64,000 nt of DNA, from contig NEEC01000018.1 of assembly GCA_002189035.1 (NCBI GenBank), positions 1-64,000 on the forward strand, in the 5' to 3' direction. Shown one piece after another: positions 1-64,000 of the stretch. The notes below the pieces were generated by a model. The model ran no database searches and was not told where the DNA came from. It saw only the letters and a list, made by a program, of their open reading frames with translations. The first letter of the stretch is position 1; every line of letters starts with the position of its first letter. The position numbers and the translations under genes were made by a program. The DNA comes from Utricularia gibba. Its lineage: Eukaryota; Plantae; Magnoliophyta.

Positions 1-815
1 GGCCTCGCAAGCTTTACCGTTACCTTCAGGTGTTCTGGACGCCTTAGCGAATGGACTGGACAATGAGACCGTTGGTCTATTATCGCTGCCGTTTAAAAAT
101 ATGAGGATGCGTGGAGATTAGACCAGCACTGATGCGCACGTCCATAGAACCGTAAAGTCCAACCCATGGACTCTTACCTAGTACTTCACCCTTGATGTAT
201 CGTCAAACGATGCGAAAGGGGTACACCAGGAGGAATGACTTGGGTTATAACACTAACAGGATCCCATACATCTTAGTTTTTCCTATTACTTTCCCTTATG
301 ATCTTCCATGGAAACAAAGTAAGACTTACGCAGAGGAGTCACGAGTTCTCTACATGGCGGATCTTGGTGCACCATCGCTACTCGTTTGAGGGTGTTTTGT
401 TGTGCAACAAACTCAGCCAACATCCAATGAATATTAGAATGCGGCCAACGACACTCCATGTACTTTACCGATCACCAACAACGTGCGATGGAAACATTAA
501 CAATTTTGGATTCATTCTATGGAGCAGATACGATGTGGATGTGCTATCCAGCCGTTAGACGGCTACTACCCCGACCTCCTGAATATTTGGACACGAAAGT
601 GGGCATGCCACTATACGTTTGGAAGGAAAAAACCTTCAACCATACAGTTTAAAGGATATCATCTATAACAACATACGTTGCGAGCCACGTAAGCTATTAT
701 TGAGTGGACATCATTTAATGAGAAATGATTTATTGAGTATTGAAGAACATATCGATCGTGGATCCAGAGTGTAACCACTCCTAACCCCAAGTCCATAACT
801 CGACCACTGAGCACT
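1..815. repeat. Repeat A segment (unclassified ~1.5-kb tandem repeat unit, partial)
   Basis: Blocks such as gagattagaccagcactgatgcgcacgtcc, ggaaaaaaccttcaaccatacagttt and gagtcatagagc recur in the same order and orientation at 1084-2959, 7128-8842, 12529-13344 and 17301-18043. Confidence 0.85.
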
Positions 816-1073
816 TGTTAGTGTATGTGCTCTAGAGACAATCAACTCATTGGCAAATCTTATCTTATGATATTTACTTTGAATTGTGATCAAATTTATA
901 TCATTGATAAATCCTCTACTTGATCTATGTGCTATAGAAATTATGATGAGATCATAATGTGAGATTCTTCAAGCACTCATGATCAAGTTAAAAACTCCCT
1001 TGCTAGAGTATTTGTGAAATGAGGATATCACAAATACGGATATGCTGGCACACATTGAGTTCCCTAAACTATT
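816..1073 (+). mobile_element. Truncated 5' end of a family-B (Angela-like copia) LTR
   Basis: Starts TGTTAGTGTATG and matches the start of the solo LTR at 18127. It breaks off after ccctaaactatt. Confidence 0.85.
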
Positions 1074-1083
1074 ACTAAGCTGG

Positions 1084-2959
1084 CATACAGTTTAAAGGAT
1101 ATCATCTATAACAAACATACGTTGCGAGCCACGTAAGCTATTATTGAGTGGACTTTATTTAATGAGAAATGAGTCATAGAGCACTGAAGAACATATCGAT
1201 CGTGGATCCAGAGTGTAATGAATCCTAACGCAAAGTCCATAACTCGACCACGGAGCACTTGTCCTTTGAATCCACACAGCTCACGGAACAAACGAACACT
1301 TCCTCTAATAATCCGACCCTCATGGCATTCACTGGTTATTCAAAACTCCATTCTCTCACTAGGCTTTGCAAAGAAGAGGGTAACGTGGAATGTATCGGTA
1401 TTGCTTAGGAAGTAGGTCACGCCTCGCAACATGCATACTTCATACCTTTCGCATTCCAATGTTTGACCTCCGGATTCCTTTCACTCAAATTGTGGATGAA
1501 GATATAGGAGGGATTACTTGGTTAAGCTGTAGTTAAAGCTGTGTGCGCAACACGCGAGTGTGTTCCGTATGCTAACGGCTTGACCATCATCTGATTGAGC
1601 ATGTTGCTCTTGCACCTTTACGAGTGTCGCCAATTTTCCGTCCTCACTTTCAAACAGGTCCGATGCAACATACAAAGATTAATGGTGGTCGTCTCTTTCA
1701 AGCGTCGACATGATTCCATCGGTTGATGGTCTCTAGTGCAAACTCCCACACTCTTGTAGGCGTTCACATCCGTGCGCACTACTTCCTTTCTTTTCTACAT
1801 TGCTGGACAGATCTCGCTACATTTACAATTAACGAATGAACTGGAGATTGAGACTAGTGGCGTATTGTTGCTGCGATTTAAATACATAGGGATGCATAGA
1901 GATTAGACCAGCACTGATGCGCACGTCCATAGCACCATAAAGTCCATCCAATGGGCTCTAACCAAGTACTTCACCATTCATGTATCTTCAAACGATACCA
2001 GGAGGGTACACCAGGAGCAATGACTTGGGTTATAATAGCACCATAAAGTCCATCCAATGGGCTCTAACCAAGTACTTCACCATTCATGTATCTTCAAACG
2101 ATACCAGGAGGGTGCACTAGGAGCAATGACTTGGGTTATAAGACCAACATGATCCCATACTACTTAGTGTATCCTGTTGCTTTCTCTTATGATGTTCCAT
2201 GGCAATATGGTGAGACGTATGCAGAGGGGTCACGAGTTCACTCCAAGGCGAATCATGGTGCACCATCGTTACTCGTTTGAAGGTGTTGTGTGGTGCAACA
2301 AAGTCAGCCTAATTCCAATGAATAGTAGATTGTGGCCAAGGAGACTCCATGTACTTTATCGATCTCCAACAACGTACGATGGAAACATTAACAATTTTGG
2401 ATTCATTCTATAGAGCACATACGATGTGGATGTGTTATCCAGCCTTTAGATGACTCCCACCCTGACCTCTTGAATGTTTGGACACGAAAGTGGCATGCCA
2501 CTATACGTTTGGGAGGAAAAAACCTTCAACCATACAGTTTAAAGGATATCATCTATATCAAACATACGTTGAGCCACGAAAGCTATTGTTGAGTGGACAT
2601 CATTTAATGAGAAATGAGTCATAGAGCATTGAAGAACATATCGATCGTGGATCCAGAGTGTAACCACTCCTAACCCCAAGTCCATAACTCCAGTGCCTAA
2701 CCTCCAAATGTCTTTTACTCTGAATTCACATGAAGATATAGTAGAGATCACTTGGTTATGCAATAGGTAAAGCCGTGTGCGCAACATGCGAGTGTGTCCT
2801 ATATCCTAATGCCTTGACCATCATCTGATTGAGACTGCTGCTTGTGCACCTTTACTAGTGTGTCCACTTTTCCATCCTCTCTTCAAACAGGTGCAATGCA
2901 ATATATAAAGAACAATGGGTGGTCGTCTTCTTTTATTCTTCGACACCAATCTATCATTG
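1084..2959. repeat. Repeat A segment, more than one contiguous head-to-tail unit
   Basis: The block catacagtttaaaggatatc occurs at ~1084 and again at ~2531 with continuous repeat-A sequence between. It contains a ~106-bp tandem duplication (1931-2036/2037-2142) and internal deletions. Confidence 0.85.
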
Positions 2960-5900
2960 CGATATGACCCTTCAATCAACAAGTGATTGGCAAACCAGTT
3001 ATTGGTTTAAAAGAAGCAATCCCTCACAGAAAAGAAGTTGGCCCTTAAGGATTGAAAGATCCTTGCAACCCAAACTATGAAATGGTATCACACTCACAGA
3101 ATCAAGGAAGGAATTGGGAGTGATAAACCACACACTAGACACCACAAGCAAGGCTTGATAAATCTAAGTTCTACAAGAACTCAAGAAAGGAGAATTGCTC
3201 TCAAATGTGATTACAATCAAAGTTGTCCAAAACAAGAGTAAGGCCCTTCTTATATAGACGAAGGGTTTGGCCTTATTGGAAGAAAAGTAGTAATAATAAT
3301 GCATTTGGTAGTAATGGGCCTTCTCTAATCCAGTTGATCCACTATGACAAGGTTGAATTCCAGGCCAAACACCTCATTGCTTGATTGATTGGCCCATAAG
3401 CTCTTAAGCACTTCTTGAGTTCACTCTTTTCACATGACTGATTCTTGCAACAAGGCTCTCCACTTCTTTTTTCCTCACAACTCCTTCATTCACGTCTTTC
3501 TTTTCACTCTCTTTTTTAGATGTTCTTTTCCTTTCTCGTGATATCTCTTTTTTCTCCCCCATACTCTCATCCCTCAACTCACCAAAAGATTTGATAGCGG
3601 TAGCAATCTTAACTTGATCTTCGTGTGCCTCTTTTGGAGATAAAGGCACCAACGTGATGGGTTTTCCTTTAATGGAAAAGGAATACTTGTTTTATAGCCA
3701 TCATGGTGTTTGAGAAAGTGAGTACTCTCCATAAACTGAGGGACGTGGGCCACTATTCCTTCCTATGCACATGGTGTCAAAGAAGAGTAGAGTAGTGAGC
3801 CCACCTCCCACATTTCTCTCAACTACTTGCAGTTATTTCCACTCCACTTTTGGGAGTTGTTAGTGAGTCGTGGATGCATCTTTCTCGCATCTAGTTAGGC
3901 TAATTTCTAGTATAAATCTCGAAGTCTTGTATTCAGTCTTTACTCAATATTATTGATCCGGTTTTTCAGGTTATCCCTGCTTCAATTTTGCTTCTTCATC
4001 GTCGTCCTCGTGTAGTTTCTGTTCCAGAATCAATTTGCATCACTTCACTCCAACACATGGATCACCTTACTATCATATTGCCAAGGCCTTCCCAAGAGTA
4101 TGTGTCCAGCATGCATGGGAACTACATCACAAAGAACCTCATCCTGATACTTTCCAATTTGGAAAGCAACAAGAACTTGTTTATTGACCTTTACTTCACT
4201 CCCTTCGTTCAACCATTGAAGCCTGTAGGGATTTGGATGTTTGAGAGTAGGAAGTTGGAGTTTATCCACCATGAGAGTACTAGCAACATTTGTGCAACTA
4301 CCTCCATCGATTATTAGGCTACATACCTTCCCATGTGCAAAGCAACGTGTATGGCATAAGTTTTCGCGTTGCTCCTCCATTGGCTTAGCATCCATGACTG
4401 AAGTCCTTCTTGTTACCAAACTTTTACCAATAACAGGTTGTTGTTCCCCATCATATATCTCATGTAAAGCACTTCCACTTTCACTCTCAACTTCAGATTC
4501 AACATCTCCATAATCCCTTAGAACCATGGTCCTCTTGTTTGGGCATTCTGAAGCAATATGACCATGGCCGAGACATTTGAAGTATTTGATATTTTTTGTT
4601 TGCCCAGAAAACTTAAATCCTCTTTCCTTGTGTCGAGTATTTGAAGTGCCCTCTTTCATCGATTCTAACTTGGTTGATTTCCCAAATGAAGGATAATTTG
4701 GTTTCTTCTCCTTACTTCCAGCAACATTCCACGAAGTAGAAGGTTTTGGATGGTCTCTTTGTTGTCCCTTAGACTTTAGTTGCTTCTCAATCTTGATGGC
4801 AACGTGCAACATGTCTTCAATCTCTACATAGTGTTGCAGCTCGACCACTTGAGAAATTTCCTTGTTTAAGCCATAGAGGAATCTTGCCATTGTAGCTTCC
4901 CTATCCTCTGTTATGTTGGCTCGAATCATTAATACCTCCATTCTTGCCCATATTCTTCCACGGTTTTGCTCCCTTGGGTGAGTTTCTGCAAGTTTTGGTG
5001 TTGATCTCTTTGGTAGTGGTTGGGAATGAACCTTTTTCTCATGATCCTCTTCATTTCAGTCCAAGTGCGATTTGGTTCTTCATCATTTCGTCTTCTGTTG
5101 AGTACTATGTTATCCCACCAAGTTATGGCATAATCTATAAACTCAACAACAGCAAGCTTGATCTTCTTGGCTTCAAAATAGTTGTGACAATCAAACACAT
5201 GCTCCACACGAGTCTCCCACTCCAAGTAGGCATTTGGATCGTTTTTCCCTTGAAAAGGAAAGATTTTCAAATTCCTTGTATTCACTTGTGTATCTACCCT
5301 TGGTCTTTCATCATGTCCTGCATCACGATTTGGCCTCCTATTTCTTTGATATCTTCGTTCTATATCATCACCACCAGATGAATCATACTTATCAAAGATG
5401 TTGTTATTATTTCTCCTTTGTTCACCATGCCTTGCCTCTTAGGCCTCAGATTCCGAATCTTTTTCTAGTTGAGAATTCCTTCTACTATGGTGTGATGGAA
5501 CTCTTGTTCTTCCATGGGAGACACTATCCTCTTCTTGCTTTTTGATGTTCTTGAGAGATTCATCATGTTCCTTTAATTTGATGTGGATTTGCTCCATGCA
5601 GCTTTGCAGTCTTCTTAACTCACCTTGCATTGCATTAAGTACGAACAACCATCCATTGCACCTGATTCTTCTGCAGGGTTGTTAGAGCTCGACATCCTAC
5701 TACAAGTTAAAAGTGTAGACAAAAGGAAGGAAAGAGAACAATGAAAGAAAGATAGAAGTAAAAGAAGAAGGAGAGAATTTTCAAACCTCAAGTCCTCTTG
5801 AACTTTAAGACTCAATAAACCTTAAATGATCAATCTAAGTGTGGTTCAAAGAGATAACAGTGGCTAGGGTAATGAGTGGGATAAAGAAAATGAGCAATAT

Positions 5901-6980
5901 AGGACTTGGTGATGGTAACAGTACTTATGAATAAGTAAGAGTAGGAATAGAAGGATAGAGTGTAACTTGTTGTGATTAACACACAAGAGGTAGGTAGATA
6001 ATTGAAAAGAGTCAAAATGGAATATAAGTGTGACAATAGACAAAGTTGTGCAATATTGACTTTTCTTTTATTTGGTAAGTAGAAGATTCAATGGATTCAA
6101 ATGACTAGCTCCTTTTTTTTTACTTTTCTTGTGTGTGAAAAGTTGAAAATTCAATGAATTCAGGTGCTAACCTTCTTTTTCCCTTCAACACATTTTTTTT
6201 TTCTTTTTGCAGCAATCCAGAAGAAAAGGATGAAAGAAACAAAGATAAGAAACCCCCTTGGTTTTTCTTTTCAGAAGAAAAGATGAGCAAAAGACAAGAT
6301 AAGCAAATAAGGATAAATCTGGACTAGTTTCTGGTTTTTTTTTTCTTTAGAACGAAACCACAACAAGATAGATAGGAGATGAAGAAGAGAAACATTGGCT
6401 CTGATACCACCTGATACGACCCTCCAATCAACAAGTGATTGGCAACCAAATCTTGGTTGAAAAGAAGCAATCTCTCAAGGAAAAGAAGTTGGCCCTCAAG
6501 GATTGAAAGATCCTTGCAACCCAAACTATGAAATGATACCACACTCACATAATCAAGTAAGGAATTGGGAGCAATAAACCACACACTAGACACCACAAGC
6601 AAGGCTTGATAAGTCTAAGTTCTACAAGAACACAAGAAAGGAGAATTGCTCTCAAATATGATTACAATCAAAGTTGTCCAAAACAAGACTAAGACCCTTC
6701 TTATATAGATGAAGGATTGGGTCTTATTGGAAGAAAAGGAGTAATAACAATGCATTTGGTAGTAATGGGTCTTCTCTAATCCAGTTGATCCACTATGACA
6801 AGGTTGAATTCCAGGGCAAACACCTCATTGCTTGATTGATTGGCCCATAAGCTCTTAAGCACTTCTTGATTATTTCTTGCTCTTGATCTAGGGATTGGCG
6901 CAACTGAAATCAATGGAGGATTATTGATCTTGTGTCATTTGTCTTCATTGGGATGATCTGTAGCATCAATGATCTCATCA
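2960..6980 (-). mobile_element. CRM-clade Ty3/gypsy element (family E), internally deleted: 5' LTR 6412-6980, PBS 6398-6409, degenerate gag-protease ~3420-5700, truncated 3' LTR 2960-~3418
   Basis: Two similar LTR copies. gctctgatacca is the reverse complement of the tRNA-iMet PBS TGGTATCAGAGC. The gag reads KIFPFQGKNDPNAYLEWE..WWD, with a CxxCxxxGHxxxxC knuckle remnant ([14 protein letters not shown]) and the protease motif LIIDGGS. RT, RH and INT are absent. Confidence 0.9.
3707..4055. mobile_element. 349-bp solo LTR inserted in the CRM protease region
   Basis: TGTT...AACA termini and a perfect 5-bp TSD CATGG (3702-3706, 4056-4060). Removing it rejoins the peptide DSKVIH|DGYK. Confidence 0.85.
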
Positions 6981-7120
6981 TCCCCCCCTCCTTCTTTTAG
7001 CAGATTCATCCTTGAATCGTCACCATCTACATCTCAAGTAACCAAGTCAGCCATATTGAATGTAGAGTGCACCGAAAACTCACCTAAAAGATTAATCTTA
7101 TAAGCATTGTCATTGATTTT
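6981..7120 (-). mobile_element. PPT and integrase C-terminus of a second, upstream CRM family-E unit sharing the LTR at 6412-6980
   Basis: Minus strand reads NDNAYKINL..EFSVHSTFN.ADLV, then the purine tract aaaagaaggaggggggga, then the TGATGAG LTR start. Homologous to 14854-14990. Confidence 0.8.
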
Positions 7121-7127
7121 GTCATTG

Positions 7128-8118
7128 GACTTCTTCACAAATGGACTGGAGAAAGATACCGATGCCTATTGTTGCTGTGATTTGAATATATGGGGATGCA
7201 TGGAGATTAGACCAGCACTGATGCGCACGTCCATAGCACCATAAAGTCCATCCCATAACCTCTAACCAAGTACTTCACCATTCATGTATCGTCAAACGAT
7301 ACAAAGGGGGTACACTAGGAGATTGAACTTGGGTCATAACACCAACAGGATCCCATACTTCTTAGTGTATCCTGTTGCTTTCTCTTATGATGTTCCATGG
7401 CAACATGGTGAGACGTACGCAGAGGAGTCACGAGTTCACTTCGTATACCTCGCACAGCTCCCACACCCCACATTCGTTTTGTTACATAGTAAAGCACTAC
7501 CTCACCATAATTTATTGGTATCGCTTAGGCAGTTGATCACGCCTTGCGAAATGCATACTTCATACCCCTCACCATGAGGATAGAGAGATCACTTGGTTAA
7601 GCAATTGGAAAAGCCGTGTGCACAAAACGTGAGTGTGTCCCGTATCCTAATGCCTTGACCTATATCTGATTGAGCGTTTTGCTAGTGCATCTTTACTAGT
7701 GTGGCCACTTTTCCATCCTGTCTACCAGTGCGATGCAATGTACAAAGTATAATGGGTGGTCGTCTTCTTTCAAGCATAGACACCAGTCTATCAGTGGCTG
7801 GTCTCTATTGTCAAACTCCCATGCTCTTGTAGGCGTTGACATCCATGCGCACTACCTCCTCTCTTTTCTCCATTGCTGGACAGTTCTCACTAGCTTTACC
7901 ATTATGTGGTGGTGTTTCGGACTTCTTAACGAATGGACTGGAGAATGAGACCAGTGGCCTATTGTTGCTCCCGTTTAAATACATGGGGATGTGTGGAGAT
8001 TAGACAAGCACTGATGTGCAAGTCCAAAGCACCATAAAGTCCATCCCATGGCCTCTAAACAAGTACTTCACCATTCATGTATCGTCAAACGATACCAAGG
8101 GGGTACGCCTTGAGCAAT
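7128..8118. repeat. Repeat A segment with an internal deletion near 7440
   Basis: Same blocks and orientation as the other repeat A copies. Confidence 0.85.
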
Positions 8119-8712
8119 TGATGAGCCCGAGAAGTGTATTTAAAGAATGATGAGAAGTTTGTCCAAGTGAACACATTAGATACAAAGATGATTCCACCAG
8201 GACCAATGACTAGAAGCAAGAGCAAAATGCTTGAAGATACACTTAAGGCTCTACTCAATACAATTGGAATCAAACATGGGCTTGAAGACATCCCATCAAA
8301 AGAGCTCAACTACTTGAAGGTGGATTTACCTTAGAGCAATGGACTTGTTAGACTTTTCTATTTCATTTAGTTTGGGCCAAGTAATGTTAGAGCCCAATCC
8401 TAGAGTATAAATACTCTAGAGATATACTCTTTCAGGACCTTTAGTCATTTCATGTATGTTGTGAGGATTCTCCTCTTCTTTGAATGCTTGAACACTCTTA
8501 ACTTATCAAGCTTTGAGCTTGTGGTGTTCTAGGATTATCTCTTCCAATCCCTCTCTCTTTTCTGAAGTGTGGCTCCTAATTTTCTTTGTTTCGAAGTCTG
8601 GTTGCAAGAGATTCATTCTCTTGTGGGTAGACTTGGGTGGGTTCTCTTCTAAGCTTCAAAATCACCTCTTGTTCGTGGGTTACTAATCTCTATAGATTAG
8701 AGGGTCACATCA
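8119..8712 (+). mobile_element. Solo LTR of CRM family D (594 bp) inserted in repeat A
   Basis: TGATGAG...CACATCA, highly similar to the 5' LTR at 57420-58022. Flanks GCAAT/GCAAC (4/5 TSD). Repeat A resumes at 8713. Confidence 0.9.
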
Positions 8713-8842
8713 GCAACGACATGGTTTATAACACCCAAAGGATCCCATAGTACTTGGTGTATCCTATTGCTTTCTCTCGTGATGTTCCATGGTATCATTG
8801 TGAAACGTGCACAAAGGATTCACGAGTTCACTCTATGGTGGT
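8713..8842. repeat. Repeat A segment (continuation after the solo LTR)
   Basis: gcaacgacatggtttataac...cacgagttcactc matches the repeat A block at 12821-12945. Confidence 0.8.
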
Positions 8843-11800
8843 TCTTGTTCATTCTATAGGTCATCACAAACTGTGAATAGCTATCAGGTAGTGAGGTAAG
8901 GATCAAGTCAATATTCATGTCCTTATCCAACACAAAACCAAGAGATGACAACTTTTCAATGTAACTCAACATCAATGTTGCATGATCAGCAGCAGAATTT
9001 CCTTCTGCCAAGCGACAATTGAACAACAGCTTTGATGTCGTGAATCTTTCAAGTCGTGAGTGCTCGCCAAACAGATTCTTGAGGTGTGTTATCATCTGTG
9101 GGCAAGTCATCGACTCACGCTGTTTTTGGAGATCAGGGGCCATCTAAGCAAGCATGATACAGCAGATAAGCTCAGCATCATCTAGATACTTCTGATATGC
9201 ATGCCGAACATCTTCAGCTGCATTAGCCCTGGGTTGTGCAGGAACATCTTGCTCAAGGATGTAAGCAATCTTCTCCGCCTTGAGAACAATTCTCAGATTG
9301 CGGTGCCAATCAGTAAAATTCGAGCCAACCAACTTGTTGGACTCTATAATGGATCTCAAATTCACGCCAGAAGACATATCTTCAACTTGAAGAAGAGAAA
9401 GCAAACACATCATGTAGTGTTCCTTAAATCACATGCAACTTGTCTTTATCAAATGTGATATACTTCCACTAGGTTTTTCGAGATGGCAGTCCCCTACTGA
9501 CAAAACGAGAAAATCACATTTTCTTAATGGGACAGTGTCCCATTTCATTCATCTCCACCTTGACTGTAGCCAAAAAGCTTTAATGAATGAAACAGGTAGT
9601 CATCTCATGCCAATTGTATCTCTCATACAACCATTGTATCATTGAGCCATCAACTCTTGATGTAAAAAACTATTTACCTCAACCTTTCTTCCAATTTTGC
9701 CAACCTTGGCTTTAGTCTGAATCTAATTCAGTTAATAAGTTGATAAAATCAGTTAAGAAAACCCACTCTGAATCTAATTCAATAATTCAAACATGTCATG
9801 TGTAGTGGAGAGCTTGACGGTAGCCAACAACTCTATGCACTAAAAATGTCTTTCGTTCTCCTTATGTCAGTGGAAGGAATAAGCTTAATTATTTAGTAGG
9901 GGATTTTTCCATAGGCAACACTTGCACCATGGATATCGATATCCTATCACATAGGAATCATGACATCCATTGCCCTTTCGTGCATAACGCATCATATCCC
10001 TTTATTTTCACACATAATGAACGAAAATCCTAATTGACCCTAGATGCCTTGGTCACAAATAAATTATTAAACATCATATGCATCAATAATTCACCAATAT
10101 GATCATCATCATCCAAATTCGTGCAGAGGCCATCATGCCCCACGACTACACACATATAAGTCATCATCATGCTGCGCATTTAGATGTAAGATATAATTCT
10201 CGAAAGCATCAATCACGAATGAAATTTCGTGCATCCTAAGGCAGCAAAACAATCCAACATAATCAGATTTCGTGCATCACATGCTATTATGATGATCGCC
10301 GGCAAGGCTACATACGACAACATCTCGCAATCACATGCTATAACAATAATCGCTAGCAAGGCAACATACGAGAGCATCTCGCAAATCAGCAAAGATTTTA
10401 ACGTATCACTGGCAAGGCAACATACTAGAACATCTCGCAAAATCAAAAAAGATTCTAGCGTATACAAGTATTCCGTAAGCTGGCTCCGATACCACTTTTG
10501 GGTTTCTCGTAGACATCATATGTCATGAAAGCAGCGGAATTTTCAAAATTTTAAGAAACGCCAATCGTAGATCTTGGAATACGGTATACATCAGAAAAAG
10601 GGATGCTGAAATTACCTTTCAAAGGACTCCGTTGTTCACCAACCCCCAATAGCAGACGGTCTCTATGGTATCCACACATGGAGCGCTCCATCGATAACCT
10701 TCTCAAGACTATTGAATGCTGGTCGAATTCCTCAGGTGCTAGTCGAGCAAAACGGCCCCTTGTGGATCAATCTCAGAGAGCACGAAGACCTAGAAGCTAA
10801 TCTGTAGATTTAAATCTTTTGATAGATATTTGGTAACATATAAAATCAAATCTCCGTAAAGATCTCATCTTCTGGAGATATATATATGTTCCAAATCTTA
10901 TCTATATGAGATCTTTTACTTTGAGTTTAATCAATATTAATCTCAAAATAACTCTCTAATTAATCCACTTTACCAATTACATCTCATGTAATTGTGTCAT
11001 TCTATTTTATATCGTTGAGTGACTCCACTATTGTGTGTGACCCTATAGGCTTCTTCAATCAAGGCCATAATAATGGATTTATTAATTAACTCTTAATTAA
11101 TCAAATCCATCATTATCGATCATGAGTGATGTCTAGCAACATATCATGATCCTCTAGATGTAAGAATAATCAGGTGAACTGATTGAGCCTTTCCATGACC
11201 AGCCACCATGCAATGAACAGCTTTCATCATACTTATATCTCATTCGATACTAGAATATGGGTGTGTGTCTTTCTGATGTATCGAATTTATAATTGCATTC
11301 AAGCACTAACACTCAATGACCTACTCAAAAATTTCGAGTGTCGTTATCTTGGGCCCAGGACTTACTGTTAGGCTTTGATGCAATTACTTGAGATATGATC
11401 TCATCGCTAACATGAGTGATGAATCCTTTATTGATCAATCAACAATCTCCAACCTTAAGGAGTCACATCCCTACTCATCCATATTAGGCAAGCCAAGGTT
11501 AGGCTCCCATTAGTAATGAGCGAAAATGTGAGCTTAAGACCAAGATAACTTTGTTGACCTCAAGTCTAAGCTTAATTGCACGGCTGTCATATTCGAGATC
11601 TTGCTACTTACATTTGGTTAGCTTCCCATAATAGTATCTCGAAGATGAGTGATTGTGTGAATCGATTCTGTAATTGACACCCACACATAGGTTCTAGTAA
11701 TCTCATTGCATCAATTGTGTGAACCATTGCCTAAATAGTTTAGGGAACTCAATGTGTGCCAACTTATCCGTATTTGTGATATCCTCATTTCACAAATACT

Positions 11801-11850
11801 CTAGTCAGGGAGTTTTTTAGCTTGAACATAAATGCTTGTCACTAAAATAA
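8843..11850 (-). mobile_element. Angela-like Ty1/copia 5' half: truncated 5' LTR (family B, 10496-~11850), PBS 10483-10494, gag ~9380-8843 with an internal stop
   Basis: The gag peptide NLRSIIESNKLVGSNFTDWHRNLRIVL...ERFTTSKLLFNCRLAEG..LILTSLPDSYSQFVM is typical copia gag (UBN2-type). PBS gctccgatacca is adjacent to the LTR end. The Angela assignment rests on LTR size (~1.5 kb), PPT and gag style. Confidence 0.8.
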
Positions 11851-12346
11851 GCAAGTGGACGTCCATTTTGCATCAATACAGCACCAATGCCTAAACCTGA
11901 TGCATCACATTCAATTTCAAAAGTGCTAGGAGAGGTGTTGAGCAAAGCTTATCCTTGAGTTGCAGGAAGGCATGTTCCTGCTCGTCTCCCCAATGAAATG
12001 GGTAATTTTTCTTGATCAATTGAGTGAGGGGTGCTGCTATAGAGCTGAAATTCTTAACAAACCGTCTATAGAAACTCGCTAAGCCATCGAAACTCCTAAC
12101 TTCACCAACTGATGTAGGTGTTGGTCATTCCCTAATTGCTCACTTTCTCTTCATCCACATCTACTCCTGCATCACTTACAACATGTTCAAGAAAAGAGAC
12201 ACAATTCGTGCAAAAGACACACTTCTTGATGTTAGCAAACAAATTCTCTTTTCGAAGAGTATCTAACACATCCTTCAAATGCCCTCCATGTTCCTCAAGT
12301 CCCTTGCTATAGATTAGAATATAATCAAAATAAACAACTACGAATC
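11851..12346 (-). mobile_element. Ty3/gypsy (CRM-like) RT/RNase H fragment
   Basis: Minus strand reads [41 protein letters not shown] and [25 protein letters not shown], closely parallel to the RT at 61.4-61.9 kb. Confidence 0.85.
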
Positions 12347-12528
12347 TATTGGTGTATGTGTTATAGAGACAATCAATTCATTGGCAAATCTTATCCTTTG
12401 ATGTTTACCTTGAATTGTGATCAAGTTTACATCACTGATAAAATCCTCTACTTGATCTACGTGCTATAGAAATTATGATGAGATCATAATGTGAGATTCT
12501 TCAAGGACTTATGCTCAAGTTCAAAAAC
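12347..12528 (+). mobile_element. Family-B LTR 5' fragment
   Basis: Matches the first ~180 bp of the LTR at 18127. Confidence 0.8.
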
Positions 12529-13344
12529 TGCCATGCTTTTCTACGCATTAACATCCATGCGCACCTCCTCTCTTCTCTCCACTGCTGGACAGATCTCGCT
12601 AGCTTTACTGTTATGTGGAAGTGTTTCGGACTTCTTAACGATTGGACAGGTGAATGAGATCGGTTGCCTATTGTTGCTCCCGTTTAAATACATGAGGATG
12701 TGTGGAGATTAGACAAGCACTGATGTGCAAGTCCAAAGCACCATAAAGTCCATCCCATGGCCTCTAAACAAGTACTTCACCATTCATGTATCGTCAAACG
12801 ATACCAAGGGGTACACCTTGAGCAACGACATGGGTTATAACAGTAACAAGATCCCACACTGCTTAGTGTATCTTGTTGCTTTCTCTCGTGATGTTCCATG
12901 GTATCATGGTGAGACGTTCGAAGAGGAGTTACAAGTTCACTCCATGGTGGATCATGGTGCACCATTGTGACTTTTTTGAGGGTGTTATGTGGTGCAACAA
13001 ACTCAGCCAACAACTAATGAATATTACAATGTGACCATGGAGCCTCCATGTACTTTACCAACCTCCAACAACGTGCGATGGAAACATTAAAAATGTTGAA
13101 TTCATTCTATGGAGCAGGTACGGTGTGGATGTGCTATCCAGCCTTTAGATGACTCCCATCCTGATCTCCAGAATGTTTGGATACAAAAATGAGCATGGTA
13201 CCATACGTTTGGGAGGAAAAAAACTTCAACCATGCAGTTTACAAGATACCATCCTTAACAAAAATACGTTGCGAGCCACGTAAGCTATTATTGTGTGGAC
13301 ATGATTCAATGAGAAGTGAGTCATAGAGCGCTGAAGAACATATT
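12529..13344. repeat. Repeat A segment
   Basis: Collinear with 1-760 and 1760-2640. Confidence 0.85.
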
Positions 13345-13761
13345 TGATACGACCCTCCAATTAACAAGTGATTGGCAAACCATATCTTGGTTAAAAAGAA
13401 GCAATCCCTCACGTAAAAGAAGCTGGCCCTCAAGGATTGAAAGATCCTTGCAACCTAAACTATAAAATGGTACCACACTCACAGAATCAAAGAAGGAATT
13501 GGGAGTGATAAACCACACACTAGACACCACAAGCAAGGCTTGATAAGTCTAAGTTCTACAAGAACTCAAGGAAGGAGAATTGCTCTCAAAAGTGATTACC
13601 ATCAAAGTTGTTCTAAACAAGAGTAAGGCCCTTCTTATATAGATGTAGGATTGGGCCTTCTTAGAAGAAAAGTAGTAATAATAATGTATATGGGCATAAT
13701 GGGCCTTCTCTAATCAAGTTGATCCACTTTGAGAAGGTTGAATTCTATGCCAAACATCTCA

Positions 13762-14697
13762 GGTCGCGATTGGTTGCTTGGTTTAGGTGGGTTGCGGTGT
13801 GGGTTAAAGGATAAACCCGCATTTGATACGTGGGTTTCAGGCAGGAAAAAATAAACCCGCTTGCTGCCCATAAACCCGGCAGGAACCCGCCAAGCTGGGT
13901 TTAGCTAAACCCAGGGGGGGAGGGGGTCAACTTAGCTAAACCCAGCTCGGCGCTTCCAATTTTGCCTTCACGTGAACCACATTTGAACGCAAATCTATCA
14001 TAAACCAGATGAACAAATTTGAAGCTGATTTATTCAGATCTGTAACAATTTTTTTCAGATTTGTAACAGATTTGTTTAGATCTGTTCAAATCTGTTGGAG
14101 AAGAAGAAGAAGAAAAGGAAGAAGAAGAAGAAGAAAAGTAAGAAGAAGTGGAAGAAGAAGAAGAAGAAGAAGAAGAAGAAGAAAATAAAGAAGAAAAAGA
14201 TAAAGAGAAAGAAAGATGAAAGTACTAACATGTCTAATATTGTAGGTTTTCATTTTTGGTGCTAAATGTGATTTGTCGTTTTGAAGACGAGCACTACGTC
14301 TATTATTATCCGGTGCTTGTTGTAAAATGTAAATTTTTCGTTTTGAAGATGTGCACCGCCTCTATTATTACTCAGTGCTTGTTATAAAATATAGTTTCAA
14401 CTAAGCACCATGATTTATGCTATGCGGTCCTCAATTGAACTTATAAAATGATATAGAAAAATTAAATATGTGATAATTTACTTTAATTAACTAAAGGCTA
14501 TATTGGTAATTTCATATAAAAATCATCACAAACCCAATTTTATACCCACGTGCCAAACGTGTATTAGTTTTAAACCCAAATAATCTACACCCATCAACTA
14601 AACACGAATTGAACCCTTTAAACCCATAAAACCAGGTTATCAAAACCCAAATAAACTAAACTTGGGTTTAGGCCAAACCCAGCAACCAAATGTGCCC
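13762..14697. mobile_element. Tourist/PIF-type MITE (936 bp) inside the CRM LTR
   Basis: Imperfect TIRs GGTCGCGATTGGTTGCTTGG / GGGCACATTTGGTTGCTGGG (15/20). 3-bp TSD TCA (13759-13761, 14698-14700). The LTR sequence rejoins across it. No ORF. Confidence 0.8.
14099..14220 (+). repeat. Imperfect (GAA)n microsatellite within the MITE
   Basis: Visible gaagaagaa runs. Confidence 0.9.
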
Positions 14698-16127
14698 TCA
14701 TATCTTTGTTGATTGGCCCATAGGCCCTTAAGCATCTCTTGATTCTTTCTTGCTATTGATCTAATGATTGGCCCAACTGAAATAAATAGAGTATTATTGA
14801 TCTTGTGTTCTTTATCTTCATTGGGATAATCTCTTGCATCCATGATCTCATCATCCCCCTCTTCTTTTAGAAGATTCATCCTTGAATCATCACCATCTAC
14901 ATCACAAGGAACCAAGTCAGCAATATTGAACGTAGAGTGCACTGAAAACTCACTTGGAAGACCAATCTTATAAGCATTGTCATTGATTTTTCTCAATGAC
15001 TTGAAATGGTCCATCTCCTCTTGGTGAAAGCTTTGAATGTCTCTTGCTTGGAAATCTTTCCTTTCGAAAATGTACCCAAACCCAATCTCCTAGTTGTAGA
15101 GTAACTCTCTTCCTATGTTTATTTTCTTTAGCTGCATACTCCTTGTTTTTGGCTTCCAATTGATTTCGAACCTTCTCATGTAGTGTTTTGATGGCATCTG
15201 CTCTCTTAGCACCATCAAAACTACGAAATTCATATATGTCAAGGGCAATAAGTCTATAGGAGCATGAGGATTAAAACCATACACAATTTCAAAGAAGAAC
15301 AACATGTAGAAGAATGTACTGCTCTATTATATACAAACTCAACATGAGGTAAGCAATCTTCCCATGTTCTAATGTTCCTTTTGATGATGGCTCGAAGTAA
15401 GGTAGCTAGGGTTCGGTTTGTTACCTCGATTTTTCCATCAGTTTGGGGATGACAAGTAGTAGAGAAAAGAAGTTTTGTTTCCAACTTACTCCAAAGTGTG
15501 TGCTAAAAGTGGGTGAGAAACTGTGTCACGATCACTTACAATGGTAAGTGGCATGCCATGAAGTCTAACAATCTCCTTAAAGAATAAATTGGCAACATGT
15601 CAAGCATCATCAGTCTTGTGACAAGGGATGAAATGTGCCATCTTGGAGAACCAGTCCACGACTACAAATATTGAATCCTTTACCTTTTGAGTCCTTGGTA
15701 ATCCTAAAACAAAATCCATAAAAAGGTCAATCCAAGGGTAAAGAGGAGTAGGAAGAGGAGTGTACAATCCTTAAGAAGTTGATTTTGATTTGGCTTTCTT
15801 GCACACCAAACATCTTCCACAGATTCTTTCCACATCTTTTCTCATGTGTGGCCAATAGAAGTGTTGTTGAAGCATGTCCAACGTCTTGTGACCCCAAAAT
15901 GCCCCATTAGACCACCACTATGAGCCTCTTTCACTAAAAACTCACGAATTGAACATTGAGGAATGCATAATCTATTCTTCTTGAAAAGGAAATCATCTTG
16001 CCTATGGAAGTTTCAAGAGGTTTATGTTCACATGAAAGATAAATATCTTTAAAATCATGTTCAAGACTGTAAAATTCTTTTATCGTTGTCAATCCAAGAA
16101 TTTGAGCATCAAGAGTAGCTTATTTTT

Positions 16128-16800
16128 AAGGAGTCACATCCCTACTCATCCATACTAGGCAAGCCATGGTTAGGCTCCCATTATTAATGAGCGAAAATGT
16201 GAGCTTAAGATCAAGATAACTTTGTTAACATCAAGTCTAAGATTACTTGCACGGCTGTCATAATCGAGATCTTGCTACTGACACTTGGTTAGCTTCTCAT
16301 AGTAGTATCTCGAAGATGAGTCATCTAGTGAATCGATTCTCTAATCGACACCCACACATAGGTTCTAGTAATCTCATTACGTCAATTGTGAGAACCATTG
16401 CCTAAACAGTTTAGGGAACTCAATGTGTGCCAACTTATCCGTATTTGTGATATCCTCATTTCACAAATACTCTAGCCAGGGAGTTTTAACTTGATCATGA
16501 GTGCTTGAAGAATCTCACATTATGATCTCATCATAATTTCTATAGCACATAGATCAAGTAGAGGATTTTAACAATGATATAAATTTGATCACAATTCAAA
16601 GTAAATATCAAAAGATAACATTTTCCAATGAGTTGATTGTCTCTAGAACACATACACTAACAATCTCCCACTTGCATTAGAGCGAATCATTGATGTATCT
16701 TATACCAATGGACTCTATGTACTCCATTGACGTCCTAGTTCCATTGTGAATGGGTAGTCTTGCTTAAAACTTTTCTAAGTGACTGCACCTCCATTTAGGG
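16128..16800 (-). mobile_element. Angela-like copia 3' end: RNase H end, PPT, and partial 3' LTR (family B, 16128-16662)
   Basis: Minus strand ..ESIGIRYINDSL* is followed by caagtgggagat and TGTTAGTGTATG. Confidence 0.8.
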
Positions 16801-16914
16801 TGAATAATTATCTTGATTGAGACGTCAAGTCAAATGAGATCGGAAATATATTATCCCATTTGGAGATCTTGACTACCATAAATCAGGAAAATGACTTTAG
16901 TCCTTCTCAAGTAC

Positions 16915-17300
16915 TAACACTAGCAAGGAAGAACATTAATCTCATGACTATGAAGACTTTCTCAAGTTGGGAGATCTCGGTCTGGGGAGGGGGGGGGGTG
17001 GAGTGTTGGAGATCCGCCTCAATACAAAGGATGAAGTTGATTGGAAGCACTAATCTTGTGTCATAAAGTCATGTTTTAGTTAAAAAGTGTTGCATTCGAG
17101 TTGTTGGGCTTTTTTGTGTTTTTAATGATTGTGACCCACTGTTGGGTAACCTAGGTATTGGGCATATATAAACCCTACTAGGAACATGCGTGAATCAGGT
17201 TTTCGGTCATTCTTATTGTTCATGAGTTCTTCATCATCCAAAGTGATCTCATATGAATTATCCCTTTGTTCCATCCCAAGACTCTATCTTTCTAGCATCA
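16915..17300 (+). mobile_element. Copia family C 3' end with G-rich PPT and ~297-bp LTR (17004-17300)
   Basis: TGTTGG...CATCA. Inverted homolog at 18044-18126 plus 19627-19930. Confidence 0.7.
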
Positions 17301-18043
17301 ATAGTAGGTATGGTGTGGATGTGCTATTTAGCCTTTAGATGACTCCCACCCTGATCTGCAAAATTTTCGAACACTTAAGTGGGCATGCGACTATAAGTTT
17401 GAGAGGAAAAAACCTTCAACCATGCAGTTTAGAGGATACCTTCCTAAACCAAAATACGTTGCGAGCCATGTAACCGATTATTGTGTTGACATCATTCACC
17501 GAGAAGTGAGTCATAGAGCATTGAAGAATATATCGATTGTGCATCTAGAGTGTCACGAATCCTAACCCCAAGCTCATAACTCGACCACTGACCACTTGTC
17601 CTTCGAATCATTGTGGCTCATGGATTAGATGGGCACTTTCCCTTACGAATTCGACCCTGATGGCATCGACTCCTGATGCATAACTCGATTTTCGCACTCG
17701 GCTTTGCAAAGAAGAGGGTAGCGTTCCTCGTAATCCATCCTGCTCAACCTCCAAACCTTTTCCTTCAAACGAGTCTACAAATACCCCGCATAGCTCCCAC
17801 ACCCCACATTCGTTTCGTTATATTGGAAAGCACAACTTGACCCTTAGGTATTGGTATTGTGTAGCAATTAGATCACGCCTTGCAACATGCATACTACATC
17901 ACTTGTGCCACTCCAATTGCTGTCCTTAGGATGCCTTTTACTCCGACAGTACACAAAGATAGAGACATCATTTTGGTAAGCAAAAGCTAAAGCCATGTGC
18001 ACTACACGCTAGTTTCCCACGTAGCCTAATGCCTTGACCATAT
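17301..18043. repeat. Repeat A segment
   Basis: Collinear with 530-815 and 1260-1586. It supplies the block deleted in other copies. Confidence 0.85.
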
Positions 18044-20245
18044 TGATGCAAGAAAGACAGAATCTTGGGAAGGAACAAAGCGATAATGCTTATAAGATCA
18101 CGTTGATGAAAAATGACTCATAAATGTGTTAGTGTATGTCTTCTAGAGACAATCAACTCATTGGCAAATCTTATCTTTTGATATTTACTTTGAATAATGA
18201 TCAAATTTATATCATTGATAAAATCCTCTACTTGATCTATGTGTTATAGAAATTATGATGAGATCACAATGTGAGATTCTTCAAGCACTCATGATCAAGT
18301 TAAAAACTCCCTAGCTAGAGTATTTGTGAAATGAGGATATCACAAATACGGATAAGCTGGCACACATTGAGTTCCCTAAATTGTTTAGGCAATGGTTCTC
18401 ACAATTGATGTAATGAGATTACTAGAACCTATGAGTGGGTGATGATTAGAGAATCGATTCATTGGATGACTCATCTTCGAGATGCTACTATGGGATGCTA
18501 ACAAAGTGTCAGTAGCAAGATCTCGAATATGGCAGCCGTGCAAGTAAGCTTAGACTTGAGGTCAACAAAGTTATCTTGATCTTAAACTCACATTTTCGCT
18601 CATTACTAATGGGAGCCTAACCATTGCTTGCCTAGTATGGATGAGTAGGGATGTGACTCCACAAGGTTGGAGATACTTGATTGATCAATAAAGGATTCAT
18701 CACTCATGTTAGCGATGAGATCATATCTCAAGTAATTGCATCAAAGCCTAACAGTAAGTCCTGGGCCCAGGGTAATGACACTCGAATTGTTTGAATAGGT
18801 CATTGAGTGTTAGTGCTTGAATGCAATTATAAATTCGATACATCAGAAAGACACACACCCATGTTCTGGTATCGAATGAGATATAAGTATGATGAAAGCT
18901 GTTCATTGCATGGTGGCTGGTCATGGAAAGGCTCAATCAGTTCACTTGATTATTCTTACATCTTGGGGATCATGATATATTGCTAGACATCACTCATGAT
19001 CGATAATGATGGATTTGATTAATTAAGAGATAATTAATAGATCCATTATTACGGCCTTAATTGAAGAAGCCTATAGGGTCACACACAATAGTGGAGTCAC
19101 TCAACGATATAAAATAGAATGACACAATTACATGAGATGTAATTTGTAAAGTTTATAAATTTAATTGAGAGTTATTTTGAGATTAATATTGATTAAACTC
19201 AAAATAAAACATCATATATAGATAAGATTTGGAACATATAGATATCTCCACAAGATAAGTTCTTTACGAAGATATGATTTGATATGCTACCATATATCTA
19301 CTAAAAGATTTAGATCTTGAGACATGCTCCATGGGTCTTCGTGCTCTCTAAGACTAATCCACAAGGGGGCGTTTTTCTCTACTAGCACCTGAGGAATTCA
19401 ACCAGCATTCAATAGCCTTGAGAAGGTTATCGACGGAGTGCTCCACGTGTGAATACCATAGAGGCCGTCTCCTATTGGCGGTTGGTGAACAACGGAGTCA
19501 TCTGAAAGGTATTTCAGCATCCCTTAGTCTGATGTATACGTATTCCAAGATCTGGGTTGGGGGTTTCTCAAAATTTTTAAAATTCGACTACTTTTGAGAC
19601 ATACGATGTCTACGAGAAACCCAACAAAATTATAAGAATGACTGAAAATCTAAATCACATGAGTTCCTAGTAGGGTATAAATATACTCGATACCTTGGTT
19701 ACCCAAAAATGGGTCATAATCAATAAAAAAAATAAAAAGCCCAACAACTCGAATTTCAAAACTTTTGAACTAGAACTTGACTTCATGACACAAGCTTAGT
19801 GCTTCCAATCACCTTCAACCTTTGGATTAAGGCTGATCGCCAACACTCCGCCCCACGACCGAGATCTCCCATCTCTAGAAAGTCTTCATAGTCATGAGAT
19901 TAATGTTCTTCCTTGCTAGCTCAAACTGAACTCTGTTGAAACCTATGATGAGCTCATCAGCAAGTTTATTCCCACACTCAACATACTGCATTTTGATCTT
20001 CTTCTCCTTGATGTAATTCCTTGTGACATGATACCTGATTCTTATGTGTTTGGCTTTGCTGAAGTTTGTTGGATCCTTGGCAATTGAGATTGCAGCTCAA
20101 TTGTCCATAAGCAGATATGAAGCTTCCTTCTGAATGAATCCAAGTTCGTTTAACATCTGTCTCAACCAATCGCAATAGTTCAAAGCATGTGCTGCAAAGA
20201 TGTATTTTGTTTCAGCTATTGATTGTGCTACCACTTGGTCAAACA
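18044..20245 (-). mobile_element. Copia family C RNase H, PPT and 3' LTR, interrupted by a family-B solo LTR
   Basis: RH-like peptide VVAQSIAETKY..LMDN*AAISIAKDP..KAKHIRIRYH. LTR C sequence is contiguous on both sides of 18127-19626. Confidence 0.75.
18127..19626 (+). mobile_element. Family-B solo LTR (1500 bp)
   Basis: TGTTAG...CCCAACA, flanks AAATG/AAATT. Confidence 0.9.
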
Positions 20246-20246
20246 A

Positions 20247-21310
20247 TGAAGATTTGGTCCAAGATTCGTGGATAAGATAGAGATATGAAGAAGATCTTCG
20301 AAGATTCGGATAAAAGATTTGGATAGATAATCTTATCCAAGCCCATCGAATAAGCTCAATACGAAGACTTGGATCTACTCTCTTATAAATACCCAACCCT
20401 CTCAACCATTAGAGACGTCTTTGACCACTTTTTCTTTGAATCTTTCCTATTTTCGTGTCTATTTTGATGTTTGAGTCGAGTCTGCGTGTGTAGGCGCTTG
20501 TGGCAGAGGATCTGCAGTGAAGCCTTGCTTGCGCAAGTCATGCGCGTGTGACTGCTTAACTATGTTTTTTGACATTTAAATTGAGGTTTGATTCTGTTTT
20601 TCGCAAAGTTTTCTTAATCAACGTGCTCTTTAGTATCACATAACCCGAAGGGAGTGTGAGAGAATACAAAGTTGGCCTCAAGCACCTAAGGAGAAGGGCT
20701 CAATCGGACATCGTTGGTAAGGCACATTCTGTCTAATCTGTCTGCGAGGTGTGAGGTGTAGGGGATAGATTTGGGTGTAGGGAAAACATGGTTTATCATA
20801 AGAGGTGAAATGACTCTGGTGGCGTAGTTGATTCCATAATCCCACAAAACAAGGGACGGTGCTATAACGGTCACCGAGTAGCACTACTTTAGAATAACAC
20901 CCCCAGAGCTTGCGCAAGTAGGTCAGTCTTCAAGGTTTACACACACAAGTTTGGGCGAGTTTTAAGCAAGGTGAATCCTGGATACAATGCCACTTGCAGA
21001 ATTACCATCAGTTCTGAAGCTGATTTTGCATTCTCATACATCTATATATGTTCAATTCCATCTTCAGTTTCTTGATTTGTCGAATTCCTAGAAGAGATGT
21101 TTTGAGACATATGTGTCCAAAGGTCACCTTTCACATGACTAAAGATGAATTTCCTCTCGTGAGGTATATGTTGCTATAACCAACAAATACACTAGATACC
21201 GATTTCTTATCAAGTTTTCCTCGTTTTTTGTGTGGTACATGAGTAAAACACAAACTACAAAAGATTCAGAGATGATCAACACTTTTCATATCACCATGTC
21301 ATCTTTGATG
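20247..21310. other. Unassigned LTR-like segment with a TATA-containing module shared with 24080-24330
   Basis: gataagat..ttatccaa..tataaatacc..ctctcaaccattagag aligns with 24080-24270. Termini not defined. Confidence 0.35.
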
Positions 21311-21394
21311 GGCGGTTTTTATTGGGTTTCTCGAAGACATCGCATGTGAAAAAATCAACGGAATTTCAAAATATTTGAGAAATCTCCAACGCAC

Positions 21395-22847
21395 TGTTGG
21401 GTTTCTCGTAGACATCGTATGTCTCAAAAGCAGAGGAATTTTAAAAATTTTGAGAAACCACCAACGCAGATTTTGGAATACGGTATACATCATACATAGG
21501 GATGTTCAAAGTACCCTTCAAATGACTCCGTTGTTCACCAACCGCCAATAGAAGACGGCCTCTATGGTATCCACACGTGGAGCACTTCGTCGATAACCTT
21601 CTCAAGGCTCTTGAATGCTGGTCGAATTTCTCACGTGCTAGTAGAGAAAAACGCCTCCTTGTGGATTAGTCTCAGAGAGCACGAAGACCTTTGGAGCAGA
21701 TCTCAAGATCTAAATCTTTTTTATAGATATTTTGTAACATATCAAATCATATCTATATGAGATCTTTTATTTTGAGTTTAATCAATATTAATCTCAAAAT
21801 AACTCTCAATTAAATTTATAAACTTTACAAATTACATCTCATGTAATTGTGTCATTCTATTTTATATCGTTGAGTGACTCCACTATTGTGTGTGACCCTA
21901 TAGGCTTCTTCAATTAAGGCCGTAATAATGGATCTATTAATTATCTCTTAATTAATCAAATCCATCATTATCGATCATGAGTGATGTCTAGCAATATATC
22001 ATGATCCCCAAGATGTAAGAATAATCAAGTGAACTGATTGAGCCTTTCCATGACCAGCCACCATGCAATGAACAGCTTTCATCATACTTATATCTCATTC
22101 GATACCAGAACATGGGTGTGTGTCTTTCTGATGTATCGAATTTATAATTGCATTCAAGCACTAACACTCAATGACCTATTCAAACAATTCGAGTGTCATT
22201 ACCCTGGGCCCAGGACTTACTGTTAGGCTTTGATGCAATTACTTGAGATATGATCTCATCGCTAACATGAGTGATGAATCCTTTATTGATCAATCAAGTA
22301 TCTCCAACCTTGTGGAGTCACATCCCTACTCATCCATACTAGGCAAGCAATGGTTAGGCTCCCATTAGTAATGAGCGAAAATGTGAGTTTAAGATCAAGA
22401 TAACTTTGTTGACCTCAAGTCTAAGCTTACTTGCACGGCTGCCATATTCGAGATCTTGCTACTGACACTTTGTTAGCATCCCATAGTAGCATCTCGAAGA
22501 TGAGTCATCCAATGAATCGATTCTCTAATCATCACCCACTCATAGGTTCTAGTAATCTCATTACATCAATTGTGAGAACCATTGCCTAAACAATTTAGGG
22601 AACTCAATGTGTGCCAGCTTATCCGTATTTGTGATATCCTCATTTCACAAATACTCTAGCTAGGGAGTTTTTAACTTGATCATGAGTGCTTGAAGAATCT
22701 CACATTGTGATCTCATCATAATTTCTATAACACATAGATCAAGTAGAGGATTTTATCAATGATATAAATTTGATCATTATTCAAAGTAAATATCAAAAGA
22801 TAAGATTTGCCAATGAGTTGATTGTCTCTAGAAGACATACACTAACA
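21395..22847 (-). mobile_element. Family-B LTR, inverted relative to 18127-19626, preceded by a duplicated ~75-bp LTR terminus (21320-21394)
   Basis: Plus strand TGTTGGG...CTAACA. Flanks CGCAC/CCACC do not form a TSD. Confidence 0.9.
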
Positions 22848-23557
22848 CCACCAACATCTGTATGCACAAGTTGTAGTTTTTCCTTTGCTACTAAATCATT
22901 GGAATAAAGTGGCTTTCTACATTGTTTACCTTAATAGCCAACTTCACATATGGCATCAGCAAACTTGATATCTTTTAATTCTAGTACATCGTTATTCTTC
23001 TACAATATTTTCACATTGTTGAAGCTATAGTGCCCAAAACGTTTGTGCTAAAGGCTGCTTTGATTCTTCTACAATTATGATCACTGACCATGATGTGGTC
23101 AACACAGCATGGAACTCAATCTTCCATGAAAAATACTCGAGAGGTTTTACCTCCCTATTTAGGATTTTGGGTTTAGTATTATCTTGTGTAAAATTCAAGC
23201 AAGAAGGTAAAACATGTCGACTTTTCTTGAAACACACATCCAAGTACTACCCTTGCCCATGATGTCCCCGACTTTGGAATTTTTTTGACATTCTGAGGAT
23301 AAGGCTTTGTACAATGTTGCCTGATTTTAAGGGTAATGAAATGACAATACGCCACAATTTGCAATGGGGAAATAGTATGTTCTTATCCATGTGCATCCAC
23401 ACAATGCATAGCATGCCATTTTGAAATGCATTTTGAGCATGAAGCAAAGTACTTGGGCTTAATTCCTTTTTTAGAAGTTTTAGTTGTCAGAAAGCTTTTG
23501 CAATGACATCACTCTTAAAAGTGATTCCATCATCCATACGAACAAAATTGTTATTTT
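22848..23557 (-). mobile_element. Degenerate copia pol fragment (protease to integrase start)
   Basis: Minus strand reads NFVRMDDGITF and ..ICEVGY*GKQCRK..KEKLQLVHTDVGG, cut by the LTR at 22847. Confidence 0.65.
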
Positions 23558-26012
23558 TGTTAGTGTATATGTTCCAGAGACAATCAAATTATTGATTAAT
23601 CTTATTTTTTCATATTTACTTTGAATTATTTTTGTTAGTGTATGTGTTCCAGAGACAAGTGAATCTTCGACTTGATATGTATACCATGGAAATTACGATG
23701 AGATCATAATGTGAGATTTTTCAAACATTTCTATTCAAGTTAAAAACTCCCTAGCTACAGTATTTGTAAAATGAGGATATCACAAATGCGGATAACCAAG
23801 CATAGATTGAGTCCCCTAAATTGTTTAGGTAATGATTCTCACAATTGATGTAATAAGATTACTACAACAATTGTGTGGGTGTGAATTAGAGATTCGATTC
23901 ACAAGATGACTCATCTTCATGATGCTACTATGTGAAGCTAATCAAATGTCAGTAGCAAGATCTTGAATATAACAATCATGCAACTAAGCTTAAACTTGAG
24001 GTTAACAAAATTATCTTAATCTTAACCTCGCATGTTCGCTTACCATGGCTTGCGTAATGTGGATGAGAAGAGGTGCGATGCTTTAAGATTTGGTCAAAAG
24101 ATTCATAGATAAGATAAAGATTTGGGGAATATTTAGATAAAAGATTTGGATAAAATATCTTATCCAAACCCATCAAACAAGCCTAATACGAAGATTCAAA
24201 TTTGATCTACTATAAATACCCCACTCTCTCAACCATTAGAGATATTTTTGGACCACTTTTCCTTTGTATTTTTCTCTATTTCTATTAGATAAGATCTTTA
24301 CAGAGATTTGATTAGATATATTACCAAATATCTGTATAAGATAATAGGAAACATTTGATCTTTTGAGATTTTTCATATCTTCAATCTCTCTCAAATTTAC
24401 ATGCATGGAGGGTGACTTTCTCAACTAGCGTCTGAGGAGATCTACCATCATTTTGTGGCCTTGAGAAGATTATCAATAGAATGATTCATTTGTGGATACT
24501 ATAGACACCATCTTCTATTGACAGTTTGTTTAACAACGAAGTCTGTTAAAAGGTAACTTTTTAATTTGACATAAACTGTATTCCAAGATCTATGCTTTAG
24601 GGTTTGATAGCACACAAATTTTCATGTTTTTAGGATATGAAAATCATAAATTTTTAATTATGTTTAAGTGTTTATTTTATATTTTTAAGTGTTTTTATGT
24701 AATTTAGGAAAATTTAATTTTTGGTGTGATTAGTGGGCTAAATCCTTTGATTTAGCCCACCCCATGTCTAACCCGATTTTGGAGTCTAGCAGCAACCCAA
24801 GAATCAAGGAAAAATCTGGATTTCGTGCAAGTCATCAGGCTATAGGGGTTAATGAGTTCACTATCACAATGACAGTCTGCAAGTCAGGGCCAGGAGCAGC
24901 AGATCTGTCAGAGAATGTACTTGCCTTAGGCAGTGGTAGGCGAGAAAAAAGATGAAGAGAGAGAGCACACACTAGGGGGTTTCTCACCCAACCCAACTCG
25001 AACATTAAGAACACGAAAGGAGAAGGAGGAAGAAAAGGAATTTTTCTGGAGAAGAACCTCCAGCTTGAAGGAAAAAGATCAAGACCCAATTCAGCGCTAC
25101 TGTTCTGGTCTAGGAACAGTAGCAGACGGAAACCCGACTGTTTACTGTTTTATTTTAGTTTGTTGATGTCTTTAGGTTCTACACTAAATTTCTGCACGAT
25201 GTTCTCAACATTTTCGTTGTTTTATGTTAATGCCATTACATTTTACCTTCAAAACATGAGTAGCTAAACCATAGGAATGCCTTAAGGTAAAGCATGGTGG
25301 TGTGAGTCTAGGAGTCTTAATAAAATTGACCATTGTTCCTTAGCTCTTGTTTCTATCAAACCATGGGTATACCTAAAGAGGGGAACAAGTAGTTCACAAC
25401 TTAGATGCTTGATTTAGAGGTAGACCAACAAATCAAGACGAGAGCATTAGGTATTAGTCTGGGGTAGAACCAGTAGAATCGGGTAGACCTAGTTCTATAT
25501 GCTTTGCATGCGGGTAGACCTAATTGCAATGTTGGTGATGATATGGAGGACTAAATTAGCCAAAAATATGGTGAATGACCTGGGTAGACTTAGGTTATTT
25601 GAAGTTGTGAGTATAGGAACATGGTAGATCAAATCAGGAATTTTGGCACAACACCACCTGTAGATCCTTAAGGCACGTTAGTTTTATTCTGAGTTAGAAC
25701 CAATACATGTTACCTTAGCGTTAAGACCTGATATTGTTTACTGATTCTGTTTACCGAACTTGTTTACCACTGTTGGTCCGAGCTTAGACTAAGACTTCCT
25801 GTTATCCCGAATTATGCATTTACTAAGACACTTGACAAGCACCATCTCCTTGTGATCGACCCCAACATCCACTATACACGTTTTCTAAATTTGTATTTTG
25901 TGTAGACTATTGTTATTGCAACAATATTAGGAATTTCCGTTTATCAAGGTTTTTAAAAGTTTTTAAATTCCGCTACTTTTCTAACATGCGATTGTCTATG
26001 AGAAACCTACCA
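23558..26012 (+). mobile_element. Old, diverged family-B-related LTR with a nested Athila-like LTR
   Basis: Starts TGTTAGTGTAT and ends gagaaacctacca. Both ends align with LTR B. Confidence 0.7.
24605..25946. mobile_element. Athila-like solo LTR (~1.34 kb)
   Basis: TGATAG...TTATCA termini, flanks GGGTT/AGGTT. Host LTR B sequence resumes after it. Lineage inferred from termini and size. Confidence 0.7.
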
Positions 26013-26849
26013 TGGAGAGCATGCTTTGTTGTGCTTGGTTGAAATGATGGATCTCTTCAAGTTCATTCAAGTACTCTATTACACCTGAAAGGATACTTGG
26101 TTGAACATGTTGATCTCAACAACTTAATCCAAGCAATCAATAGTAGCTAATGTAGGGGTACGAATCTCTACAAGCTTAGGCAAACAACACACTAATGACA
26201 TAGCAATGTCTACTTCAACAATCATTACAAAGTACAATCATACAAAAGCATAGTAACATTGTCCTAGCATATTAAATCGATATGAATTGATAGCCCCATA
26301 TGTGCAATGATATCGAGTCATTGTACATCATATCCCTTTCCTCATCATGCGAATCGCTGCATGCTTCACTCAAGATGACACCTACTGCATTGCCATGCAT
26401 GTCATTACTCTTTCCACCTTCCTTTTGAAAGTGTGAAGGCACCTCATCCTTTATGGGATTGTGGTTTAATGAGAGTATGGAAACTAAAGATAAAGAGAAC
26501 TAAATTCATGTGATATATTATCATGTTGCTCATCATTATCATTAGATTTAACATCAATCGAATTCTCAATCTACTCACAAGAAGTTTCATTCCCATCCAC
26601 AATTAGTTGACTCTAAATTATGGTTTTATTATTGGTATTGCTTCCACAGTCAACATGATTATCACAATTACTATAATAATTTCTCATAGTACCTGAATTT
26701 TGTAGTTCTTCTTAATAAGGTTCATCCATTGGTTCACTGCCGTATGTGCTGTTCTCTTCATGGATTAATCTATCATCATTGACACATAACTACTTTGCAG
26801 GGGCTCTCTATTTCTCTACATAATCACAATGTGTTGTATTATTGTTTCA

Positions 26850-29800
26850 ATCAAACTTTGACTTTTCATCAAAAATAATATCACAATTGATAACTATCGA
26901 TTTGAACTTAGGATATATATGTTCTATATCCTTTTTTGACATTACTATACCCAACAAACACTCCTAATTGTGCTTTATCCTCAAGTTTGGTTCTCCTAAC
27001 ATTTGAAACATGAACATAGCAAATACATCCAAATATTATGAGATGACCAACTGTTCTTTTGGTATTAAGCCATAGCTTGTGAGCTGACTTTCCATCTAAT
27101 GGCCTAGAGAGCAACAAACTCAACAAATATATTGAAGTAGCCACTGTTTCTACCTAGAACACATTGGGCATGGATTTTTCATAAAGTAATCACTTAGTCA
27201 TATTCAAAATAGTGCGTGTTTTTATGTTCACATACACCATTTTTCTCAGGTGTATGTGGAGCAGTGTAAAACTAGATTGTACCTTCCTTTTCACAGTATT
27301 GTTTCGGCATACTACCCTCTATTGTCTAATAGTATAACCTTGATTTTCTGCTCAGCTTGCGTTTCTGCCATTTCTTTGAATTTTTTAAGCACATCAAAAC
27401 TTCACTTTTGCTTTTCAGAAAAAAAGAACCAATAAAATTGAAAGAAATCATCAATAAAGGTGAGAAAATAATTGTTACCATTCAAAGATGTTTGCCTGAA
27501 TGATCCATAGATATCAATGTGTATCAAATCCAATTTATTTTTGGCTTCGGTGTTACTTCTGAAAAGTATCACATATCATCTCAGCACCTCTTATATCTAG
27601 AAAATCTTGTACACTTCCATCTTTAAGCAATATTCTCACATTGTTCATTTTAGAGTGTCCTACATCAATCTTATCAGATACTCTGAAACAGTTTTTTGAA
27701 ACACTACAAACTTCCAACTTATACAAATTATTACTCAACAACAATGCATCAATCTTTATATTTCCTAAAGGATTTTTTATTTGCATCTTTTCTTCCATAA
27801 GATATACTTGAAACTTTTGTTTCTTCAATTGTCCAAGGCTAATCAGATTCTCTGTCAAATTTGTAATATAACACACATCCTCAATTACTAGAAAACCATT
27901 TTTAGTTGGAAAGCAAATAAATCTTCACCTTTTCACTTTTGTGGATTTTGCACCAACTATACCTCTAACTATCTCTACATACATAGATTTGATGTACTAA
28001 AAATAGGTCATATCCTTGCAAATATGTTTGGAAGTCCCACTATCTAGAAACCATCCATCACTCAACTTTTCAGATTAAGTGCAAACTCAAAATCTAGGGG
28101 ATCATCTAAATTAACTTCCATTTTCCCTTCACAATAAGATAAGGCACTCATTTGCTCTTCCTTTAACCTTGATTTCTTGATAGGATTCTTTGATGGGCAC
28201 AATTTTTCCTTGTGTCCTTTTCAATTGCAGTATGTACAGACGGCATTTGGGTGCCAACAACAAGAATTTGGGTAATGGTACTTTCAACCACAATGCACAC
28301 ATGCATTTTCTTATTTAGTCCAACAACTTTCACTCTTGTAGTTTTTCTTTCCACAAATGCTACTGTTAAGTGTCATTTTCTTACTATTTCTTAGGTTCTT
28401 TTTATGTCTAAATGTGATTAGAAGTGTCTAATTAGGAGTCTATAATATGAGATTTAGGTTTTTATCTAGTTTAGGGTAATTATCCTAAATCTTGTATTTT
28501 ATCTAAGAATTTTGTTAGTTTTAATTGTGTTTTTCTAGAGGCGCACATGTGGCAGGAAGTGAGAGAAAAAGGGCAGTAGATGGCGACAAATTGGATCCTC
28601 CCGAGCTGACATTCCTTTGATTTCCGGAAGACTGTAACAACTAATCATGAGCCTTGATGTGCGGAACACTAGAGTCTCTAATAGAAGACATCATTAGCGT
28701 ACCAATGTCAGAGCAGATGTTGCTTGCAAGTCATCCCAAGTTCAGCAGAACCACAGGGACATGAAATCCAAGACGAAATAGTCCATCTCAGTTCTATTCA
28801 GACAAGTTTAGTTTTACTTTCAGTTTAGTTTTAAACTTTTGTTTCTCTCTCTAGAGGATTTTCCTCTAGCTTCTCTCTAGAACCTTTTTTCGTTTCCTTT
28901 GCCATTTTGTTGACACCCATACTACACTTTTGTGTTTTACGAGTTTTAAAAATATTAAAATTTGTTGTGGAATCGACACGCATCAGCTACTCTTTATATT
29001 GGTTGCACTATATAACCAATTCACTTGTCTTTTAGCTTGTTTCCCTTTCCTCTTACCATTTTCAACTTGATTTACTAATAAAAGCTAACTAAGTATTTTC
29101 AACCACTTCTTCATTTTCATCAAGTATTGCCATTCTCTTTTCCAATGCTTGCAAGAAGTTTATGAATTGAAGAAATGTTTTTTTTTTAGTTATCTTTAGA
29201 CTCTTTTTGATGGCCTCCTCAAATTCTAGAATGCACAATTTTGCTTCTAATTTTGCAGGCATATTCATCATAGCTTTATTAATGATCTTTTCAGCAAAAA
29301 TCTCCTCTCCCAGAGGTCATAGTTCATTCACTAGCTGTACAATTCAATCATAATATTCTTGCAAGGTTTTTGTGGACTTCATTTTGTTTCTCTCAAACTG
29401 TACTAGCTTGGTTTTGGCATATATTTTGCGCATTTGGTTATCTCCTGGAAAATGATCTCTCAATTTTGTCAAGATTTCATGTGGTGATGTGTAGCTGATT
29501 ATTCTATGAATGATTGGTCTTATAATTGATCGTTGCAGAGTCATCATAGCTGCATCTCTTTTCTCATGGAATTCTTCCCATTTCTTCTTCTCGGGATTTG
29601 TAGGATTTCTAGAGAGATCTGGCACTTCTTCCTCACTTTTAACAAACACCCATAACTTTTTTGCCGTAAAAAATATAGCCATCAACAAAACCCACTTATG
29701 ACAGTTTGTAGCATCAAGCTTAGAGATATCATATGGTGCATAAGAATCATATTCAGATTCCATTTTTCCTTTTCAAGTAATAACTTTTGACAGACTACCA

Positions 29801-30126
29801 TTCTTCAAGCCAAACACAAAACAACTTATCTTTTCTCAAGAGAGACTCAATTTAGATTCTATACCATGTTGAGCTTGTTGATTCTTCCATTCCTTTGTCA
29901 GATTCAAGCATAAAGAATAAGCATTAAGTACCTAGGAACAAAGAGCCATTCGAAAATCATCAAAATACGTTGTCTTCACTCTATTTCCATCTAACTGATC
30001 CCAACAGAGACTTCATCGACAACAAAGTATGTAGGGTCGAGGAAATATACAATCTTAGAGGAGAATGAAGCAATTATTAGTTGGACAATTTTTACCAATG
30101 GAATATGAGCAAGTATTATTTCAACA
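26850..30126 (-). mobile_element. Degenerate Ty1/copia element: candidate 5' LTR 29867-30126, degenerate PBS ~29856-29866, gag 29763-28160, protease ~28060-27870, integrase to ~26850
   Basis: gag ORF 29344-29763 with a zinc-knuckle remnant; WFLDSGTSKHIC; INT motif HLIIFGCICYVHV..RRTKLEDKAQLGVFVGYS. The LTR call (TGTTGA...TCAACA) is less certain. Confidence 0.75.
28364..29083. mobile_element. Solo LTR (family F, 720 bp) inserted in the copia gag
   Basis: TGTTA...TAAAA (probably mutated TAACA), flanks GCTAC/GCTAA. gag rejoins as ENT*LA|FVERK. Confidence 0.75.
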
Positions 30127-30989
30127 ATACCAAAAGCATCATCAGAAAAATTGAAATATCCATTAAACTAAATTGGAATATGAGCAAGTATTGTTCAACT
30201 ACCATGATGATACGTGTCATTTTCACAATATATTTTAAAGATTTTTAAAACTCATAGATCACCAAATGCATAGTACGGGTGTCTAACATAAGAAGTTACT
30301 GTTTTTATGAAAGATTAAGTTACACTCAATACAACTGACAAGATTTGTAAATGGGTTTGTGATGTAAAAGGAGGGAGAAACATGAGTGATAAAACTTGAG
30401 TAGGGGATTATAAACAAACAACGAAATGAACACAAGTGATGAAACTTAAATAAAGAGAATGTTTATGGGATTGGAATCCTGCCCAGCTACGTTTGCCATG
30501 TCTCCACTTTTCTCTGATCTTCTCGAGTACTCCGTTATAGGAGTATGGAATTGCCTATCCTCCCTTACACTTTCTTGCAAAGAGGCATGAGAATAGCTCG
30601 ATGTTACACTCTCATAGACGAACACAAATGTAAGAGGTCATGTTGTCGTACCCTCACAGTTGAATTGTGCACATGTGGCCTAGTCTAGTCAATGACCCAA
30701 TGAGTCTACATACGAGGCCACTATTTGTCCATTGATCTTGAAGTACAGCCACAAATAAAATATTGTCTCCCTTCAACCAAAAGAGTGTGAGTTGGTGTTT
30801 TCCACCTTGCTCCACTTAAAAAATCATAGATAATGGTAACATAAAGACGGTAACATAATTGTACGGAAACATATTGAACCTGATCACATTCAAAAAAGAA
30901 ATGGAGATTAACGAATGAAATGTAGATCTGAGAGTCTCCCAACTCAAAAACAAAAGTTACTAGTCATGATCAACATACAAACTAAGGAA

Positions 30990-31516
30990 AATAAGAGAGA
31001 AGCTATTAGAAAAATCCTCTAGAGAGACATAAACAAAAGTCTAAAACTAAAACTAAAATTGAAAGCTATCTATCAATCTGAACTGAAACTTAACCAAAAT
31101 GAAAGTCTAAGTTTTCGTATTCCCTTAGTCCTGTTGTGAATTAGACTTACTTGCAAGGAAGTTCCTGCTCTGACACTGGTACACTAATGATTTCATCTAT
31201 CAGAGGCTCTTATGTAACGCACGTCAAGCCTCATCATTAGGCATCTACAATCTTCTGAAAATCCAGGAAATGTCAGTGTCGCAAAATCTATTTTGTTGCC
31301 ATCTACTGCTTCATTTCTCACACTTCCTACCACATGTTCTTCCCTGCAAAACTTAAATAAAATTAGACAAAAACTCTATATAAAATATATGATTTATGAT
31401 AATATCCTAATCTAGATAAAACCTAAATCTTATATCATAAACTCTTAACTAAACAACTCTAATCATATTTTGACATAAAAATAACCTAAAAGATAATGAG
31501 AAAATGACACTTAACA
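30990..31516. mobile_element. Second, inverted, diverged family-F LTR copy (partial)
   Basis: Reverse complement aligns with 28364-28880 (tgttaagtgtcattttc, gtggcaggaagtgagag, tgtcagagcag). Confidence 0.7.
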
Positions 31517-31779
31517 CATGAACAATGACTAAAACTCAGAATTTGGCCATTAAAGCAGAGAAGATAGAGAACTCTTGAGGATGGATGCTTTATTTCATAC
31601 TCAAGAATCCATGCATGTTGGGGAAAAATAACTTCACCCACTTCCAACCAAAAACCTACTAGAAAGAGGATCTCGCAACCTATTACAGACAAAAGGGATA
31701 AACATATGCAAAACCCACTCCTCTTTGTAGCTATAAATGTAATCGAATCAGTCATCATTTTGATTAATTCCTCCAAAGG

Positions 31780-32680
31780 AAGTTAACTAGCTTCTTGGGG
31801 AAAGACACTCATGTTGAGAAGGTTGTATGTGGTCTTAAGTGCACCAAGGCAATGCATCAAACTTTGGTTCTTTAGAAGCTATTATTAAACCCCAAAAGTG
31901 AAGATGAGAGGCAAAGAAATACAATCTCCAGACAAGGTGCATAGTCAATGAGTTCATCTACAATTTAATCATTCATGGAGGAAGTTCTGAAAATGTGATT
32001 GGTCAAAGGTTGGCAGATACATAACTTGATTTTGAGAAGCTACCTTCACCATACTTCTTGTGTTGGTTAAATCTGAAGTTGAAAATATACCAATAAAGGA
32101 GCGATGTTACATCACATTTTCCATTGGAAAATTTGAAGATATGGTATCTTTTGATGTGATTGATATGGCTTATTGTTATGACTCTGTTTATTTGATGTCA
32201 ATGCTTACGATTTCAGTCAAAGTAATGCTTAGGTAATGAGAGGATATGCCAAATACAAGCTATGGCCCAACACAACAGCAATCAAAAATAAGACTTCATT
32301 TTTACTTATGTCCAATTCATTTGAGAAAGAAATGAAAATTGTAGAGGAGGCTCACTTAGCTTTTTTTAAAGAAACCTTCACTATCAACAATGTAGAATAG
32401 ATGAGCCTCATACCAATATGCACTAAACCACATTTAAGTCAGTTTCTGATGTAGTTGGAGACACCTTTATAAGAGGGCTACCTTCTTTACATAATATACA
32501 ACATCATGTTGACTTACTTCCAGGGGCAAGCTTTTTAAACTTTTCCCACTATTGGATGAGTCCTGAAGAATATGTCATTTTGAGGGATAAGATAGGACTA
32601 ATTACTTTAGAAACGCCCTATTTGAGAAAACATTAGCCTCTATGTTGTTCCCGCATTGATGCTTGTTGTTCCAAAATAAC
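31780..32680 (+). mobile_element. Highly degenerate Ty3/gypsy protease to RT-start fragment
   Basis: LPSPYFLCWL..CYITFSIGKFEDMVSFDVIDM and GLPSLHNIQHHVDLLPGAS. Confidence 0.6.
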
Positions 32681-35317
32681 TTTTGAAAGAATTCAAAATG
32701 TAAAGCACTTTATGAGTGTAGTATGAGTAACAATTACAAGGAGTTGATTTTCAAGAGAATAATGTAGTTTAAGCCAAACACAAACTATCACAAAGTAAAA
32801 ATATTTTTTCAAGTTTCCAAGTTATATCCTGTGTGCGAGGCATCTTTTTCTTCCCCGTAGATTAGTTCTGAAGCTATTCTGGGAAAGTTCCATACATTCT
32901 ACATATTGTATATACTAGTGAAACAAGCATGTTGAAAAAATTCTCACACATCCAATTCACATCCAAAGCTTATGAAACCCACAAGCACACAAGGCATTAA
33001 AGAATTCAAGTAGAACTAAAGAACTTTACAAATTGAAGAATTCTATAAATTCTTCATGGCGAACCCTATGTGAAACACTCTCTACACATGCTCTATTTCA
33101 GATCCTCGTCTCAAATTTCTCTATCGTATACATCTTTGCACCTTAGTCTCGGGTATTTGGCTTGTTATTACTAACATGGCAGCTCAACACTCAATACCAC
33201 CCATCTTCGATGGAAATGCTCCTAGTGAATTCCATGCTTGGTCGAGGAAAATGATAGGCTACTTCAACGAACTTGAGCTTATGGGCTACTTCACCATAGA
33301 GATTCCAAAAGAAACTAATGCAGAAGCAACAATTGCCTACAAAAGAATGGAAAAGAGAGTTCCATTCTTAATCAAGCCTTAACTCATGCAGCATATGAAC
33401 ACATTTTGGAATGCAAGAACCCCAAAGAAGCATGGAAAGTGCTTGAGACACTTATATTAGAACGGCTGAAAGCAAAGCAATCCAAGTAGCAGATATCTAG
33501 GGAATACTAAACAACCAAAAGCTAAGCTCCCTTGAGGCTCTTAATCAATTTACTAATGTCATTACACCAAGTGTTCAGAAAATGCGACTACTAGGATTCA
33601 AACCTGATGAAGAAAGACTTGAAGACATCATCATTCATACACTACCAACCTGCTACGAGTCAGCTATCAACTCATTTCAAATTCATGGCATAGAAAACTC
33701 ACTCATGCTGAAGTTCCCTAGAACTTGAGGTGAGTTGAAGCCAATATGCATACTCAACTTTTTGAAGAAAAGGCTTTTGCAACAAAGTCAATGTACAAGT
33801 GATGTAAGTGAGGGGAGGGATTTGCCAACAAATGGCAAGCAATATTGTGTTTCACTAGCGTGAACCCAAAATTACACAAAAAGGGACAGCAGCAAGGCTG
33901 CGACGCACGAGAATAACAAGTGAACTTGTCCAAATCTCACTACATCGAAGGTTAAAACAGAAACGCAAGCCTAGGACTCTGCTGCAACAACAGCCCCAAT
34001 AGCTGGAGCACCGTACCTGCAATATCAAGTAACTCAGGTAGGTAACCTTGGCTTCAAACACACAATAAGGAAGTGCAAGGGAGTGGAACGAATTACAAAC
34101 CAAGAAGGTCAAAAACTGCTTCGATCCTTGCTATTGTTGTATTTCAACATTGTCTCATGGGCCCTTGTTGTTTACAGGCCCAATAAGTGGTTCTTGGGTT
34201 AAACTACTTGCATCAACAAGCTAGTAAATCAAAAAGAATCCAACTCATAGACAGAAAAAAAACAACAAATCTTTTGGAAAGCCAGGAACCTATATACCTG
34301 ATTCTCATCCAGCTTGTCCATATTGCAAGCAATGGAATCATGCTTATGATGATTGTTTTTGGCACCCTAAAAAAATTTTTCAATTCTGTCAAGAAAAGGG
34401 ACACTTGGAAAGAGTCTGCACCGTAAAACATGAAGTCATGTAGCAAGTGTTGAAACAAAACAAATGGGAGCTAAAGGAGGCATTAGTGTTAAAATCAACT
34501 CTAATTCTCTGTCTTCAGCAAAAAAATATTTATCAAAGCATACTCTAAATGAGAAAGACAATATTGATATTTATTTTTCAGTGTCATTGAACAATATTAT
34601 CAGAACTAAGTAATGCAAGAAACTAGATATGGATACTAGACAGTGGAAGCACAAATCACATTGCAAATGATAAAGAACTCTTTCTCAATTTCAAGGAAGT
34701 CTCAACAAAAATTGAAATAGCATGTGGAAATCACCTCACAATTGTAGGAGCAGGCACCCTATTTTTGGAAATTGTATCAAAACACATTCTAAGCAAGGAT
34801 GCTTTTTATGTATCATCTGCCTCACACAATCTATTAAGTCTAGGCTAGCTTCTCAACAAGAACTATGAAATTCATTTCTTTAATGGTGCATGCCATATAA
34901 ACAGCCCTACATGTGAACATATTATGAGTCTTCCCATGATCAAAAAAGTATTTCCGATCAATTTTCTCAAGGATATAGATGAATTTACAGCAATGCCTCT
35001 ATCTACACAAGAGAAGAAAAACATGATGTTACGGCACTGAAGATTCGGTCATCACCATCAAATATCATTACAAAGATTGCAACGCAAAAATCTAATCAAT
35101 GGAATTCAAGAACTAGAAAAATTAGGAGATTTTTGTGAAATTTTTCAGCTTTGCAAAATGAGTAGACCATCATTTGAACCAAGCAATTAGATACCATAGT
35201 AACCACTTGCAATAATTTTTTCTAATGTCTACGGCGCCATTACACCACCCACGCAAGCGGGAAACAACTACTTTGGGTTATTTATTGATGATTTTTCAAA
35301 ATAAGCTTGAGTATACT

Positions 35318-37884
35318 TGATAACACATATTTTTGAGTGTTTTCAGTTAGGAAAATGATTAATATTTTATTATAAAACTCAGATTATATTGTATATTTCC
35401 GCATTTTTGTGATTATCAGCATAGTATGTGTCTTTTATTATAAAACTCAGATTATATTGAGCAATGCAGCACATTTTAATAGTCCAAATCCCAAAGAGGC
35501 GAAAATTGAACAGTGGAGGCATCATGAAAAGGGGACAAAAGCTAAAAGAAGTACACCAAATCCCACTGTGAAGAAGAAAAGTAGATTTTTGGAATAATTA
35601 AGAAAGAGAAGACTATCTCCCACATTTTGAACATGAAAAAATTTATGGGAGGGGGATCTCGTAGGAAGGAGTAGCAGAACCATGGAGGACAAAGAAGACG
35701 AAACTATGATCCAAGCCATCTTTTGAAGCTTTCTTCTTCTTATGAAAGACACTATTTTTAGCTAGGAGTTGTTTTAGCTTTTTCGTGAGAACTAATTGTT
35801 GTTTATGTTTCTGTTATGCATTTTATGTTATTGTTGAACTTTAGAACAAAGATGATGTTTATGAAATGTCATGGAAGTGTTTTCATTTCTGTTGTTATAT
35901 GTGGCTAGGCATTTGGGGGTGCCTTAGGACAAAGGGGGATGAGCATGCTTATTGTTCACTAGACCACAATACCGCTTAATCATTCTACTTTCTTAACAGC
36001 CTGAATTAGAGGTAGATCAAAAATTAGGGAAAAACAAGGGTTTGGATAGGCTTGAGTCTTTGCTTGTTAGATGATTGATTTTGAATTTGGGTGGGATAGT
36101 TATAGTGATTCACATGCTACCCCTGAATGTCCCAAGGCATCACTTTCTTTTATTTTACATAAATATATGTTTTTACCCGTTTACTATCTTTTTACACATT
36201 TTCGTTGAATTCCTTTAATCTTAGTTTAGACTAAATCTCTTAAACATGATAAAATCTGAATGTATTAACTTTCACATAGCAAGCGCTTAGTTTTGGGTTT
36301 CTCGTACACATCGCATGTTAGAAAAGCCGCGGAATTTAAAAATTTTTGAGAAACCCCCAATGTAGATCTTGGAATATGGTATACGTCAGATTAAGGAATG
36401 CTGAAAATACCTTTCAGCGCACTCCGTTGTTCACCAACCACCAATAGCAAACGACCTCTATGGTATCCACACGTGAAGCACTCCATCGATAACCTTCACA
36501 AGGCTGTAGAATGCTGGTCGAATTCCTAAGGTGCTAGTAGAGTAAATCACCCCCTTATGGATCAATGTCAGAGAGCACGAAGATGTGCGATGTAGATATT
36601 TAGATTTGAATCTTTTTTATAGATATTTTGGTAACATATCAAATCAAATCTCCATAAAGATCTCATCTTGTGGAGATATGTATATGTTCCAAATCTTATC
36701 TACATAAGATCTTTTATTTTGAGTTTAATCAATATTAATCACAAAATAACTCTCTATTTAATTTATCAACTTTACCAATTACATCTCATGTAATTGTGTC
36801 ATTCTAGTTTATATCAATGAGTGACTCCACTATTGTGTGTCACCCTATAGGCTTCCTCAATCAAATCCATCATTATCGATCATGAGTGATGTCTAGCAAC
36901 ATATTATGATCCCCAAGATGTAAGAATAATCAGGTGAACTGATTGAGCCTTTCCATGATCAGCCACCATGCAATGAACAGCTTTCATCATACTTATATCT
37001 CATTCGATACCAGAACATGGGTGTGTGCCTTTCTGATGAATCGACCTTATAATTGCATTCAAGCACTGATACTTAATGACCTACTCAAACAATTCGAGTG
37101 TCATTATCCTGAGCCCAGGACTTACTATTAGGTTTTGATGCAATCACTTGACATATGATTCCATCACTAACATGAGTGATGAATCCTTTATTGATCAATC
37201 AACTATCTCCAACCTTAAGGAGTCACATCCCTACTCATCCATACTAGGCAAGCCATGGTTAGGCTCTCATTAGTAATGAGCGAAAATATGAGCTTAAGAT
37301 CAAGATAACTTTGTTGACCTCAAGTCTAAGCTTACTTGCACGGCTGTCATATTCGAGATCTTGCTACTGACACTTGGTTAGCTTCCCATAGTAGCATCTC
37401 GAAGATGAGTCATCCAGTGAATCGATTCTCTAATCATCACCCACTCATAGGTTCTAGTAATCTCATTACATCAATTGTGAGAACCATTGCCTAAACAATT
37501 TAGGGAACTCAATGTGTGCCAGCTTATCCGTATTTGTGATATCCTCATTTCACAAATACTCTAGCTAGGGAGTTTTTAACTTGATCATGAGTGCTTGAAG
37601 AATCTCACATTATGATCTCCTCATAATTTCTATAGCATATAGATCAAGTAGAGGATTTTATCAATGATATAAATTTGATCACAATTCAAAGTAAATATCA
37701 AAAGATAAAATTTTCCAATGAGTTGATTGTCTCTAGAACACATACATTAACACTTAGCTCTTTGTGTTCGACCCTAGTCCATTATGCTTATATTTTTCAT
37801 ATGATTTGATGTGAATCAGGTTTATAAATTTATTTGATAGGAGAAATTTACATTTTAACGACATTGCATATTTTTCGTTTATCA
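35318..37884. mobile_element. Athila-like solo LTR (~1.1 kb net) inserted in the copia integrase
   Basis: TGATAA...TTATCA with a perfect TSD ATACT (35313-35317, 37885-37889). Integrase rejoins across it. Confidence 0.8.
36291..37752 (-). mobile_element. Family-B solo LTR (1462 bp)
   Basis: Perfect TSD CTTAG (36286-36290, 37753-37757). Aligns with 21395-22847. Confidence 0.9.
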
Positions 37885-40800
37885 ATACTTTCTCAAACTA
37901 GAGCAGAAGTTGGAAAATGCTTCTTAGAATTCATAAATCTGGTGGAAAACCAGAGTAGAAAGAAAATCAAGGCCTTATGGTCAGTATATGAGGAGAGTAT
38001 ATACCTCATACAACATGGAATTACACACAATCGAGTCTCAACACTCTCACATTTGAGGATATTTGGCAGCATCTATTTTGTACAAATTCCGCAAGCAATA
38101 CGAACCAAGTTAAGTAACAAAATTAAAATGGGTGTATTCATTGGATATCAACAAATTCCAAAGCCTACAAAATATGGATACCTATGGAAAGAAAAGTTGT
38201 TATCAGTCGTGATGTTGTGTTCAATGAGAACAAAATTGGTACATAGAACCAAGAAAACTGGAAGCAAAAAAAATTGTACAACATATTTCCAACGTTTACA
38301 ATAGAAAAGGACATGGAAGATATAAACTCCACAACAGTTAGAAACAACTCACTTGAGCAAGCTGAAAACAAAGCATTAGAGAACACACAAATTCACATAG
38401 AAGAGACAAAATGTGAATCCCCAAGTATCTAAGAAACAAATTGGAATTCAACAGTAGAACATAAATCTAGAATGCTACCAGAATAAAAAAAAAAAGGCAA
38501 TACAGAATTTACCAACATCTGATTGTTCAGTCTTAGAGCCTACGGCAACTGAATGTGAAAATACTAGTGACACATCTTGATACCATTAAGCTGCTTTTGG
38601 CATTGGTAGGATGGCAAAAATTGGCCGGTGTGTTATCTAGACATCAAATCTGCATTTTTGAATGGTTCCTTGATTGAAGAAATTTATGTGGAGCAACCAT
38701 CCAGTTTTATTACTAAAAGACAAGAACATAAAGTCTACCTATTTCACAATGCACTATGTGGTTTAAAGCAAGTACCTAGAGTTTGGAATTTCAAATTTGA
38801 CCTACACTTTACCCATCAAAGTTATTCATGAAGTGAAAATGATAATACCTTGTATGTTCTGAATCATCAAGAAGGACAAGTCATTATATCGCTATACGTG
38901 GATGATATATTGTTGACCGGAGATAACCAAAAAAATGTGAAAACTGAAAAACAACTTTGAGCTAATAGATTTGAGGTAGATGACTTACTTTTTAGATCTT
39001 GAAGTCATTCAAACTCCAATGTACACTTATGTATCCCAAAAGAAGTATAATCAAGATTTGATAAATAAATATGGCCTCGATTCAGCCATAACTTTAGCTA
39101 TACCTATTACACTAGAAATGAAGAAGCGGTTCTATGATGAAAAAGAGGATACGTTGGACGTCAAAAATTACAGGGGAATTATAGAATCTTTGATATATCT
39201 TATTGTCTTTTGCTTTATTTAAATCTATATTAAACATTAACTAAATCTTAAATGTTATATGGATTGGGTGTCGATGTTTTTATTTTAAATTTTTATTATG
39301 CATCATCCAATACTTAACATTATACATTACAAATAATATATAATTATTTTTGAATAATAAAAACCGATCTGTTTTTTATAATGAATAAACTTTATTTAAT
39401 GATTTTAATATTACAAATAAAGATTTCATAAAATAAAAATAATTTCTGAAAATATTGGAAAAAAATTCTGTAGAATCAATTTTTGTGAAAATCGTAATTG
39501 CATATTAAAAAACCACAAATTGGAAGTTGAATAATTCTTTAAATTTGAGTAAACTCAATTCATAGTGATTAGTTTTATAAATAACATTTTTTTACATTGG
39601 ATAGTTTTCAAAATGGCTTTTCAATCGACTCTCCTACACTTGATGCGGACCTTCATTTGTCACTCGGCACTAATCGACCCTCGTATACTTGGCATCAAGT
39701 AAAACAAATCTTACTTGGTACCAACTGATACTCCCCAACTCAAACTGATCTACCCACCCATATCAATTACATTTTGACTCCGGAAGCCAAATCCTGGGCT
39801 ATTTTACCTGATTTGGATATAAAATTGAACTTGGACTATCACGACTTAAAATATAACGAATTCAATGATGAGTTCTCATAACTCTTTCTTTCAGATTCTT
39901 CAATTTCATGTAAAAAAAATATGTATGGCCTTTATTTTTTTGTTCTAAATCCTCACAAATGGGCAATAAATATAAGTCACTTTTGTCAAAGGTCGAGAAG
40001 AAAACAGAAATAGATTTCGACCAAATCTGATGCCAAACAATTGGTTGCGATGTAAATGTAGCCTATGTGTTGATTCGATATGGACGAGAGTAATTTGTAT
40101 CCATCCGGATGACGACGAGTTGAGGTGATCATTTTTTACCCAAGTTTTATCTGAATCAATTCATAACCTTTTAATTCATATAAATACTTTATTTATTCAG
40201 ATTTCAAAAATTTATATTTTCAAATATTTTTAGATTTAAATATATTCTCAATAAAACAAAAATACCAACAGAAGTTTTCATTCTTAAAATTGTAGAATGG
40301 TCATTACAATTACTCGATTGTGTTGATTATGTGAATAATAATTTAAAATCATTAAGTCACCATTATTGATTTGTAGGGATGATATTATAATTTTTTAGAA
40401 TATTATTAAATTAAAAAATACTTAAATAGATACTTTTAAAATTATTTAATATTTTAATTTGTCAAAAATAATTTACTTTATTAAATATTAATAAAATTAA
40501 TATTTAATAATTATTATTTATGATTTCAATTCATTTAGTTAAATTATTTTATTAAAACAATGAATATAGGATATATTTTCAAAAGAAAGTCATTCGAACA
40601 TTATATATTATTTGGATCATGTATATATTTTTCAAATGCCTATGTTTTTATTTAAAATTTTTATACAACATTCAATTCTTAAGTGTTATTTGTGTGAAAA
40701 GACCCCGTGCATTCCTTTCTAAAAACATGAGCTACTCTTCAAATGAAGTCTCTCACTCGGAAGCGATCTACCCTCTACGCACCCCTCAAGCCTTTTTTTT

Positions 40801-42324
40801 TTTTTTCTTTCCCTCGATATCAAGTCTCCCATCACTTGGTACCAACCTTTTCTTTTTCACTCATTATCACCCTACCCTTCTACACTCATGCTGACCTTCC
40901 TTGTGTCACTCAAAAAAAGTCATTCAGAAAACTGTTCATGGTAATAAATTGCATGCACTCAAATTTATAAAATTATCTATTTTCCAGTTTGCATTTATAT
41001 ATTATATTGTAAATATCTTAATTTGTGATTTTTTTAATATGCAATAATGATTTATAATATTTATATAAATTATTTTCGTTTCATAAAATCTTTACTTGTA
41101 ATTTTAAAATTATTAAATAAAAAGTATTCATCATTAAAAAAAGGAATTAGTTTTTATTATATAAAAAAATAATATATTACTTGTTTAAAATAAGTATTTA
41201 GAAAAAATTTTGTTGATTTGTTATCATAATTTATATTTTTTAAATAATAAGTAATTTTAATAGTAATTTAATTATCAATATTAAACAACATTGTGATATA
41301 ATTTAACAAAATATAAGAAAGTTCGCAGTTATACAAATTAATTTAGATGAAATTTAATAATAAAATAACAATTATTCTGAATTATTAAAGTTATTATAAA
41401 TCACCATCCCTTCAAATCAATTCTATTAATTTGAAATGATTAATTAATTTTTCATAAATTTTATTATTATAAATTCCAACTCCTCAAAACACAAAGTTTG
41501 ATTAGCCAAGTAAATAAGTTGTAGTTACTTCATAAGTTTAATTCTTTTTTTTCATATTTTTATAGAATTATTCTAAATACTAATTCTTTTTTAACAATGA
41601 AATTTTGATTTTTTTGTTTTAATAATAATATTATGTTCTGTAAAGTTCACAAAATGAATGTGCAGAGTAATCTTTTGCATGGGGAGATTTTTTTGATTAA
41701 TTCATTAATTTATCTAAGAGCGTATCCAAAGTGGAACCCCATCCCTCGAACTTTTGTACCCATTCATTTTTGGTGTCTATAAGACAACTCCAGTTCTGGA
41801 GTCAACCTGTGTCTTGCACCTGGATATAGACCCTTCAAGGTCTCTCCTGTCTCCCCTACATAGTGTGTGATGATTGTACTTCCATTTCTGCTAAATAATT
41901 GAGTCCCAGTGCAAGTGTCGGGCTCAAGTTAACTCCAACAGAGAATTAGGATCGAGCATATTGGAGTGGAACATGCCAACTACCACATTAGGATCAGAGT
42001 TCCAACATATTGGACTATAACATCATATCTTAGCAGCCGATGCAAAAAATAAATGTAAATCCTCATTTTGGCCCTAATGCAAAATAGTAAATAAAAATAT
42101 ATTTTAACTTTTAACACTTGAACATTTCCCAGAATCATTGAAAATTCTTTTTTTTTTCAATTAAGAAGCCACAACTTCCTATTGTCCACACTAGTTCTGA
42201 CTCACCCTCCTCGTCGCACTCAAGGTTGCTCATGCTCATCGATCACTCAAGGATTTTGTGACCATAGTTGTCGATTATTTAGAGAGTTTAATGATTAAAA
42301 AAAAGAAAAGTTTAGTTTCACACG

Positions 42325-43045
42325 TGCAACAAAAAGTGGGGCATAAAGGATTCCCGTTATTAGCCTGGTCGATATCAATATTAATCTATTGCGGCATAAT
42401 GACACTCTTAAGTAACGATTAATAGGTTGTATGATATGTATTTATTCAAGTTGTTTCTTCAGACTGTTGTGTAGATAATGTGTGTAGCCGTTGCTTCACA
42501 ATTCCTAGCCGTTGCACTTGTTTTGGGTTTCTACTGCCATCAATTGAGCTTGTGTCATTGGCAGCTCAGTTTTTCTCTTTCCTTGTCAGCCATATATGTC
42601 AACATTCCCCTGTGAGAAAGTAAATTTAAGCCTCTAATTTATGTATAGTCTGATTCCAATTCATTACTCATTGCCTTGAATAATGGTTGATCTTCAATTT
42701 GTCGCAGCTTCGTCTTCTCACGAAGATAGCAGAATTGATTTGGAGACAGCCGTTTGGTAAGTATGTCTGCTAATTGTCGTTTTGATTCTACAAATTTGAG
42801 CTTGATAATCTTGTCAAGTACATAATTTCAGATCACAGTATTTTACTTGAATATACTTTGTCCTTCTGAAGAAACTAGGGATTATTTCCCATAGAGATTG
42901 TAGATTTGTTGTCAAGGTTCATCCTGGTTGGTTTTCCTAGGTTCATTCCTATATCCTTAAACAGTTTTTGTATCCATTTCAAGTGATTTGTAGCAGCAAT
43001 TGCTGCCATATACTCAGCTTCAGTAGAGGATTTTACTGTTCTATG
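42325..43045 (-). mobile_element. Copia RNase H end, PPT and candidate short 3' LTR (~42325-42605)
   Basis: SSTEAEYMAA..LDNKSTISMGNNP; PPT-like caggggaa then TGTTGAC. The far LTR end is uncertain. Confidence 0.65.
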
Positions 43046-43073
43046 CAAATAGAGAGCCACAAAGGGAGAAGAT

Positions 43074-44070
43074 TGATAACACACATTTTATTAATGTTTT
43101 TAGGTTATGAAATTTAGATGTTTAATGATAAAATTATGTATTTTAATTATGATTTTTAATATTTTATTAATTATAGTGTTATTTATATTTTTATGCATAA
43201 TATAGACTAAATTAATGATTTAATCTACATTATGATTTCTAATATTCTTCCAAATATTAGCAACAGCATTGTGGATCACATTTAGTTAGTTTATGAGCAC
43301 AATTCGAAAGGGCACAAGATACAAGGAGAAGACATGATTACTATTAAACCGCTTACAATCTATAGGTTCAAGCCAGGAACAATAAATATGTCATGAACAT
43401 TGGACTGATTTTGAAAAATGGAAAAAAAGATGTGAAGATATTTTTGGAGAGGGGAGAAGGAGAACACGACCAGACCCCAGGAGGGGGAGGGAGAAGACAA
43501 AAGAAGTAAGATGAAGTCGATTTCTCTAGAAGGAAGACCAAGGACTTGAAGAACAACATCAAAGACCCGATTCAGCACTACTGTTCCGGGCAGTGAACAA
43601 ACATAAATTATATCATTAATCTTAGATCCACACCGCCATACTTCACCTTAAGTCATCCCTAAGGTTCTAGCTACTCATATATGAAAGATAAAACATGATA
43701 TCATTAAGATAAACTGAAGAGAATAACAAAGACATTGTAAAACAACAGCCAAAGTAACGAAATATCCAGCAAACTAAAGATAAGTTAGAGTGTTTTGCAT
43801 GTGGATTTTCTCCAATCTTCCCATAGAACTTTGGCAAAAAATTAATCATGGCCGGTTTAAATTCACTTGCTGCATCATCTGAAAAATTGATACACAATCC
43901 CTTGTAAGTGTGATCACCAGCATCTAATTCGTTCAATGTCTTCTCCTGTTCGGCCATTTTCAGATTTGGGTGGTTACAGTAAGGATTTCCTCAACTTGAC
44001 CACCTCCATTGATTTTTTTTGCGGTTCCCTCAAGCAGCCTTCTCGACCTCAAGATTAAAATCGAAATTCC
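43074..44070. mobile_element. Athila-like LTR fragment (43074-~43790) joined to a minus-strand Athila-like gag N-terminus (~43790-44070)
   Basis: TGATAAC start after a purine tract. gacccgattcagcactactgttc is shared with ~25085. Peptide KTLNELDAGDHTYKGLCI..FLPKFYGKIGENPH resembles Athila gag. Confidence 0.6.
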
Positions 44071-44992
44071 CTGCACGTAGCCGTGCATGCATATCACATA
44101 TTTTTAATTAATAAAATTAAAGATGCAACCATCATAACGACATGTGTTGCGACGCTTGCATCTCAAATATGTAACTCATGCTATGAATCAAGTTTATATA
44201 TCCAATTCATTGACTTGCAATTTGGCGAGTTAGTATTTCCTGTCCTAACTCGTGACGCAACCGAGGGTTAATTATCGGGTGGCTCCCATAGGTAATTGTG
44301 GGGCATGTTGGTCATTTTCAATTCCACTCCCTCCATCAAACCATGAGATTTTCATCGTATTAGCATCAAGATATGCAGTGGAGCTGACGTAGGATCGCGC
44401 TGGGAGGAACCAGATTTTTTTAATGTCAAAAAGTCACATTTTTTGTTTAATTTTAGGAGATGAAAGTCAGCATATTTTAGTAAAAAAAAAACATAAAATA
44501 TGTGAATTTGAATCATAAAGATACTAATTTTATCGTAAAATCTGAAAATCAGGAGCAAATCTGCTATGTAACATTGTTGTTATTATCATTAAATTATGTT
44601 ATCATGTGGTAGCCGAACATCCCCACTGGCACGAAAGTTGGAATGAACCTCCTCCTCCACTACACCACTGTACCAGTCTCCTGTTTGATGGCAACCAAAG
44701 ATTCGCAACATGTGAACGTTGTGGATTTTGTGCATGGCCCAGACCCCCCTCCCCCATTCACGATCAACAGTGACGTGACGCCTTTTTTTGAGCGACGAGG
44801 GAAGAAGCAGATAAGGATGACTTCCTTTTGCATCTTTTATGAGTGTTGGGTAGCTTTCGAAGATGGCCAGTGGCCATCACCGTGTAGAGGAAACCGCACT
44901 TCACATACGCATCTTTTTACAGAAGTGGACACTCTCCAACAATGACTTGCAAAAAAGACAGACACTAGATTCCGTTTCTTGGGTTTGTCTCC

Positions 44993-46797
44993 TCAGGGAA
45001 TCCTAGGAATGGCCTGGCAAACTAGAGGCTGCTTCATTTCCATAGAGAGCTTTAGGCATTCTGTCAAGTCTACTGAGCATTCACCAACTTCTATCCACTT
45101 GAACCTCTGAAGAAGTTGAGCTAGCCAGAGCTGAACCGTGGCGAGACCCATCGTCTTACCGGGGCAGACCCGACGCCCTGATCCGAACGGGGCCAACCTA
45201 AGATCAGACCCCATGATTGGCACGTCTTGATCAAGGAACCTCTCCGGGTGAAACTTCTCTGGCTGGGGCCAGATCGCTGGATCATGTGTGATTGCCCACA
45301 TGTTGACCATGGCGGTGGTGCCGGCGGGGATGAAGTGGGGGCCGAGATGAGTGTCATGTATAGCGAGCCGCGCCCATGAAAGTAGAGGACCAGGAGGGTG
45401 GAGTCTTAGAGTCTCCTTCACAATGGCTTGGATGTACGGGAGATTCACCAGATCTGTGTCGTCTACCGATCGATTCGATCCGACCATCCGATCGATTTCA
45501 TCTTGAGCTTTGAACTGAATCTCTGGGTGGAGGATCATCCTTGCTAGAATCCATTCTAACAAAATGGCTACTGTATCGGTTCCTCTGAAGATCATTTCCT
45601 GATCAAGTGCAAAAGGAAATTCTTTTCAGGACAGAATGTCAAGTGTACTCCATAATAGTGGAACACATGGGTATGCCTCTCTGTCTAAGACTTGTGAGGA
45701 TAAAATCTCAATGTATGTTGATATTTTCACATATACCATGCCATAAATGCAAAAGTAAGAGGACAAGATGAATAGTTGGAAAATGGAGTGTTGATGAAAT
45801 TCCCATTCACGGATTATAAGAATTACCCAAAGAACAGCAATCATGTCTGAATCTGAGAGCAAGTGCTCCTCCTCCAAATCAAGCAAGACATCAACGAAAG
45901 CATGGGGATCTTTATCATCATCTTCTTCTACTCCCTTACTCAGTGCCCTTTTCGCTCTATGCTCACTTACGATCTTCCCCACAAAACAATTCACTCTCTC
46001 AGTCAATTTCTTGCTCCTTTTCCTCACTCCCTGAAAATCAAACCAACGTAGAAACGGAAGGTGGTCACTCCAATTGAAGATCCCCAATAGTTCATAACCT
46101 TCCTTCACCAATCCGTCTAACTCATTCCCGTCTCCATTTTCGTCGCTGAAATCCTTGTATGTGCCGAAAACAGTCATCATCACGTTGTTAAGGGACCCAA
46201 GATGGAACAACTTTCTAGGCTCAAACCTAGAGTTGGACTCCATTTTCACCTTGATATCTTCGACCATTTTCTCCCCTATTTCTCTCCTGAAGTCCCCAAA
46301 AGAAGCCACTCTTTTCGGACTGAACAAATGGGTCGCAGCGATCCTCCTCAAATTCCTCCAATATACACCGTACGGTGCAAATCCGATGGCCCTATGAAAC
46401 AACAGCCCGTATGCGGATTCCTTGACGGGCCTATCTGCGAAAGCGGAGCTATTGAGGATCTCCTTCGCAGTGTCAGGATTATGGGAGATCACCATACGCG
46501 TGAACCCAACTGAGAACGCCATTAGTCCACCACCAAATCTCGCCGACATCTTCGCCAACAACTGATGTGACGTCCTGTCGGCCATCAGAAACGCCGATCC
46601 CAGAACCGGAATCCCTGATGGGCCGGGAATAGCGGTCTTGGAGCCCGTGAAATTGCCCATGCAAGGCCGCCGGGAGCGAGCCATAAGGCGAATACGGCGA
46701 GGAGTAGTAGGAAACAGGGAAAGGGGAAGAAAGCGAAAGCACATGGGTGGAAAGCGGCAGAGGATGAGAAGAAGTGAAAAATGGTATCCGAAGACAT
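44993..46797 (-). CDS. CYP78A: Cytochrome P450 CYP78A (CYP78A5/KLUH-like). Exons 46797-45827 and 45598-44993, with a 1-nt frameshift near 46640
   Basis: [50 protein letters not shown]|[19 protein letters not shown] and heme motif [14 protein letters not shown] intron 45826-45599. Exon 1 is 971 nt, one short of a multiple of three. Confidence 0.93.
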
Positions 46798-46890
46798 TGT
46801 CCTTGGCAGACGATGGGAAGAAGATGGATGAAGGTTGCTAGATTCCTCCGGTTTAAATAACGAAATGAGGAGCGGTGGTAATGAACTTGA

Positions 46891-46900
46891 CTATAAATAG
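46891..46900. promoter_or_regulatory. CTATAAATAG: candidate TATA element and/or C(A/T)8G MADS-type site ~95 bp upstream of the CYP78A ATG
   Basis: Motif match and position only. Confidence 0.3.
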
Positions 46901-48936
46901 AGGAAGAAGGCATACATTAGCGCGTCAAGGGCGAGCGCGACATTCCCACTTTTAACTATTTTGAATAATGAAATGAAAATTGCATTTCCTAAAATGTACA
47001 GAATAACGGCGTCATTTGACGGTTACAAATTTTGCCGATAAATTTTCATCATCTCGCACCTGGATGTTGGCCCACCTTTTCAATTAAAAAACTAACCGCC
47101 ATCATCCGGACGGCGGATTGTCTTCCGTGACTTATAAATTATAATACGGCACAGCCAATCCATTTGTGCATAAATATAAGTTTCTCCCTGCAATCATTCC
47201 TTCAAACCTGGAATTGAACCCGACCCTATTTTTAAAATTTGAACTCGAATTAGATCCTAATTCGTTTTGGAATCCAGCTCAGGTTTACTTATAGGAACGC
47301 ACGTATATATATCTTAGGGATTGGCCGACCATGATGCTGTAGCAATATTGCTCTCTCTCTCTCTCACCATAACAACTTGTGATGTGAGAGGCCGCTTAGT
47401 GTCACACGTGTAAATTAAATGTAGCTCCACCATCGTAATCGATTTAATGAAACGGCACCGGCACCACACGCTAAGACATAAATATGAATGCCGTGGCCTC
47501 CCTCCGTGTGGGTGTGGTTACACTTTTTTGGGGCCTACAATTGGGAAAAATGTTCATTATTTTCTCCAGTCCCATGAGAAAAAAAAAAAAAGGGTAATAT
47601 AATTTTGTTGTTGGCCCCTGCAGCAATTCACTCACGGTGACAGGGTGGGGGTGGTACATGGATGGCGTGTGGCGGCGTTGTGTTAGTGTTGGGGGAAGGC
47701 AGCATCGTTCGTTCTCCAGGGCATTTACGCTGGGGAGATAGATGCTTCTTCTCTTCCAAGTCTCATTCATCGGGAATCAGCAATCAGCAATGAGAGGGAG
47801 GGATGGCAGTAAATGGCGTGTGCATGTCGTGTAGACATCCCAATCCCAATCCAATCCCGCCTTCAACATTCCACACCCACCCCGCTCCCTAGGCCTACAC
47901 CCAACCACCCTACTTGCTCGGCCGATAAGGAAGGAACTAACTAACAGCATCATTCGTGATGCATGCCATGCCCACGAACCTCCCTCAACCTCCATTTTGC
48001 TGCCACCACCTTCCATTTATTTTCATACAATTACAATAATTATTTTCATCCAAAGATAATACAAAAATGATTTTTAATTCCTCCATTTAACTAAGATTGT
48101 TATATATAAATAATGAACACAAACATTTATATTTGTATTTGTTTATTTAATTTTATTGAACAAAAAATTTATTTAAGTCAATCGAATAAAAATTTTATTC
48201 ATGTTTTTTCATGTACAAATATATTTATTAATTATAATATTTATTTTTATTTACATTTAATTGATAAAAATACAATGCATTTATATAATTTAAATTAAAA
48301 TATAAAATTTATGTTAATAAATTTATGATAAAGTATAGAACAAATGTAATAATTAAATAATAATTTTAAAAATCAAAATATATCAAATGTTTTAATAATA
48401 ATTATTATTTTATTATCATAATTCTTATTTTATAGTTAAAATTTGATATGATTCAACATAAATGCAATATTTTTAATGTACATTAGTTTTTCATATATTT
48501 TAATCAAGAAAAATAATAAAAAATCATTTATAACTTGACTATTAACAAAAAAAATAATTCTAATATTATATATATTATAGAAATAATTGTAATATATTAA
48601 TAATATTAGTTAAGATAATATATTTATATTATTTTTTATATCAATTCAAAACAATTAGAGCATGTTTGGAACTGCTTCTAAAATTAATTCCAAAAAAGTG
48701 ATTCTCTAGAAGTGTTTTTTTTAAGCAATTTCTATTTGGTCCATCAACTTCAAACAAATAAAAAAGACCAAATAGAAAAAAACGTGTTTAGTGTAATTTG
48801 CTTCATATGAAATTTTTTTTTTGTATTGATATTACTAATATACTCTCATTGAATTTTTTTAACTACTCTCTTAAATTCATACATAACTCCACTACTACAT
48901 ACACTTATTTTCCATCTTGATTTCTTTTGTTCACAA

Positions 48937-50402
48937 ATGACATACACATCCATGGCTTTTGAGATGGAGTATTCATTGTCTCATTTGAAGTCATACACGG
49001 ATGATGATCAATCTTCAAGAAGAAATAAAGAAGTTTCAAAAATGGTGGTTAGTGTTGTATCTTTGATTGGTAGTTATTATGCTAATCGGGTGCATAAATT
49101 TCCATGTAATATAGAAAGTTTACGGGTGCAGAATTGTTGAAGGAGATGTTAGAAGTCAATCCAATTAGGTGTTATGATAAGTTAAGGATGAGAATTCATG
49201 TTTTTTATCAACTTTGTGAATTATTGAGTGAGTCTTATGGGTTGAAACCTATTGGGGGTGTCTCTATTCGAGAACAACTTGCTCACTTTCTTCAATATGT
49301 TGGCCAAGGTCACAATCAACGTCATCTTGCAGAAGAGTATAAACATTTAACTATGATGTTTTTTAGTTTTGTATCATCTATTTTTTTTGGTTAATATACT
49401 TTTGTATGGTAATGTTGTGTTTTGCATAATACTGTAACATGGACAATTCATAGATCGATACGTGCAGTTCTTAAAGCTTGTTTGAAGATGTCTAATGATT
49501 GGATTTATTTATTTCAATCTCACAATGTTACTCCTCCAGAGATCCAATTCGACGATCGATACTCAGGTTATTTTAAGGTTGTATATCATATATATTAGCC
49601 TATCCATTCTCTTAATTTATTGACTAATCATTATTGGATGATTTTTTACACTTTAGGGTTGCATTGGAGCCATAGATGGTACTCACATTGATGCAATTCT
49701 GCCACCAAAAAAGTAAATTCCATTTATCAAAAGGAAGGGAAAACCAACACAAAACATATTGGCTGCTTACGATTTTAATTTATGTTTCACTTTTGTGATT
49801 GCTGGTTGGGAAGGGACTTTACATGATTCACATGTGTTATGTGCTGTCATTAATGATCAAAATTCTAAGTTTCAAATGCCATCTCAAGGTGATTACTCAT
49901 AGTTGTTTAATGTGTTAATTCAAATGTGTTATTCATCATTATTCATTGATCTTGTTCTATATTAGGAAAGTACTACCTCGTTGACTCTGGTTATGCAAAT
50001 AGGAATGAGTTTATGGCTCCATACAGGAGGAAGAGATATCATCTTCCAAATTTTCATCGAAATCCATCTCTCAGAAATGGAAAGGAATTATTCAATTTCA
50101 AGCATTCATCCTTGAGATGTGCAATTGAAAGATCATTTGGAATTTGGAAGAAGAAATTCAAGCTAGTGACTTGCTTCCCTTCTCCATTGGCTTGAAAGAT
50201 ACAAATTAGGCTTGTAATTGTGACGATAGTAATGCACAATTACATTAGAATTATGAACAATGATGACCCAGATTTCTTAGAAGAAGTGCAAGAATATGAT
50301 TCACAAGATCCACTGATTGATTTGGAAGGTGCATGGGACAATGACATAGATGCCATAAGAGACTCTATCAAGGTGAAAATGGAAGCAGATAGACATCTAT
50401 GA
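48937..50402 (+). pseudogene. Harbinger DDE transposase, intron-containing, with stops and frameshifts
   Basis: CYDKLRM..F.QLCELL, CIGAIDGTHI, AGWEG..HDS.VL, YYLVDSGY, FN.KHSSLR..IERSFG.WK. In-frame TAA after LPPKK. Confidence 0.88.
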
Positions 50403-50449
50403 ATGTTCGATTTGACAGTTAACTATAATTCAGTGTGATTAGTATATAT

Positions 50450-51005
50450 TTGGAAGAAGTCCAACATACGGACATGAGTTATGCATAAACCATACACATG
50501 TGTATCCCACATTAACAACACCTACGAAATAAGTAATTTGGAAAGAGTCCAGCACACAGACATGAGTTATGCATAAACCATACACACGTGTATCCCACAT
50601 TAACGGTACCTACGAAATAAGTAATTTGGAAAGAGTCCAACACACGGACATGAGTTATGCATAAACCACACCCATGTAGTGTTAGATATTAACATCACCT
50701 ACGAAATAAGTAATTTGATAGATGTTCAACACATGTATCCCACATTAACGCTACCTATGAAATAAGTAATTTGATAAGAGTCCAATACACGGACGTAGAT
50801 TATACATAAACCACGCCCATGTGTATCCTATATTAACGCTACCTATGAAATAAGTAATTTGGTAAAAATCCAACACATGGATATAGGTTATGCATAAACC
50901 ACGCCCGTGTGTATCCCACATTAATGGCACATACGAAATAAGTAATGTGGTAGTAGTCCAACATATTTGTGTATTGGACTCCTACCAAATTACTTATTTC
51001 GTAGG
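50450..51005. repeat. ~88-bp tandem repeat (about 6 units, one shortened) ending in an inverted partial unit
   Basis: cctacgaaataagtaat recurs at ~50521, 50609, 50698, 50754, 50842 and 50930. Reverse-complement copy at 50974-51005. Confidence 0.9.
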
Positions 51006-51389
51006 TAAGGTTAATATAAAATAATTCAATACATGAATTTAAATACATAAATCAAAGTTTATGTTGAACATTGTTTTTTTTACTGTAAAATAGATTAATA
51101 AAACAAAAATTAATATTAAAAAAGTTCCAATTTATATGATTATTCGAGAATAAAATATATGTTGTATATTATTCACATAAAAATAAATCATTAAATTTTG
51201 ATGTAGATATATTTAGGTTCACTTGTTTCTTGAATTATAACTCAATAAATTTATATGCTAAAATAGAATAATAAAAATTCAGAAAACATGATAACGTCCA
51301 ACTCATTATTTTGTCTTCAACACAACAACCTCAAATCTAAATGAAATAGACAACATTAAGATAATCTACTTTTGCAAATAGCACCAACT

Positions 51390-52399
51390 TTATGAGATAT
51401 TCTTCCCCATTTTGTGGCAATGAATTTGATAATCATATTTGAGATAAACTAATCTTGCATCATCATTTTTTGCCAATAACCAAAGATTGCGCTTGGTTTC
51501 CGATGCAAACATCGCAATGGCATGTACATATATCTCATCACTAAATGTTATGCCACTGTAGTTGTCCAAAAAGTCTAAATAGGTTTTTATTTCAGCCTTC
51601 TCATGATCTCCAAAACGTTGCTCCCGTGAAGGTCCGACAGCTTCTGCCACCTTTTCCAATGTCTGAGCAATTATGTTGCTGTCATTTGTCCTAGCACGCT
51701 TTCTTGTGCTTGCTAGTGCTTTTCGCACTGGTGTTCGTATGCTAGATTAACTACCCTGTTGAGTGGAAGTACAACTATATGGAGAGTTCTAAACTTGTGT
51801 AGCGACTTCATAGCCTTCAATATTATCTTGAATGTCATTTGCATCTTCAAAAGAAGGCGATGAGTGTTGTCCACTTGTCGAATAATGCACTGATTCTCCG
51901 ATGACAAAGATATCGCTAAAAATTACCTCTTGCTCTTCTAGCAAAATTGGTGTTGCATTCTTATAATAATGTGCAGTTTTGTTATCCTACAAGTGTATAA
52001 TATCACTTATGATGAAACATTACAGAAACATAAAAAAACAAGCATTTGTATTATAAAAAATAGAATTTTGAAACAAATATAATATACCTATAAGTAGTCA
52101 CTCCACCAGGAATTAGACATATCTACAACACCATTAGGCTTAAATCCAATTCAGGTTTGCTTTGTCAATTTAACCCATACATCTTAAGCTTTTTTCATCT
52201 AATTGTTTTTCAATTGAGCTCGAGAATGATTCTTACCTATCAAAGAATTAAAATTTTTAACCACATTCTCCCATCACAATCTGTTGAAGTGGCTGTTTGG
52301 TCTATTTCCAGCATAAACCTCTGTCGTACAAACTCAAATAAAGGTCTCTACTAGGTTAGAATCAACCCATCTTGCTTGTGAGCCATCACCTACTTCCAT
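51390..52399 (-). pseudogene. PIF/Harbinger Myb/SANT-like DNA-binding ORF, disrupted
   Basis: MEVGDGSQARW..LVETFI*VC..GNRP..HFN..WENVVKNFN..GK..S..QLKN, then W.KL.KQT.IGF...WW after a frameshift. Confidence 0.8.
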
Positions 52400-53286
52400 A
52401 TGTCTACAGAAAATGATAAAATAATGAAGGATAAAAAATGCAACAAAAACTAAAGAAGATGTAGGCAAATAAAGCAAATGAAACAATGAAAACCGAAGAA
52501 GATCTAGTTCATTCGAATGAGATCTGAAGATAGAGACCAAATTTGGAGAAATCGCACCTACTTTTCACACTGCGTTCGAGTGGAAATAGAGAAGTCAAGA
52601 TATTCCTTGTTGTAATTTTGAAGCAATAACTTTAACCCTAGATAGAGTGGAGGGGTAATTTATTGAAATTTTAAAATGAAGTAAGAATAAAATAGATATA
52701 TATATTTGAGAAATGCTTCAATTTTTATTGAAATAGGAATACCTCAGCTTCTCAAAAAAAGTGGAGCACTTCACTGCTCCAACTCCACACGGAGCAGAAG
52801 TAGTGAGTGTTTTGTGTGGGAATCACTTCTAAAAATAATTTTTTTTTGAAGTTGAATCTACACCAAAAAGGACTTTAATCTTCATATGATATTAATATTA
52901 TAATCGAATAATCAAACATTTATTTTGTTTGAATTTTTTATTAAAATAATCGAATATAAATTTTGTTTGTGTTAATTTGTTTAGTTATTCAAATGAAAAG
53001 AAATTATCATAATCAAATCAAAAACAATTTGAATTATTCCTTCATTATAACATTACTACATTTAACACGCACACCTCAAAACTGATTTTGGTGGTATGGG
53101 ATCCTCGGTTGGGTTTATGTATTTAACAAGACACAGATGGGCCTTTTCATTAACATTTCGTCACACAGCCCAAAGCAGGTGAAATGAAACCCACCAAGAC
53201 AACAACTCTGATGAGAGGATGCTGCGATGCAGGAGCTCAGTGTGACTAGAGACTAAACCCTTCTGCGGCCAGCATCTTTGAGTTTA

Positions 53287-56157
53287 ATGGCGATGTTTTT
53301 TAGACTGATTTCAATTGCCGCTGGCCGCGGAGCCCAGCCTCGGAATCGAGTCGGAGCTCTTACCGCCATTTCCTGTGGAGTTTCCTCCTATTACCTTTTC
53401 TCTAATTCTAATTTGGTAATTTATAGTCCCCGTTTGAAACATCGCGATGCTGGTCTTTTGTCTCGTTTTCTCCTTTTGGCATGATTTGACTGAACCCCAA
53501 TGATTTCGTTGTGTTTGGTTTGATCACTGACGTTAGTTGGAGGATTAGAAAAGACTAGGCTCCAGAGGGCGGATCCATTACTGTTTCAACTCTGTTAATT
53601 GATATTTTATTATTTCCTGGGCGCTCCATTTTATATTGCTGTGCGAGGTACACAGGGTTGAATGATTTGCTAACGATATCTTTTGGCGACCTTCAACAGG
53701 CTTTTTCAGATGAGGCCAAGGAGGAGGATAGCACCCAACCACGAGTTGGTATTATGTCTGATCTCCCTGTACCTTTGATTTGATTGCATATGATTTCATG
53801 CGGATGAGCTAGCTGTAGTGCTTTTTGGTTCTAATATTGACACCTCGTTGGCCTGGGATCGTTTCTAAGACCTTTTTTTGTTTCTTTCTCATAACTTACA
53901 TGTTTTACATAGACGCGTAAAACACTCAGGGTCTTGCTGTCTAAATTAATTTTGTATATATTTGCAGAGTTTTGAGGATACAGATTGATGCTTGTGCTAA
54001 ATTATCACAGATCATTGCGAAGTGGAAAAAAGGCGTGTTTAATATGCTAGATAAGGGAAAAAATGTGCTGAAAACCGGAGACCAAGTATTTAAGCTTAGA
54101 GTTTTTATTTCTTGCTAGCTGTGTAGCTTCTTTTGGTTTGAGATGGGAAATGCATCTTTTACGCCGCACTTAGGCACTTAGGGACTCCGCACAACCATGA
54201 CCTTTGATTAATGGACCTATGCAAGTTATACAGGAAATAAGAACTTCTTACTGTGAAACTTAAATTTGTATGTAATTATCAGCAATACAGTATTCGCAAG
54301 CTTTCTTGATGTTTTTCTTTCAGCTCTAAACCCTGACGAGTGGATTGAATTCAAACTGCAAGAAAAGGCCCAAGCGAGTCATAATTCTCAGTTATTTAGG
54401 TATTGTGATTGAACAATTTGGTTTTTCGTTATAATTCAAAATATCTGGTTTAGGTAAAAGTTGTCTTGATATACTTCTCTGTCCTGAAATGGTAGGTTTT
54501 CATTCGATCCAAGCGTTAAGTTGGGTCTTGATGTTGCATCATGCCTTCTTACAAGGTATGGTGTCCTTAGTTCATATAAAATGTAAATTAAGTTAGACTT
54601 AATATATAAGATTTTCTTATTTTTTTATTATTTTTATCTCTTTAGGGCTCCAGTTGGACAAGATGCCGAAGGGAAAACAAAATATGTAATTCGCCCGTAT
54701 GTATTTTTCTTGAAGCACTGTTCTCTTTAGGCCAGGCTTTCAGTATGGTTCGCTGAGTTTTTTTTTTTTTTTTTTTTCTCTCTGAAGCTATACTCCATTG
54801 TCAGATCCAGAGGCAAAGGGTTACTTTGATTTGCTAATTAAGGTACATACTAAAGCGTAGTTTGGTTTTCTAGTGCTTTTAATCTGTTTTTTTTTTTTTT
54901 TTTATGATCATGCATGGAGATTAATCCTCTGCATATTTCTGGTTATCATTTGTATTGCGCAGGTGTATCCAGAAGGCAAAATGAGTCAACATTTTACTAG
55001 CTTGACTCCTGGAGATGTTGTTGAAGTCAAAGGGTCAGTATCATAATGTAGTAAAAATCAAGTGTTTCTACTGTTCACTGGTTTATGAGGAGTATGTGTC
55101 TCTCAGGCCAATTCAAAAACTCAGATACAGTCCAAATTTGAAGAAACATATTGGCATGGTAAATCGACCAGAATGGCATTATGTGAAATCCAGATAATGA
55201 ACAGAAAAATGAAACGTCCAGTGAAATCCAAATAATGCCAATTGATCTACTTTGCTAAATTTAGATTGCTGGAGGAACTGGGATTACACCCATGCTGCAG
55301 ATAATAGATTTCATCCTTAAGAACCCTGATGATAATACTCAGGTACACCCGTGAATTGTTTTTTTCTGTTCTTAACTTGAGTATTCAGGGCCATCAGCAT
55401 TGACACCTTTTAACCTTGTAGGTATCACTTCTGTATGCAAATGTGTCTCCTGATGACATACTTCTCAAGAAGAAGCTTGATGCTCTTTCTGCCAGCAACC
55501 CAAACTTTAAGGTTTTGGAGAGCTCAGAGGAACTACTCAAATGATGTTCTTCTTATGATAGAAATTCGTCTCACTTTTGTTTTTGTCAAATAAATGCACA
55601 GGTATTCTATACGGTTGACAATCCATTAAATGGTTGGATAGGAGGTACAGGCTACGTATCAAAAGACATGGTGCTCAAAGGCTTGCCACACCCTGGTGAA
55701 GATACGTTGATTCTTGTAAGTTTCTGTTCTGTACTAAAAAGTTCTTTTTTCCTGATTCCTTATATTATCAAACTTCATACATTATGTCGAAAAAGCTCAA
55801 AAGCAACTGATACGCTGATTAGATGATTGTTTTTTCTCAAGGGCAACTACTCCGTCTTAGAAATTCATATACTCTTGTCATGAGATTCCGTACAATTTCC
55901 AGGTCTGTGGCCCCCCTGGGATGATGAAACACGTATCTGGTGAAAAGGCTAAAGATTGGACACAAGGAGAAGTACGTGTTTCCTGATTCCAAATGATCAA
56001 AAGCTGTATATGAGATAGGCTCTTTTTGCATATAGTCAGTTAAATGGTTGCAGCCCTTACACTCTTTCATATGTTCTCCTGTCCGTCATCATTCTTCCAG
56101 GTGTCTGGAATACTGAAAGAAGTTGGGTATACGGAAGAAATGGTTTACAAGTTCTAA
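53287..56157 (+). CDS. CBR2: NADH-cytochrome b5 reductase, mitochondrial CBR2 type, 316 aa. Exons 53287-53415, 53700-53748, 54324-54399, 54496-54555, 54646-54696, 54788-54842, 54963-55033, 55107-55158, 55265-55342, 55422-55511, 55602-55715, 55903-55971, 56101-56157
   Basis: All introns GT-AG. The spliced ORF is 951 nt and uninterrupted. FAD motifs RPYTP and GKMS; NADH motifs GGTGITPM and CGPPGM. Closely parallels Arabidopsis At5g20080 as recalled (ALNPD.W.EFKLQ, GYTEEMV.KF). Exon 2 boundaries are the least certain. Confidence 0.93.
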
Positions 56158-57419
56158 CTGCAGCGTGGCCCTGGAAAACTGAACCCGGAACATGCGTAAA
56201 AATTCGCATGGTATTCATTGACCTCAGAGTTAAGCTATGAAACCCTGATGATGATATCTCGTCTTTTTCAATAAGCCCAATGCTAGTTCCCTTGATGCTT
56301 TGGATGAGTTGTCGATTTAATTTACACAAGAACATGCTGATGTGTTTTCTGCAAGTTTTGAGAATCTCACTTGCAGTGGTCCTCATTATTATCTTCAAGG
56401 GCATCAAATTTAAAAGAGTCGAGATTCAATAGCTTGGTGTGTGCGTGTGTTTTTCTCAGAGGTAGAAAACAGCATGCTCATGATACATTTCAAAATCTGT
56501 GCCCATTGGTGTAGAGCGATGGGAGTTCCGCGCTGTGTTAAGTTTCTCCCATAAAATGCTCATTGTAGCCGTAGCCGTGTTTTCATATTGGAGTTTCAAA
56601 TTGGATCGGTTTGGCTCCAGTTAGGTTCAAAACTTGGGTTCTATCAATCAAGGAGCCTTAGCGGGAATAGTCTCTGAATTTTGATTTAACTGTAAAATTA
56701 GGTCTTATAGTTACATTGTTCATCCCAATTGTTTAAAAATCACATGCAGTTGGTCTTCACTATTTGCATAAATGGTTTTGATTCTTTGCAAATCGACCCA
56801 GAAAGTACTCAATTCTTTAGTGTTTTGGAAAAATTAGTGCCCAATGAATTTTATATATTTATGATTCATTTCACGTGTTTACCATTTTATGCATAAAATT
56901 GCAATGTAAACCAAATATTTGCAATATTCAACAGAGACACTTATTAAGACTCAATGGAGATATTCAGAAAAATTTTGAAAGGAACATTCAAAAAGATTGT
57001 GGAAAAAACACTTATTCATATTCTAAGGTGATATTGTGTTCATTATCTTAAAAAAACGCTACATTTGAATTTGAAAGACACATGGGGTTGTAAGAATATT
57101 GGAAAGTGTACCCTCACACTCGAAAAACATGTAGCCTCACACTTGGAAAATCCTACCTATCACATACTATATAGCCATGGTGTGAAATGCGCACTTGGGA
57201 TACTTTTAACATTTCACACTCATCCAAAATGAATGACAATAAAAATATTAGTTGTAAGTACAAAATTATATAAACATCATTCATATTTTATATACTTGAC
57301 TAAAATTGATTTTCTAAAATGTTATAATGTAGATGATAGTGATTCTTACGTTTTGGACGATTCTCTAATAATGATATTTGGATTGGGAGATAACGAATAC
57401 TCAAGTAATGATGAAGAAC

Positions 57420-60400
57420 TGATGAGTCCTAGGAAGATAATGAAGTGTATTTAAAGAATGATGAGGAGTTTGTCCAAGTGAACACATTAGAGACAAAGAT
57501 GATTTCACCAGGACCAATGACTAGAAGCAAGAGCAAAATGCTTGAAGATACACTTAAGGCTCTACTCAATACAATTGGAATCAAACATGGGCTTGAAGAC
57601 ATCCCATCAAAAGAGTTCAACTACTTGAAAGTGGATTTACCTTAGAGCAATGGGCTTGTTAGACTTTTCTATTTCATTTAGTTTGGGCCAATTAATGTTA
57701 GAGCCCAATCCTAGACTATAAATACTCTAGAGATGTACTCTTTCAGGATCTTTAGTCATTTCATGTATGTTGTGAGGATCTCCTCTTCTTTGGATGCTTG
57801 AACACTCTTAACTTATCAAGCTTTGAGTTTGTGGCGTTCTAGGATTATCACTTCCAATCCCTCTCTCTTTTCTGAAGTGTGGCTCCTAATTTTCTTTGTT
57901 TCGAAGTCTGGTTGCAAGAGATTCATTCTCTTGAGGGTAGACTTGGGTGGGTTCTCTTCTAAGTTTCAAAATCACCTCTTGTTCGTGGGTTAATAATCTC
58001 TATATATTAGAGGGTCACATCATTTGGTATCAGAGCTTTGGGTTCCTTTTCTTTATTAGTATCCTATTCTTGTGTTAGTTCTTACATTTCAGCTTATTGA
58101 AAAAAAAAGAGAAAAAAAAAAAGGTGCACTGGAAGTTTATTCTGGAAGAGCTTGAAATCCACTTTGAATTGATTAGGAAGAACATCATCAAGATCAACTT
58201 CAAGTGTGTGAAAGAGAAGGAGGATGAAGATGAAGACCTATCGCTTGCCATTGAATTATTGTTCACTCCTATACTTCACCCATTGCAACAAGTAATATAT
58301 TTCCTATTCTCTTTTATTTGAATAACCCATTCCTTGTCATTTTACTTGTCCCTACATTTCATTGGACTTTTCTCTTTCTTTATTGCCCATCCCTCTTTTT
58401 CTACAATCCCACAAGTAACGCACCTTGGGTTTAGTGCCCTTCCACCTGATTTTCCTATTCTCATTTGTTCATTGTCCATTCTTCTGGTTTATGCACTGCA
58501 ACAAGCAACAAACTTACATCCATCACACTTCTCCTCTGTGTCGTGAGTCAGTTAACACTGCCACCCTCACCAAACCCCATCATGACACCTTAACCCATAC
58601 CAATTTGGAAGTGATTAATTCGTTAGATGCCATGAGAACAAGCATGATGACATTAAAGAGTGCATCAAGGACTTGAAGCTTGAGGATTGAGTGGTAAACC
58701 TTGTGTGTGTTTCGCAGTTCTTTTAGTTTAGTCTCTTTTCTTCTTTGCTGCTCATTTTCTTTTGCCTTGTATTTAGGATGTCAAATTCCAGAAGTGAGCA
58801 TGAAAAGGATGACTCACCGGATGAGAGGTTCACTTTGAAAGCTATGCAACAGGAATTCACAAGATTGCATCGCATTCTGGAAAACATAAATGTCAGGCTT
58901 GATGAACACGAAAATTCGCAAAATGTTGCAAGAGCTCGAAGACAAGATAATTATGCTGCTGGAAGGGGTCGAGGCATTCAAATGCATCAACGCATCAACA
59001 CTGAACATGACTTAAGTGATCAACGAAGTGCGAGGACTGTTGGAAGAAGAGATCGAATCCTAAATACTGATGAAGAAGATGATTACCTTGAACATGGTGA
59101 AAATGATTCTGTACATGGTGATACAAGAAGATTTTGAGATCAGGGAGGCAGAAGAGATGGAGGAAGAATTGGAAAGGATCTTAACAACATCAAGATGAAG
59201 ATACCTCAATTTCAAGGAAAGAATGATCCAGATGCATATCTCCAATGGGAAACAAGAGTAGAACATGTCTTTGATTGCAACAACTTCTATGAAGAAAAGA
59301 AAATCAGATTGGCCTCCATGGAATTTAGTGACTATGCTGTAATTTGGTGGGATCAATTGGTTGCTAAAAGAAAGATTGACTCTGAAGAACCAATTCATAA
59401 TTGGGCTGAGATGAAAAGAGTCATGAGGAGGCGATTTGTTCCAAACCACTACCAAAGAGATGTTTATCAACGTTTACAGAATCTCAAACAGGGCTCAAGG
59501 TCAGTGGAGGAATATTGGCAGGAAATGGAGATCTTGATGATTAGAGCCAATGTGCATGAAGATAGGGAGGCAACTATGACTAGGTTCCTTCATGGGATGA
59601 ATAAGGAGATTTCAAATATTGCAGAGCTTCATCACTACATTGAGATGGAGGACATGATTCATATGGCCACAAAAGTTGAGAAACAACTCTCTAATAAGAG
59701 CTTTGCTCGAGATTTCAACAAGAGACCTCCTGGTTCGAGATTTGGAGGCACCAAAGAGTTACTGGAGAGAAATAAAGGGAAGTTATCCACAGAAAACTTG
59801 AAATTCGACATCCCATCAAGTTCCAAGCATGGGGAGCGACTGCCACCTCCAAAGGGTACTACAAGGAACATAAAATGTTTCAAATGCTTGGGGCATGGAC
59901 ATATTGTTTCTGAATGTCCAAATAAATGAGCAATGGTGATAAGAGGCAATGGAGAAGTGGTTAGTGAAGATGAGGATGATCTGGTGGAGACAGAAGCTGA
60001 ATTGAGCGATGAGGATGAATTGCCTGTTTCTAGAGAAGTCTTAGTCACTCGAAAACACTTAACATTGGAGTGAAGGATAATGATGAGCAAAGGGAAAACT
60101 TGTTTCAAACACGGTGCTTTGTTAATGGGAAAGTTTGCAGCCTTATTATTGATGGAGGTAGTTGTACTAATGTTGCCAATAACATCTTGGTGGAGAAATT
60201 GGGAATACCAACCGTGAGGCACCCTAAGCCTTACAATTTGCAGTGGTTCAATGAAGGAAGTGAAGTAAAGGTTACCAAACAAGTACTTGTGACGTTTTCC
60301 ATAGGGAGATATGAAGATGAAGTCCTATGTGATGTTGTCCCTATGCATGCAAGCCATATTCTTATTGGGAGGCCTTGGGAATATGATAGAAAACCATTTC

Positions 60401-63400
60401 ATGATGGTTTCAAGAACAAGTATTCCTTCCATCATAATGGACGTTCCAACACACTTGTTCCATTGTCTCTAAAGGAGGCACATGAAGATCAAGTCAGAAT
60501 CCTGAGTGATGCTAGAGCCCTGCATAGTGCTAATGGAAAGTAAAGGAGGTCGTTCCTAAGGGAGAAAAGATGATTGGAGTGAAAATGAGTGAAAAAAAGA
60601 TTCGAAAAAGTGGAGAGAAAAGAAGAGATGGGAAAGACTTGAGTGAAAAAAGGGATGACAATGAGTGCATAACAGAAAGTGTAAACATGAGTGTTTTAGA
60701 AATTGAGAGAAAGAATGAGAGTCTATTAACAAGGCCAAGTGAGATTAGACACTCACTTCATGCTAGGCAACCATTTCTTCTACTTATGTACAAGGATGAA
60801 GTTCCTACTTTCCCTAACAATACTTCACCCATTCCATCTTGTATTGTATCTATCTTACAGGTATATGTAGATATATTTCCAGAAGAACTTCATGGCCTAC
60901 CTCCCCTAGAGGGATTGAGCATCAAATTGACCTTGTGCCTGGAGCACAACTCCCAAACCGACCAGCATACCGAACCAATCTAGAGGAGACGAAGGAAATA
61001 CAAAAGCAAGTTGAGGAACTGATGTCTAAAGGATTTTTGCGTGAGAGCATGAGCCCATGCTCTGTGCCGGTGTTATTGGTTCCAAAGTCTAATGGAACTT
61101 GGCGGATGTGCACAGATTGTCGTGCCATCAACAACATCACAATCAAGTATAGACATCCTATCCCTAGACTTGAAGATATGCTTGATGAATTGCATGGTGC
61201 TAGTGTTTTTAGTAAGATTGATTTGAGAAGTGGATATCATCAGATTAGAATGAAGGAAGGTGATGAGTGGAAAACGGCTTTTAAAACTAAGTTTGGTTTG
61301 TATGAGTGGGTTGTTATGCCTTTTGGATTAACTAATGCTCCTAGCACCTTTATGAGATTGATGAATCACATTCTTAGGCCTTTTATAGGTAGGTTTGTAG
61401 TTGTTTATTTTGATGATATTCTGATATATAGTAAGAGTATTGAGGAACATGTAGGGCATTTAAAAGATGTGTTAGATACCCTTAGAAAAGAGAAGTTGTT
61501 TGCCAACATCAAGAAGTGTGTCTTCTGCACAAACAGTGTCTCTTTTCTTGGATATGTTGTAAGTGATGCAGGAGTAGCTGTGGATGAAGAGAAAGTGAAA
61601 GCAATCAAAGAATGGCCAACACCTACATCAGTTGGTGAAGTTAGGAGTTTCCATGGTTTAGCAAGTTTCTATAGACGGTTTGTTAAGGACTTCAGCTCTA
61701 TAGCAGCACCCCTCACTCAATTGATCAAGAAAAATCATGCATTTCATTGGGGAGACGAGCAGGAACTTGCTTTCAAACAACTCAAGGATAAGCTTTGCTC
61801 AACACCTCTCCTAGCACTTCCAAATTGTTCTGATACTTTTGAAATTGAATGTGATGCATCAGATTTAGGCATTGGTACTGTATTGATGCAAAATGGACGT
61901 CCACTTGCTTATTTTAGTGAGAAGCTTCATGGTGCCACCTTCAACTATCCAACATATGACAAAGAATTATATGCATTGGTTAGAGCTTTGGAGACATGGC
62001 AGCACTACTTGTGGCCTAAGGAGTTCGTGATACACACTGATCATGAGTCTCTCAAACATTTGAAGGCTCAAGGAAAGTTAAATAGAAGACATGCTAAGTG
62101 GATGGAATTCATTGACACATTTCCATATGTGATCAAATACAAGAAAGATACGAAGAATGTGGTTGTTGATGCTTTATCTCAAAGGTACACTCTTTTAGTC
62201 AATCTTGATGCAAGAATTCTTGGATTTGCTTTCATCATTGACTTATATGCTCATGATCACGATTTTGGGGACATTTATAAGGCATGTGAACTTGCTCCAT
62301 CTGGACTATTCTTTAAGAAAGATGGTTTTCTTTATAGGAAAGATAGGTTGTGCATTCCTTTTTGCTCCATACGTGATTTGATTGTTAGAGAAGCTCATGG
62401 TGGGGGACTAATGGGACATTTTGGTGTTAAAAAGACTCTTGATACTCTCACCCAACATTTCTTTTGGCCACACATGAGAAGGGATGTTGAAAGAATTTGT
62501 GATAGATGTATTTCTTGTAGGAAGGTTAAATCAACCACTGCCCCTAATGGTTTGTATACTCCACTCCCTACTCCTTCCCAACCATGAGAGGATATTTCTA
62601 TGGACTTTGTTTTAGGCTTACCTCGTACCTAAAGGGGTAGAGATTCAATTTTTGTTGTTGTGCACAGGTTTTCAAAGATGGCACACTTTATTCCTTGCCA
62701 TAAAACTGATGATGCATCTCATGTGGCTGATCTCTTCTTTAGAGAAGTTGTTAGACTTCATGGTATGCCTCTCACTATTGTCTCTGATCGAGATGCCAGA
62801 TTTCTCAGTCACTTTTGGAGAGTTCTTTGGAGTAAACTTGGCACTAAGCTGTTGTACTCAACAACATGTCACCCTCAAACCGATGGGCAAACTGAGGAAA
62901 CTAATTGCACACTTTCTACCTTACTTAGGATTATGATTAAATCAAATCTTAAGACTTGGGAGGAATGTTTGCCACTTGTTGAGTTTGCTTAAAATAGAAC
63001 CATGCATCTCACTACTAAATTATCTCCATTTGAAGTGGTTTATAGCTTTAATCCTCTTACACCTTTGGATATGTTACCTTTGCCTTGTGATGAGAAAGTT
63101 AGTTTAGATGGCAAGAAGAGAGCTGAAGAAATCAGAAGATTGCATGAAAAGGTGAAACAAGAGATTGAATGCAACAATGCAAAATATGCATCAGCAGAAA
63201 ATAAGGGGAGACGCAAAGTTGTATTCAAACCTGGCGATTGGGTTTGGCTTCATCTCAGGAAGGAGAGATTCCCTACCAAAAGGAAGTCCAAACTTCTACC
63301 TCGTGGAGATGGTCCTTTCCAAGTTGTTGAGCGCGTGAATGACAATGCATACAAGATAGATTTACCAGGTGAATATTCTGTTCATTCAACTTTCAATGTT

Positions 63401-63570
63401 GCTGATTTGTCTCCTTTCGAAATGGATACAGATTCAGGGACGAATCTTCCTAAAAAAGGGGGATGATGAGCCCCAGGAAGATAATGAAGTGTATTTAAAG
63501 AATGATGAGGAGTTTGTCCAAGTGAACACATTAGAGACAAAGATGATTCCACCAGGACCAATGACTAGAA
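57420..63570 (+). mobile_element. CRM-clade Ty3/gypsy element (family D): 5' LTR 57420-58022, PBS 58025-58036, gag-pol ~58780-63460 with stops and frameshifts, PPT 63452-63463, truncated 3' LTR 63464-~63570
   Basis: TG...CA LTR and TGGTATCAGAGC PBS. gag [32 protein letters not shown], protease [24 protein letters not shown] zinc finger H..GLMGHFG..C..C. A GPMTRS motif lies inside the LTR. Confidence 0.93.
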
Positions 63571-64000
63571 GGATGAGAACATGTTGGATGTTATCGCGGA
63601 CATGTTCCAGGCCCGAATTTGGGTTTGAAGTGGATCGTGAGTGTCTATCAGCGCTTGTTCGAGTAAGGATTGGGCGAAAGAACGAAGCTAAGCCGAGGGC
63701 GAGAATGGAAAGGCATGTCGGCTCCTCTGCCGGTCCTCCAGTTAATTCCCCATCTCCTTCTACACTTTAGTTTTTTTTTTACACTGATGTTTTTCCCCTT
63801 TTTTGGGGTTTTTTGGATATTTTGGAATCCTGGTTTGGGATTCCCTTCCCTGGTTTACTTAGTTTTTGCATGTTGCTTCTGCCTTTACTGATCTTCCTGT
63901 TTGGCGTGTTGCGTGATTCGCCAGCCGCTTGGTTGGTTTTTTTGCTTCAGTATCTTCTTACCCTCGCACGATTGTCTCTAAGGATGGGACTCAGAACCTC

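Follow-up and report, generated by a model that had tools for sequence, protein, structure and literature searches.

A probable remnant of a tandem array with a ~1.46-kb unit, interrupted by CRM-like and Ty1/copia retrotransposons in a plant genome

Centromeric tandem repeats with kilobase-long monomers have been described in several plants. In potato and Solanum verrucosum the units measure 1.7-4.1 kb (Gong et al. 2012, as cited in PMC13232507 and PMC7403623), the 1.2-kb AfCen1K of Allium fistulosum is also centromeric (PMC7644871), and the centromeric satellites of Fabeae have monomers of up to 2,979 bp and comprise many species-specific families, some of which are centromeric in only some species (PMC7403623). 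The repeat that we describe here, located in the first 18 kb of a 64-kb stretch of plant DNA (the window, by which we mean this whole stretch), belongs to a known kind, already represented in Solanum, Allium and Fabeae, in which CRM elements have invaded repeats with kilobase monomers.

As far as the two citing articles describe them, some Solanum repeats likewise have kilobase tandem units with no identifiable domains, and their arrays are likewise disrupted by CRM elements (intact copies in Solanum); those arrays are long, CENH3-bound and often of LTR-retrotransposon ancestry, whereas the array here is short and decayed and revealed no transposable element (TE) ancestry. AfCen1K resembles our repeat as a long non-coding monomer with retrotransposon insertions, and the maize CRM-derived repeats as tandem repeats amid centromeric retrotransposons (PMC3648361). 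However, AfCen1K is high-copy and was mapped by FISH to all centromeres (PMC7644871) and the Fabeae families were defined by CENH3 ChIP (PMC7403623), whereas our repeat is known from the sequence and sequence context of one window; CRM sequence gave rise to the maize repeats, whereas our unit has no similarity to the CRM-like elements of the window. No sequence relation to AfCen1K would be expected because that repeat is from a monocot, and our host represents a different asterid lineage from Solanum, the best matches of a CYP78A-type gene (or pseudogene) ~27 kb from the repeat being in Lamiales (68%). Exact-pattern scans of metagenome contigs returned no copies of the unit.

Tandem map of the repeat

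Self-BLAST of the window, BLAST against a reference unit (1084-2530) and nhmmer at E<=1 agreed on six repeat segments, all on the + strand and totaling 5.4 kb, with E-values of 1e-12 to 1e-165 and pairwise identities of 71-92%, and all six fit one circular map. Segment A (1-818) covers unit positions ~705-1447 and then 1-179, with 82-92% identity to segments B and E. Segment B (1084-2959) contains the full unit followed by a second one with a ~210-bp deletion. Segment C (7127-8118) joins unit positions 746-1159 to ~306-938 across a ~590-bp deletion, and segment D (8713-8847; unit 1039-1160) resumes segment C exactly on the far side of a solo LTR. Segment E (12525-13344) covers 657-1447 and then 1-113, and segment F (17303-18041) comprises 1342-1447, 1-303, ~124 bp absent from the reference unit, and 309-504.

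The head-to-tail order is directly visible at two places. In segment B, unit positions 1-162 and 372-640 come back after 1447 bp; in segment C, positions 746-938 come back after only ~792 bp because this copy has the ~590-bp internal deletion. Other segments cross the wrap-around point at 640/641, 13230/13231 and 17420/17421. Because the 1447-bp reference unit carries a private 106-bp duplication (1929-2034/2035-2140) and lacks ~124 bp that segment F has (17724-17848) and segment C has in part (7445-7563), the length of the ancestral unit comes to ~1.46 kb. These results agree closely with the original prediction, which had placed the same six same-orientation segments within a few bases of our coordinates, had estimated a unit of about 1.5 kb, and had recognized more than one contiguous unit at 1084-2959.

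At least about eight partial units are needed to explain the order in which unit positions occur. Only ~3.7 unit-equivalents are visible, so a long and abundant satellite array is beyond what the window displays. BLAST and nhmmer (E<=1), which would include diverged copies, found no further unit in the other 46 kb (18.1-64 kb); since segment A begins at the window edge, the array may extend upstream.

Ancestry of the unit

Could the unit instead be the internal or LTR part of a TE (LARD- or TRIM-like, a giant LTR element or a Helitron), with the segments as dispersed copies of it? The kilobase repeats of Solanum centromeres, in the accounts given by the articles cited above, are TE-derived and some have no recognizable domains, and our ancestry comparison covered the TE families within the window. 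However, BLAST against the reference unit placed the 12 segment ends at 12 different unit positions, so that the unit has no shared termini, as the circular map also indicates, and all copies lie in one orientation within 18 kb. The unit contained no PBS-like 12-mer (tRNA-Met, <=2 mismatches), no terminal inverted repeats and no protein domain, and BLAST, tblastn and nhmmer detected nothing similar to it among the LTRs and internal TE regions of the window; tblastn of 606 ORF pieces of the window, including its TE ORFs, against the repeat likewise gave no match. We consider a TE-derived unit quite improbable, and the data support a genuine ~1.46-kb tandem repeat rather than a dispersed transposon. 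A dispersed internal TE region was what the original prediction had named as evidence against itself, and its descriptions of the repeat as unclassified and as having no LTR termini, PBS or TIRs held with the methods used here.

Two narrower candidates were also discarded. A TRIM or other LTR-element reading was rejected for want of a PBS and of shared termini, and an RNA-gene origin (rDNA, 5S, tRNA or SINE) was rejected because the unit matched no Rfam family, whether the cutoff was the gathering score or E<=1, and contained no tRNAs.

A fossil protein-coding sequence (a gene, a virus or a captured ORF) amplified in tandem would be consistent with unit positions ~960-1360 being open in 3 of 6 frames in four copies, with the nearly indel-free alignment of the copies over ~500 bp, and with their gene-like GC and CpG content. 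However, substitutions among copies had no three-base periodicity (chi-square P 0.22-0.75), none of the 30 open stretches of >=55 aa in the repeat matched a Pfam family at E<=0.01, a word search of proteins with one unit frame returned nothing, and the presence of overlapping open frames on both strands argues for composition rather than a gene. A profile search of 1.84 billion proteins with a second unit frame gave only six hits, all internally repetitive, unrelated proteins in which short stretches were matched many times over. Two of the six consist of identical copies in tandem, one of these proteins bearing a His tag, and thus look like laboratory concatemers; we judged all six to be spurious. 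With no support from Pfam, periodicity, tblastn, or the word and profile searches, a coding fossil was rejected as extremely unlikely.

Retrotransposons in and beside the repeat

The clearest insertion into the array is a solo CRM-like LTR (8119-8712, +) with TGATG...CATCA ends, which is flanked by a 5-bp target duplication (GCAAT at 8114-8118, GCAAC at 8713-8717) and whose empty site is preserved in the sister segment E, uninterrupted and with a single GCAAC. It is 96.7% identical to the 5' LTR (57442-58022) of a near-intact element of the same family (57420-64000, +), which was inserted outside the repeat and exits the window. That element has an LTR at 57420-58022 with ends matching the solo LTR, a PBS at 58025-58036, a 3' LTR from 63464, and gag-PR-RT-RH-INT plus a PPT. 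In this family the LTR encodes a colinear stretch with GPMTRSKSK, reached in the near-intact copy only after a frameshift, which we take to resemble the CR motif of CRM elements.

The remaining CRM-like copies belong to a second family, with LTRs ending in ...GTATCA. Element X2 (2960-6977, -) has a 3' LTR at 2960-3418 and a 5' LTR at 6412-~6977 (93.5% identical over 458 bp) and retains only gag and protease, RT and integrase having been deleted. Its 5' LTR abuts the integrase end of another element, X3, present as a fragment (6978-7120, -; 6823-7120 matches 14696-14990), in a tandem int-LTR-int-LTR arrangement that is cut at the segment C junction. Element X1 (13345-16114, -), with its 3' LTR from 13345 and a 934-bp insert at 13762-14695, has a pol region 69% identical to the near-intact element and an integrase ORF (14640-15014, -) with an SH3_Tf2-1 domain that continues in frame ~70 codons past the LTR start. 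The 12-mer TGGTATCAGAGC, presumably a match to the 3' end of initiator tRNA-Met, directly follows the 5' LTRs both of the near-intact element (58025-58036, +) and of X2, where it forms the PBS (6398-6409, -). Pfam gave the Ty3/gypsy domain order for the CRM-like elements, with no canonical chromodomain.

Hallmarks of CRM elements are TGATG and (T/C)ATCA LTR termini, a 5-bp target duplication and a tRNA-Met PBS, and in group A, the centromere-targeting group, the polyprotein frame carries on into the 3' LTR, where the CR motif is encoded (PMC3059260). Such LTR ends with a 5-bp duplication, a tRNA-Met PBS and a frame extending into the 3' LTR were all found here, and the inserted elements thus look like group A CRM, an assignment drawn from structural features. 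The three CRM LTR junctions predicted within the repeat (2959/2960, 8118/8119 with 8712/8713, and 13344/13345) proved to be true LTR termini abutting the unit.

A Ty1/copia family with 1.5-kb LTRs (L1500) was also inserted into or beside the repeat several times. The first 258 bp of such an LTR lie at 816-1073 (+; 96% identity to 18127-18380), its 5' terminus at 816 abutting segment A, and a copia remnant occupies 8848-11838 (-), with gag at 8820-9413(-), a 5' LTR at 10493-11838 and the PBS TGGTATCGGAGC at 10483-10494(-).

Of the four CRM target sites visible in the window, three fall within the repeat. The repeat makes up ~11% of the non-CRM DNA, and a post hoc binomial test of this enrichment gives a naive P of ~0.005. 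The original prediction that CRM elements had repeatedly hit the repeat is upheld to that extent, but the repeated copia insertions make the region a general transposon nest, in which targeting specific to CRM is at most a possibility. The same enrichment, together with the group A appearance of the inserts, would fit a locus that is, or recently was, a functional centromere, the 1.46-kb repeat being the long-monomer centromeric satellite of the species or of one chromosome, left as a relic after a centromere shift or array erosion. We regard this as unlikely. The copies are diverged by 8-29% rather than homogenized as in an active centromeric array, and the 71-92% identity between them could be reconciled only with an array that is inactive or a relic; the copia family inserted repeatedly as well; and the gene-like locus is only ~27 kb off, with another CRM copy in non-repeat DNA beyond it.

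History and meaning of the locus

Taking together the directly observed tandem map, insertion termini, single clean target duplication with its paralogous empty site, and CRM hallmarks, we conclude that 1-18,041 is very probably the eroded remnant of one local array of a non-coding ~1.46-kb tandem repeat that was later broken by CRM-like and copia retrotransposons. Such an array could have been born by ordinary tandem duplication, e.g., unequal exchange, after which homogenization would have ceased and the copies drifted 8-29% apart. LTR retrotransposons would then have colonized it, CRM-clade-like chromoviruses inserting three times independently and the Ty1/copia family several times; because the two LTRs of X2 are 93.5% identical as compared to 71-92% for the repeat copies, the array is probably older than the insertions. 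LTR-LTR recombination would subsequently have produced the solo LTR, and illegitimate recombination may have deleted parts of both elements and array, losses that would leave the repeat resuming out of phase at most junctions. Simple insertion accounts for only one of five array breaks, and we infer extra deletions for the others.

The CRM integrases may have been drawn by centromeric or pericentromeric chromatin, in which case the locus would lie in or near (peri)centromeric chromatin now or would have done so at the time of insertion. A stronger version, in which what survives here is the decaying edge, or a relic stranded elsewhere, of a kilobase-monomer centromeric satellite native to this genome, seems doubtful. 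If it were true, a centromere would once have lain within only tens of kilobases of genes, and the gene-like GC and CpG content would hint at birth from unique, non-TE DNA.

Taken alone, the locus is ordinary transposon-riddled plant heterochromatin. If the unit shares a family with long kilobase arrays of the same genome, the window would hold a decayed copy dated by its CRM insertions, which could help trace the rise, movement and death of kilobase-monomer satellites outside Solanum, Allium and legumes.

The composition of the repeat differs from that of its neighbors, with a CpG observed/expected ratio of 0.69 and 44% GC as compared to 0.13-0.52 and 36-40% in the adjacent TEs, and transitions and transversions among copies are about equally frequent. 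Both the mild CpG depletion and this balance of substitutions are unexpected for old, heavily methylated heterochromatin.

Repeat segments and the ancestral unit

Self-comparison of the window, together with BLAST against a reference unit (1084-2530), delimited six repeat segments, all on the + strand and summing to 5,382 bp: A (1-818), B (1084-2959), C (7127-8118), D (8713-8847), E (12525-13343), and F (17303-18041). The originally predicted coordinates were thus right within a few bases. Identity between segments is 71-92%, and nhmmer (E≤1) found no additional copies in the other 46 kb of the window. The head-to-tail arrangement that had been proposed was borne out by recurrence inside B and C and by a single circular map that accommodates every segment. 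In segment B, unit positions 1-162 come again after 1447 bp and are followed by 372-640, revealing a second copy with a ∼210-bp deletion; in segment C, positions 746-938 are present twice, ∼792 bp apart because the copy lost ∼590 bp; and segments A, E, and F cross the wrap-around point without a break. The reference unit carries a private 106-bp duplication and lacks ∼124 bp that F contains, and C in part, which puts the ancestral unit at about 1.46 kb. Judging from the order of unit positions, the array originally had at least about eight partial units; it begins at window position 1 and may extend further upstream.

None of the twelve segment ends shares its unit position with another (one is the window edge, one the arbitrary unit origin, and ten are element junctions), so the repeat has no termini of its own and a dispersed transposon with fixed ends is ruled out. 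Neither terminal inverted repeats nor a tRNA-Met primer-binding site (PBS; ≤2 mismatches) was found in the unit, the repeat gave no Rfam family at the gathering score or at E≤1, no tRNA genes were found, and the unit resembles neither LTRs nor internal regions of the window's elements at the DNA or protein level. In four copies, a stretch of the unit stays open in three frames. Substitutions among copies showed no three-base periodicity, none of 30 open stretches matched Pfam at E≤0.01, and a word search with one frame returned no matches. When 1.84 billion proteins were searched with a profile of another frame, six matches came up, all judged spurious: the proteins are unrelated and internally repetitive, each being matched many times over short stretches, and two of them, built of identical tandem copies (one with a His tag), look like laboratory concatemers. 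On these grounds, an origin as fossil coding sequence is unsupported.

Retrotransposon insertions in the array

The solo LTR at 8119-8712 (+) has TGATG...CATCA ends and GCAAT/GCAAC flanks. Segment D carries on from segment C on the other side of it, and the sister copy in segment E has an uninterrupted site with a single GCAAC; this was a clean insertion, and LTR-LTR recombination came later. The solo LTR and the 5′ LTR of a near-intact element (57420-64000, +) are 96.7% identical. Element X2 (2960-∼6977, −; PBS at 6398-6409, −) retains only gag and protease among its coding remains, and on its right another copy is represented by 143 bp of integrase sequence (6978-7120) that end where segment C begins; with the fragment cut off there, the repeat resumes ∼100 bp out of phase. 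Read in element orientation, 6412-7120 runs from this integrase end straight into the X2 5′ LTR, so that two CRM-like elements stand in a tandem int-LTR-int-LTR arrangement with one LTR in common. Element X1 (13345-16114, −) abuts segment E with its 3′ LTR end. Relative to its relatives, the X1 LTR contains a 934-bp insert (13762-14695), in which a 21-bp repeat and a 62-bp tandem repeat occur besides an (AGA)n microsatellite.

Measured against the list of CRM features in Neumann et al. 2011 (PMC3059260), the inserts appear CRM-like, with the expected terminal motifs, 5-bp duplication, tRNA-Met PBS, and size range. The group A hallmark, a polyprotein frame running on into the 3′ LTR, is present as well (in frame in X1). 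In the family of the solo LTR and the near-intact element, the LTR encodes a colinear stretch with GPMTRSKSK, a putative CR motif. In the near-intact element, a tRNA-Met PBS and gag-PR-RT-RH-INT are followed by a polypurine tract and, at 63464, the 3′ LTR. At 63430-63470 the element's integrase frame ends in the 3′ LTR's first TGA and the LTR-encoded tail lies in the next frame, as if this copy had suffered a single frameshift; the same junction in the related X1 is in frame. The element's 3′ LTR matches the 5′ LTR over the first 113 bp only and diverges completely after 63577. The break immediately follows the codons for GPMTR in the LTR-encoded integrase tail and is probably due to a nested insertion or to a breakpoint within the LTR.

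CRM-like elements are not alone in the array. A Ty1/copia element (gag 8820-9413, −; PBS 10483-10494, −) has a 1.5-kb LTR, L1500, with copies at 816-1073, 10493-11838, 12343-12532, 16126-16662, 18126-19626, 21395-22848, 23557-24040, and 36293-37753. Because an L1500 terminus lies directly against the repeat at 815/816 and segments E and F are flanked by further L1500 fragments, at least two retrotransposon lineages have struck the repeat; the original prediction of repeated CRM hits stands, with copia insertions in addition. Just inside the copia element, beside its PBS, is a 54-56-bp tandem repeat of ∼3 copies (10276-10463).

Age and chromosomal setting

The X2 LTR pair is 93.5% identical, and the 6.5% difference would date the insertion to roughly 2.5 million years at the commonly used rate of 1.3×10−8 substitutions per site per year, which is uncalibrated for the host plant. 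With 8-29% divergence among the repeat copies, the array probably predates the insertions, its homogenisation having already ended. One of the five breaks in the array is a simple insertion, and the other four would require later deletions. Nested transposon clusters commonly show such deletions.

Of the four CRM target sites that the window shows, three are in the repeat, and the repeat accounts for ∼11% of non-CRM DNA (naive binomial P∼0.005, a post hoc value from a small count). This would favor a relic of a true centromeric satellite, a reading we nevertheless regard as unlikely: the copies are strongly diverged, a copia family inserted at the same locus, a CYP78A-type locus is 27 kb away, and one more CRM copy is located in non-repeat DNA. 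From sequence features, we put a position in or near (peri)centromeric heterochromatin at about an even chance, and an active centromere core is very unlikely. Kilobase-monomer centromeric repeats broken up by CRM insertions are known from potato and S. verrucosum; Allium fistulosum has a 1.2-kb centromeric repeat with retrotransposon insertions, and centromeric satellites of Fabeae reach about 3 kb. The present locus is therefore a new but decayed example of an already described type, kilobase-unit repeats with CRM insertions, in a Lamiales-like asterid.

The GC content of the repeat (44%) and its CpG observed/expected ratio (0.69) are near the values of the gene at 45-47 kb, and it is much less CpG-depleted than all its neighbors, the flanking transposable elements having 36-40% GC and ratios of 0.13-0.52. 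Transitions about equal transversions among the copies; this balance and the mild CpG depletion would not be expected of old, heavily methylated heterochromatin. The CYP78A-type P450 locus (44993-46913, −) has its best matches among Lamiales proteins, at only 68% identity, and its first exon is divided over two overlapping frames (45626-46744 and 46479-46913). In AT-rich intergenic DNA at 50448-50963, an 88-bp unit is repeated in tandem ∼5.8 times, the copies matching at 83-86%.
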